This document shows positions 1 to 64,000 of a stretch of 64,000 nt of DNA, one piece after another (position 1 is the stretch's first letter; the number at the start of each line of letters is the position of its first letter). The translations under genes and the position numbers were made by a program. Source of the DNA: Takakia lepidozioides (lineage: Eukaryota; Plantae; Bryophyta); assembly GCA_030704615.1 (NCBI GenBank), contig CM060734.1:33542001-33606000 (forward strand), given 5' to 3'. The notes below the pieces were generated by a model. It did no database searches and had not been told where the DNA came from. It worked only from the letters and a program-made list of their open reading frames with translations.

Positions 1-11
1 CAGAACATTAC

Positions 12-1361
12 CTGAGGAAGAAGCTGGTCATCAGTGGGAAGCCGTAGGTCATCCTTGGTATCCCCATTCTCAGTTAGGAGGCTCACCTGTATTCACAAGG
101 TGGGAAATTAGTATGACCAGAAGCAAAAGAGCCTGTACAGTGTCCAGTAAGGGGAAAGAAGATGGCCAATATACAATGAACGACAATTGCTGGCCTTAAG
201 GACTCAGAAGCCCGTAAGATTTGCTGGGACAGAGCATAAATGATGCAGTAGGGCAGATGACACTTACAAATCCATCCTCAGATATGTCAATCAGCTGGTA
301 ATCAGTGCGCACCACCTCTGGAACCTGTCACAAGCACACCATAATTGTAAGCTAAACAGCATCTCTGTTATTATTAGCAAAACTCAGCCACACAAAAAGC
401 AAGTGGGTCCAGATAGACTCTTACATCACAATTGTGAGAAGAAGGAACAATATCCTCCAACTTCTTCCCAGTAAAGATGTCTATTCCCACGAAGTGACAC
501 TTGGCGTGACCGTGCTTTCCAGTCTTCGACGTTGACACCTCAACAACCTTCAGAGGACCACACACAGCTTATGAGCCTAGCTTCATCATTACACTTCTGT
601 CTGCGTCAAGTCTAACTCATCATCAGACATAAACATGCAAGTTCATCTCTACTTGCTAGAAGATTCAAAGTGTCCATTTCGGCCGGCGGAGTCTCACAAC
701 CCTCCACCGTTATGCTCTCCTGCACTCCTTCCTACTGTACTGAAAACTTAACCAACCTGAACTAAGATCAAACGCTGCACGTTGCCGTACTAAATAATAC
801 GAAAAAATTCAATAACCCTTGGTTGATTCGATATACAGACAGACCCAGTCTCTCCCGGTAAACACATTCCAAAAACGCAGCATTCGAAGCAATTGACCTA
901 CGAATCTAAATTAACGAGAGGACCAGCGTAACGTGAAAGCGACAGGACACCTAGGCTTCCGAGGACAAGCCAGGAACAACCTTCGAAACCAACAAAAAGC
1001 GCGAATGAAACACATGTAGAGGCATGTCTACCCGCGGGGGATCAAGTATAAAACACGACTGGAGGACAACCTCTGCACCAAGAAGGGCTGTACAGCATAC
1101 ACCCCTACCAGGCACACTGTCAAAAAAGAGTCGTAAGGCAACTTGCCAGGGACGAAAGAGCGAAACCCTGAAAGTCAGTCTGTGGCTCATAACTCATAAC
1201 CCTCAACACGCATACAAACGAAGAGACCGGAAGAGTACCTTGCAAGGCCTCTGCTTGATCACAATGTAAGCGTTCTTGCGAATGGTTCCAGCCTGCTGCG
1301 GGAAGGTCTTGGAGGCGCCGGCATCGGCCTTGGAGTCGAAGTGATGATCATCATCCGACAT
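12..1361 (-). CDS. eIF5A: Eukaryotic translation factor 5A (hypusine-containing); 4 coding exons in window (1239-1361, 425-547, 268-324, 12-86); 3' end runs off window
   Basis: Spliced translation [41 protein letters not shown]|[25 protein letters not shown]...SSHNCD|[19 protein letters not shown]|[25 protein letters not shown]. Contains the hypusine motif [12 protein letters not shown]; all introns GT-AG and in phase. Confidence 0.97.
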
Positions 1362-4300
1362 GGCTATATCTCCTCTGCTTCTTGTGTGCAGGCAGGCGGG
1401 GATTGAGACAGCGCAGGAGATCCCAAGCTCTTGCCGCTAGATCTCCCCGCTTCCTCACCTCCGAGAGGAATCGCCCTCTCCGCTGCCTCCCAATCCGCGC
1501 GCCCAACCCTGCGATCAAGAAACAAACAAAGGGCGATAGCAGATGCGAGCGCGCCAAAAGACAGCGTCGGGACTTTCCTCCAGGGCTTCGAGGCGGCCAC
1601 CCCCTCACCGTCCGATCCCCATCTGGACGGCTCCTGCCGCTTCTCCCCGCCCCCGCACCACCGCCCATTTAGGGCTTCACCCGAGTGGTTAGAAACTTGT
1701 GCCACCGCCTACTCCCGGTCACCCTCGCTCCCCGCAACTCCCCTTTCTTCCTTTCGCCACCGCCACCCGAAGGCCCTATTCCGCCCTGCTTTAGGTCGAT
1801 CCGGTGGCATAATCTGCCATCCACACGTGGCGGCTGACTCTCCGTACCTGCAGAATCAGCAAGCGCTGCTCATTCTGCAACGGGAATCGGCCCAGTGGGG
1901 TGTATTTTTTCAGATTTATACGCGTTGATCGTATATACGTATCGTACACTGATAACTGCCTTCGAAGCTCCTTGGAGGTACCCCTGTTTTCGACGAAGAA
2001 AAAAGCAGCGAGGTTTTTCAGAGTTCAGAGATCGATCTGTGTCAGTGTTGTAGGATTCAGTGTCGAAGTGGATGTGGGTTTGCACTTGTGTGGCAAGAGC
2101 AGAGGTGAACTCTGGAATAAAATTTCTGGGTTTACAGATGAATGTCGGACCCACCAACTAAAAGGAGGTTGCTGGATTTGCTCCTTATGAGAAGAAAATT
2201 GTGTTGACACAGCTGGAGACTAGGTATTCAACATGCAATTCAGAAAGCCATTAGTCGCGGGGTCTCCTTTGAGGATGTAGCAATTGATTCATCATAACAG
2301 GTGCAGCTTTATATGGCATGGCTAGTACAAAATGACAAGGGCCTCTTGGGCCCATTCCTTTCTTGGACTGCAAATCAAACTTCTGTCTGTGCATCTTATC
2401 AGCAAGTTGTATTCCTATCACAATTGGGTTCTGCGCCCACAAGTGGAGTTCAGGTTAGTCCGCAGAAATATTCCTTTAGTGCCACTAATTGTGGTCACAA
2501 AGTCGCCCATGGCAGGCAAGACATCACAGTGGGCTGCCATGAGGGCATGCAGGAATGCTATCAGCTCCAACTCTATCTCTGCGTCCAGGACTGGTACCTA
2601 GTCCCACCAACTGCTGTCCCCCTTTACTGGTTTTGTCTGGGAGTCTTTTGGCAGTGCATCAATCTTACAGTGTGAATGTTGGCAGGTTGGGTTTAGCTTC
2701 TTGTCTTAGATCACGATAATAGAAGAAGTTTCGGTCATTTATTTATATTTATATGCCCAGATGATGCGCACTCTTTCTGGTGAGTGAGGAAGCTCTATGA
2801 GTTTATCACAGCTAGAGAGATAATGTTAATAGGAAAGGCTCTGAACAGACCTTTCCAACCCCTAAAAGGAGGCTGGACTGTCCTCCAGCAGCTGCTGCAC
2901 GCGTGGGTGTTAATATGATCCTGACACTCCGCACGCCACACCATGACTTAGACCAATCCAACCTCTAGAGAAACTTCCTCCATCAGGAGAGGCTAATGTA
3001 GTACCTGCATATGTTGAATCCAGTATTTGAGAGAGAGTGGAAGCAAACCCTGCAATTGATGTGAAAGTCCACACAGAAAGATGTCTGAAGAGAGAAAACC
3101 CCCCAGCCCCCAACCCAAAGAGAAAGCCATGGGGCCCATCTTGAAATGGCCGCCTGAGTAAATCATTCTACCCTGCTTGAATGCTCTTTACCAGCCCTGT
3201 CAAATTGAACAGCAAATCCAGTGACCCCAGTACACCAGGGGCATTCAAAACGCACTCAGTGGTATAGTGTGCAAGTAGACCCCGCACCAGCACCACCGCT
3301 GGGAATTATATGCCAGCCACCCAGAATGGAGACAGCAGTACAGGTGCTTGATGTGTATTCACCACTACTGGCCGTGCAATCCGCAAAGTCACCAGCAATG
3401 CTATTTGCTCGACTTGAAAATTTTCAACACATAACTCTGGCTCTAGGACAAAAAACTCGTTCAAATGGTCTGGTATGGCACCAAGCTTTCTGCCTCCCTC
3501 AGTCACAGAAGTGGAAATATCTGTAGGACCCTGGTGTGGAGGACAGGCCTGTCAGAAGTGAAGAGACAGCGCCATGCAAGCACAAGAGATGCATCGTCTA
3601 TATTGACTGTCAAAGGCATAAAAAACACCTGCAACTCTTGAAGCCATGGTGGCAAGGAAATTTCAGTATCCTCTATCCTTCTACACTTTTCCAAAAACAC
3701 CCTTGTCGATGTGTTGTTCACCTTACCAACCATACACTGTTGCTGTGGAACAAGGGATGAAGCAATGGCAGTGGTCATTAAGACAGGCAACTCTGATCCC
3801 TGCAATTGCATGTCCACCTGCAACAATGCTGCTGACAGAAGGAACTTATGCACACACACTGCAGGTATGCCCTGAAGAGTTGGCCTCCTTGGATAGGGAG
3901 AGAATAAAACACTTAATTTCTCCACTGTCATGACACTCACTTCATCACTAGCTAAGACACTTTGGCCCCCTTTCCACGTTGCCTCTGCACAGACTCACCT
4001 GAACCTCTCATTATATGCCGATCATCATCCCAGATACAGAGCCTCAGCTTTTGAATGTCTGCTGTTAAACTAAGAGCTGTGATGTTGGCTCTCTCAACCC
4101 CATGACAACAGCTTGCTTCAGCCTTCGCTGGAATTTGTGAGATGTGCAGATAATACGTGGGTCCCACTTTTTCTATATTCACAGAAGCACTGGCCCATTT
4201 GCTGTACCTTGGTACTTCATGGCTGTTTGTGATGTCAACTCCAAGGGATCAGACCAACCCTTACCCTCAACCCTGATATAGATGTGAGCAGCTTCTTTTC

Positions 4301-4650
4301 CTGTTTCATGCTTAGAAGGAACAAGTCATCCAGATCCTGGAACTCCCCCTCATATCTACTGTTGGGGAATTCCCAATCGTAATCCAACTTGGAGAATTTC
4401 ATTACCCTTGCAATAAAAGAATCTCTTCTCCCACCTGTCACTTCCACTAACCACTCACAGTCATTGCAAATATCAATATCAATATTGATTTTACAGGATT
4501 GATGCTGAGAGTGCTCACTTCACCCAGTGCTAAAAGCACAACCATCCTTCCTCACAAAGGTCTCTAGCTACACTCTAATCTTGTGACTTCATGTCATCAA
4601 ATCACACGGCATAGGTAAGCATAATATGGTACAAAAAGAGTTTCAGCATG

Positions 4651-5965
4651 TCATAGCATCATGCCCCAAACAGCCTTAGATAAGTCGTACGAGGATTTCT
4701 GCGAAGGGTCCAGAGAAAATGTTGCAATGTCGTCCGTGTTCAGCAGGGCTTTCCATAGTTAAGTTGGGGAATCAGGCCATAATCACTGTACTTTAGAGTT
4801 GAGCTGTTGATGCCTTCAGACCAGAATAGACTAGCAAAATAAGATACTGTAACATGCAAACTTGCAGAAAGCACAAAGAACGTATGGGACCAGAAAGCAT
4901 AACAAACATGGCAAGGAGTAGAAAGAAAACTCAACAAGGGACAATGGATTGTAACCAGCAAGAAAAAAGAGGAATCTGACATTACTAAAGAATGGAATGG
5001 AGGAAGGATACTGCCAACAAATTTGTCAGTCTCTGACAGGTTGGGAATGATGTCCGAAACAGTTGAAAACAAGGAGAGCTCATTCCTGCATTCATGACAT
5101 CCAGGAAGTTACACATGCATATTGGCAGCCTCCCAACTGAAAACCTACAACTGAACAATTGTTGTCATTGTCCTCTCTGTCTTATTTTTCATTTCCCTTT
5201 TCTTCCTCAACCCAGGCAGAGCATATTCAAGTTACATTGCTTGCTGTGTTCTGATCCTTTCTCATATGGGGGAAGATAGCCCTTATTTACTCCTCGATTT
5301 GGAATGGAGCGTTGGTTAACCCTGACGTTGATTCTGTTTAGGCACCAGCATTGAGTGATATGTCAAGAGTCTACCCTGTGGACAATTCAAACTAATCCTG
5401 GATTGCCCTCTATGATTGCAAGGATAGTAATAAAAAGACTGACTTGAGACGTGACTCCTCCTTCACAAGCTGGTCAAGAGTCTGCTTTTGAGTCTTGATG
5501 GAATGCAGCTGCTCGCCCAGTGCCTCCAGGTCCTCCTCAATCGATGTGCATGCACCATCCACCCCCCCACCCAACACCTGGTATTCTCAGAACCACTGGC
5601 GGACGGTACCACCTGGTAGTCAAGCGACAAGTTGGAGGCACTTATCTGGCACTGGTTCGCATTTCATTTTCATTGCGGAGGACCTCTTCCAAGTTCTGTC
5701 GCAACATCTCCATCTCCTCACTCTGCTCAACATCGTCCTTGGCAGCCACCACTTCTTCCTCTTTCTGTAACAATAATTGCTCCAACTCTTTATGTACGCC
5801 AGTTTCGTAGGAATGGCATTTGGCCACCAACTGGACCAGCGTGTTGATAAGGTCCTGCAGCGTTGCCACCTCGTCCGCGGGCTTGAAGAGTGAAGGCAAC
5901 CCTTCCAGCAACGCTATCGTCTCCTCCACCTCCCGCATATCCTCCACCTCCTCTCCTCCCGACAT
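4651..5965 (-). CDS. SPC24: Kinetochore Ndc80-complex subunit SPC24-like, ~197 aa; exons 5646-5965, 5444-5545, 5012-5085, 4651-4748
   Basis: Coiled-coil N-terminus (ELEQLLLQKEEEVVAAK..., SIEEDLEALGEQLHSIKTQKQ) followed by NELSLFSTVSDIIPNLSETDKFVG|TLLNTDDIATFSLDPSQKSSYDLSKAVWGMML*, resembling the plant Spc24 C-terminal domain. The four exons join in frame (594 nt). Confidence 0.78.
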
Positions 5966-6083
5966 TGTGCCGTCTCTCTCCTCTCTCCTCTCTCCTTTCT
6001 CGATTGTGTACGCTGTGAGCGAAGCTAAAAAAGAAGTGAGGAGAGCGCGGGCGGAGGTGATAAAGCGAATCAAACACTTGTGT

Positions 6084-7760
6084 TCTTTTTTCTTTTTTCT
6101 TTTTTTTTGAGAACAGGAAGTAGAGGCCCTGGACAAGTTTATTGAAAATAGGGGAAAACAAGAGAACGGAGGAAAAAATAATGTCCAGGGATGCCATAAA
6201 GGCGTATCACATGGGGAACACCCAGCACCGATAGGAAGGGGGGTGAACAGTAGGAACAAGCCGGATCGTGGCTAAACTATGGTGCCTTAGTGATGATGAT
6301 GAATGAGCCCAAAGTCTTGAGATGAGCCAAAAGAAGAAGCTCCAGGATGATGAAGGAGCCCCAAGTCTTGAAAGGAACCAAAAGAAGGGGCAGAGGACTG
6401 TAGTATGCTACCAATCCTAGGGGAAGGGTAACAATATAACAAGTCCTGAAAACAAAGAGACTATCGACGACTGAAATCTAGATGCACTTTAGATTTAGAA
6501 CTGTGGGTCTTGTTGTGCTTCCAGTTGATGTCTGGTGCATCCGACTTAGCCGGTGACTTGCCAAGAGACGGGGAGGTGGTCGTGCCATGTAATTCGAGAG
6601 TCATCGATTCTGGAGCAGAGGATGTCGTCTTTGGCCCAGGTGGTGTCGAAATCCGCAAGCAATTGCTAGCTCCTGCCTTCACTGCACCTACTAATGGCTG
6701 TTTGCAAGGACACCCAAGCCTTACGCCCCTCAGTCATTAGATCCGAATATAGTTTGCAGAGTATCAGTCTGATGCTGGGGCGTTTTCCCTCAAAGATCAA
6801 AACACATCTGGCCTTCCATATTGCCCATAGCGTGTGTGCTCTAAGACAAGCCCAGATCGGGCATCCGTTCCAATAAATTAAGCAACAGGAGAGGAGCTGA
6901 TAGGGGTTGGAGGGCCTGCCAATGGGAATAGAAGCCTGCCACTATAGTCCAAATCCTAGCAGGAAGGTGGCAGGTAAGCAAAACATGCTCCAAAGTTTCA
7001 TTGTAACCACAGTTGCACAATCAGGCAGGCAGGGTTGTGGCCCTGAAGGTTGGCTGCCACAGGGAGGATTTTATTGGCTATCTTCCATAAGAAAACGCTG
7101 ATTTTGGTAGAACAGTGCTTTGCCCAAATATCCTTCCCGATTTGCTTCCATCATTTTTCCTGCAGGCTGAGGTTCCATTTTCCATTCCACTTAGCCGTGA
7201 AATTAGCGTTGCCCAGCAACAGTTTATAGCCAATCTTGACTTTGTACCCGAGGAGAGGTGTTTTCTTGACGTCCATCCAGGTCCATTCTCCCGGGTCAAG
7301 TTGAAGTCTGCTAAGGGGATAACGCAAGAACCATGTTAAGGGTGTCCTTTCGGCCCAGCAGAACTCTCCTCCAGGGGGTGGCTTGGGATCTGGTATCCCA
7401 GTCAGAGTTTCAAAAACTCTAATTCTAAAGGCGGATTCCTGGCACATGTGTCCTTACCCGATATGCAGTAGGGTCCCTGCAGAGTTGGCTAGAAATCTTG
7501 GGCCTTCCCAGTGCAATGCAGAGCTGGAGATAGCTAGCAAAGAATCTGTCGCCTTCATAGTTCCCGAACCAGCAGGGGAGGCTGTTATGCGAGTTGTCCC
7601 CCCTGGTCAGTAAAGGCAAAACGTATGACACTCCTTGCTTAATGTGCTCCCATCCGTGTCTGATAGAACTCGTGGAAATGAGCGTGGACAGGATGTTGGG
7701 AAGCAGAAAGCCTCCATTTTCCCAGATATCGGCTATGTGTTCTTATTCTCTTCCTCTTTT
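6084..7760 (-). mobile_element. 5'-truncated L1-like LINE remnant with poly(A) tail
   Basis: Minus strand encodes the ORF2 C-terminal signature AHTLWAIWKARCVLIFEGKRPS (~6780-6845). A-rich tail at ~6084-6110 (T-run on +). Homologous to the + strand copy at ~47.1-48.0 kb, including the 3' UTR motif TGGGTGTWCCCCATGYGATACGCCTTTAYGGCAT. Confidence 0.75.
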
Positions 7761-8233
7761 TTTTTTGAAGGAAAACCGGCTGGCCTTGAGAGGGAAAGCA
7801 AACCTTTATGAGTAATGAGCCCCAGACCCATAGGTCAATGCACTGTAACGAACAGACTATTTTTTCATACACAGATTATGGATGACAAAATGTTGCAATT
7901 TGTTTCTTTCTGATTTTTTGTTGCATGCACTCAAACTACCACTTCACATATTCATTTGATCACGATGTATTTTTCGTTTTTATTTTTAAATATTTCAATT
8001 GGTTTCGACAGCTGATCAATGCAGAGAAAAACTTTCAGTCGCAAATATGGATAGCATTCAAGCATAAAAAACTACATGAAGTAGAAGCTCCTCTGCATGA
8101 ATATTCAGATGCTAAGTCCACGATACTTGTGCATGCAGTTCGACATGGAGATCAGTCAGCAAATGAACTCAAAAAGAGAGCAAGCATTTTATGGGGCTTA
8201 TTCAACTTACTGCACTGTCCCTATTAATTAATA

Positions 8234-9581
8234 CTAGGGTAGCTTGTGCCGTTGGCCCAAGTGTCCAGTGTCATCTAAGCCCAGATGTAAGATCTTCTAT
8301 GTATCCCGGTGCATCTCCTATGTCGAGGCCCAAGTGCGACCTCTAGGGTAGCCCATGTGTGAAGAATTGAAATCTAAGACCAAGTGCAATTTCCTATGTA
8401 TCCCAGTGTGTCTCCTATGTCGAGGCCCAAGTGCGACCTCTAGTGTAGCCTATGTCGTTGGCCCATGTGTGAAGAATTGAAATCTAAGACCAATACTTGC
8501 AATTTCCTATGTATCCAAGTGTCTTCTATGTCGAGGCCCATCTAATTAAGCCCAAGTGCAATCTTCTATTCATGTATCCAAGTGCATCTCCCATTTAGAG
8601 GCCCAAGTGTCCAGTGTCATCTAAGCCCAAGTACAATCTCCTATGTATCCAAGTACGTCTCCAATGTCAAGGCCCACTTTGCTATTTTTTGTGAATTTCC
8701 AGCGACCAAAAGTACTTGAAACTCCAAATGTCCCACATGAAAGGCCAATCATTGCTCCATGAAAGCCCACTTTGCTCTTTTTCTCGAATTTCCAACGACC
8801 CAAAGTACTTGAAATTCTAGATCTCCCACACCGCTGGTCCAAAAATCATGAGACCAAGTCGGTGCACCCCTCCTCACTGAGGGTTTTCCAACTATACCAA
8901 GCACCCGCGCTGGCCCCGCGGTTTGGGAGATCTTAACGACGCTACAAAACAAAACAAACGTCTCGCTTCATATATTGACTAGGGTAGCCTGTGCCGTTGG
9001 CCCAAGTGTCATCTAAGTCCAAGTGCAATCCCCTACGTATTCAAATAGCTTCTCCTATGTCAAGGACCATGTTTGAAGAATTGAAATCTAAGCCCAAGTG
9101 CAATCTTCTATTCATGGATCCAAGTGCATCTCCAATCTACAAGCCCAAGTGTCCAATGTCATCTAAGTCCAAGTGCAATCCCATATCTAATCCATTTTCT
9201 TTTTTTTTCCAAAGAGCCTATGACCAGATTTGAACCGGAGACCTTTCCCTAGATATCTCTCCCCTCGAGGCTCGAAGCATTGTCCAAGAATGCCCACTTT
9301 GCCATTTTTGCTATGTTTTTGCAAATTTCCAGCGACCAAAAGTACTTGAAATTCCAAATCTCCCACGTGACTGAGGGCCAATCATTGCTCCAGGAAACCC
9401 CACTTTGCTATTTTTCTCGAATTTCCAACGATCCAAAGCACTTGAAATTCCAGATCTCCCACACCGCTGGTCCAAAAAACATGAGACCAAGCCGGTGCAC
9501 CCCTCCTCGACGCCACCAAGCACCCGCATTGGGTCTCAAGAACGCTACAAAACAAAACAAACGTCTCGCTTCATATATTGA
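8234..9581 (-). mobile_element. Non-autonomous Helitron, head-to-tail tandem dimer (units 8979-9581 and 8234-8978)
   Basis: On the minus strand each unit starts TC(AATATATGAAGCG) and ends with a hairpin CTTGGGCC-AAC-GGCACA(A/G)G followed by CTAG. The junction reads CTAG|TC and the outer flanks are A and T. Internal degenerate GCCCAAGTGCAAT repeats. Confidence 0.8.
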
Positions 9582-10619
9582 TAGCTAGATCCTTTAAAGT
9601 TTTTTTTAAAAAAAATGCTTATGTTCAATTCACAATAATACTAATGGTTCGTAGATCATCTAAAATCCATTTAATAATATACAGTCACATTAGTGAAACA
9701 AAGATAATCCTATATGTTATTTTAAAGATCATTCAAAAGATGTTGTTATTTTGCTAAAATAAGTTTAATGTTGCTCTTTTGTTCACATGCATGCATCAGA
9801 TGTGGCCCGCTGCTCACATAAAACGCAAGCTGGGAAGAAAATTCACTCATTGTAATCGGAGGATTAATGACAAGCTGAAAAAAACTCTCTCACGATGAAC
9901 TTAGTTAGCTAAAACCTCATGCGCACTAAACAATGCAGAATGTTGAGCAATCGTTCCTGCTCGTCGTGGAGCCCCTATCTCTAGTGTAATAAACGCAAAA
10001 AAGTGATACATCCAAACACAACACCTCCTGGAAGAGTCGCCTAGAAGGCCCCACAATCTGATGACCATCACCACCACCCTGGTCTGACTCTCTACCCCTT
10101 CGACCACCACGCTCTGATCATCTACCACGTCGTCTGCGTTCTGCTCCTTTACTATGATTCTGAATATTTTTGGTACGGTGACTCACCACTAAAGTACACC
10201 CCTCACCATCGATAGCAGCAGGTGTAAGTGGGCAACTAGTCTGCACATCTGATAAAACCTTTAAAATCCTTCATATGAAGATAATCTAGTTAAATAATAA
10301 TTAATCCATCTTAATGTTTAGCCGTGGACAAAGAAGGGGTGGAAGAGAGATGGATCATCCAAATATAAAATGGTCTCTTGCTAGCTACAAATTCCTTCAG
10401 TTTACAATAAAGGGAAGGAGGGGAAAAAAAGGAAAGCACCAAATGATGAGGGATGTATAGCACAATAAGAGGGGAATGAGTAGTTGGACCATCTTGTTAC
10501 TTGCTTGTTGCTTCTGCATTTTTCATTTGTTGTGCACCTAAGCATCGTGCCACAACATACATCGCTGTCCACCACACAATCTAAAGCACACAATCCTAGA
10601 AAGCAGTCTGTCGTAGGAG

Positions 10620-11828
10620 CAGTCTGCTGAGATAGACATAGTCACCAGGGTTGAATCTCCGAACCCCAGGACGATAGCCCCCACCATGTATGGTAGTATA
10701 CCTCAACATATCACGATGTTGTGCAATGGCAAGGTTCTCGAAAGCCATGGGCATGACTTTCTTGAACAACTCTGCACGCTGCTCACATGCATGTGCCCAC
10801 ACGTCCGGATCATCAAGATTAAGAACTGTAGCAGCTTCTCTGCGAATGGATGTAGGCAAATCCGGCTCTCGGCCAAAGAGAAGAAAGTATGGTGAGAAGG
10901 AGGCAAGTGATGCTTGCTTGCTGAACCTGTAGCCCATGGCTAACCAGGGTAACTGAAGGTCCCAATCTCCTAGGTGTCCCTTCTGCAAGCCATACTTGCG
11001 CAAACCCCTCTTTACTATCTGAACAACTCTCTCTGCCAAGCCATCGGCCTCAGGATGATCCCGAGAAGTGGTGCGGTGGTCTATCAAGGCCTTGTCACAC
11101 CAAGCCTGAAACTCCCCCAAGAACTCTCTCCCTTGGTCCGTGAGTACCTCAGCTGGAGCACCGAATTGGCTAAGCACACAATCCAAGAATGCATACGCAG
11201 CTCCCTCACTAGCCTTATCAGGCAATGGAACCAATTCAATCCACTTGGAGAAGTGTTCCACCATCACCAACGCGTACTTGTTGTGGCGCATGGTCAGTGG
11301 CAACGGCCCTGCGAAGTCAAGACTCCACCTGTAGCCCAATCCCATGATCGGAAGAGGGTGCAATTGTGGAGTAGGGGCGTTGAATGAAGCACGCACCCTG
11401 TCACACACCATGCACCTAGCCACAAATTGTTGCACCTCTGTGTGCATACCACGCCACCAATATTGCCCCTGCAGTAGACTATGAGTGCGTCGCACCCCAA
11501 AATGCCCCAACTCCTCATGGGCATGCCGCACTAACCGTGCCCGCTGTGTTGGGTGAGGCACAATCCTCACTCGACCATCCTCCCACACTCGGAGCAGGTG
11601 TGTCCCCTCCCACTTGAACCTCTTGGCTCGTTGTAGGATCCGATCCCTCTCCTTGGCAGTCACAGTGGCTGCAGTGTCTCCAGTGCGGAGGTAGTCCAAC
11701 ACAACTGAATCCTCATGTATATCTTTGGCGCCACCTTGCTCATTGCTGGCCTCAGGGTCCTCAGACACTTGATCTACAGTCATCCCTGTTGTATGTCCAA
11801 CCTGGCCTTCCGCTGCCAAGATACACAT
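10620..11828 (-). pseudogene. Gypsy integrase (HHCC + DDE core), C-terminally truncated
   Basis: HEELGHFG...CMVC zinc finger; WSLDFAGP, VLTDQG, GLAERVV catalytic motifs; homology stops after PGDYVYL. Confidence 0.92.
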
Positions 11829-11900
11829 AAATGCAGATGCATGTCATCCGGGCACCATCTTCTCGTCCGTCTCACCATGCCACCAAGCTCCAGTGTCATC

Positions 11901-13330
11901 CTACTGGCTCGTGCATGGATTGCGACTCAACCCATCTGCATTGCGATTGACCAAACCCGGTCGATGCACCACCTGAAAGTCATACTCTTGAAGGATGAGT
12001 GCCCACCGTGCAAGCTTTCCCGTAAGCTTGTCTGACTCTATCAACCACTTGAGTGGTTGGTGATCCGTGACAAGGGTGAAGAGATTGTCGTATAGATAGC
12101 ACCTGAAGTGTGCCACGGCCCACACTGCAGCTAAGCATTCTCCCTCATATGAGCTATACTTATACTCTACAACGTTGTTCGAGCGGCTAGCATAAGCCAC
12201 TACGAACTCTCTTCCCTCATCATCCACCTGTGTGAGCACCGCTCCAAGCCCCAACATGCTCCAATCTGTATGCAGCTGAAAAGGACGCCCCCTGATAGGT
12301 CGTCTCAAGATGGGCGCTGAGGTCAACCTCGCCTTGAGCTCTTGAAAAGCTTGTTCTTGCTCATCTTCCCACTGCCACTCTTGGTTTACCTTGGTCAGCT
12401 TGGTTAGAGCCTTTGCAATGGCACTAAATCCCTTAACAAACCGTCTATAATAGTTTGCTAACCCCATGAAAGCTCGAACTCGGCTCTCATCCGTGGGGCG
12501 TGGAACCTGTGCAATGGACTCTACCTTAGTCTGCTATACCCCCAATCCTCTAGGATATATCATGTGACCCAGATACTCAATCTGGTTGTGGAAAAACTTG
12601 CACTTTCCCAGATGTAACTTCAATCCGTGCGCCCTCAAGCGCTCAAATATCACCTGAAGGTGTCTCTCATGCTCTTCCACCGTAGCACTAAAGATGATGA
12701 TGTCATCTATGTAGCACCGAGCAAACTCCACACCTGCTAGAATCTTGTCCATGATTCTCTGAAACTCTGCCGGAGCGTTCTTAAGCCCAAATGGTAAGAA
12801 CCGCCACTGGTATAGGCAATCCTTCCCGTGCTCATTGATCCCCCAGAATGTCGTCTTTTGCTTATCCGCCTCCTTGATCGGCAACTGGTGATATCCGGAT
12901 CGTAAATCCAACGTGCTAAAGACCTTGGCATGCCCAATGGCATCAAAGATCTCCTCTGGTGTTGGCATGGCATACCTATCGGACTTGGTCTGACGATTTA
13001 CAGGCCGGTAATCACCGCACATACGTCTCTTCGTCCAATTGCCAAAGACATCCTTCTTGGCTGGCATCACTGTGGCTGAAGCATACTCTCCCCCAGATAG
13101 CTCCACCAAACCCGCCTCCCAAAGGTCCTAAGTTCTCATCTGAATCAAGGACCTCTCCATGTCACTGTATCTATAGGGTCTCCGAAAGATTGGCGTGTCA
13201 GTAGCCAATTCAATGCGAATCTCTTGACCCTTCAGTGCTCCTAAGTCCTTCAAACTGAAGGCAAAGCAGTTCCTGTAAGCCCTCAAGAACCACCGTATAT
13301 GTCGTCTCTCTCCTCCGGTGACTATAGGTC
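11901..13330 (-). pseudogene. Gypsy reverse transcriptase and RNase H
   Basis: [34 protein letters not shown]; RNase H LHTDWS...YEGECLA...TDHQPL...ADGLSR. Confidence 0.95.
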
Positions 13331-13709
13331 CAACATCAGGCTCCCAGTTGTCCTTCGTGACTGCAACCTTGAGTCCAGCAGGCTTCGAGGTAGAAGACGA
13401 GTCCCGTGGTTGCTATGCTGCAACCTCTTGAGTAGTGACCACTGCCTCCTCTGTCAGTGACAATGTCTCATCCTGCCCCATCATCCCATCCTTGAGGACC
13501 TCCTCAATCCGAGAAAAATCCCCAACCTGATCCATCACCGCCGCCTTGGCTGCCAACTCCTTCTGAACCTCGAGCACCTCCCACGTGTGCCATGGATGCG
13601 GCCTGCACCTCGTGGTCCTCACCTGCTTGCCCCCACTCGCTGCCTGTACCGTCTCGGTAGGCAGAGAGACCATGAAGGGAAATGTACTCTGTACTCTGCG
13701 CTGCTCAGC

Positions 13710-14670
13710 CATAGCCAAGCTGATAATCCAGGTCAAGCAATTGAGATCCATTGCTTGCCCCAACACCTGACGATGTGATGCCTCAGAAAGAGATAGCACC
13801 GCCGTGGTACCTGTGGTAAGACCCATCGCCCGCTCACGCTCGTCAGCATTGGGCTCCACTAATTGTTGCAACTAGCTATCCCACAAGAGGCCAGGTCCAC
13901 CATCCCGAAAAGCATGGAATCCTGGGAAGCTGAGCAGTGTAGGTAATGCTGCTCGTGGTTGACCCACCCTGTTGACCACTGCCAAAGGCAAACGGTCATC
14001 GTGTCTCACACGTTGAGACTGTCTCCCTGTGTCCAAAATGTTATCCACTGTGAGGTGTGCTGGCCGCTGCACCCCATCAAATGCATGCTTGAGCAGTGCG
14101 GGTGGCATCAAGTTAGTCCACCATAGCCGTGGACGATGAGCCCATGACCCCACTGCAGCTGCATCCAGCAACACTGCTGACCCAAGCCACGACCGGACTT
14201 GATACACACTGGCCATCACCCTGGCCCGAGAATCACCCATCAGTGGCACATTCTCCAAGATGTATGCTGGAGATACAGCTTGATGAAGCTGCAAGTGGCG
14301 CAAAATCCGCACCATCTCCCAAAACAGACCCGTCCTTGAGTCTCGCAATCCATTGCCATGCCCGGCTGATGAATGCCTTAGCAGGGCCAACCTGCCACTA
14401 TCAGATCAATGGAGCCAACCCGCTCCAAATCCTGCGCCCCCAGCAACGAAATGTCTGCTGGCAAGGCTTGTTGGTATCCACAAACTGCAGACACTGGCAA
14501 CAAATCAGGGTACTGCTGTACCAACTGAGCAACATGGCGCAGAGAGATGCGTCGTGCAGTCTCATCCCTCTCCACATACAGGTAACGTCAAATTTGTACA
14601 CCTGCCTGCAGTACTGCAGCCAATCCAGTGCTGATCCCGCCAAACAAGTCCATAAGGCATATGTCTTCAT
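13710..14670 (-). pseudogene. Dnmt3-like cytosine-C5 DNA methyltransferase domain inside pol
   Basis: Motif I LMDLFGGISTGLAAVLQAGVQI(*)RYLYVE (~14570-14660); motif IV SIDLIVAGWPC(*G, frameshift)HSSAG; GLRDSRTGLFWEMVRIL; motif VI YILENV; motif VIII DAAAVGSWAHRPRLWWTN; motifs IX/X ERERAMGL...RQVLGQAMD. All are in canonical order. Confidence 0.9.
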
Positions 14671-14809
14671 ACGGGCACTGCTACACAAGAGGTGTGGTGT
14701 CCAATGGCGACAACTAAGGTGGTCCTGGTGCAATCACCGCACTCTCCTCTTCTCCTGACGGTACGAAGGCCTCTACCCAGGCTTGTTGTACCCGTCCATC
14801 AGCTGCCTG

Positions 14810-15440
14810 CTACAAATCCTTGCTCGTACCCCATAATGGAGTGTGAGCAACCATGGCAGGCAACTCCGCCGTACCATGCATGTCATCCTGCTCTGCTGGA
14901 GGTGGCACATCCTCTGCATGGGCATTGCCTTCCAGCAACTCTCCAGGCCAACTAACTGCAGCTGTAAAGGCGGCTAGTGTTGGCAGTTTGCCCCACTGGG
15001 CAGCCGCAATACCCCCAATGAATGTCACAGGGAGTTGTGCATGACGACCATCCCCTGACTGCCATCCAGGCCTGTAGGATGCTGACTCCTCCCAAAAGTC
15101 CAAGGTGAAGCCCATAGGATATAACACTGCCCCACCAACAATGACATCGTAAGAGACCGCGTCTGTCACAATGGCCTTGGCTCGCATCACTGAGCCATCT
15201 ACAGGATGATCTGGTTGTAGTCCAATAGCCAACTCACGCCGTGTCATGCCCCGAGCCTGCTCTGATCCTCCCAGAGATGTCTGTATCTGGAAAGGACAAG
15301 GCTCCATATCCGCCTCCATGAGGCCCAAACCTGCAATAGCAGCTCTGCCCAACATCAGTGGCTGAGCTCCTAAGTCCAACAAGACCCCCAGTGGCCGGTA
15401 CTTCTTGCCTGGTCCACTCAAAGTGAAAATGTCTCTCTAG
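14810..15440 (-). pseudogene. Retropepsin-type aspartic protease of the DNMT-gypsy element
   Basis: GVLLDLGAQPLMLG (degenerate D-S/T-G active site) and SYDVIVGGAVLYPMG C-terminal motif; lies between gag and the DNMT domain. Confidence 0.75.
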
Positions 15441-15529
15441 TTGTCTAACAAGACAACTCCAGGTGTCATCATGGCACGCTCAAAGGCTGGCCTAGCTGGC
15501 AACTCCGTCAACCTGGCAGCTGCAGCTTG

Positions 15530-17419
15530 TCATGGCGCAGCCATGGCAGTCTTGACCCTCAAATCCGAGGATCCCTCTGCCACTACACCTTCCAGTAATT
15601 CCGCCCCACTCTCGCAGAGTGTTGCTGCTAGTCTGAACACTGCAGCTGGTCTTACCCCCGGCGTCGCAATCATGGTTGCCGAGAACAGTGGGGCTTGATA
15701 CACAGAGGTGGTTGCCCCCAATAACACACCGGCTACACTAGTCTTGGTAGCAGGTGTCAGTGTTGCACGTGTAGCTCTCCCCAATGGCATAGTAACCTCC
15801 GCCTCGGTAACAGTCGGGCGAGAACTAGGTGCCATGGATGGCGTCGACACTGTCTCCGCCAATGTGAATGACTGAGGAAGCCTTGCCTGACGGCTTGCCT
15901 CCCCACGCTGTGGATCCAATTCTACCTCTGCACCTCGTGGCTCAGGAACTCGTGCTGCTCCTCGAGTCACGGCTGCAGCAGACTCCACCTGCACTAGTGG
16001 TAGTGCTGCTCCGCACATGAATCCCATGCCTCCCATATCTCCTCCCTCAGGAGCAGGAGGTGGACCATCCCGCCTGGGAGCCGGTACCACCTGAGCTGTA
16101 GCCATGGCAGCGAGCCTCTGCTCTAGCTGCTGAAGCCGGTTGGCCATGTCTTGGTCAGCACCGTGACCTCCGCGTCCTTGGCCATGTTGAGCTTGCCCTT
16201 GGCTTGCACCTCGTGCCCGACCACCTCGTCCTCTCTGGGCTCGTCCACCTCGCCCCCGGCCACCATTGTTCCCTTGGAACTGGCCTGGGCGCAACTCAGG
16301 GTGCAAGTCATAACACTGGGCATCTCCATGCCTATACTTGCCGCAATGCCCACACTGCAACTGTGCAAGCTGTGCTTGTGCCGGCCTTCTGCCACTCTTT
16401 GGGCAATCTCTCTTGACATGGGGTCCTCCACATGTCCAATATATCACCCCTGGTTGCTGTTGGCCTGCAAAAGATGCCATGGGCCTCTGCACCTGAGGTC
16501 CCCTGTAAGCTCCATGGAACTTGGGTTGGGCAACCTTGCCCCCATGACCACGCTGTTGGGCAGTCCCTTGTACCTGTTGGCTGGCAGCTGCACCTCGTGC
16601 AGGCATGTCCTTGCCAAATCCAATGGTAACAACTCGCTCCTCCACCATGTTGAGCTCAATCCGCTCAGCCAGCAGAAACACATCCGCTAATGTGGATTGG
16701 GCCGCTTGTAACAGGGTTGCATCCCGCACCCTTCTCTTGAGCTCCTTGTCCAAAATTCCATACCAGAACTGGACTGCCTGAGCTTCAGTAACCCCTTGGG
16801 TCACACTTATCAAGCGCCTCATACGAGTGTAGGCCTCTCGCAAGCTCTCACTGGATTTGCGCTGGAAGTCTTGCAAACTTCGCAGCTTCTCTGTCCGTAC
16901 ACCTTGGTAGTTCATCCGCAACTCCTGGAAGAACTCCACCACCGGGTTGAATCTAGGCACATGTGTTGTAATTGCGGCAGGAGGAGTAGTAGCACTTTTT
17001 GAACTGGTACCACCTGCAGAAGTGTCGGCACTACTTGTTCCACTACTAGTGCTTGTAGTTGGAGATGTTTGTGTAGCTGCTGGTGTCACCGCTGCCCTTG
17101 TGCCTCTAGTGATTGAGACATAGTTAGGTGACCAATACTTTCGCCACTCCTCAATCTCCACCGCATGTCCCCGCCTAAATTCATGGTAATCATCCATGGG
17201 CGGCCCCTCAAGGTGCTGGAATAGCCCCTTCCACGCCATAAAAGGCGTAAACAGTTGTGGATTACGCATTTGCTGCAAATCACACCAACTGTCAAACTCT
17301 TGTATAAAGTCATCAAGCTCGATGGTGCCCACAGCTCCAGAGTACCTACGTGGCCCCTTGGTAGCTCCATACATCTCCTCCATCGTGTCCCACAACAATG
17401 GCACGGAAATGACTTGCAC
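15530..17419 (-). pseudogene. Gag of the DNMT-gypsy element
   Basis: 629-aa ORF with retrotransposon gag core (FQRKSSESLREAYTRM...QFWYGILD), zinc knuckles (WTCGGPHVKRDC, CGHCGKYRHGDAQC) and an RGG-rich tract. Confidence 0.85.
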
Positions 17420-17648
17420 CCTCGGCGAGAATCCTCCTGACTCCGAGTCTGAACCTTCCTCAAAGACACTGAAGGTGAAAGTGGCCTAAACCGCACACCT
17501 TGTCTTGTGTACCCACAAGTATCGCTGGTGCTTGTACCGGCACTCCCCTCAGCAGCTGGTGGCACCTCCGTGATGAAAACTCACAACCCAACCGATTGTC
17601 AACCTGTCTCTAGTCCCCACTTTCTACAAGGTAACCGGGTAAAGAACC

Positions 17649-19280
17649 TGTTGCGGCTACTGGTTCAAGCAGGAATAATAAGTTTCTAACGTAGACCTGT
17701 ACCTGCACCTGCATCCACCGCAAGCACTCCTATGGTCTGCTGGTCATCAACCCAGCCTCACCATAGAAGAAACACTGGTGGTCTTGCTGGTCATCACTCC
17801 AGCCTCACCACCGACAGCATACTCTAGGATTGGCCGGTGATCAAATCCGGACCAACCTCCTATGAAAACAAGCGCCCACACAAAGCTAACATGGCGCACA
17901 GTCAAGCATGCAGGTGTGGAGGGGATCCAAACACAAGAAAATCAAGACAGCAACTCCCCCACACCAAAAACACTCCACGGTGTCGCTCCTACAAGGACAC
18001 CCCAGCCCAAACCCGGACTGACTCTTGCCTCCACCTACGGAAAGGTTTTGGCCTATAGAGAGGGTGAAAGACTATGGAGAAGAGAAACTAGAGCAATTCC
18101 TAACCCCAGAATGCTCTCATCCCACCACTCTCCCTCCTGTCTCTATCCACTCGCTTGTATGGCTGTGGCAAGTATCCTTCAATATCCCTCAATCAATCCT
18201 TCAAGAGCTCTTCAACATTGTCCACCAAAGCTCCTCGAAGGGTCCTCCAAGGACCCCAAAGATCCTCCAAACACTCCTCCAAGGACCCCAAAGATCCTCC
18301 AAATACTCCTCCAAGGGCCCTCAAATATCTTCCAAACAATCCTCCAAAGGCCCTTAAATTTCACTAAGTCCTTTCACTGTTGATACCTTAATAGAGGTAT
18401 AGTCTGAGGTTGCTAGGGTCCCTTATGTTGATGATACATTTACAGAGGTATAGTCTGAAAATGAGGGTTCTGTTTGGTATACTAACAGAGGTATAGTCTG
18501 AGCTGATTTGGGTCCACATATGGTGATACCTCAACAGAGGTATAGTAAAAAGGGACAAGCTCCTGTTTGGTATACTAACAGAGGTATAGTCTGAGCTGAT
18601 TAGGGTTCACATATGGTGATACCTCAATAGAGGTATAGTAAAATGGACAAGCTCTTGTTTGGTATACTAACAGAGGTATAATCTCACATTAGGGTTCACA
18701 TATGGTGATACCTCAACAGAGGTATAGTCAAAGGGACAAGCTCATGTTTGGTATACTAACAGAGGTATAGTCTGAGCATACACTACTAGGGTTTGTAATG
18801 AAGAGCTAGAATGCAAGTCCTTGACTTCTATGCTTCTACTCAAGCAAAAATATGGTCTCTAGGTGGTCATAAGAGGCATCTTCTTGCTCTCTTCCACCCC
18901 AATGTGCAACCAAGAGTGGTCCAACTCAACTTGCAAGTCATTGTCCACCAAATCAATCCCCCTTCTAGTCCTTGGGATTTGATTGCAAACTACTATATCT
19001 CCATTGCCGAGCAATCATGCATTTGTCTCCTCATCACTTGACAATTGCTCCAAATCAACACAAATTATCTCAATGTGTAGAAGCAATGCTTGTCACTTAC
19101 AATAATGCTCCCAAGCAATCCGCCTTGGATCCCACTCTCACGCCATATGCCTCATTAAGGGTCTTGCACCAATCCATCATCCATGTGCTCCTCGTGGTCA
19201 TTTGAATGCATGTTTCATGACCTCTTGGCCTATGTGTTGCTCTCCTTCATCATAACATGAATCAACACCTCTCCACAACA
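17649..19280 (-). repeat. Putative 5' LTR (or its 3' part) of the DNMT-gypsy element
   Basis: Bounded by TGTTGCGG (17649) and CCACAACA (19280), a near-perfect inverted terminus. 17670-18240 is homologous in inverted orientation to 25870-26435. Confidence 0.55.
18240..18776. repeat. Tandem arrays within LTR: ~31-bp TCCTCCAAGGACCCCAAAGA units (18240-18350) and ~9 AGAGGTATAGT-core units with alternating ~44/49-bp spacing (18383-18776)
   Basis: Repeated units directly visible. Confidence 0.85.
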
Positions 19281-19356
19281 GTAAGGTAACTAGCTAACAT
19301 GAATACGGGAAGGAATACAAATAGGAAACACCCCCATGATACACTAGCTGTAGGTC

Positions 19357-20052
19357 ATGACTGATTGTTCTGAGCGGGTTGAGTGCTTAGAGATTTCCAA
19401 CTCTTCTATCTTGGAGTTCCCACCTCGGATAGCGAAGGGATGGGTGAGTAAAAGCCGCTCGACATTTGGCAACCGTACTGGGAGACTGGGTCATGAACAA
19501 CCAGATGTGACAGGCATCTGGTGGGATCATGGTGGTTGGAGAATTAAAGAATTTGATGTGAATCAAATTCCTTGTGAAACTGAGAAGGAAAGATTGTCCA
19601 AACGATTCTTTCAGAGGTTCTTGGAATTGCCAGACGGTTGTAAAGAAAACATTCTTAAGAGAGTGCATGATGCTGACCCTGAGTGGGGTCTAGAGAAAGG
19701 AGGGATAAAGATTTATCAGGTGGCCTGTAGCAGAAGAGCACGTTGGTTACCAACACTGGTTTATGTGATAGCATTGCTATCCATTAAGCGAGTAGAGTTT
19801 GAAGGCTGGGAGGAAAGAAAGGTGAATGTTTATACTCATATGCATGAAGAGCTTGTACTGGTAAAGAATTGGATTCCAAAGGATATTTTGTGGATCAAAC
19901 TCACACCAAGAACAGCTTTCCAGACTTGTTTGCCATATGGTTATATGGTAACGGAGACTTCTAGTATAGCCAAGGGTGCATTGAAGCTTGAAAGAAACCT
20001 AGGCATATACGGGAGATATTACAGAAGAGAGTTTTGGTTATTGCCACATTAA
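19357..20052 (+). CDS. 231-aa intronless ORF of unknown function, probably TE-associated
   Basis: Uninterrupted ATG-initiated ORF inside the TE island, followed by a frameshifted acidic/Gly-rich ORF (20074-20789) resembling a pre-gag region. No family recognised. Confidence 0.4.
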   Translation: MTDCSERVECLEISNSSILEFPPRIAKGWVSKSRSTFGNRTGRLGHEQPDVTGIWWDHGGWRIKEFDVNQIPCETEKERLSKRFFQRFLELPDGCKENILKRVHDADPEWGLEKGGIKIYQVACSRRARWLPTLVYVIALLSIKRVEFEGWEERKVNVYTHMHEELVLVKNWIPKDILWIKLTPRTAFQTCLPYGYMVTETSSIAKGALKLERNLGIYGRYYRREFWLLPH

Positions 20053-20801
20053 AAGAAATGAAAGACATGGGACATGAGTGATGAAAGAGAAGCTAGACTC
20101 CAGAGATATTCAGCAAAAAAAAAAAACTATCTGAAAGCTAATTATCCATATCTTTGGGAGAGAGGAATAGACATAGGGGAATCATCTGGACCTCTCACAC
20201 CATTAAGATCACAGAGTACATCACCCATACCGGAAGAACTAGAGTTGGATGCCACTCCTTCTTTTTCTTTGCAAAAAAGATTAAGGGAATTGGTACGGGA
20301 AGAAGAAGAGCTGAGGTACATCCCTGGATAAAAGATTTTACAGAATTCTTTGATAAGAGTTGGCATGGAACACCAAAAGCAGGAACTCCAGTTTCTGAAG
20401 TGGAGGGTGAAGAAGGAGGAGAGGATGTGGCAGAGCCAACGGAGAGTTCAGACTCAGAGGAAGAGTATGAAGAAGTAGACCCAACAGCTGAGGTTGAGAC
20501 TACAACCAGGACATCCCAACCCGTTGGACCTGGATCAAGTGGAGCACTTGGATCACAGGCCAACGAAGGTGTCGGCTCAGGGGGATCAGGCGGGCTGCCT
20601 GGATCTGGCTCTGGGGGGACATGGAGTGTGGGAAGTAGTGCAACTGGAGCTGGGAATACTGTGAATATCGTGGGGCCAGTAGCAGGGAGTGCTCAGGGGC
20701 CACCACTTGGTGGAAGATCCACCGCAACTACAATAGTGAAGGACCAGCACCAGCAAGGGTGCCAGCACCTGTCAGTGGGCAGAAGGTAGGGCCACAGATG
20801 G

Positions 20802-21518
20802 CGTTACACCATCGACTCCATAATGCATACAAAGGATTCTCAAACCCTAGAATCCATGCTTCCACACACACAAGACTTCCTCCTTACAATCCTTGCAAAA
20901 TCTTGTGACTCAAGAGCTTTCTTCTCAAGCTCTCCAACTCCTTGGTGCATGCAATACTCGAGCACCTTTCTTTGCAACCCCTTGCAAGTCTTGTGATACA
21001 AGAGCTAAATTCTCCTAGCTCTCAACCTCTTTAAAATACAAGTGCAAAACTAATCCTTACACTCCGCACTCACAAGCATAAGGTGATCTTCTTGTAGTGA
21101 TAAGAGACGAGAAATGAGAGAAGTAGAAGACAATGAAAGCTCTCAAAGCATGAAGCAATCACATGAAGAACAAGCCCTAGTCCTTCCAAGTGAAATCCAC
21201 TCTATCACATAAACTAAGTCAAGCCAAGGGCACCTTTGCTAAAGGAATCCACCCTACAAAGCCGTCAACACACTCCCTCTCAATACCTAGAGCTATGGAG
21301 GTGAGAGAAGCTCATGGAGGCTCAACTACAAGAAGATGAGCCTCCTCAACACTCACAAGGGGAAAACCTATCTTCATGTCTCAAGTGAGGCTCGACACCT
21401 CACTTGGCATGTGAGACCAAATGAAGTCCCAACACACAAAATATAAAAATAAATATCTAAAATGTCCTAGTTAACTAGAAGTAGGTAATTCTAGATAACC
21501 ATGACTAAAACCATGACA
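20802..21518 (-). repeat. LTR-like segment starting TGTCATGG on minus strand
   Basis: Inverted homology to 23059-24000, e.g. GGAGGCTCATCTT..GTTGAGCCTC, CTTGGCTTGACTT and AGAGCTTG..AGAA.AGCTCTTG..CACAAGA. Confidence 0.55.
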
Positions 21519-24099
21519 CATTCATGGCTATTTTTCTTAATGGAATTTTTGTATTTGAGTTCCACAACTATCATAACGACCCCATAGTGATTAGAAAAGG
21601 CTAGCTGCTGTGTAATATCAGTTTTGTCCATAAAGGATGCCTTACAGAAGGGATTTGACAATTTATCTATTTCACCTCAACATTAGGCTTACCACCCCAT
21701 TGTGCCATGTTACGATTTTGGATGGCTTCTATTGGCCTTACTTAAATTATGTTCATTGTTTCCTAAGTCCTTGTTTCATTAAAAAGTTGGCCCAAGTCTA
21801 GGTTCCTTAGTGCTCATTTGGCTTGGACATCTCCAGATTTATACAAGACATGACAACATGGAGAATAAGATCAAACTTGCTAATACCAATGGTGTGATTT
21901 AAATAACAATGACATAAGCCACTTAAATCATGTAAACTTTCTTCATATTGACCTAAACAACTATGAAAGATTGAATGCAAATGTGCTTGGACATAAATGT
22001 AGTGCTCATGGTTGCTGATTGAAAAGCAAGGGACAAATCACAAATTACATAAGGCACAAAGCACCTAAAAGATTTTGATTTTGATTGGCTCTTCTTTGTA
22101 GAAAAATATTATGCATTCGTGCAAAAATATTCATTTGATCTTGGTGTACTTTTTTCAAATAATATACCTCATTGGTTGTACAAATAATATTATATCTCAT
22201 CGGTTGTACTAACTTAAATGCATGCATGGAGGAAGATGAGTGTGCATAATTTTATAATTATAATAAATCTATTATGGATGAAACTAGATAACACTATTAT
22301 AAATGAGCCATTATATGACACGACGGCCGTTTGTTGTGAAATATTAAAAACAAATTGAGAAAAAAAAAATAATAAGCGAGTATTTTTTAGTTGAAATAGT
22401 AATCTTATGAAGATGTTAGATTTTGAAACATCATTGAAATAAGTATCCAAGATGAAATAATATTAGAAATTAGTTTTTTCATAAAAAATCTTTGTGATTT
22501 TTATTAACGTAGTCACGGTACTTAGCTAAAGAATAATGATAAATAATAGTTTACTGTTTGTAGAAGAACTTTGTATACTACATTCTGTTTGATAAATATT
22601 CTGTTTGTAAATATTATTAATGTAATAAATATTTATCATAGTTAAATAAAGATTCAATGCACCTTTACATATGCACCTTCAAAAGTTCATTAGCCTCTCA
22701 ATGCAAGCTATGAATTTGTGAAATATTAGGCAGTAAGACAAAGTGGCTCTTAATTACGCGGCTTTGGCCGGAGTCTTCTTCTTCTTTTAATTTAAGAAAT
22801 AAAACTAAAGTTATATATTGATATGTTATCTTTTTGAAATTGAAGCATTTTTATCAGAAAGAGAGATAAACATCCATCATTAATTTTAAGAGAGATGAAC
22901 ATCCAAGAGCATTAGGCCCTTTCATATTTTGTCAAAAGTTATTAGATAATTTACACTGCTTCGAGAGGCAAAACCTCTCTTTTTTTAATGAGAGAAAATA
23001 ATATCATTTTTCAAATACTTGGCCATGAGGCACCAATCACAAATGCTCCGGAGGGCTTTGTCAAGTTATTTTACCACTAGTGTGAAACTAGCTAGGAAAT
23101 AGCTAGCTTTTACATATTGACATTTGGGATTGGCCCAAGTGTCAATCCAGGGGTCAAGGCAGATTTAGGCCCTGGAGTGGTTATCTTCACGGCAAGCGCG
23201 GGAGGCTCATCTTTCTCGAGTTGAGCCTCACCGCGCCTAGCTATGGCGCTGTAGTGTGGATTCCCCATGGCGTGGGGTGCACTTGGCTTGACTTGTATTT
23301 GAGTGATGAGTTTATATATGCATGAGTTTGTGCTTCAGCTTTGTGAGCTCGCATGAGCTTGTACTTGTATTCTTCTTCTTTATCACTCGAGAAAGATGAG
23401 CTCGTATCTGTGAGTGCCAGATACGAAGTAGTTGTAGCACTTGTGGTTTTTGCTTGAGAATGAGAGAAACCAAGTTGTTATGCAAGGAGCACCGTGGAGC
23501 TCTTGGTTGTTAGAAGCGGAGGCGATGTGGGTTACGAGGTAGTAGACCTTGGTATTCGATCTTCAGCTTCAGAGATGAAAGCACCATGTTGCAGGTAATT
23601 CCAGAGCACCTTGATGGTTTCAGATTGTGTACATGCATGAGCAAGCACGATTGGGAAGAGGACCAGTCAAGAGCAGGTTATAGTGGCTTTGGTGGCAAAG
23701 CTGAGAACTGGACTTGGGAATGCGAGCTTTCATTGTGTGAAGGATTGCAAGACCAAGCGAAAGGGCTGATTTGGCTTGGGGCAAATCAGTGCACTTTGTG
23801 GAGTATGGTGAGATTGGGTTTCAATCTCGAGCTTCAGCATTGAGAGGGCTCTTGTCATGGCAAGAGCAGGGCTGGAACAGGAGCTAAGAGGTGCGGCAAG
23901 GCCATGGAATGTGCACCTAGGGTTTCAGAGCTTGGAAGAAGAGCTCTTGCACCACAAGAGAAGTGTCTTGTGGCTGGAAATGTAAGCCTTAGGGTTTCAG
24001 GAGCTTGGCAAAGGCTGTGGAGTGCTTAGTCTTGTCTTAGAGAGCATCAAGGAGCCAAGGAGCCAAGATAGGGGGCTGATATCTCGTGTGTGAAGAGGT

Positions 24100-24480
24100 T
24101 GCATGTGTGGAGCATGTATTCAGCTCATTGAAGCTTCCATCTTCAAGCTTGGAGGGCAAGCAAGGAAGAGGGAAGGGCTGACTTCCCTTATGTGAGGGCA
24201 ATGCAATGTGTGGAGCATGCTATCAGCCTGGTGAAGGCTTGCACTTTCAGGTGTGGGAGTGCAAGAAAGAAAGAAAGGGGCTGGTTTCCCTGTAGGGCAT
24301 ATGGAGCATGCTTTCAGCCTGCTGAAGCTTGTATTTTCAGGTTTGTGGGTGCAAGAAATGAAGCAAAGGAGCTGATTCTCTTATGGTGAGAGTGGGGCAT
24401 GTGTGGAGCATGACTTCAGCCCATTGAGGCTCTTGTTTTCAAGCTTTAGAGAGCTAGAACGGAAGGTCTAGGGCTGGTTT
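24100..24480. repeat. ~95-100 bp tandem repeat x4 (core TGGAGCATG..TTCAGC)
   Basis: Core recurs at ~24107, 24210, 24302 and 24403. Confidence 0.7.
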
Positions 24481-24914
24481 CCACTTGGAGTGAAAGAAAA
24501 ACACTTGTAGGGCCTATGTGAGTTGGGGTTTCAACTTCAAGCTTGAAGGGAGCGCAACTCTTGAAGCAGCAGGTGTAGGGGGCTGGAATAGGCTCTAAGA
24601 CAGATGCTATGGCCAAGGAGAATGCTTGAATGAGTGCTCACAAGGGCTGGGAACCAGCAGGGCTTGGTTGTTTGCCATTGAGTTTAGTGGCGTGTTTGGG
24701 GAGGCTAAGTGAGAAAGAAGGCTTGGTTTGTGGCAACCACCTCATGGCTTAGGGCTACTATGGTAGTGTGTGGGAGCCGAGAGAGTAAGAATACCTTGCT
24801 GATTTCCTCACAGCCGCCATAGCTTGGTGGAAAGAAGCCTAGAGTCCAAGAGACACAAACCCTAGCTTGGCGTGGCTAAACCCCTTGGAGAAATGGCTAA
24901 ACTGCCAGAGCGGC

Positions 24915-25800
24915 CATGGTTGGGGCTGTGCCGGGCTGCGCCGGTGGCCTTCAGGGCTGTGACAGGCCGCGCCTGAGGCTTTGGGGCTGTGACGGGGCTG
25001 TGACAGGCCATGCCTGAGGCCTTTGGGGCTGTGACAGGCTGTGAGGGGTTGTGTCAGGCCGTGCCTGAGGCCTTTGGGGCTGTGAGGGGCTGTGCCGGGC
25101 TGCGCCGGTGGCCTTCGGGCTGTGACGGGCTGTGAGGGTTGTGTCAGGCCGTGCAGGCCGTGCCTGAGGCCTTTGGGGCTGTGAGGGGCTGTGCCGGGCT
25201 GCGCCGGTGGCCTTCGGGGCTATGACGGCTGTGAGGGGCCTGTGAGGGCCTGTGACGGGCTACGCCGATGGCATTGGGGGCTGTGATGGGCTATGAGGGG
25301 CTGTGCCGGTGGCCTTTTGGGGCTGTGACAGGCTGTGCCCAGTGGCCTGTGGGGCTGTGACGGGCTGTGACAGGCTGTGCCCGTGGTCTTTGGGGCTGTG
25401 AGGGGCTGTGACAGGCCGTGCCTGAGGCCTTTGGGGCTGTGAGGGGCTGTGAGGGGCTGTGTCAGGCCGTGCCTGAGGCCTTTGGGGCTGTGAGGGGCTG
25501 TGACAGGCTGTGCCCAGTGGCCTGTGGGGCTGTGACGGGCTGTGCGGGGCTGTGACAAGCTGTGCCCAGTGGCCTGTGGGGCTGTGACAGGCTGTGCCCG
25601 TGGCCTTTGGGGCTGTGAGGGGCTGTGATAGGCCGTGCCTGAGGCCTTTGGGGCTGTGAGGGGCTGTGACGGGCTGTGCGGGGCTGTGACAGGCTGTGGT
25701 GAGTTGTGACGGGCTATGAGGGGCTGTGACAGGCTGTGCCCAGTGGCCTGTGGGACTGTGACGGCTGTGACCAGTGAGCTGTGTGGGCCTGTGCTGGTCT
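24915..25800. repeat. GC-rich minisatellite built from GGGCTGTGA / GGCCTTTGGGGCTGTGA units
   Basis: Dozens of GCTGTG(A/C) units in a higher-order arrangement. Confidence 0.92.
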
Positions 25801-26439
25801 GTGGTGGCCCATGTTGACCTGTGGACGGCCTGTGCTGACTCGTGGAGGCACTGGTGGACTGCCTAAGGATTGGCATGTGGTCTTGAAGGCCGAATTTCGA
25901 AGCTCGTGGAGGGCGGTTTGAGGAGTATCTTCATGATATTCCCATGGTCATGCAAGTGAGGGAAGAGAGGAGAGGAAGAGTGTTGGGATGAGGGCATGTT
26001 GGGGTTAGGCATTGCTTTAGCTTCTCTTCCTCGTAGTTTCCACCCTCTCATTAGGCCAAGACCTTTCCGTAGGTGGAGGCAAGAGTCAGTCCGGGTTTGG
26101 GTTGGGGTGTCATTGCAGGAGCAACACCGTGGAGTTGTTTTTGGTGTGGGGGAGTTGTCGTTCTGATTTCTTGTGTTTGGATCCCCTCTATACCTGCATG
26201 CTTGACTGTGCGCCATGCTAGTTTTGTGTGGGCGCTTGTTTTTATAGGTGATTGGTCCGGATTTGATCACCGGCCAGTCCTAGAGCATGCTGTCGATGGT
26301 GAGGCTGGGGTGATGACCAGCCAGACCATCATTGTTTCTCCTGTGGTGAGGTTGGAGGTGATGACCAGCCAACCATAGGAGTGCTTGCGGTGGATGCAGG
26401 TACATGTGTAGGCTATGTTAGGAACTTAGTATTACTGGA

Positions 26440-26620
26440 TGAATTAGCCAGAATGGGTGAGTGTGAGCAATATGGATAGGGTCGGCCGTGGGATCCAGTG
26501 GGGATTGGGCGGCCCCTGCCTGGGCGAGGAGGTCTGCGTTTTTGTTACCGGTGATACTAGTATGGGAGCGAACTTTGAGAAAGTGTATGGGGTGATTAAT
26601 GGAAGCCGCTTGGTTAATGC
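26440..26620 (-). pseudogene. RNase HI C-terminal fragment (retroelement-derived)
   Basis: HFLKVRSHTSITGNKNADLLAQAGA matches the RNase HI V.aH....GNe.AD.LA motif. Confidence 0.65.
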
Positions 26621-28828
26621 ATGATAGCTGCAATGAGAACCACATTCGGCTAACCACATTCACACTATCAAGAATGGTAGCCCAATCTGATGGCCTAAAA
26701 TTTCTTTTTTGATGTGCGGATACTGTTCTTCAAAAGCCTTCAACAAACCATAAGACTCCTCCACGGTCCAACCAACTTGCTCCGCTGGACCTTTCATTGC
26801 AAAGACGAAGGCACTCTACGACACGTGAAAACACCCTAAACCCTGGGCAAGAGCAAAAGAAGCTCTTACAATGCACTCCGGCTAAACCCTACATAACAAC
26901 TCGTTGCCTCGGGGTGGTATAGTATAAGGCCGAGATGTGGCGCCTCCGTCTCCTCTTCGTAATGGGAGTCTCCAGGGTGTAGAGACTAGAGACGTGTTAA
27001 GTGCTTGTGTAGTTTGTGTGTGTTTGTTTGGGGGAGTGGCAAGGGATAATGTGCAAGTATAATAGACTACGTTAGTGTAGTAATGATACCGGGTTAGTCA
27101 TGTAGTAATGGCAACAAGTTTAACTGAATAGAAACAGTTTATTAACAAAAAAATAGAAGTTGTTTCATTGAATAGAGCATGGCTTCTTGGTAAGGTTGTG
27201 GTGTATTTTCCACTAGGTTGCGGGTTCAAACCTGCCCCCGCCAAGGAGAGCGGGGGGGAAGGGGGGCGAGGCCTAAAGGCTTTAGCCTTAAAAAGGCCAA
27301 ATTGGCCAAATCTGAAATGTGAACCTTTTTTATACACTCTGGCGTTAGTGCTTTTTGGACTACATGGGCTACACGTGGATCCTCATAAGATGGTTGTACG
27401 ATTGACATGTTACTTTGTGGCGGCGCCTTCATAAGTTAGCCACGGGGAAGGAATGGAGGGATGGCACGGACAGTGGGAAGTACCTACAGTGTCCAGGCCA
27501 TCCGTCCCTTCCTCGCCGTCACGTTCCTCGAGGGTGGACCCCGCCCCGCCACACCTGCTGCAACCACCACGTCCAGATGGGACGGACGGATTTTAATCGT
27601 GTGAACCCGCCTTGAGGCTCGCTTCTTCTGGAGAATTGAGTACATCCCCGAAGTAATAATGTAAGAAATGTTTGTAATCTCACGCATATGTTGGCTATGA
27701 CCGGGTTCAACACAATACCAATTCTAGCGTCAAGGTCATTGTTCAGACGGATTCTCTTCAACAATTCATGTTTATTCTATTGTTGTTCAGGTACATGAAA
27801 TTTGTTCTTGGACCTAATGGTCGGCTGAAAGCGGAGCCAAAATTTCTTATGGCTTGGAAATTTGGTGCACCTCCAGCCAAAATGTACACCCCAGAGATTG
27901 AGAATGATTGGGATACAGAGCATCGTGAGCGAGGGGGGTGGTACTTGGATATGCCAAAAGGGAGTGTTCCATATGCAGAATCCGCTCTTCACCAGGATTC
28001 TGTTGCTAGGCAACAGCTAAATGATACTGGAGGGGCCTCTACTGAGGTTCCACTCTTAGAAATGGAACAAGCTGAGCAGATAACATCCCAGGCTGCTAAT
28101 GTTGTCGCGGCCCTTTGCCTTGAGGGCAGGGGGTCGGGACACAAGAGGGGCTGCCCCTGTGGTGGGGGCAGTGGCAGCGATAGGTATGGGGGGCTGAAGC
28201 ACCCTTGAGTGCCCAAAGCACTCAATGAGGCGGAGGCGCTCGCTAGGTGGAGCCCCGCACACCGGGTTGCGGTGGGGGTGGCTCCACAAGGGGTGGTGGT
28301 AGCTTAGCGGGACTTAGTGGGGGTGGCATAGGACTCACCTTGGGGCGGAGACCTCGTGGTGGGAGTCGTGGGGAGTCTTGGGACTCATCACGGTCCATAG
28401 GGGCCGTGGTGGGTGGGCCAAGATTCACCGCGACTCATCACCGGGAGTCGAGGGTGTTCGTGGTGGTTCGCCATAAAATGGCATGGTTGTTTGTGAAACC
28501 CCCGCGGACAGCTACAAAAGTATATATAGGGAGTAGTAACCCCGAAAACGGTGCAAGCTCGTTGGTGACCAAAAACTAGTGAGTAAGCGAGCGAGCCGGA
28601 AAGCGACCAAAGAGTGGGGAGCTGTTCAAGACTGCCAACTACCAAAGGGAATTCCGCTGGTTCCAAATCGTTGGAGGGTTCTTTGGGAGACCAAAGGGGG
28701 ACCGTTATGCCCCGGTGAGCAGCCGGAGCTCCAAGTTGGCCCGACGGCCAGTTGGGAGTTAGGCGTGCGCATCAAGCGAGTAACTATGACTTGAGGGGGG
28801 AGCTTACCGAAGTGAGGTGCACGACACT

Positions 28829-28840
28829 TGGTATCAGAGC
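28829..28840 (+). promoter_or_regulatory. Primer binding site complementary to tRNA-iMet 3' end
   Basis: TGGTATCAGAGC 2 nt after the 5' LTR end. Confidence 0.9.
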
Positions 28841-28881
28841 CTAGAGTTTAGTACGCAATTGTCCTTGGGATTGGCCTCATC

Positions 28882-31800
28882 ATGGGGTCGGACAAGCCAA
28901 AGCGAAAGCGGAACGGCCCAAAAGATGATGATCCTGGTGAGCCCAATGGGGGCGACGTGTCACCGAGGTGGCCGTTTGAGGAAGCGATGCATGTTTCCGA
29001 AAACGAGGCCACTCAAGAGCGGGAGGAATCTGAGGAGTCAGATCCTGAGGAATCCCTGAGAGCTCCGACCGACCAATGGATGCCTCCCATGCCGGCAGCC
29101 TTTTGGGAAGGGTTGTTGGCGCAATTTGGCGGGACGTTGAAAGACGTGTTGAAGGCGGCTAATGCCACTTCCACTAAGGCAAAGTTTAAGGTGAAGCCTA
29201 AGGAACCCGACACCTTCGAGGGCGTCCGAAATCAGAAGGCACTCAACACCTGGCTCTTGGAACTAGAGCAGTACTTCCGGGCGGCCAAGTTGAGTGACGA
29301 GGATCGGGTGGAAGTGGCTCCCACCTATTTGAGGGCTATGCTCAACAATGGTGGCAGAAACACCTTCACGACCGAGGTCCAAGCCCGGAAACCTTGAACT
29401 GGAGTGGGTTCAAGGAATTGATGAAGAGGCAGTTTGTGCCCCTCAACGCGTCTTGGCTCGCTCGGGACAAGATGAGGAATTTGAAGCAAACAGATGACAT
29501 TCGATATGTCCAGTGTCGCGGCCCTTTGCCTTGAGGGCAGGGGGTCGGGACACATGAGGGGCTGCCCCTGTGGTGGGGGCAGCGGCAGCGATAGGTATGG
29601 GGGTGGTATGGGGCAGCGATAGGTATGGGGCTCCACAAGGGGTGGTGGTAGCTTAGCGGGACTTAGTGGGGGTGGCATAGGACTCACCATGGGGGCGGAG
29701 ACCTCGTGGTGGGAGTCGTGGGAGTCTTGGGACTCATCACGGTCCATAGGGCCGTGGTGAGTGGGCCAAGACTCACCGCGACTCATCACCGGGAGTCGAG
29801 GTTTTCGTGGTGGTTCGCCATAAAATGGCATGGCTGGTTGTGAAACCCCCGCGGACAGCTACAGAAGTATATATAGGGAGTAGTAACCCCGAGAACGGTG
29901 CAAGCCCGTTGGTGACCAAAAACTAGTGAGTAAGCGTGCGAGCCGGAAAGCGACCAAAGAGTGGGGAGCTGTTCCGGACTGCCAACTACCAAAGGCAATT
30001 CCGCTGGTTCCAAATCGGTGGAGGGTTCTTTGGGAGAACAAAGGGGGACCGTTATGCCCCGATGAGCAGCCAAAGCTCCAAGTTGGCCTGGCGGCCAGGT
30101 TGGGAGTCAGGCGCGCGCATCAAAGCGAGTAGCTATGACTTGAGGGGGAGCTTACCGAAGTGAGGTGCACAACATCTAGGCTTTCAATGTGCTATTGCTC
30201 GAAGTCGCGGACATGGTAGAACCAGAAATGGTCTTCAACTTTGTGGCGGGATTGGCCCCATGGGCCAGGCGGAAGTTGGAGGAGAAGCCACCTAAGACTT
30301 TGAACGAGGCAATTGAGAGGGCTGAATGTTTCTCGGATGTCCCTAAGGGTGAAAGACAAGGCCGTACGGAGCTGAACCACAAGAAGACCCAGCGGGAAGG
30401 TGACTCCTTCCGACCGGAAAAGAAGTGGGATAGGCCACGCGGCGACAATGGCACGTGGAAATCGAAGGGAGGGCCTTCACAAGTCAAGGCGGCACCCTGT
30501 GCTTCGAAAGGAAAAGCGGGTGGAGTGGCCTATGGCGGACAGAAGGCGACTTTTGATGGAGTGTGTTTCAATTGCGGGGAGCCCGGGCACATGGCCAAGA
30601 AGTGCACGAAGCCCCGGCAATTGAACATGACTCGGGCGACCATAGAGCTGTCAGAAGATACCATCAGTCGCTTGGTGGAAGCGGTGGTCGCCAGGACTTG
30701 CAAGGTAGGCAAATTTTCTTGTGAGTTGTATCAGGAAACTGGCGCCTTACGTAAAGGGAGTCAGTTATTGTTCGTGGATGGGATAATATCCGGAACTAAC
30801 GTGTCTTTGGTTGTGGACACAGGAGCGTCGCACTCCTTCATGACACCGGCAATGACACAAAAGCTGGGACTCCCAACAAGTGACGTGGGGGCCTCTATTG
30901 AGGTGCGTTCTGCCAAAGGAGAACCGCAATTGGCGACAAGGTTGGCGTTTGATGTTCTTTTTCAACTGGGGAGTTGGGAGGGACGTGAGAACTTCACCAT
31001 CTGCGAGATCGATGGAGTAGATTTCATTTTGGGGATGACCTTTTTGAGCAAATCCAGAGCGGTCATAGATGGCCGCAAGAGAGTACTCACGCTGCCATGT
31101 GGGAATGGTGGCGAGGTCTTACGAGTGTCGGAAATGCCCAAACCCGTGGGAGGGCGAATAAACCTTCTGTCAGCAAGGGAGTGGGCCGTGGAGGAGGCAC
31201 ACGGGCCCCAGTTTTTGCTCTACATTAGAGAAGTGAAGGGAGAAGGCGATGGGGAGCCGAGCCCAGATTGGATCAAGGGGATTTTCGAGAAATACCAGGA
31301 CGTGATGCCGGAGGATCTACCAAGCGGCTTGCCACCGCGAAGAGGAGTTGACCACAAGATTGAGGTGATACCGGGATCAGAACCGCCTGCCAGGCGCCCT
31401 ACCGGTTGAGCCACAGAGAGTTGGTCGAGCTGAAGACTCAGCTCAAAGATCTAATGTCAAAGGGGTACATCCGGCCGAGTAAGTCAACTTACGGAGCCCC
31501 GGTGCTATTTGCAGACAAGAAGGATGGGACGCTGCGGATGTGTGTTGATTACATGGCTTTGAATAAGGTGACTATCAAAAACCGGTACCCTTTGCCAAGG
31601 ATCGACGACCTTTTCGATCGGTTGGCAGGAGCGAAGTATTTCAGCCGGATCGATCTGCGCTCCGGCTATCATCAAATTCGAGTGGCGGAAGGAGATGAGG
31701 AGAAGACCGCGTGCAGGACAAGGTATGGTTCATATGAGTTCTTGGTGATGCCTTTTGGACTCACCAACGCTCCCGCGACCTTTAGCACGCTGATGAACAG

Positions 31801-33550
31801 CCTTTTCCAGGAGTGGTTGGATGACTTTGTGATCGTGTACATCGACGACATCTTGGTGTATTCGAAAACAAAGGAGGAGCACCTGGAGCACCTCAAAAGG
31901 GTGTCCCAGAAATTGCGGGAAGGGAAGCTGTATGCCAAAGCTTCAAAGTGCAAATTCGGGGTCACAAAAGTGGAGTTCTTGGGGCATGTGATTACACAGG
32001 ATTGGATCAGAATGGATGACAGGAAGGTGAGGGCAATCTTGGACTGGGAGCCTCCGACTTCGGTCCCGGGAGTGCGATCCTTTCTAGGACTCGCCTCCTA
32101 TTACCGGAAGTATGTGAGAAATTTCGCCAAGATCGCGGGGCCGCTGTCAGACCTTCTGTGTAAATCCAAAGTCTGGGCATGGAACACCTTTTGTGGCCAA
32201 GCTTTTGCTGAATTGAAGCAGCGGATGGCGGAAGCTCCAGTCTTGAAAATTCCGGAGTTCGATCGTCCGTTCGAGATTCATACAGATGCGTCGGACTTCG
32301 CGATTGGGGGTGTACTGATGCAAGATGGACGTCCAGTGGCTTACGAAAGTAAGAAACTGAATGAAGTGGAGCGACGGTGGCCGACGCACGAGAAAGAGAT
32401 GAAGGCGGTGGTGCACTGTCTTGAGCTTTGGCGCCACTATGTTGGTTCCAACCCAGTGAAGGTGTTCACGGACAATGTCACGGTGAAGTATTTTGCCACG
32501 CAGCCCAAGTTGTCCCCAAAACAACTTAGGTGGCAAGATACTTTGGTGGTGTTCGACGTGGATATCCAGTACAAACCAGGACGGGACAACGTAGTGGCCG
32601 ATGCTTTAAGTAGAAAGCAGCAGCTAATGTTGGTGTACAGGGGCGAGACGGCGCTCCAAAGGAAGATCCGGAAGGCTTGCCGGAAGGATGAGCTGGCGAA
32701 GTCCGTGATGCAGGACTTGAGGATGGGGGTTAAATCGCAGTTCCATTTGCAAAATGGACTGCTCTGGTATAAGCAAAAGCGTCTCTACGTGCCGAAGGGA
32801 GGGATCATAGATAGCCTCTTGAGAGAATGCCATGATAGCCCGCTTGCGGGGCCACGGCGGAGCCAAGCGCATTGCGGCACTCTTGAAGAAAGAGTATTTC
32901 TGGCCCAAACTGAGGGAGGAGGCAGAGGAGTATGTCAAGACATGCACCACATGCCAACAAAACCGGAGCGAGTACAAAAAGCAAGCGGGGCTGTTACAAC
33001 CCTTGCCGATTCCAGAGGGGACTTGGGAAAACGTCTCGATGGATTTCATGACTGCTATGCCGCTGCCAAAAAGATTCGATGCAATCATGGTGGTGGTGGA
33101 TAGGTTCAGTAAAATGGGCCATTTCATCCCCACCAAGGAGACGGCAACGGCGCAGGAAACAGGGCAACTTTACTTCGCCCACGTCTTAAAGCATCACGGA
33201 GTCCCGAAGGATATTGTCTCGGACCGCGATCCAAAGTTTACGAGTAAATTTTGGAGGGCACTTTGGAAGAAGATGGGGACAAGGCTGAAGATGAGCACCG
33301 CCTTCCGACCTACGACCGACGGCCAAACGGAAAGAGTGAATTCCGTAGTGAAGCAGATCTTGTGGAATTACGTGTCGGTAGACCAAACAGACTGGGTGGA
33401 ACACTTAGACGCGGCAGAGTTCTGTTATAATAACACAGAACACTCCGCAACGGGAGTTTCCCCTTTCGTATTGGTCTATGGAAAAGCACCTCTGGTGCCG
33501 ACAAGTTGGGCCGCCCAGGACGTTGAGGAACCGGCAGTAGCGGCAGTACT
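28882..33550 (+). pseudogene. Chromovirus gag-pol (frameshifted, interrupted by solo LTR)
   Basis: Gag PDTFEG...WLLELEQYF; zinc knuckle CFNCGEPGHMAKKC; protease VDTGASHSF; [15 protein letters not shown]; RNase H TDAS; integrase SMDF/SDRD/GQTERVN. Frameshifts near 29335, 31405 and 32850. Confidence 0.93.
29514..30174 (+). repeat. Solo LTR of the same chromovirus family inserted in gag
   Basis: TGTCGCG...CAACA copy of the flanking LTRs with near-perfect 5-bp TSD TCCAG/TCTAG; gag reads through once it is removed (DIRYVQ|AFNVLLL). Confidence 0.9.
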
Positions 33551-34143
33551 GGACCCCCACGCTCCAAGGTTGATGTCCCCATCAACGCTTCTTCCGCTTT
33601 TGAGGTCGCCCTTCGAAAACTGCAACCGCCTCGGATGCGTTTCCCATTTCTGAGGCATGCACCCAAGATGCCTCCACATGATGATAGCCCTTCCATTTGA
33701 CGAGATACTATGTTTCTCGGTTCTTGAACCTCCTCGACTTAAATACTACCTCCACCTCATACTCCGGTTCATTTTCATGATCCAACAGCACAGGTGGCGG
33801 ACGCAACACTTAATGCCGATTCGGACGCGCTTCATCTTTGCAGTAAGGCTTCAAAAGGGAGACGTGGAATACTAGATGCACCTTGCTGTTTGCCGGCAGC
33901 TCCAATTCATACACATCCTCATTCATAACCTTCCGGATGCGAAAGGGTCCCACATACGGAGGTACGAACTTTGGACTCACTTCCGGAGGTAGTCGGAAAT
34001 TCTTGATGTTCAACCATACCTCCGTGCCTGCCTCAAACTTCACTTCCCTCCGCTTCCGGTTCGCCTGCCTTTCATACCGTTTCCTAGCTTTGGCAATGTT
34101 GTACTTTGCGAGCTTCAACAAACGCTCACGTTCCGGCTTAGCT
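33551..34143 (-). pseudogene. Inverted integrase C-terminus (GPY/F) and chromodomain of the chromovirus
   Basis: Minus strand: ...PYVGPFRI...VHLVFHVSLLKPY...EYEVEVV...YLVKWKGYHHVEASWV. Confidence 0.88.
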
Positions 34144-36119
34144 AGCTTAGGAATCCAATTGCAAAAACTTGTATTGTACAAAATTTTGTTATAAAGGAAA
34201 TGGGTTCCAAATGTTGTGCGTCCTATTTTGTTTGGAATGGTGATGCATGATGTGGTTGGCTAGTGTGTAGAATACATGCTAGCTTACAAAAGTGGGAGAG
34301 GTAAATTGGGTTAATCGTGTGTTTGCGTAGTGCCGAAATCGGGTGACTCCCATCCAAGGGGCAAAGAAACTTGCGCCTTCTTTAGGAGTTTACGTGCTAG
34401 TGCGCACCTGGCGCGTGCGAATACTATAACTGTGCTACCGAGGGGGTTGCTTTGTAGTACGGGCTAACGCGGAAGCTACGTGCTTCCGTTCACGTACTAT
34501 AATCATGTAGCCTCGGGACGGAGTCGTAGTGCGGCTTCGGCGTGTTCCCGTACCTCAGGCCAGCATTCCAAGGTGGACCCAATTGTAGTGATTGGGGCGC
34601 GCGGTTGGTTCAAGGTTATCTTCCCGGTCAAAGAGGGTTTGAGGTGAACCCTTGCTCAAGGTGATGCCAAAAGCGGCATCATGAGCGGTCGCAAGCAATG
34701 ATGTTGCAGTAAGGCAATTCGATCCTCGGGGAGGATCGTTCCTTTGCCTTGAAGTAGGCCAAGAAGAGTGCACTGGGAGGAGCTTGAGAGGCTCCACCCT
34801 TGGCCGGGACTTGGAGGAAGTCGGCCGAACTAGCTAGTGGAGAGTAGAGTCAAGTGGGGGGTTTGGTTCTTTGCCATGGGACGCCATGGTACGGAAACAA
34901 ACTCCTTGATGTGGGATGCCACAACTTGGATGTTCGTTTCCATAAAATGGACAAGCCGATGAGGACATCGACTCCCTGTTGGTAGGGGTGTGTGTCGCGG
35001 CCATTTGCTTTGAGGGCAGGGGGTCGGGACACAAGAGGGGCTGCCCCTGTGGTGGGGGCAGTGGTAGCGATAGGTATGGGGGGCTGAAGCACCCTTGAGT
35101 GCCCAAAACACTCAATGAGGCGGAGGCGCTCACTAGGTGGAGCCCCGCACACCGGGTTGCGGTGGGGGTGGCTCCACAAGGGGTGGTGGTAGCTTAGCGG
35201 GACTTAGTGGGGGTGGCATAGGACTCACCCTGGGGCGGAGACCTCGTGGTGGGAGTCGTGGGGAGTCTTGGGACTCATCACAGTCCATAGGGGCCGTGGT
35301 GGGTGGGCCAAGACTCACCGCGACTCATCACCGGGAGTCGAGGATGTTCGTGGTGGTTCGCCATAAAATGGCATGGTTGTTTGTGAAACCCCCGCAGACA
35401 GCTACAAAAGTATGTATAGGGAGTAGTAACCCCGAGAACGGTGCAAGCCCGTTGGTGACCAAAAACTAGTGAGTAAGCGAGCGAGCCGGAAAGCGACCAA
35501 AGAGTGGGGAGCTGTTCCGGACTGCCAACTACCAAAGGGAATTCCGCTGGTTCCAAATCGTTGGAGGGTTTTTTCGGAGATCAAAGGGGGGACCGTTATG
35601 CCCCGGTGAGCAGCCGGAGCTCCAAGTTGGCCCGGCGGCCAGGTTGGGAGTTAGGCGCGCGCATCAAGCGAGTAACTATGACTTGAGGGGGGAGCTTACC
35701 GAAGTGAGGTGCGCGACATGACTTGTTGGATGACAATGGTTGTTTAATGTTCTTGCAGGGCACTGATGATACTTCCGCTATGGAACTGTATTCTTTTTCA
35801 AAAGGCAGCAAAGTGTCTTTCATCTTTGATTGGGGTCTTCCTAGAAGTTAGAATTTAGTCTAGACCATATTGGTTGGAAAATGTAGTTATAATATGTGTT
35901 AGGAACTGAATCTAGCTGAGAGGAAGAAATGTCAATGAAAGGGGAGGGTCCCAGCTAGCTTGATAGGTGTGCAACGTTTCTTTTTGTCTTCGAGGCAGAC
36001 ATGTTTGAGATGCCTCTGAAGTCTACATGTGAAGCATGCTATACAAAGTAGCGTCTTCCATCAATTTGATTGAAATTTAATTTTCCTTGTCATCTATTGA
36101 TAGTTTGATATAGCTTGCA

Positions 36120-36260
36120 AGGATGGAGTCATCGGTTGGCATCGCAAAAATGATTTTGGGATTGTCGTTCTTTTGGAGTTTTGAAAATATCATTGCATTT
36201 GTCCATGGATGGTCCATTCTAATGGTATTTGTACACATTTTTCGATGGAATCTAGCGAAA
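36120..36260 (+). pseudogene. SWIM zinc-finger-like remnant (possible MULE transposase)
   Basis: YHCICPWMVHSNGICTHF = CxCx8CxH; the flanking frame is interrupted by stops. Confidence 0.4.
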
Positions 36261-36672
36261 CAGCCCATGTAGTAGCTAAAGACATTTCCAACATTTAAAA
36301 ATAATAAAAAACTAGTCTGATATTTGAGATACAAAAATGATTATTGGAGCCCAAACTTTTCCATTTCTATCTCCTGTGTGGGGAGACTATGGAAAGATAT
36401 ATAATACATTGAACCTTTTCAGATGTTAGTTGAAAGCTAAGGCATTTGATGCTGCTTCTTTATTTTAAATACTGGTGAAGAAAAATCCCATCATTTTCCC
36501 TTTGGAATGACAAAAATGTTGTTGTGGCTATTACTACATCTCATAGCTACCTAGAATTAAAGTGACCTAATCACCAACTAGGGGGGCAAATGTGGCTACT
36601 TTATGTGATATAAGTTTTGTGTGGTTTTGGACATCGATGTAGTTGTGTAGCGATACGTATGCGCATGACAGC

Positions 36673-37028
36673 TGTCAAGTTAATTTTACTACTAGTGTGA
36701 GACTGACTAGAAAATAAAAAGTTTTTATATATTGACACTTGGAATTTGGCCCAAGTATCAAACTAGGGATCAAAACCTTTTTAGGCACTTGAGCTCGGTT
36801 ATCATGAGAACAGTTCTGTGCGTCTTGCTATGGTGCGTCATATGGAGTCCCCACAGCTTAAGCTGCACATGGCTCGACTCCATGTTTTATGAGGCTTATG
36901 AGTGAAATGCACATGTGCATATTTTGTTTTTGTTAGTATTTTATTGTGGCAGACTACTTTGTGTGTATATAAGTGTCGTGTGGTTTGGACAACGATGTAG
37001 TTGAGTAGCGATATGTATGCGTATGACA
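36673..37028 (+). repeat. Short solo-LTR-like element (TGTCA...TGACA), preceded by an 80-bp partial copy (36591-36670)
   Basis: Inverted termini TGTCA/TGACA. First ~130 bp homologous to 23059 onward; 36591-36670 duplicates 36945-37028 and follows a purine tract AGGGGGGCAAA. Confidence 0.6.
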
Positions 37029-37329
37029 CCCAAATGAAGGTGATATCTTAATTGTCATTGGCTGTTTGTGGCCCTCCGCTCTCCTAATCGCTTGAAATTT
37101 GGGCAGCTAGGAAGAAATTAGCTTTTCGAGGTCATGGGATGCATCATTGCTTGTGGAATGCGTAGAGTTTCCTTGTGTAGTCCGGTTATTGCATAGTGAG
37201 ATATTTGTATACCCTGCATAATATGGTGCAAAAAAAATGCCAAATCCGATCATTCCATATTGAAATATTTGAAAGCTTGGGTGATTTTGGTTGCAGCTAT
37301 TTCCCAAATGCAGTGTCCGGAACAAAAAC

Positions 37330-38100
37330 CAGCTCCTCGCTTCCTTCAACAAATCTTGGGGGAAACTTGGGGTCTTCTGCTGCAGATATTCATAAGACAG
37401 AATTGAATGGGTCGAAACTCTCCCTTCCTGCTGGAAGCTCAGTTAGCGCAAAGAACTCACCTCTGGATACTGAAGAAGGAGAGGTCAACTAGAGGCATAA
37501 CCGCAGCCTTAGGAATGACAAGTCGAAGGCGCAACTGTCATTTGAAGCTCCAAAAAGAAAGAGGGGCAACTCTTAGGCTTCATAATTGTGATGGTTGCTT
37601 TGTGCCTATCTACTTAAGTTAGCTTGTGATGTGGCCCCGCAAGTTTCTTAGTGCCAGTTGTTGCGCCTTAGGATTTCTCTCGTCTGTGGCAACACTTGTG
37701 CCCTTAGTTCTTAGTTCTTTTTCGCTGTTGATGGTAGTTTTGCATCCTGTGCACGGCCTTGCCTCCCTGTAAGCTGCTGTTGGTGGCAGTCCTCTACCTA
37801 AGAATAGCTTGGGTGCTGCAGCTTAGTGCAGAGCTTTAGTTTGTCGGTGCTCTCTTAGCTCTCCCTGCTGTTGCCTTTTCTGGCATTTAGTTCTTAGTTT
37901 CTGCTCTATCATTTAGGCTTATTTGGCTCCCCCTTCTGCTCTATGCTCTCCAGCTTATTCCCCTCCTTTCTTAGATTTTCGGCTCTGAGTGGTACCTCTA
38001 TCCTCAGCCTTCATGGCTTATGTAAGGTTATTTTTTCCTTACTTAATAAAATTTCCAGGACTACAATCCCCACGGTTCATTTAAAAAAATAAAAATAAAA
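37330..38100 (+). mobile_element. Probable LINE 3' UTR remnant with A-rich tail
   Basis: Ends AATAAAATTTCCAGG...TTCATTTAAAAAAATAAAAATAAAA, similar to the tail of the 6.1 kb LINE; T-rich body. Confidence 0.4.
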
Positions 38101-38749
38101 ATATTTTGTATACCATGCATAATATGGTGCAAAAAAAACCCGCCAAATCCGATCATTCCAATGGTAGAGACTTTAGCTAGCGAGGTGGCACCATTCATGA
38201 TGTATGATTGGCTGAAATTTGAGGGTGCCTGCCAAACCAAATGCTATTGATAAAACGTGTGCACAGCAAAGGCCAAGCTTGTTTGGATGAATGAAATCAA
38301 CTCAATCTGGTATCCTTCTCTTTCAGATGGCCGAAGGATGACAATGAACTCCTGGAGTATTCAGTCATTCTTCATCATGCGCTATACTTTCCGTCCATGT
38401 GGATGAAAAATGAGGGCCAGAGAGCAGGCCCCACCTAGTGGTAGGTAGGTTGGGAGGTAGGTGAAGCATCCCGCCACTCCCTATTTCGAAATTCCACCAT
38501 TTCAGCTCCTTATGTTCCGCCATTGGAAGTCAATTTCTGTGTGCCAATTGTGTTGAGAGCGACCCTGTTCGGTAAAACCTGTTGAAGTATGAAGATTCGA
38601 ACCCGGGACCACCAGTACGCTAACTTGCAAAAAGTAGGGTAAGGGGGGTGTGAACGGCTAGTTGAAGCCGCTGTTCGAATTTTGAAGCGTTTGTGGCCGG
38701 CGTCTCTCACGCGCTCTTGCCGCCATCGCCAAAACCCTCCCCTGCCCTC

Positions 38750-39132
38750 AACGATCCGACTCTGGCATCCCCGATCAAGCAATTCGTGCGTTTTGATACA
38801 TTGTCTCATCTCGCTGCTACTCGAAGATCGTGCTCTGGTGTCCCCGATCAAGTAATTCGGGCGTTTTGATACATTCTCTTGGGTGTCTCATCTCGCTGCT
38901 TCTCGAATATCGGATTCTGGCATCCCCGATCAAGCAATTCGTGCGTTTTGATACATTCTCTTGTGTGTCTCATCTCGCTGCTTCTCGACGATCGGACTCT
39001 GGCATCCCGATCAAGCAATTCGGGCGTTTTGATACATTCTCTTGTGTCTCAACTCGCTGCTTCTCGACGATCGGATTCTGGCATCCCCAATCAAGCAATT
39101 CGTGCGTTTTGATACGTTCTCTGGTGTGTCTC
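38750..39132. repeat. ~80-bp tandem repeat x5 just upstream of the 39455 gene
   Basis: Unit CGATCGGA(C/T)TCTGGCATCCCCGATCAAGCAATTCG(T/G)GCGTTTTGATACATTCTCTTGTGTGTCTCATCTCGCTGCTTCTCGA. Confidence 0.9.
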
Positions 39133-39454
39133 AGGCTTGGTTGTCACTTCACATGGCTTCTATTTCTCTCCATTTCTAGCTCCCGGACCTTTGCATGTTC
39201 TCCCCTGCGCCTCCGGCTCTCTCTCTCTCACTTCCTGTCTGCCTCCTCCAAGCGCTACTGGGGTTGTCTGTATTGTTGGAATTATCCCTCTCCCTAGATA
39301 AGTTCCCCTGTTGTTCAATCTGACATGTTCTTTGTCTATTTGTAAGGTTTGATCTCGAGTTCCGAAGTTAGCTGTTGTCTCCGAGCTGTATCAAGCGTTC
39401 AGTCTATCTGGATTCTGAAGCCAGTGTATTGGATTCTACCTGTTTACAACGGCA

Positions 39455-42400
39455 ATGGACCCTCCGCATCCAGGTATCATATGTAAAACCCGTGGAATCC
39501 CTTAGCGGCTGATGTAAAGACTTCCCTAGAACAACTTCTCCAAAATTTGGTTTGTTTCTCTCTTGTGGTTGACTCGAGATAGGTCCAGTTTAAGTTGTGT
39601 GGGCTGTCAATGTTCCTCAAATGTGCACTGTAAACACACTTGTCACATCTTTCGCTTGCTCAGATCCTCTTGGAACAACCTCCCCAAGGACTGAACATAT
39701 TAGATAGTTGTTGCCTTCAGTATGTTGCGTTTCTCACTGACTCTGTGTGAAGGTTGTATATCTATTCTTGCAACCCCTAAGCGGACGCAGTCAATGTCCA
39801 ATCTATAACTGTAATTCTCCGTAATCGTTGAGGTTCATGTGCAGGTCCGATGTTACGACGCGCGGTGTCCTTCAATGACAGAAAGGACAGAGCCCTGAAA
39901 GATGTCAATGGAAGGATCAACTTTACCATGAAGAGGTATGGCTGAAGACCGGTATACAGTCTATTATAGGCTCCAGTTTTTGCTGTGGAAGTGGTTGCAG
40001 TACTAGAATAGCTCTTGATTTGTGCATCAATAAAACTTACTGCATCCACTTGCTATGATAAGGAATGACCGGCCATGCTAAGTCAATGCAAGCCTCCTCT
40101 TAGACTGTATTACTGATTTGCGGGAACTCACAATCAGTAGTATGCAGCTGTAATGTTTGCATGACCTTCCTTGAGTACATTGGCCAATTCATCCTGAAAA
40201 TTTCCAATTACAGCCCCAGACCTGCTACATCTTAACTCACACAAGTGAACAATGTGCTACTTCAGTCAGGAGCCCATTACGGCCATGAAGGCGGCAACTG
40301 TGTTGGCCCCAGCAAAGACCATCAGGCCAACCAAGCGGTATGCCACGGTTGCTTCCAGATATGCTGCCCCCTACATTCCTAAAACTCCCAAAGAGCCGTC
40401 TCCAACACTGGACAGCCCATCGGAGCGGAGTATGACCAAGCTGCCATTCATCACAGGAACAGGAAGGACTCCTCAGAAACAGAGGAAGTCCCCTCTCAGT
40501 GCAATTCAAGCTCCAGTTCTTTGGGGCATTGGGGTTCGGGAAACACCGGGAAATAGTTCACCAACTGCAGGGCAGTTGTTGAGTGTTGGAGGGGGAGGGA
40601 AGCGCCCTAAACCTTCTAAAAGAGCAAGTGTTTCGTCCATAGTTGGGAAAAACTCACAAGAGAAGCGAAGACCCTCGCGATTCTTATCTCTGGACAGGGG
40701 TGGATGTTCATGTTCCAAGCACGCAGGTGCCCCTTCTAATGAGGGAGTCTCAGGCAACTTACTGAAGTCAGCCACTCATTGGCTCTCCTTAATTGAACTT
40801 GCTGCAGTTGAGAAGAAACAAAAGGTTGTTATAGACTTGTTTCGTCTCGCAATCAGCTGTGGGGCACAGGTACAATCAGTCGGACAAACCCTCCTGTGAA
40901 TTGGACATTCTCTTGTCACAGAATTAACTTGCTTGAATGTCGGCAAACAAAACTCTACTGTGGTGTCCAAACAATTTCATTTCATTCTATGGTATGCAAC
41001 AGACTTGATTTCTGCACACTGATGTAAACATCTCCTCTGGTAGTTTTTTCTTAAGCCATCTTTCACTGAGTCTTCTACACAAGTGTGTCCATTGTTTGCT
41101 GGGGTATTCTTTGAAACTGCTTTGCTGGAGGATTTTGACCATCTCCATATATTCTCTCTGCCAAACCCGAGTGTGGCATCTTCAATCAAATCACACAGTT
41201 GTTTTCAGTGCAGTCAAGAGGAGAGTATACTCCAACTTGTATCACATTTCTATGAAGTTGTGTATAACTCCATTGTGTGTTTGTATATGAGCAGCCAATC
41301 CACGACATTGTATGCAGTCTGAAGCGTTTCCAGGAGGCTGATGCCAACAATGATGTGAGCTTCAAGGAAATGTTACAACAATGTTTAGATGCTGAGAGAG
41401 AGGTGGTGGACACCGGGACCAAGTTGTCTGGGATTGGGGACACCAAAAGGGCTGAGTCTGCATATATGCCAAGTGCTCTGGCAAACCATTCCGCTGTCAC
41501 AGCTCAGCTATCTGGGGCTCCAACTGGTGTCTTTAGTGGTGGCAGCCTCCTTTCGGGCTCCTTGCCACTAATTTCATCTGAATTGAAGGCCCTTGCAGTC
41601 CATGCAGAAAACGTCTCCGAGAAGGCTACAGCAACAATAGGCAGTGACCAACCAGGACCTGTGACCAGCATATTCATTCCTGCTCCATCTGGTAAGAGCC
41701 CACAGGCCACAAGAGTAGCCTGTCCCAATGTCCATCATGTTGACTCTGAAATGGATTTGTTTGTGGTTTTTGAATGTGCTGGTCTACATAAGATGGCCAA
41801 ATGACGTAAGGTAGTTAAGAAATCTGCAACATCATTCATGGCAATGCTGTGGCTCAGTATTGTCTCATGGTAGACTATTTGCATAGCACTAAGGTGTCCA
41901 CCTTCCATACGGAAGGCAGTAGCCCTTCAGGGTGAAGTGTCACCATAATTTACGCTTGCTTCAGTAGAAGTCCACATACATGCATAATATGCTATTCCCC
42001 CTTTGAGAACTTCTCTCCACGTTTTATATTGAATTTGCATTGTCTACCATCCACATTTAGTGAGGAATGCTCGATTGTTTTGTAATCTTCCCATGAGCAT
42101 TCTGAGTGTTCTACCAAGATCACATCCTATGTGTGCCAAGAGAGGGCTTTGAGCATAAACTGCTGAACAGACATTGAGAACTTGGAGGTGGCTGACACGA
42201 CTGCAACTTGGCAATCAATGGCTTGTCAATTGGACGTTGGAGGATCTCAAAATCAGCCAGATAACGTGTTGCAGGTCTGTCTTTTAGTGCTTTTGATTTA
42301 TGATTGAGGTGTATCAGTTGTTTTACTGTTGAAGGTTCTTGATTTGCTGTGCTGGCACAGGATTGTAGTCAGCAGAGGGTGACTTCTGCATGAGCAAGAA

Positions 42401-45400
42401 TCTGTTCACTATATTGTAATGACTTGAGTTTCTGTTGTGCACTGTTGCTGGTAAAGCCCACAGCTTCCCAGGCAATTGACAAATTTGAGACCAGCACGGT
42501 GGGAGAGAATGACAAAGAATCTGGGGGCGCCGAAAGCCAAGTTTTTGGCATTGTGGGAAACCTCCATGAGAATGACTATGTTCAACCTTCCACCCCAGTA
42601 GCGAGTGAACGAGGACTATTGGAGCCCATCGTCCAGGACTCGGACAATCTGACCACACCACCATACGACGGGTCATTGAAGCTCTCAGGTCGGGAGTCTT
42701 TGGCTGTTGATGGTGCAGCTGAAACTGTAGACTCTTTTGGTGAGTCTGAAGCAAGTGCTGCTGGTACAGAGACTGGACAGTCAGACACTGTGACACTAAC
42801 TAGTGATGGTAAGTCCAGCTTGCGGTCAATTATGCTTGAGAGTCTTAGATTTCGTCCCTATTGTGTAAGCATATCTTACATGGTTAGTGTGCTTGTTCAG
42901 CAGGTCATCAAGGGCTATATGATGAAGTGAGTAAGATGAATGTAGATTCTTTGATTCAAGAGGTGATGTCTTGCATCATGAGCAAGGAGGGAGAAGACAG
43001 CTGTGAATCTCCAATAATTAAAAAAGAAGTCATGAGTTCAACCGAACAGAAGGACAGACCACTGGCACTCGACTTCTATGTAAAGAGGAAGGGTTGGCAA
43101 GATGGCGACGTGCATTCCCATAGCCCTTTGAGTGAAGAAGGCAACAGCGGTGGATTTTGCTGCCTCAACCAAAGTGCAGAGGCTACAGGGCCGAGCACTC
43201 CTCTTAATGTTCAAAACAATGTGAGGAGTATCAGTATGGTACAGGAGGAGTTGGTACTCAATGAAGTTGGCCCAGGACATGAGTGCGGGATGAATGTCCA
43301 TGTGGACTTCGAATGCAGTATCAGGCCAGCAGCCCAAATAGGCAGCACCGGGCCTAGTCCATCAGACTTAAAGCTCTCAGTAGCAGCTCCAGATTCTGAT
43401 TTGGCGGGGCAGGAGTTAAAACAGCTTGATAACATTCCCACACCGTGGCAGGAATGTAGCAGAGGGCTTGCAAAGGTTGCAGGAACTCAGTCTCCCACAG
43501 CTACAGAGATCCCAAGTGCTAACAAAGGTACGTGTTACTCAGTTACACCTATCCAAACTGTTATTATAGCAAAAATTGGAAGAAATTGCTGGGATCTTGA
43601 AACCGGTTGGAATTTATATGCATTTGATCTTTAGTTTGGTACATAGTAACTCACTATTGGCCCTGGAGAGTGGACCAGACAAGCATGATACAACTGAGGG
43701 TTGAGTTCTGGTGTGTGCGTCCTCCAGTTGTGGAAGGGCTAGACAACTGTGATAAGAGCTTTGGACCCAAGACCCTTGCTGTAGCAGCAGAGGAGCAGAG
43801 TCTGGAAGTCAGTTACCGCATCAAGGTTGGTTTTAATTATTACAACTTATCCTATTAAGTTTCTGGTTTGGTCCACATCAAATCTGCAAGCCTGCTTTCA
43901 AATATATGTTCAAGACATTATGTATTCTTTATTAGCAAGTATGCATGTGTCTGTGTCAAACTTGACAAAATATATGCTGTGCTATGTTTTCTCCTGTCTG
44001 GCAGACCAAGGATCTGAAAAAAACCGGTAGTCCAGCAAGCTTGCAAGAGAGCTCCATGAATTTTGGTGGTTCCAAAAGACCAGCAGCCTGTTCTCCCAGC
44101 ATCTATGGGCGGCGGAAATCTTCAAGAGGTGTCAACTCTAATGACAATCAGGCAGTAATTGCAAATCCCTCGCCTGGCACAAATTCGACAACCAAGCTCT
44201 CAGTTTCCATTCGTCCGAGCAGGAAAGGAAGAAACAGAAAGAGTCATGCTGTAAAGGATACTAAGAAAATAGGCATGGAATTGACAGCGTTGCCAGAATC
44301 TGGTAGCTGTTCTGGATCCCCCCCTATCTATCCCTCAGCTGGCATGGAGGCAAGCATGTTTGCAAACACACTCCCTGTCATGATCTCAAAGGATAAGCAG
44401 ATGGACAGAGGGAAGAGAGAGGTTACCGCAAGGTTCAAAATCCCCACTCCTTCATGGAAAGCTGCTTTTGAAAGAGAGATGAAGGGGTCTGGCATTGTGG
44501 TGTCAGAGGCAGCTGTGGAGTCAAGTGCTCTACCTTGCCTCCTCACAGGCACAGGGAGCCCAGGAATGGAGGGCAAGAAGGCTGGGCCCAAAGAATATGG
44601 TAACACAGCAAGCAATCGGAAGGATTCTTTGAGATTGCAAGAGGATCTTGATTGCATCCGTTCCAGCCCTGCAATGAACACCAGAAAACGTAAGTTTTTA
44701 TTGTGTCTTAGTCATAAACTCAAAGAATTGTTGCCCAGACTAGCTGAATGTTGTTTGCCAACATTTTCATTGCGATTATGTCCCTATGCATGGTTTTCTA
44801 ACTCTCAAATCGGTGGGGAAACAGAAGGAAAAGTGTATCGATCTTTTGGAAAGAGTAGCATCCAACAGACTAAGAGCCCAACAACCAGTCGGGTATCTGG
44901 CGGAAATGAAGAAGTGCAGAGTGGGCGGAAGCCCCGGAAGAGTAAGAAGGTATCATCTCTGCCTGTAGTAATCTGGGATAGTAAACTGTATCTGGTTTCT
45001 CATTCTCACCTGAAATAGAAAGATGGCTACAGCTGAAGAAGTATTGCAGCTAATGTATCACCGTCTTCTCTGTAGGTGCCAGCAGAGGATCGAGAGGCAA
45101 GAGATCCCACCGTTGGAAGTACGGTAGATGCTGTAACTCCTGGTAAGTAAAAACCAGATGAGATGCGCAAAACTGTAATGACCTCTTTTCTAAGTGAATT
45201 GAAAACCATGGTATCTGCCAATCTTGCAAATAGGATGTGGCTGGCTGGCGCTGAGATATAACAGCTCTATGCTGAGGTGTCGCCCAACTTTGTAGGGATT
45301 ACGTGCCAGTGATCAATGGCCGAAACAATAACACTTCTGTACAATAGCAACATCATTCTAGCTAGCTTGGTCTCTCTTACCACACGGACCTGCAGTGATA

Positions 45401-45537
45401 GTTCTTGACAACATGCTGACACATCTCAACAATGATGGGTTGCAGGGTCAACTGGGTTGAGGCGCTCCGCAAGAATTCAAAGCAAAGTTCAGTCACGACG
45501 AAACATGATCTTCAAAGAGGAATTTGTTTGCATGTAG
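39455..45537 (+). CDS. Large multi-exon, mostly low-complexity protein with a CKAP2-C-like helical motif; exon structure approximate
   Basis: ATG at 39455 (MDPPHP|GT). GT-AG-flanked exon-like ORFs at ~40.2-40.87, 41.3-41.7, 42.4-42.8, 42.9-43.5, 44.0-44.7 and 44.8-44.95 kb; last exon STGLRRSARIQSK...EFVCM* ends 45537. Spliced motif HWLSLIELAAVEKKQKVVIDLFRLAISCGAQ|PIHDIVCSLKRF. Confidence 0.65.
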
Positions 45538-45556
45538 CGGCTGGATTGGCATGGAG

Positions 45557-48500
45557 TCAGCTGAAATTCCTGAGTTTATCCAGCAGCGTCCTCACATTCT
45601 TTTCAATTCTTTGTGATCGATTGTCTACTGTACAGATAGGGGTTTGGTGTGAAATGGGATGCTTCCCAGAAGTAGGACGCCTTGTGCAGGCTGTCATTGG
45701 CAGTGATTCGTCGAGTGTCTCAACTGCTTTGTTGACAAGTACTTCTGCTTCTGTTGCTTTTCTATCCTTCAAAAAATTTGATCATGTAGGTCGTTACATT
45801 TCGTAACACTGAATAGTTAACAAGGTTCTACCACCAGATTAGAAATTTTTGAATAATTTGAAACAGTCCTTCAAGAATAATTACAGGGTTGCTAACTTGT
45901 GTAAGCACTGATCCTGCTGGTTCCATTTTGTAAAGATTGATCACTCCAATTCTTTGAACATCTTTGTTAGATGACTAGAAGCTTTTTAGTTTGAGGTCAT
46001 GGAGGGAGGCATGAAACTCTATGAGCAAATGCAATGGCAGGGGTGATACTGATAAGGTCGCATTTATTTGCAACAATGCAACTCTCTAATAGCATTGACA
46101 GCTTGGCTAATAACGCGGATCCACTGCAGCACCACTCTAGGGCAATCGTATGTTCTATCTTGTGCTAAGCTTAGGTAACCTGATGGAAGCTTTGGAGGGG
46201 ACACTTCCTGGTGTTCCATAAAAATACACACAAAATGCAGTCATGCCAAAACAGCGAATTGGGAACAAACAGTTGGATTCTCCAGACAGCTTGTAGAAAT
46301 CTGGCTGCAGGGGATTGTGCATTGGTGAAGAGTCTTCTTTTAAGGTAAGACAAATATGTTGTTATCTTCAAAATTCATAAGTCTTCACTCTTGGAAGTTT
46401 TCTTTAAACCTTGAATTGATGGCCATGGTCTCTTTGGCCTTCTTAGACTAGAGAGGAGCCCTCTCTTACAGCCATCTGCATGCACAGAGAGTAGCTTAGA
46501 CTGGCTTTTGCAGCTGTCCATATTTGTTTGTTTTTATTTCTTATAATTGGTAGTACCTGCAAGTGGAAGCCGCCTCCTTCGATTGGGGGTCATCCATCTA
46601 CATCACATCCTGCAAAATGCCTAGTTCCAACTGCACTAATGCTGTAATCCAATAATAATCCCATAGTACCTCATGGCTACCAAGGAATATGATTGTCTTC
46701 TTTGTGATTTTGGGGTAATATTATTTTCTGTTGTATGACATTCACCGGTAGAGTAAAGAGGCCTAATATCATTAATCAAATAAGGGCTTGGAAGTCTAAC
46801 GTCCTCCACAAGGCCCATGTCCCCTTTCTTTAGCAACAGGGCAGTGGCCCCGTGGTACTTCAGACATCCTGTGCCTTGGCCTGTGGGTCTGGGTCCTGTG
46901 TGCTGTCTCTCTCATCGCCCAAAAGGGGGTTTATTTCTCCCCCTCAACGCCGAGACGCTGGGGCTGGTGTTTCCTTGGAAACCAAAAAATAACAAAAGGA
47001 CAGATTGGAGTCTGGGAGGAGTTGGCTGGTATGTCTCCTATTAAAAAAGCACATAGCTTCAAAAAACAGTGCCTTTCTTTGGAAAATAGCGAACAGGATT
47101 CTACCAGTGGCCAGCTCAATTCCAGACCTAAGCCCGCTCTGTTTATCATGAGGAGGACTCATTAGTCTATAAAACACTGCCTGCTGCATTGCCAGACCGC
47201 TTCCAGGGAGTGGAATTTCATCACTTCTTTCTACTCCAGTTGGATGGACCTGCCGCCCATCTCGGATAACCTGTTGCTTCTCAATCTGCAATCAGGGACC
47301 TTCTGGAACACATGTCCAGTTTGGGCAAGTTTGAGAGCTTACTCTCTATGGTCTATATGGAAAGCCAGATGTAAGATGGTTTTTGAGGGAAGGAGCCCCA
47401 GCATCAGAGCAATTCTCTGCAAAATTTATGCAGCATTTGATGACTGAGGGGCATAAGGCTTGGCTGGTATTGCTTGCAGCTTCCAACAGGTGTAATGAAC
47501 GAACGAAGGAGGCAACAACTGTTCTCGGACTTCGACGTCACCTGGGCTAAAGACAGCATCATCTGCACCAGGATCTCTGACACTAGAGTCGTTTGGAATG
47601 ACGACATCCCCAGGGCTTGGCAAATCGCCAGCTGACTCTGAAGCACCGGACATCAATTGGAGGCATCAGAAACTGAGTTCTTACTAATCGAAGGTACAGC
47701 TGGATTTTGGAGCATAGAGCAGGAGCGGGCTGGAGATCGCCTTGTGGGCTTAAGCGCTTGATTTCATGTCCTTCTCTACAGAGGGTCGACTCGCATGCTG
47801 CTCGCGATCGTTTCTGCTAACTGGCTTGTTCAATGCTAGTCTTGCTGGTGTCGGCCTTGTTTCTTCTCAGGGTCTCTATCCTTACCTCTTCCCCCCCCTC
47901 CCTTCGGTCACTTGGGTGTACCCCATGCGATACGCCTTTACGGCATTACGCGCATATTTATAAAGCTTTGAGGCAAAATTATATATATTAAAAGAGATAC
48001 TTCAACTTGACGATCATTTTGTGCATTTTGTGTATTTTTTTAATACAGTCTTCCTTTGGCACGTTCAGTATATGTGCTGAATATGTAGAGCAGTGCAGTT
48101 TCATTCGGGCCCTGATTCTAGAGTGGTCCAGGAATTAGAGGGGGGCGCAGCTCACAAAATGGGCTTCAATATATATGCTGCTTGAGTTGTGATTCATCCC
48201 TGGCTTGGTGGGTGTTCGCGGGAGCTTCACATTGCCAAGGCTAAATACGAGCCATACATTGTTTCAGGAGCTGTTTCCTCTTTGGACGCGTGTCCACATG
48301 AAGTTACTGATCCACAGATAAACATGTCTGTCTGGAACCACTGAGGAGATAGACTACACTGAATACTAATAAGTTAGGTGTAAGAATGTGAGACTATCTA
48401 AATGCTTTTCAGCCACCTGTCGCATATGTAGTTTCGATGGTGGGTCCCGTTTCTCCTTGTTCACTCAACGAGAGATCTAGTTGTGCCTTTGAAATTTATG

Positions 48501-48965
48501 AGTGAGCTGTACAAAATATATATGACGGCAGCCGAAGCTAGCGTAAATAAGAGCCTCTTCCCCATGCGGGTACCACCCCTTTTGAGGGGTGGGCTGAGCT
48601 CTAGCACTAGTAAGAACGAGGTCCACATCTACAACTGGAAGAGCCGAAAAGAACCAGAGACAAGCTGTAAACCTCGACTGTACTTGAAACATCCAGAGGT
48701 ACAAATTGCAGGCGTCATAAACGCAAAGTTCTGTACTTTGGATATGCCAGTACTTGCACGAAAGTCCTTGCGAATCGCCGTTTTGGAAAGTACTGATGCT
48801 TCCGTGGGCATCTCGTCCACACATCAACACGTACCCGCAATCGCTCGTCTCTCTCTCTCTCCAGTGACCATTGACTGCAATCCCGGGCCCACCCCCATGC
48901 AGCCCATCTGCAATCTGTGTTGCAGCTCCCAACAAGTGTCCATTTGCAACAACTCCTCCTTCCAT
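45557..48965 (-). CDS. Possible small multi-exon gene convergent with the 39455 gene; function unknown
   Basis: Candidate exons MEGGVVANGH...SDCG (48965-48835), ~46557-46610, ~46177-46305 and DRKATEAEVLV...LDKLRNFS* (45557-45767) with AG/GT boundaries; phases not fully reconciled. Confidence 0.3.
47090..47995 (+). mobile_element. L1-like LINE 3' remnant, same family as 6084-7760
   Basis: AYSLWSIWKARCKMVFEGRSPSIRAILCKIY, plus shared downstream coding and 3' UTR sequence with the 6-7 kb copy. Confidence 0.75.
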
Positions 48966-50094
48966 TGCACGGTGCCCAAGCTTTTGACACGAAGCACCAT
49001 CTCTACACCGCAGGCTTGCACTGATCCATCACGCAATTCCCAATCGTCAATCGCCAACAAGCCCGTCTGCCAGTCTATCAACGCTGCACCGCGGAGTCTA
49101 CAGCGACCATCATTCCACGCTCTGATCAGCGTCCCTCGAAAGAGAATCAATCCACAACGTAAGGCAATGTGGGCTTTGGACCGTGCCCGCCTTGCCACAT
49201 GGCCAGCATGTATTCGCTCTTCCGGGTGGGACCCTTGTTAACCAGGCTGGATTCCTACGTGGCTGAGTACGATTAGGTTGCTTGTGACTCGCTCCTACAT
49301 ATCGACACGTAGGAATATTAAGAAGATTATAGTAATTGGAAATCTGTTTTATTCTCCGCGGTCAGATCGTGCCAGCGAATGAACAGATCGCATTGCACGG
49401 GATTTTATTATTTAATTGCTCGCACGTCTCTTGCACTTTTTGTTTATTTAATCATTTTATTCATCCCGTTCCTTACTATTATTAGTTATTATTATTATTA
49501 TTACTGTTTTTTCGAAATGAGTCATTCACGTTCAAAATATACGTAAGCAAAGTCCAGGGAGGCGAGTCGTCGCCAGTCCGATAGCCAGGTTTTACCCAAG
49601 GTGTAGTTAAGAGTTAGTTTAACGTTCTACGAATTTACAGTGGTTGAGCCAGAACCAGGGTGGTCCTGGGTTCAATCCTTCAACGTGTGAAAGTGAAAAC
49701 AAAAGGGAGTGGCGGGGGCCTGGCTCAGATGCTCGAAGGAACTTGGAAGCTGGAAGAATGGCGGCGATGCTGATCAAACTCAGATTATGAGCAGAATTGA
49801 AAGAGACTGGTTGTGGCGTGGTGGATTTTTCATGAAGAATGAGGGTAGCATGAATGAGACAATGAGCATGACCAGGATTTCAGCTCGGCCCAGCGGCACT
49901 AGAGTGAAGTAGAATGTAGAGAGAAGAGACGGGGGGAACAAAACGAAGACACTTGAGAAGTATATGGAGACGTAGAGAAAGAGAAAAAGGTCGGATATTA
50001 GTCATTGAGTGAGTGTACAATGTGTTCAATTCATGAGTTTTGAGATGGAATTCCATCTGATGGAAGTGAGGCAACCCGTGTGTGATGCTGAAAT

Positions 50095-51432
50095 TTAAGG
50101 CTTAGCAGCGAAGTCAGGCTCCCAGTCACAATGGGCAAGAGCGTAGCGAGTGAGGTTGCCATGCTCAACGGGACGGTCGATACGGGACCAGACGTCCGTA
50201 CCAAGATCGTAATTTGCAACTGATCTCTGGTTTGCGTGGGATACCAGAAAGGAAATGCAATGCGCACCAGCTGAGCAATCGTAATCTTTGTGGGAGATAC
50301 GAGCTTGGAAGAAGTCCAAAAAAATATCTGGAGGCATGAATGTCACAGGTATAAGCGCACCAGTGGGCGTGCCATAAGTCAGGAATTCAATTTCATAGAT
50401 ATTAATGGTGGTGGGATTCCTGGTTTTTCGAGTCACTACGTAGATGCTTGTTGAAGGTCCACACTGCACGACTCTTGGAGCCTCAACACTTTCCGCCATG
50501 CCAGAAGGCCCTTCTATGCGGAATGGGATCAAGTTCCATCTGAATTGCAACGTTTCCACCCAGAAGATTTTGTTCTCCCACTCTCTTACTGGGGGTTGCC
50601 CTGGCGTCCTTATATAACGATTGGTGCCCACTTGGCCTCCAAGAAATAGCGAATTGCGGATGACGGCTAGATCGGTTCTTCCGTTGATGGGGAGACGGGC
50701 ATCCTCCACAGAAGTCTGTGCTATCCATTTATCCTCAGTAGAATCGTAGGTTATTATCACAATTTTGCTCATAGCATTTTCTTGTCGATTGTCACCAGCG
50801 ACATGCAAACGATACGTTACGTGACTGTAAGGCTCAGGCCTCATACTTGGACGTCTCGGACCCGGAAGCAAAACCAAGCGGGCCACCTTGTTTTTCATCT
50901 TGTGCGTCGCGTGTCGAGGCATGAATTTGATCTCTTTTGTGAGTGGATTACATACCAGCAAGATCGACTGCTCAGGGTACAAACCCAGATTGTATTCTTC
51001 TTCTGGCACTCCACTCCCCGGGATGGGAGGTGTGCCCGGATTGGGATGTCTGGGCTGCAATCCTCCATTCACACACAGAAGGCCTCCGCCTCCAGCTATG
51101 ATGTCGTTCACTTCCAATGGCAAGAAGTCCAATGGCGGTAGATTGAGCCAGTTTTCTACGGCAACAAACCTTCGGCTGTTGTTTGCCTGATTGATGATGG
51201 TCGGGAAGTATGTTTCATACTGGCGTTCCTCAGGGTCGTAAAACAATGCAGGGGTCCAATCGTACAAACTGTCGCTCTGTGGCCTGCCACGCCAACTTTC
51301 CCAAGCGCTTTGTAAGTCTCGGGCTGTTTTCAAATACAGTGTGAAAATACGACAAATGGTACGGGGTGTCTTTACACTCCATATGAAATCGTGGCGCAGC
51401 ACCTCCATTCGACCATTATATTCCTTCCACAT
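50095..51432 (-). CDS. F-box-associated / Kelch-like beta-propeller protein, 445 aa, paralog 1
   Basis: IIAGGGGLLCV...LLVCNPLTKEIKFMP, typical of plant F-box C-terminal propellers; N-terminal DFIWS..P..I.RIF may be a degenerate F-box. Intronless. Confidence 0.65.
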   Translation of the reverse strand: MWKEYNGRMEVLRHDFIWSVKTPRTICRIFTLYLKTARDLQSAWESWRGRPQSDSLYDWTPALFYDPEERQYETYFPTIINQANNSRRFVAVENWLNLPPLDFLPLEVNDIIAGGGGLLCVNGGLQPRHPNPGTPPIPGSGVPEEEYNLGLYPEQSILLVCNPLTKEIKFMPRHATHKMKNKVARLVLLPGPRRPSMRPEPYSHVTYRLHVAGDNRQENAMSKIVIITYDSTEDKWIAQTSVEDARLPINGRTDLAVIRNSLFLGGQVGTNRYIRTPGQPPVREWENKIFWVETLQFRWNLIPFRIEGPSGMAESVEAPRVVQCGPSTSIYVVTRKTRNPTTINIYEIEFLTYGTPTGALIPVTFMPPDIFLDFFQARISHKDYDCSAGAHCISFLVSHANQRSVANYDLGTDVWSRIDRPVEHGNLTRYALAHCDWEPDFAAKP

Positions 51433-53327
51433 TTTTGTTTGCCTTGCAAAGAAAAATGGATAATAATATTTGTCCGGTGTTTGTTGGATGTTGTTTAGTT
51501 AATCAACACTTGCAACTCCGCAATCCATACAATAATATGCATGTATGGCTCCTGTAATAACCCGGCATGGGTTTAATTACAACACTCGTTTGCCAATTAA
51601 TATAAGAACCTGAAAAAATGCATGAATTTTCCGCTCAACCGGAATCCTCATCTTGCGGACCGGATCACTACCGGGCCAGTATCCACAATATACTCATGTA
51701 ATAAAAAGGTAACAACAAACGAAAACTTGATCTCCATAGTGAGGACCAAGAGACCATGTTGAATCAACATATGGATATATTTCGTCCATGAAGATAGGAA
51801 ACTAGGGTTAGGACTAAAGAAGAAAGACAGTCCTATCGGCCTTTGGTCGGCTAATAGGCACGGACAAATAACTTATTGCGTCAAGAGTCATGACCCTTGA
51901 ACCTGACCAACGAGAAGTTGCCTACCAACATTCAGTACCAATTCCGGTGGATTCCATATAATGAGTAGGAGGTCGCCCAAGGATTGGACTTAGTTTGAAC
52001 CTCTCTTTTACTATACCCAAGTGGAAACAATAGCTTACAAACTATTCAAGCTGACACCACCCATTAACGCCATTGGTATTATGTAAGAAAAAATTGAATC
52101 CTACTCAAAGCAAGCGTAGATGATGATAAATTTCACCATGTAGGACTACTGCCTTCCAAATGGAAGGTGGACAGTTATTTATGGCTGTAACCGGAGCGAC
52201 GCGCTTCGCAAACTTCCCCCCAAACTCGAAAATCCTTAGGTACCCAGAGACATCAGGCGACCCGAACCAGCCCAAATTACACCTGACTTGGCTATACATA
52301 ATGCATGACATCCAACACACACTTATGTGGATTTCCATGAAGGTATCCAGTATCCATTATCCACTTGGGCCATCTCTTGGATGTTGTGGTATTGCATATA
52401 GATATGATCAAGGCTATTTCCTTTTTTCTTTGTTAAAGAGTAAATGAAATTCAGTCCGATTTCTAGTCCATCTCCAAAAGATCTTACATAAGTATTCCAA
52501 GTTTCTGTCCCCAAGCTCTATGAAACTTGGCAAGCATATAGGATACTTAATTAACCTTAAGGGCCCACGAGACCCGTTTGGGGTTTCTTGGAAGTAGATT
52601 TTCCTATCTACTTTTTCCAGATGTTAATATTTTTAAATGATTCCAACTGCAATAGATTTTCTGACAAAATGGCCCACCCTCTTACATTGAAAGCAACAAA
52701 TTCTGATGAATTATCGGACATGTAAATTTTCTAGAAAACCCAGTTGTCATGAATTGGAGCATGCGAGAAGGGCCATGCAGAGTTGACTGTTTACATGGCG
52801 AGTCATAATTGGCCCACAGTTGGGCCCACTGGGGTCTTTTGTAGATTCTACCATTGGATTTACAGTTTGTTGTTACATTGTTACCAGACTCACTATTGTA
52901 GTGTACTCCACACCCTCACTGCGGGGATTGAGTGAAACATCTAATAACAAAAGGCTAATGTTCGCAATGGACTCTTCCTGAATTGCTAAGCTATAGAGAT
53001 TAGGGTTTGTGGGGGAGCCCATCCAGCAGGCTACTTATTACTTGGCAATTACTTGAGCATGCAGGGCCCAGTAAAAAAAAATCAAAAGCATGAACAACAC
53101 CATAGCTATATTCAAAATAACCTCAAAACAACCTCAAAATGTCATATTAATTGGGGGTTGCATAAATAGGGCTTCGATCCCACGTGCTATATATATACAG
53201 TTTGTGAAGGGCCACAGTAGTTCTGAGGCGTGCCTCGTGATTTAGTTCAATTGTAGGGTTACTGACCTCTCATAGTCGACTTAGATGCCTCGTCTCCCGG
53301 CCGCCTAGGACTCGTCCTGTAGATGAG

Positions 53328-54887
53328 CTAGGGCCTTGCTCTCCAATCGGGAGTCCATGTGCATTTGGACAAAGCATATCTCCTTGCAGTGTTCGTCTCA
53401 GCCGCTGGGGATATGGAGGAGGACCACTTTTGGGTAACCAAATCATAAACGCCCATTGCTGCTTGATTCACTTGTCCAACCAAAATACAAATGTAATGCG
53501 TGCCTGATGAGCAATCGTATTCCTTGGAGGCTGTTTTGCTTCCAAATAGGTTCGTAAAGACGTCCTTGGGCATTGTGGTCACAAGTTTGAAAGCACCGGT
53601 AGGGAAACCATCCAACTGCATCAAGACTTCGTAGATTTCAATGTTTATGGGCGCCTCAGTTGTTCGAGTGACTGCGTAGACAGGTTCTCCAATTTGACAC
53701 TGTATTACTCTTGGAGGCTGCAAGGCTTGCCCTCGGGGAGAGCCATCAACACCGAGTGCTTGAAAATCAACAGAATGCCATTTAAGAGTTGAAGAATGTA
53801 TAAAGAATATCTTGTTTGCCCACACCTTACATACCTTCAAAGCCCACGTGGCTTCTTGGCCTGTTGATCCATTCCTTACAGCTTTCTGTGGTGGTGCAGT
53901 CTCCCCCTCGGTCCCACTAGTCTTCGTCTTCATTTTCTGAACTTTAATCTGTATGAATTGCTCTGTTTCCTCTTGGCCTCCAAGGTAGAACCCACCCTCA
54001 AGCATAGCTAGACCAGTTTTTCCACACTTGATGGAACCAAGTCGGGCATGACCTACAACCGTGCCTGATATCCATGAATCTGCTCTGGAATCATATGTCA
54101 GCATAACCAACTCGTGAGAGGCCGGCTCATGAAGGGTTCGTGGTTCATGATGGATACCAAGTACATGCAACCGGTATCTGGTACGAGGTGCGGACAACAC
54201 ATCTGATTGATTTACTCGCGTTGGAACTCGCAACAGCTGCAGACATGCCACTTTCCAATCCAATTTTTTGTTGGTGTGCCTTGGGATAAATTTGATCTCT
54301 TGCGTCAGAGGGTTACAAACTAGTAGGATCGATTGTTGGGGATACAAGTTGACGTTGTAATCCTTTGCATACGGAATTGGTGGAGTTCCTGGATTCGTGT
54401 GCCTCGGCTGCACTCCACCGTTGACACATAGTAGTCCACCGTCACCGGCAATGATATCGGTCACTTCCAAAGGGAGAAAGTTCATTCGTGGCATGCCCAC
54501 CCAGGCAACAGTCCGACAACACCCCTTCTGGTTGGAGCTGTATGCGACGACTTTCCCATCTGTCTGGTTGACGATGGTTGGGAAGTATGTCTCATATTCA
54601 CAGTTGGCTACATTTTTGAGCATCCCAGGATGCCAGGCGGCTGCGACCATGTCACAATCGTGCTTATTACGCTGTGGAGGCTTATCACGCCAGTTCTTCC
54701 AAGCAGTTTCAAGGTCATCGCTTTCCTCTAATAAATCAGAAAAGATGTCGATCACATCTGTAACTTGCAGGTTTTTCCACACAAAATCAGATTGGAGAAC
54801 TTGACGAATGCGTTTATTATCCGTTTTAGCTTTTTCCTCTGCTTGAATTTCAGGAGAGTCTTTGTGGACTTGGCGAAACGGATTTTG
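53328..54887 (-). CDS. F-box-associated / Kelch-like beta-propeller protein, paralog 2; start unresolved
   Basis: Shares YETYFPTI.NQ, FLPLEV.DIIAG.GGLLCVNGG.QPRH.NPGTPPIP, QSILLVCNPLT, YDCS.G.H.I and W.PD..A.P with paralog 1. The frame is open to ~54887 but lacks an ATG at the N-terminus. Confidence 0.65.
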   Translation of the reverse strand, partial: QNPFRQVHKDSPEIQAEEKAKTDNKRIRQVLQSDFVWKNLQVTDVIDIFSDLLEESDDLETAWKNWRDKPPQRNKHDCDMVAAAWHPGMLKNVANCEYETYFPTIVNQTDGKVVAYSSNQKGCCRTVAWVGMPRMNFLPLEVTDIIAGDGGLLCVNGGVQPRHTNPGTPPIPYAKDYNVNLYPQQSILLVCNPLTQEIKFIPRHTNKKLDWKVACLQLLRVPTRVNQSDVLSAPRTRYRLHVLGIHHEPRTLHEPASHELVMLTYDSRADSWISGTVVGHARLGSIKCGKTGLAMLEGGFYLGGQEETEQFIQIKVQKMKTKTSGTEGETAPPQKAVRNGSTGQEATWALKVCKVWANKIFFIHSSTLKWHSVDFQALGVDGSPRGQALQPPRVIQCQIGEPVYAVTRTTEAPINIEIYEVLMQLDGFPTGAFKLVTTMPKDVFTNLFGSKTASKEYDCSSGTHYICILVGQVNQAAMGVYDLVTQKWSSSISPAAETNTARRYALSKCTWTPDWRARP

Positions 54888-57518
54888 TTACAACAGCTTT
54901 CTGTGGTGGTGAAATTACATCAGTGGCTGATGGAGACCTGCAACAAAACATTTGCAAATTTTATAACATGAGGCTGCACAGTTGCTAATACTTGTGTGTA
55001 GCAACCTTCCTCTTCACCAAGTTTTTGCTCATGATTAGCAGTGACGACATCCACATAAATTCAGCTTGGCTGCAGGACACCGGTCCATAATCTAACACAA
55101 GAGCACAATCTCCTGGTCTTCTTTCTTTGGGAACGGAGATTTTGATCAGAGACTTTACAAGTCTTTCATGCACTTATGGACCCATGAAGCATACTCAATT
55201 TGAGGGATCGACATTGAGTTTTGGCTTGTTGAACAATTCACGCCAAACACGGAATTGGACATCCTTGATCTGGCCTCAAAGACGGTGGACCCATTTCGAG
55301 AGGAGCATAAAAAGCGAACCGCTGCACAGGCCTACTAACATTGGCCATGAAGTTTCGGGCCTCTACTATTTAAAGCAAAAAGTGCGATGGAGGGGAGGAG
55401 AAGACGAGAGAGACGCTCCGGCCTTTGCTCCATCTGCAAACTCCTATCAGATCAGAGATGAAGAGTATGTAGATGTGTGTTGGAGGTAGAAAGTGGACAT
55501 GAAGAGGTAGTACTCCCTGAAAAGGTAGAAACATACTATGAAAAGGCAGAAGCAGGTGATGAAGAGGTGGGTAGTTATTTGTAACAACTTCTCCTTGCCA
55601 TCCCTGCCCCACTACTACGACTATATATCTGAGCTACCTCCAAATTGTTTGGAGGCACACTAAACTAGTGCAACTATATATAGAGACATACAGAACAGAT
55701 AGCAAGGGAAAATATACTCGATAAAAACTTACGTAAAGAAGAAGAAGACTTTACCGCGACTGAAAATAATACGAGTCTGGAGAGGCCTCTCTCGACATCA
55801 AAGAAATCTCTGGTTCCTCCATCGCTAGGCATTGAATACACAAATCAGAGGCCAGGTTATTGCACTGCTCAAGAGCACATTCAATCCTTCCTCTTGTGCG
55901 CTTTTCTTTCTTGGGTTCCTGTTGTGGTTACAAGTTAGAACTGCAATTTCCGTAGTACCTAACCAATGCACGAGCTTCCTCTTTCTCGCATCTACCACCT
56001 TCAATCTTCTACAGAGTGGGAGTAAAGATCGGACTTCCCCGAGTAGGCGTTCCTCCCTGGATCCCACGTCTCCCTGTTTATATTAGAGGGGAGTGGGCCC
56101 CGAGAATGATACCTGCGCTTCCCAACCAACAAACAAACAAAACTCGGAAGAAACCAGACACTAACCAACCAGTTGGTCTGTCGGTAAATCTTCGTGCCTT
56201 GCATTCACCCTGCCACGCGGCACCGCGGCCCCGTGCCACCCACGTGCTCCAGTTTCGCCATCTTATTCGCCAGAATCAGTAGAATAAATTTTCTGAACTG
56301 CAGAAGTTAGCACGTTGCGAGGAGTGATTGGTTTTCAAAATTTTCAAATTTCTGTAAAATAATTAATTCTGTTTTTAGCGTTAAATAGTAAAAAGGAAAA
56401 CAAAATGAAAAATGAAGAATGTAAAATATTGTTTTGATAGAGCTGAAAATTATTTCAATGATGAGTGCATAGGGTTCCACACGGGTAAATGTAATTCATT
56501 CGCGATTTTTCTGATAGAGCCAGAAAATAGGAGAATATCAATAATTTTATGGCGAAACTTCCCTCCGGGAAGCGAATTGCGAGGGAGCACGTGTCCACCT
56601 CGAGGGAAGAGCACCTCGTGCTGCTCGGTTGTGTTTTTGGAGGGTGGGTTTTTCGAGTTGTATTCTTCCCGCGGTGGGGACTGTGGAGCTGCGCTATATA
56701 ATTCCTGTGTGCGCGCTCGCTCCCATCTCGCACCTCTCTCATCTTTCGCTCGCATCATCTCTCCACTTTGAAATCTGTGGGTTACTGTTGGTTTTTTTTT
56801 CCCGGTTCACAGGCTTGCGATAATGTGTCTGGTGCTTGGCAAGCTCGAAATCAGTTGTATCATCTTCCAATGAAAGCGTTCTGTCTCCCCCCTATCTCCT
56901 CTGCTACTCAGATAGCAACACTGGGCTCCATCAGTCTCTGTGTGTGAGGAAAAACTGGAGCCATCTCCATCAGTTCACCGTTATGCTGTGACAGTCATAT
57001 TGTGGCCATTTGTAGTGCATAATCGCACACTCTTGCGCAAAATTGTGTACAACTCTCATAGTTTGGTGTCTTCTGCTTGGCTTCACCACGCGGCCTCTTT
57101 GTGGAAGCATCAAAAACAGAATCCAAGCAGGTTTGATTTCGTACTCTAGTCTGTAAGCTCGGTTGATGATGTCTGTCACAGGCCGTTTGACGATGCGATG
57201 GTTATATTCGATGAACATACACTTTTTGCAAATGAATTTAGGTGATTGCAAGGGCATTTTGTGTACTTGAAAATAGGTACTGTGATCTGGCTTCGTGATT
57301 GTGCGCCGCTTCTAATGTTCCTTTGCCACATAATCGGACTGTACTCACTAGTCTACTCATCCCTTTCTTCCGAGATAACGAGTTAGAACTCTCTGCAGGA
57401 CTTCACAGTGACTTCAGTATCATACGCACAGAGGTGATTTAGCATGGGAAAAATCCATTTGTAAACTATACACGAACTGCGGAGCGTGAGGGTGGTGAAT
57501 GAAGGCTTGGACAGCAAG

Positions 57519-60500
57519 ATGATGATCAAGGGAGCAACAGGAGTTGCAATAGCTGGTTCGATCGGTAATCTGCTGCAGGGATGGGACAATGGGGCAATTG
57601 CAGGTCAGTTCTTTCCATCTGAGCTGTAGATTCATCCATTTGAAAGTGCGACCCAATGTAGCGTTTTCAGTGCAGCTCGAGCTTATGTGTGGATATTTGA
57701 TACCAGTAAAGTGGTCTGACTTCGATTTGAAACTTTGAACCAGTGTTCTGGCCACTAGTGCGCACCCTTCTGGACCTGTGAGGCCCGATATGCCAAGGTT
57801 TTCTGAGGACATCCCGTTGTCCTCACTCTGTGCAGCCTGTGTGCCCTGCAAAGAACTCTTCGATTTTAAGAGGAGGCCAAGGCAAGCATAGGCCGAGCTC
57901 TTCCAGAAAACTAATTATGTGGATGTAGTGATCTCGCAGTTTCAAATCAAACATTGACCCAGTGTTGTTAGCCAGGAAGACTAGTCGGATCAAACCTCCT
58001 GTGGATGGCCATACCTATCTAGAAGGTTACAAAATGAAGCTATCATTGAACTGTCTTGACTAGATGTTGATGGGTCCTTTTGTATGCAGGAGCTCTGTTG
58101 TATCTCAAACCAGAATTCAACTTGGATTCCGCGCCTGCTCTAGAAGGATTGGTGGTGGCCTCCACTCTAATCGGAGCAGTGGCAAGTGTAACTGTTGCCG
58201 GGCCTGCAGCTGATTGGGCCGGCCGAAAATCAATGCTATGTGTCTCTGGAGTACTCTTTTTCCTCTCAGCGCTAATCATGTCATGGGCTCCCACTGTCTA
58301 CATCCTCATACTTGGCCGCATCCTCGTGGGCAGCGCAATTGGGTTGGCTGCCACCATTGTACCCATTCTGATCTCCGAGTCATCACCCGCTGAGATTCGG
58401 GGGCAGCTGTCTACATTTCCACAATTTTTTGGCTCAGCAGGGCTGTTCCTTGCTTATGTCATGGCATCTTTTCTGTCATTGCAAACCAACCCGAATTGGC
58501 GGTTCATGTTGGGGATTTTATCTGTGCCCTCTCTCATTTACGTTCTTCTATGTTTCTTTATGATGCCGGAGTCGCCTCGATGGCTAGCAAGTAAAGGTCG
58601 TATCTTGGAAGCCAAAACTGTACTTCAAAATCTTCGCAATAGGGAGGATGTGTCAGGTAAGACCCTCTTCCTTCTCTTCCTCGGACCATCAATCTGTTTT
58701 CGTTTCTTGAGTGTGTCTGGGTCCGATCCCCTTCCTTTTCGCAGACATTTGATTACGTAGACTTCATGGCCGCATGACTGCGAGGTATCCAAGTGAAGCA
58801 GTCATTACACCTAACCACCATGCAAGGCCCTAAGGACAGTAGAGCTGTTTGCTGTATCCGACACTGTGATTTTCCCACTCTGACTGTGAACTTGTATTCA
58901 TGACTGCTGATCAATATAATCCAATTTTGCAGCGGAGCTTGCACTGTTGGTGGAAGGGCTTGGGGTAGGAGCAGAGGGCCATCTTGAAGAATGGCTACTG
59001 AAGCCAGCTGAAAAAGTAATAGAGGAACCCGAAGGCCAGATCAAATTGTTTAGTCCTGACGAAAGTGTGGCCTGGGTTGCGACCCCCGTAGTAGACGAAT
59101 CGGGTACTCATCAACATCATGGCCTCCTTAGAACCGCGAGTACGGACTCCCATGCACTTCTTCACATAGATTCCATGGTCACTTTACTTGGAAATATTCA
59201 GACCACTCTTGATCAACAACACATAACCCATGAAACCTACGACGATGCCGAGAAACCTGCCGATTGGGATGAAGAAGCTCAAGGAACCCAACGGTACTCA
59301 GCCAATGGATACAGCTCTGACACTGACTTGGGCATGGTCCGCGATGTTAACGAGAATTTGCGAACCCCACTTCTTTCCGAAAGAAATGACGGTGGTGGAC
59401 CGTACAAAAACCTCATTACTCTCTCTCGGAGCAGCTCTCAGCACAAGTTGTCCTTATCTCGATCAAACTCAAGAGATTTAATTGGTGGCGTTCCCGAACC
59501 TTTCGGCAGTGTAGGAATAGGAGGTGGCTGGCAACTTGCTTGGCAATGGAAAGAGAAAGCCGGATCAGGCGAAGGAGAGGATGTCGGACTCAAAAGAGTG
59601 TTTTTGAAGAGCGAGGGAGGGGATTTGTCCCACTTCCATTCTGCAATGTCGCTTCCAGGTGTTGAGGCATTAGCAGGAGAGCAAGATGCTTTCATGGTAC
59701 GGTTGCGTCTTTCAGAAACTCTTAGGGGAATCCTTTGTACGATTGGAGCTTAGACCGTGTAGTTCATAGTCTAGCCTGCCAAAGATCGAGAGAGAGAAAA
59801 AGTTGAGTCATTTTTGCTTACCTGTAGACGTTTTCAGACACTCAGCAATCTTATTGCGTGTTTCTTCAGGCTGCCGTTTTGGTTGCTGAACCAGCTGTTG
59901 GGAAGGATTTGTTGAATGAGCATGCGGTGGGGCCAGCGATGGTGCATCCTGCCGAAACAGCGAAACAGTCTAAGCCTTGGTCATTCTTACTGGAAGGTGG
60001 TGTGCGTCGCGCTCTCACTGTCGGAGTGGGACTACAGATCCTACAACAGGTGAGAGGATAGTCGATACTCACACATAAAAGTGATTTGTAGGAACTGTAG
60101 TTGCACCGATTTCTGACTTGGAAGATGGAAGATCGATGTCCTTACAATATACTGGGGTATTGTGTGCAGTTTTGTGGCATAAATGCTGTACTCTACTACT
60201 CGCCTCAAATACTCATGCAATCGGGTGCTGGAGATTTGTTAGCAAGTGTTGGAATTGATAGCGAATCGGCCTCCATTATGGCCAGTGGGCTCACATGCTT
60301 CCTGATGTTGCCGTGCATTCTGATGGCCATGTGGCTTATGGATCGCTCCGGACGGCGGTACTATTTGTCTCTCCCTCTTTGGGCTTTCTATCGACATTAT
60401 ACTCTTCGTTTCTCTTCTCCGCCCTGTTCTGCTTTAGTTGAGGAAACTGGTAGTATTTTTTCAAGGTCTACACTTACCAGTCAACATCACATCTGTCAGC

Positions 60501-61190
60501 TCGGAGTGGCCCAATTGTATACTCAAGTCGAGTGCTACATTGTTGCCTTCACCATCAACCATTAAAAAGTCCCTGGGGCTTGAAGTGGGTGCAGGGTAAA
60601 GTGTAAAAGCTATCAACCATGTTAAAGAATCCCTGGGGATTGAAGTGGGTTCTATTGTTGCTTAAATACTTGTAAGTCGTACAGGCATAGACTATTTGTC
60701 CTTCGAAGAGCACTCTCTGATTCTACATTGTGATTGTGGGCGCAGGCAATTGCTATTGGCAACCATGCCTATCCTTGCGATGTCATTGGTGGCGGTTGTG
60801 TTGACACAAATGTTCCTATCTACGGGGTTGATTCCAGCGGTCATCTCCTTCACTTGTGTCACGATCTTCATATGTTCGTTTGTGACAGGCTTCGGTCCAA
60901 TCCCCAACATTCTCTGCTCTGAGATCTTTCCAACCCGTGTACGGGGCATTTGTATCGGCATCTGTGCAGCTGCCATGTGGGGTAGTAACGTTATCGTCAC
61001 CTACTCCTTTCCTGTGTTAGTGCAGCGATTAGGACTGCAGGGAGTGTTTAGTATCTTTGCAGCAGTGAGCGTGATTTCCTGGATCTTCGTGTTCCTCAGA
61101 GTCCCAGAGACCAAGGGACTTCCCCTTGAACTTATCTCCGAATTCTTTGCCTTGTCCACAAAGAAAGATGAGAAGGGTCATGCTTACTAA
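57519..61190 (+). CDS. TST: Tonoplast sugar/monosaccharide transporter (TST/TMT, MFS); exons ~57519-57603, 58090-58656, 58933-59696, 59870-60049, 60170-60357, 60746-61190
   Basis: AIAGSIGNLLQGWDNGAIAG; ISESSPAEIRGQL; PESPRWL; long central loop with LVEGLGVG and GIGGGWQLAW; GPAMVHP; QILQQFCGINAVLYY; GPIPNILCSEIFPTRVRG; VPETKGLPLE. Confidence 0.95.
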
Positions 61191-61999
61191 GCTCTCGTTC
61201 ATATCTCCTCACCGAACACTTTCTCCCTCCTTCGGTTTAAACCCATGACGGTTGTCACCAAAGTCTCGAACTGCAAAAGCAGAGAGCAGACCATCAGCAA
61301 GACTTCGTACACTGTGTCCAGCAATCGAGCAACAATGGCTCTAATTACATGTCTAACTTAGCAACAGTTCCAGTATCCAAATGGTAACTGGGCAAAATTC
61401 GAATGTGCCATTGCATCGGTGTAGTCGTTTGCAGATCCTCGGACTCGGTGAGAGGCAGACGTTCCCTGTAAACTGATCAGGGAAAGTGGGTATAGAAACT
61501 GAGGGTCTGAGCACTGTGGTATCATTCTACGTTGACAAGATGGAGTCAGTGGCCCTCATGGGTCGGATGTAATTACACAAGAAGCCACCACACTTGTAAT
61601 TCCATGCAATATACTTTCAAATCTGTCCTTGCAAAACCTGTCCCTAAAACCTTGTGATGTCTTTTTGATTGCAATATCTCCACCAATATTGTAAAATCAT
61701 GGAAAGTTGTAGGTATGTAAGATAGGTACAATCCACCCTCAGTTGGATTACCTAGTGCACAGAGTTCCACCCAGATGACTCTGGGGTCAAATCCTGCTAC
61801 ATTGTTGGGTGTGGTATGTTCTTCTCCCCCGGCCTTGGCCGGTGTCCATCATAAGGCCTTCACGGTGAGGCTATTGTGAAAACGGTTCTCTCAATGGCGA
61901 CTTCCACAATTGGATTCATATTCTTCTCTCCGCTACTTCTAGTAAAGTGATTGTTAACGGTTTCATTTCCTCCTCTTTCCCTCTCTTCAAATCAGTGAG

Positions 62000-62700
62000 A
62001 CAAGGATGTTTCCTGGCCCCTTTCTCTTCCTAATCGCTGCCGACGGTCTTGGGCACCTTGGAATGATTCTGTTTGTTCATTGATAATAACTCCTACAGTA
62101 ATGTCCAAGCCTCACTGATACCCTTTCCTCCTGTTCAGCTTCTGGTCTGAAAGTGAACTGGAAGAAGTCGGATGGATTCTTAGCTCCTTATCTGATTCGG
62201 AGGGAGCAGCACACTATGCTGATTGGGGTTCTGATTTGGGAGTACGGTGGCTTTCTCGTGGGCAGCCCCATGTTCTGCTGGGGCATCAAATTGGGCTCGA
62301 TCCTGATGACAGTATCCGCTTCGCTCCAGTAATTGCCAGAATTAAGAGAAAACTAACCTACTGGAGCTCCATTCACCTTTCTATTGTTGGGCGTGCTTTG
62401 ATTGTCAACCAGATCTTATTAGCATCCTTCTGGTTTATTGCCTCAATTTGGTCTCCTGGATCGGCCATCATCAGACAAATCAAATCCCTAATGCGTATTT
62501 TTATTTGGGGAGCCACTCAAGTCACTACCAACAAAAGAGCCCTAGTGAGCTGGGTGCAGTTGTGTCAGAAAAAAAAACTTGGTAGTTTGGGCGTGATTGA
62601 TCCTCAGGCACAGATCCGATGCCCTTCTAGCTAAATGGGTTCCGAGAGTGTTTACTCATCTTACCAGTCCTTGGAGCATATTGTATATTGTTTTCACGGA
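62000..62700 (+). mobile_element. L1-like LINE reverse-transcriptase C-terminal fragment
   Basis: KLTYWSSIHLSIVGRALIVNQILLASFWF...FIWG...LVSWVQLCQKKKLGSLGVID. Confidence 0.85.
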
Positions 62701-62759
62701 TAACGGTTGCCTGGAGATACTCGAGGAGGGCATTGCTGTCATGCGTGGAGTTGCTTTCC

Positions 62760-63820
62760 GACGACTTTACCGCCTCCTGTTTGAGGCAGTAACCCCTGCA
62801 GCAACAACAATTGCTTACGCTGGAAGCTCATTCAGCGGTACCACAAGACGAGAGAGTACGCAAAGTCTTGATCGCTGGCACAAGCGACTGGCTCATGTTA
62901 ACCACTCAGCCATCAAGACGATGGCATCCAAGGACATGGTGGATGGTCTAATCATCGAAGGAGGACCCCATAGTTTATGCCCGGGTTGTGTCTACGGGAA
63001 GCAGCACAGAGCAGCTAAATCCCATGGAACGAGCATCGCATCAAATCAAGACTCCCTGGTGAGCTGAATACACCAATCAGTCATTCACAGAATATGTGAG
63101 CGTTGCCAACATTCAGTAGCAGCTCACAACTCCATACACGCCTGAGCAAAATGGAGCTGCAGAGCTGCAGAGAGAGATAACAGAACAATCGTGGAAGCAG
63201 CAAGAAGCATGTTGTATGCTGGTAACATACAGATTAAATTCTAGGGGGGAGGCAGTGCATACTGCAGTCTACGTTCTGAATAGGACCTATACACGGATGC
63301 TTGACGACATCACACCGCATGAGGCCTGGTATCAGTATCGTCCCTCAGTCTCGCATATCCGCATTTTCGGATGTGACGCATATGTTCACATCCCTAAGGA
63401 ACTGAGAAACAAACTGGCACCCAAGAGCAAGAAATGAGTACTGCTCATGGGGTACTCTAAGACCAGCAAGGCGTATCGGATTTGGTTTAACGATATCTGA
63501 AAATCGTTGAGAACCGGGATGTCCTCTTCGATGAGGAATTAGAAGACATGCCTCCTTAGCAACAACACATCAATCAGATTTGGTTTGAAGAAACCACACA
63601 CATTAATCTAAACCCCAATAGAGTAGTCCCAGTGCCAGCAGCTCCAGTTCACATTCCGCCACCAGTAGTTCGACTAGCACCAATTCTCGTTGGTATAGTC
63701 GCAGCTGGAGCACCCCGAGTTGTAGTGAGAGCACCTCCAGCTGTAGTGGTAGCAACACCAGTCCTTGCAAACAGGCTAGCTCCGGCTATGACACACCCAA
63801 GGGTAGATGCGAGGTTATAA
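62760..63820 (+). mobile_element. Ty1/copia remnant (GAG-pre-integrase, partial integrase, SH3-like)
   Basis: WHKRLAHVN, CPGCVYGKQHR, TTPYTPEQNGAAE..NRTIVEAARSML, AVHTAVYVLNR, RIFGCDAYVHIP...KLAPKS; internal deletion and frameshifts. Confidence 0.88.
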
Positions 63821-64000
63821 GGTGGACCAAAATTAGCGTCACCAACACAGTTTTCAGTGACTGTCGTGCATGATATCATGAATTGCTTTTAGTAGAATCA
63901 ATAATGTTGAGAATCATTTTCCATGGTGGATTCGTAACTTCAATATCTATCTATATCAACCGTCAAATTGTTAATAAAATAAAATGTCCAAGAAGTATGG

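Follow-up and report, generated by a model that had tools for sequence, protein, structure and literature searches.

The window analysed here, a 64,000-nucleotide stretch of DNA from Takakia lepidozioides, carries a Ty3/Gypsy-type retrotransposon in which a DNMT3-like C5 cytosine methyltransferase domain (MT) lies between the protease (PR) and the reverse transcriptase (RT). We hold with high confidence that this copy is a dead, 3'-truncated Gypsy-DNMT3 retrotransposon, taking identity, architecture and decay jointly, and with still greater confidence that its identity and architecture are those of such an element. The kind is already known from one green alga, Klebsormidium nitens, in which KnitGypsy-Dnmt3 was described in 2018 as a Gypsy-type element with an intronless, non-rearranged DNMT3-like domain (PMC5890265). 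Sequence comparison now reveals a large family in liverworts and a peat moss. Judged by homology, this family occurs in land plants, as well as in Closterium and on many metagenome contigs, and MT belongs to the family rather than to the window copy alone. The species table of the 2018 study includes neither Marchantia nor Sphagnum, and its survey reports no land-plant hosts (PMC5890265). The original prediction, in which retroelement-borne DNA methyltransferases were not known from land plants, agrees with the literature that we searched, in which no paper placing Gypsy-DNMT3 elements in land plants was found; the family itself is present there.

The element occupies the minus strand from about 18209 to 10610, and Pfam matches and motif reading give the order Gag-PR-MT-RT-RH-INT (RH, RNase H; INT, integrase). 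The Pfam series RVT_1, RT_RNaseH, RT_RNaseH_2, Integrase_H2C2 and rve follows the PR-RT-RH-INT arrangement of Gypsy-type elements, and domain order and Pfam matches agree in placing a DNMT3-like methyltransferase between protease and RT, as had been predicted. A non-coding 5' leader (17486-18209), in which a motif of about 45 nt stands twice in tandem (17738-17831), precedes gag; its segment 17823-17707 matches the leader of a Marchantia polymorpha element (L005, 9611-9728) at 75%. The Gag region (15533-17485) comprises 651 open codons with a weak Retrotrans_gag match, and the aspartic protease region (14813-15436) has a weak Asp_protease_2 match. When the latter was aligned with 10 relatives, the active-site triad proved spoiled in the window copy, with D-L-G in place of the D-S/T-G of intact relatives. 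The broken MT domain (13640-14680) is followed by a C-terminal tail (13416-13639) that continues the frame of the last MT piece without a stop and is poorly conserved in amino acid sequence among relatives, and then by a conserved in-frame stop in a readthrough-type context, read directly as TAG CAA CCA (13407-13415). Between this stop and RT lies a linker (13131-13412) that is 60-67% identical by tblastn to copies from Calypogeia, Marchantia and Sphagnum. RT (12537-13127; PF00078, 6.2e-34), RNase H (11904-12533; PF17917, 1.1e-34, and PF17919, 2.8e-32) and an integrase with an H2C2 zinc finger and DDE core (10599-11843; PF17921, 1.2e-16, and PF00665, 2.5e-14) complete the series. ARAGORN found no tRNA genes or PBS-like tRNA match in the window.

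Elsewhere, on the plus strand at 25901-26443, lies a relic of another 5' leader of this family (85% over 549 nt to 18209-17664), and a search of the window with pieces of the element found no gag, protease or MT after it. The window also contains an ordinary Gypsy element (about 28900-33650, plus strand), in which the protease is followed directly by RT without an insert, and a sugar-transporter gene at 58080-61190.

The segment to which the methyltransferase was originally assigned, 13710-14670, is the core of MT only. Stops and the frameshift were left unrepaired, the pieces were searched separately, and the broken domain was entered into the tree with an X for each break. The minus strand carries all of the predicted C5-methyltransferase motifs in canonical order: motif I, DLFGGISTG, in the piece 14680-14591; RYLYVE and AGWPC in 14587-14381, with a stop (14380-14378) directly after; ILENV and AHRPRLWWTN in 14405-13875; and ERERAMG and RQVLGQAM in 13871-13416. 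The order I-IV-VI-VIII-IX/X is not circularly permuted, which is the arrangement that distinguishes DNMT3 from DRM, and the domain is collinear with DNMT3A in alignment. Two of the proposed checks, a Pfam search and a structure prediction, came out in its favour. The piece 14405-13875 alone matches PF00145 (C-5 DNA methylase) with E 1.5e-5 and 25 bits, above the curated cut-off of 22, and intact relatives reach up to 46 bits. Against the PDB this single piece gave a marginal match (DNMT3A, E 0.09), so a profile of 40 family sequences was needed and was combined with a Foldseek search of an AF2 model. The profile matched DNMT3A (2.6e-24), DNMT3C (1.2e-23) and DNMT3B (1.8e-22) ahead of DRM (5.8e-14), M.HhaI (4.6e-10) and DNMT2 (about 1e-8); DNMT1 and CMT were absent from its PDB matches at E<=0.01. 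The model (pLDDT 93) returned only DNMT3A, DNMT3B and DNMT3C among its best 50 PDB matches, with a target TM of 0.8-0.85 for catalytic-domain chains. By profile and modelled fold, MT is classed as a DNMT3-type domain, with DRM, DNMT2 and bacterial enzymes more distant from it.

A phmmer search of 1.84 billion representative proteins with the 177-residue MT piece returned 660 matches at E<=1e-3 and 350 at E<=1e-10, many of them polyproteins of 1000-3200 aa. At the DNA level, the order Gag-PR-MT-link-RT-RH-INT recurs in a JGI metagenome contig (L001), Calypogeia fissa (L003), M. polymorpha chromosome 4 (L005), L007, L008, L010 (Sphagnum troendelagicum) and Closterium (L009). The PR-MT-linker-RT junctions for which the original prediction proposed a search are found in at least seven loci besides the window, from different genomes and samples and several with open frames. 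In the MT tree, the window domain groups as sister of six paralogue clusters from M. polymorpha (SH-aLRT 100). These results bear on the possibility that a fragment of a host DNMT3 gene or pseudogene was captured once by a single Gypsy copy, or that nesting or assembly merely juxtaposed the two. Such an event would suit a copy that is full of stops, has a frameshift inside MT and is delimited by no terminal repeats. It is refuted by the shared junctions, and we give it practically no credence: the representative MT relatives at E<=1e-10 often lie inside polyproteins, and 58,422 DNA contigs of the source organism cover this 5.9 kb at 90% or more, MT part included. Introns, which had been named beforehand among the signs of capture, are absent; MT is in frame, collinear with the open frames of relatives and kept among copies, as in Gypsy-DNMT3 elements.

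The M. polymorpha element L005 is apparently intact, with two open frames of 1362 and 1045 codons. Its ends are split direct repeats in a DIRS/PAT-like layout, A1 ... B1-A2-B2, in which A1 (6826-7122) equals A2 (17248-17545) at 99% and B1 (17134-17246) equals B2 (17545-17657) at 100%. The Sphagnum copy is flanked by direct repeats of about 780 bp with 71% identity, and direct, inverted and low-stringency BLAST searches found no terminal repeats around the truncated window copy. Two identical LTRs were thus found neither in the window copy nor in L005, which has split repeats instead; by the layout of L005, this is not an LTR element of the classical type. The MT-bearing liverwort genes could also be read as domesticated host genes, which is how the M. 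polymorpha annotation presents them: such genes, Mp_4g09160 and Mp_8g17980 among them, are listed there as ordinary protein-coding genes with products of 1150-1280 aa, one of which bears the UniRef name DNA (cytosine-5)-methyltransferase. We consider this highly improbable, because the proteins start with Gag and protease, RT-RH-INT-PHD follows directly in frame after the chromosome 4 gene, and the 99-100% identical split repeats flank it. Moreover, M. polymorpha has at least six paralogue clusters with 83-95% MT identity, and the copy number of the family in the source organism of the window is very high.

In gammaretroviruses, Gag-UAG-Pol is translated by readthrough, and UAG-CAR-YYA is a leaky stop in tobamoviruses. 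The in-frame stop at 13415-13413 of the window is UAG-CAR in all seven bryophyte-clade loci (the window, L001, L003, L005, L007, L008 and L010), and the full CAR-YYA follows the UAG in five of them, the exceptions being the M. polymorpha copy (CAA-CAA) and the Sphagnum copy (CAA-CCC). The preceding five residues vary from locus to locus. In gene-caller output, at least 25 independent Gag-PR-MT products terminate at this stop, and the more distant lineages L002 and Closterium L009 have no stop at this position. From this pattern of conservation, we conclude that the stop is a conserved signal and not decay. Because UAG-CAR is present in all seven loci, translation probably yields mainly Gag-PR-MT, with RT-RH-INT-PHD arising by readthrough. 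Two elements of the original prediction need revision on this account. The single polyprotein that it proposed is split by the conserved UAG-CAR(-YYA) into Gag-PR-MT and RT-RH-INT-PHD, the latter probably made by readthrough only, and MT, which it had packaged with RT, would go with Gag and protease instead. As in gammaretroviruses and tobamoviruses, an in-frame UAG lies between an upstream product, here predicted to be abundant, and a downstream product containing the replicase; unlike gammaretroviral Gag-UAG-Pol, the stop here follows protease and MT rather than Gag, and readthrough is predicted.

Measured against the intact M. polymorpha relative, the window copy has 12 premature stops. Eight of these, along with one frameshift (14375-14377), lie upstream of the conserved stop and four lie downstream. 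Those on the Gag/protease side include 15532-15530, 15439-15437 and 14812-14810. MT itself is interrupted at 14590-14588, at 14380-14378 (immediately following the codon for the catalytic Cys) and at 13874-13872, and it also contains the frameshift, where other copies have one more letter at 14375-14376. The RT/RH-side stops are 13130-13128, 12536-12534, 11903-11901 and 11846-11844. The copy is truncated at its 3' end after integrase residue 928, approximately, of 1045: homology to relatives ends at about 10610-10623, and the alignment with L005 ends at L005 position 16635, in an element that continues to 17657. The window copy therefore lacks the C-terminal end of the integrase, the PHD finger and the 3' repeats, and no remnant of a PHD or chromodomain was found after the integrase in the window. 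Private differences are biased, with T or A in the window copy where the others have C or G at 100 + 66 places and the opposite at 37 + 40, which is consistent with a silenced copy whose methylated C had been deaminated. The window copy cannot make the enzyme, though the family keeps intact motifs; the suggestion that the element is given its own epigenetic enzyme fails for this copy, which is dead and 3'-truncated and gives the element nothing now. A 2173-nt contig in run X10, guessed to be RNA, is another copy (95% to 11615-13790), and we make no claim of transcription from it.

Because available sequence pairs are decayed or saturated at synonymous sites, selection on MT was judged by domain-wise identity and invariant columns. 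Amino acid identity between the window copy and Marchantia is 52% for gag, 48% for PR, 68-77% for MT, 78% for RT, 83% for RH and 75% for INT; MT is conserved at approximately the level of RT and far above Gag or protease. The catalytic residues are kept across hundreds of cluster representatives. An alignment of 40 MT domains, which share 33-52% identity with the Marchantia reference except for two paralogues of that reference, shows no variation at the catalytic Cys, at E and N of ENV or at the Arg of motif VIII. The PC dipeptide varies at its Pro (consensus GWxCQ), and the Q that follows the Cys is almost constant. We lean towards MT being an active DNA methyltransferase. The domain might instead be kept for something other than DNA methylation, acting on an RNA target in the manner of DNMT2 or serving as a SAM-binding, DNA-binding or structural module of Gag-PR. 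The variable Pro would be in keeping with such a role, as would the position of the domain in the product that contains Gag and binds the RNA genome. So would the sole experimental test of a Gypsy-DNMT3 domain, that of Klebsormidium in yeast, in which no methylation was detected; the authors called it inconclusive, and human DNMT3B failed in the same assay too (PMC5890265). The invariant catalytic residues and the lead of the DNA enzymes DNMT3A/B/C by sequence and fold, about 15 E-value orders ahead of DNMT2, make a non-DNA-methylating role fairly unlikely.

Several known systems resemble the family in part. KnitGypsy-Dnmt3 shares with it a Gypsy RT/RH/INT, an in-frame DNMT3-like domain and, in the M. 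polymorpha relative, split direct repeats, its own repeat layout being "the same as that of a DIRS retrotransposon" (PMC5890265); the tie rests on shared design and repeat layout and not on direct alignment. Its domain is under purifying selection, and the Klebsormidium elements were placed in the DNMT3 clade (PMC5890265). The elements described here differ in their liverwort and peat moss hosts and in the very high copy number in the window's source, K. nitens copies being fewer than those of Symbiodinium (PMC5890265). The 2018 paper mentions neither a UAG-CAR stop after MT nor a PHD on the integrase ("PHD" has 0 occurrences) (PMC5890265). No Klebsormidium relatives surfaced in our word-indexed searches, whose length and word filters may hide them, or in exhaustive searches of representatives. 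SymbioDIRS-Dnmt3 of Symbiodinium likewise bears a DNMT3-type domain on a retroelement and methylated CG de novo in yeast (PMC5890265), so retroelement DNMT3 domains can be active; it differs in having a tyrosine recombinase on a DIRS backbone instead of a DDE integrase and in its unrelated hosts, and it is an independent acquisition according to its authors (PMC5890265). Host DNMT3A, DNMT3B, DNMT3C and PpDNMT3 have the catalytic domain with motifs I-X in canonical order. The element MT is only about 20% identical to human DNMT3, has a longer motif VIII-IX stretch (about 95 residues, as estimated from the alignment), lacks PWWP/ADD or plant DUF readers on its chain and is embedded in a Gag-protease precursor. 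Finally, chlorophyte and metagenomic Gypsy elements (among them Scenedesmus sp. PABB004 "pol" and Haematococcus lacustris proteins) have a homologous MT (35-42% identity) and the same PHD finger after the integrase, but MT lies between RNase H and integrase (RT-RH-MT-INT-PHD). In the MT tree, the PR-MT-RT and RT-RH-MT-INT layouts fall on two sides of a single branch.

Intact members have two in-frame reading frames, Gag-PR-MT upstream and RT-RH-INT-PHD downstream, with a UAG in a leaky context of the plant-virus type (UAG-CAR-YYA) between them. In the mechanism that we propose, live copies would make Gag-PR-MT abundantly and the RT fusion as a minor readthrough product, like gag-UAG-pol of murine leukaemia virus. 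Released by the protease, either within the particle or in the nucleus, MT would then methylate newly made DNA of the element or the DNA around it, and the PHD finger borne by the integrase would read histone tails for site choice. That the substrate of MT is the element's own cDNA or new insertion is proposed tentatively. The fullest reading is, taken as a whole, unlikely: live bryophyte retrotransposons, including those of M. polymorpha, would produce, through a leaky UAG, as much of a DNMT3-type de novo methyltransferase as of Gag; the enzyme would methylate freshly made DNA of these elements and perhaps that of the host; transposons rather than host enzymes would then write part of the bryophyte methylome; and the domain would have moved once between the algal RT-RH-MT-INT and the streptophyte PR-MT-RT layouts.

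What a transposon gains from carrying an enzyme that normally silences transposons has been a question since 2018, and it has stood because Symbiodinium and Klebsormidium are hard to manipulate and the Gypsy-type enzyme was without demonstrated activity. The leaky stop bears on dosage, since methyltransferase would be made with Gag and not with RT. Several M. polymorpha "genes", the one named as a methyltransferase by UniRef included, are the first reading frame of these elements and should not be counted as host DNMTs. The model species M. polymorpha hosts the family, including one copy whose two frames are open and whose terminal repeats are 99-100% identical, and it has methylomes, transformation and CRISPR, so the question is directly testable there.

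The element is a copy of a Gypsy retrotransposon that carries a putative DNMT3-like C5 cytosine methyltransferase domain (MT), and it occupies window ~18209-10610 on the minus strand. Its parts, all minus strand, were read from six-frame translation and stop-free segments. A Gag stretch of 651 codons (17485-15533) is followed by a protease stretch (15436-14813), the MT in four pieces (14680-14591, 14587-14381, 14405-13875 and 13871-13416), a linker (13412-13131), RT (13127-12537; Pfam RVT_1, 6e-34), RNase H (12533-11904; Pfam RT_RNaseH, 1e-34) and integrase (11843-10599; Pfam Integrase_H2C2 and rve). All of the MT motifs listed in the original prediction are present in the minus-strand translation in canonical, non-permuted order, and the PF00145 match that it proposed as a check was obtained with the third MT piece by itself (25 bits; curated Pfam cut-off, 22). 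Because an ordinary Gypsy in the same window (~28900-33650, plus strand) has RT directly after the protease, the MT insert of ~430 codons is a real peculiarity of the element. This conventional element, an in-window control, comprises CCHC, protease, RT, RNase H and integrase without an MT, and its RT shares 38% identity with the RT of the MT-bearing element. The window also holds exons of a host sugar-transporter gene (58080-61190, plus strand; MFS, PF00083) and a Copia-type gag_pre-integrase fragment (62597-63067).

Searched exhaustively with phmmer, the 177-aa MT piece matched 660 cluster representatives (E<=1e-3), of which 350 reach E<=1e-10; many are polyproteins of 1000-3200 aa. Named relatives include Mp_4g09160, Mp_8g17980 and four MARPO models of Marchantia polymorpha, as well as proteins of M. 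paleacea, Calypogeia fissa, Sphagnum troendelagicum and Closterium; those of Scenedesmus and Haematococcus have a different layout. DNA of ten loci was retrieved for layout comparison. The order Gag-protease-MT-linker-RT-RNase H-integrase(-PHD) is shared by a JGI metagenome contig (L001), Calypogeia (L003), M. polymorpha chromosome 4 (L005), an NCBI and an ENA contig (L007 and L008) and Sphagnum (L010), and Closterium (L009) has the same order with its Gag/protease part out of view. The nucleotide alignment of the window copy with the Marchantia element runs from 17823 to 10610. A one-off host-gene capture, the alternative raised at the outset, predicts RT/integrase relatives that lack the domain, together with insertion boundaries or introns in this copy; the other copies carry the MT with the same junctions and have no introns. 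The MT belongs to the family as a whole and was not captured by this copy alone.

Two of these loci contain internal repetition. Closterium sp. NIES-54 has a 585-nt tandem duplication (L009:9909-11088, 99.7% identical) that doubles the RNase H region. ENA contig ctg159469_5x_c (L006:1-18357) holds 2.2 head-to-tail units of 8262 bp at 99.8% identity, each a complete Gag-protease-MT-RT-RNase H-integrase-PHD element, an arrangement that may reflect a tandem array, a multimeric or circular form, or the assembly itself.

Relative to the intact Marchantia element, the amino acid identity of the window copy is 52% in Gag, 48% in protease, 68-77% in the MT, 78% in RT, 83% in RNase H and 75% in integrase. 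The MT is conserved to about the same degree as the replication enzymes and, judged from these sequences, appears to be under selection. Across an alignment of 40 MT domains, which are 33-52% identical to the Marchantia reference (two Marchantia paralogues excepted), no variation occurs at the catalytic Cys, at the E-N of ENV or at the motif VIII Arg. A profile of these domains searched against the PDB placed DNMT3A first (2.6e-24), with DNMT3C and DNMT3B also leading; DRM matched at an E-value ten orders of magnitude higher, ahead of M.HhaI and DNMT2, and DNMT1 and CMT were absent from the matches at E<=0.01. For the AlphaFold2 model of the Marchantia MT (pLDDT 93), the 50 best PDB matches are all DNMT3A/B/C, and the target TM is ~0.8-0.85 for catalytic-domain chains. 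The MT thus appears DNMT3-like by ranked similarity rather than by clade membership. Between moss and liverwort elements, MT identity is 63-73% (P0309, P0341 and S. troendelagicum L010 versus Marchantia P0162), a level equal to that seen when the two liverwort classes are compared; this points to strong constraint or, alternatively, to transfer across bryophyte lineages.

The original prediction had read through the in-frame stops to obtain one polyprotein. The domain order so obtained stands, but the stop at 13415-13413 (minus strand), between MT and RT, is a conserved UAG-CAR signal and not decay. Its context is TAG CAA CCA in the window copy and in L007, and at the homologous position TAG CAA TCA in L001 and Calypogeia L003, TAG CAA CAA in Marchantia L005, TAG CAG TTA in L008 and TAG CAA CCC in Sphagnum L010; the five codons upstream are different in each of these loci. 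UAG-CAR-YYA is the classical leaky-stop context of tobamoviruses. In L001, L005, L007 and L008 the frames on both sides of the stop are long and open, the downstream one in phase, and Gag-protease-MT products ending at the stop are found in at least 25 independent cluster representatives. Taken together, the stop context, the open flanking frames and these products indicate that intact members most likely make Gag-protease-MT as the main product and Gag-protease-MT-RT-RNase H-integrase-PHD via readthrough. No stop follows the MT in the more distant lineages L002 and Closterium.

Scored against the Marchantia frames, the window copy carries 12 premature stops, eight upstream of the conserved stop and four downstream, and a single frameshift at 14375-14377, likewise upstream of the conserved stop. 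The MT contains this frameshift and three of the premature stops, one of them in place of the codon that follows the catalytic Cys. The protease triad reads D-L-G versus D-S/T-G in relatives. The PHD finger and 3' repeats are missing because the copy ends ~117 codons short of the end of the downstream frame. The best DNA run placed 58,422 contig pieces on 5.9 kb of the element at >=90% identity, and the family is therefore very abundant in the sequenced organism. These other copies mostly read different letters at the break points, so the breaks are private to the window copy. Its private differences have T/A where the family has C/G in 166 places versus 77, as expected if the copy was silenced and its methylated cytosines were deaminated. 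The window copy is an ordinary dead relic.

No terminal repeats were found around the window copy. Its 5' leader extends to at least 18209, and a second relic of the leader lies at window 25901-26443. Just upstream of gag, the leader contains a doubled ~45-nt motif (GTGAGGCTGG..GTGATGACCAGC; window 17690-17860, minus strand) that is conserved in the second relic (26245-26415, plus strand) and in the Marchantia element (L005:9595-9745), and that may be a cis signal for packaging, priming or dimerisation. Short-repeat arrays lie on both sides of the element (18380-18800 and 8290-9590; units of ~45-90 nt and ~95-630 nt) and may be other repeat families. In the apparently intact M. polymorpha element (L005:6826-17657, AP019869.1), both frames (1362 and 1045 codons) are open and the direct repeats are split: A1 (6826-7122) recurs as A2 (17248-17545) at 99% identity, with B1 (17134-17246) and B2 (17545-17657), a pair at 100% identity, on either side of A2. 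This repeat layout resembles that of KnitGypsy-Dnmt3 of Klebsormidium nitens and is the best evidence here tying the bryophyte elements to that kind. The first frame of the Marchantia element is annotated as host gene Mp_4g09160, and its paralogue Mp_8g17980 bears the UniRef name DNA (cytosine-5)-methyltransferase.

Long relatives show two arrangements, protease-MT-RT-RNase H-integrase(-PHD) as in the window, with streptophytes as named hosts, and RT-RNase H-MT-integrase-PHD, with the chlorophytes Scenedesmus and Haematococcus as named hosts. The latter occurs in P0017, P0021, P0022, P0043, P0256 and ~150 other proteins and is frequent among metagenome contigs. A maximum-likelihood tree of 82 MT domains places the two layouts on opposite sides of one branch (SH-aLRT 100) and the window MT as sister to six Marchantia paralogue clusters. 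In this tree, built without host DNMT3 outgroups, the layouts may reflect either a single acquisition followed by a move or two separate acquisitions.

The Gypsy-DNMT3 kind has been described (de Mendoza et al. 2018; PMC5890265), and a 2026 preprint mentions 'streptophytes (Gypsy-DNMT3)'. Physcomitrella and Selaginella are among the species tabulated in the 2018 paper; Marchantia and Sphagnum are not. In the literature searched, which left subscription journals outside, we found no paper that reports Gypsy-DNMT3 from land plants and none that mentions the Marchantia genes of this family by name or describes the conserved stop or PHD finger.

In intact members, the MT would be produced in Gag-like amounts within a precursor that contains the protease. 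Once released, or acting within the particle or nucleus, it could methylate freshly synthesised DNA of the element itself or the surroundings of the new insertion, and the integrase PHD finger could read histone tails and so guide insertion. A DIRS-borne DNMT3 domain produced CG methylation in yeast; the Klebsormidium Gypsy domain produced none, a result its authors deemed inconclusive (PMC5890265). Alternatively, the MT may act on RNA or have a non-catalytic role. Published proposals for the benefit of such a domain are that it could mimic host methylation, protect against deamination or let the element restrain itself. The finding is of interest chiefly because intact-looking copies reside in a tractable model plant, Marchantia.
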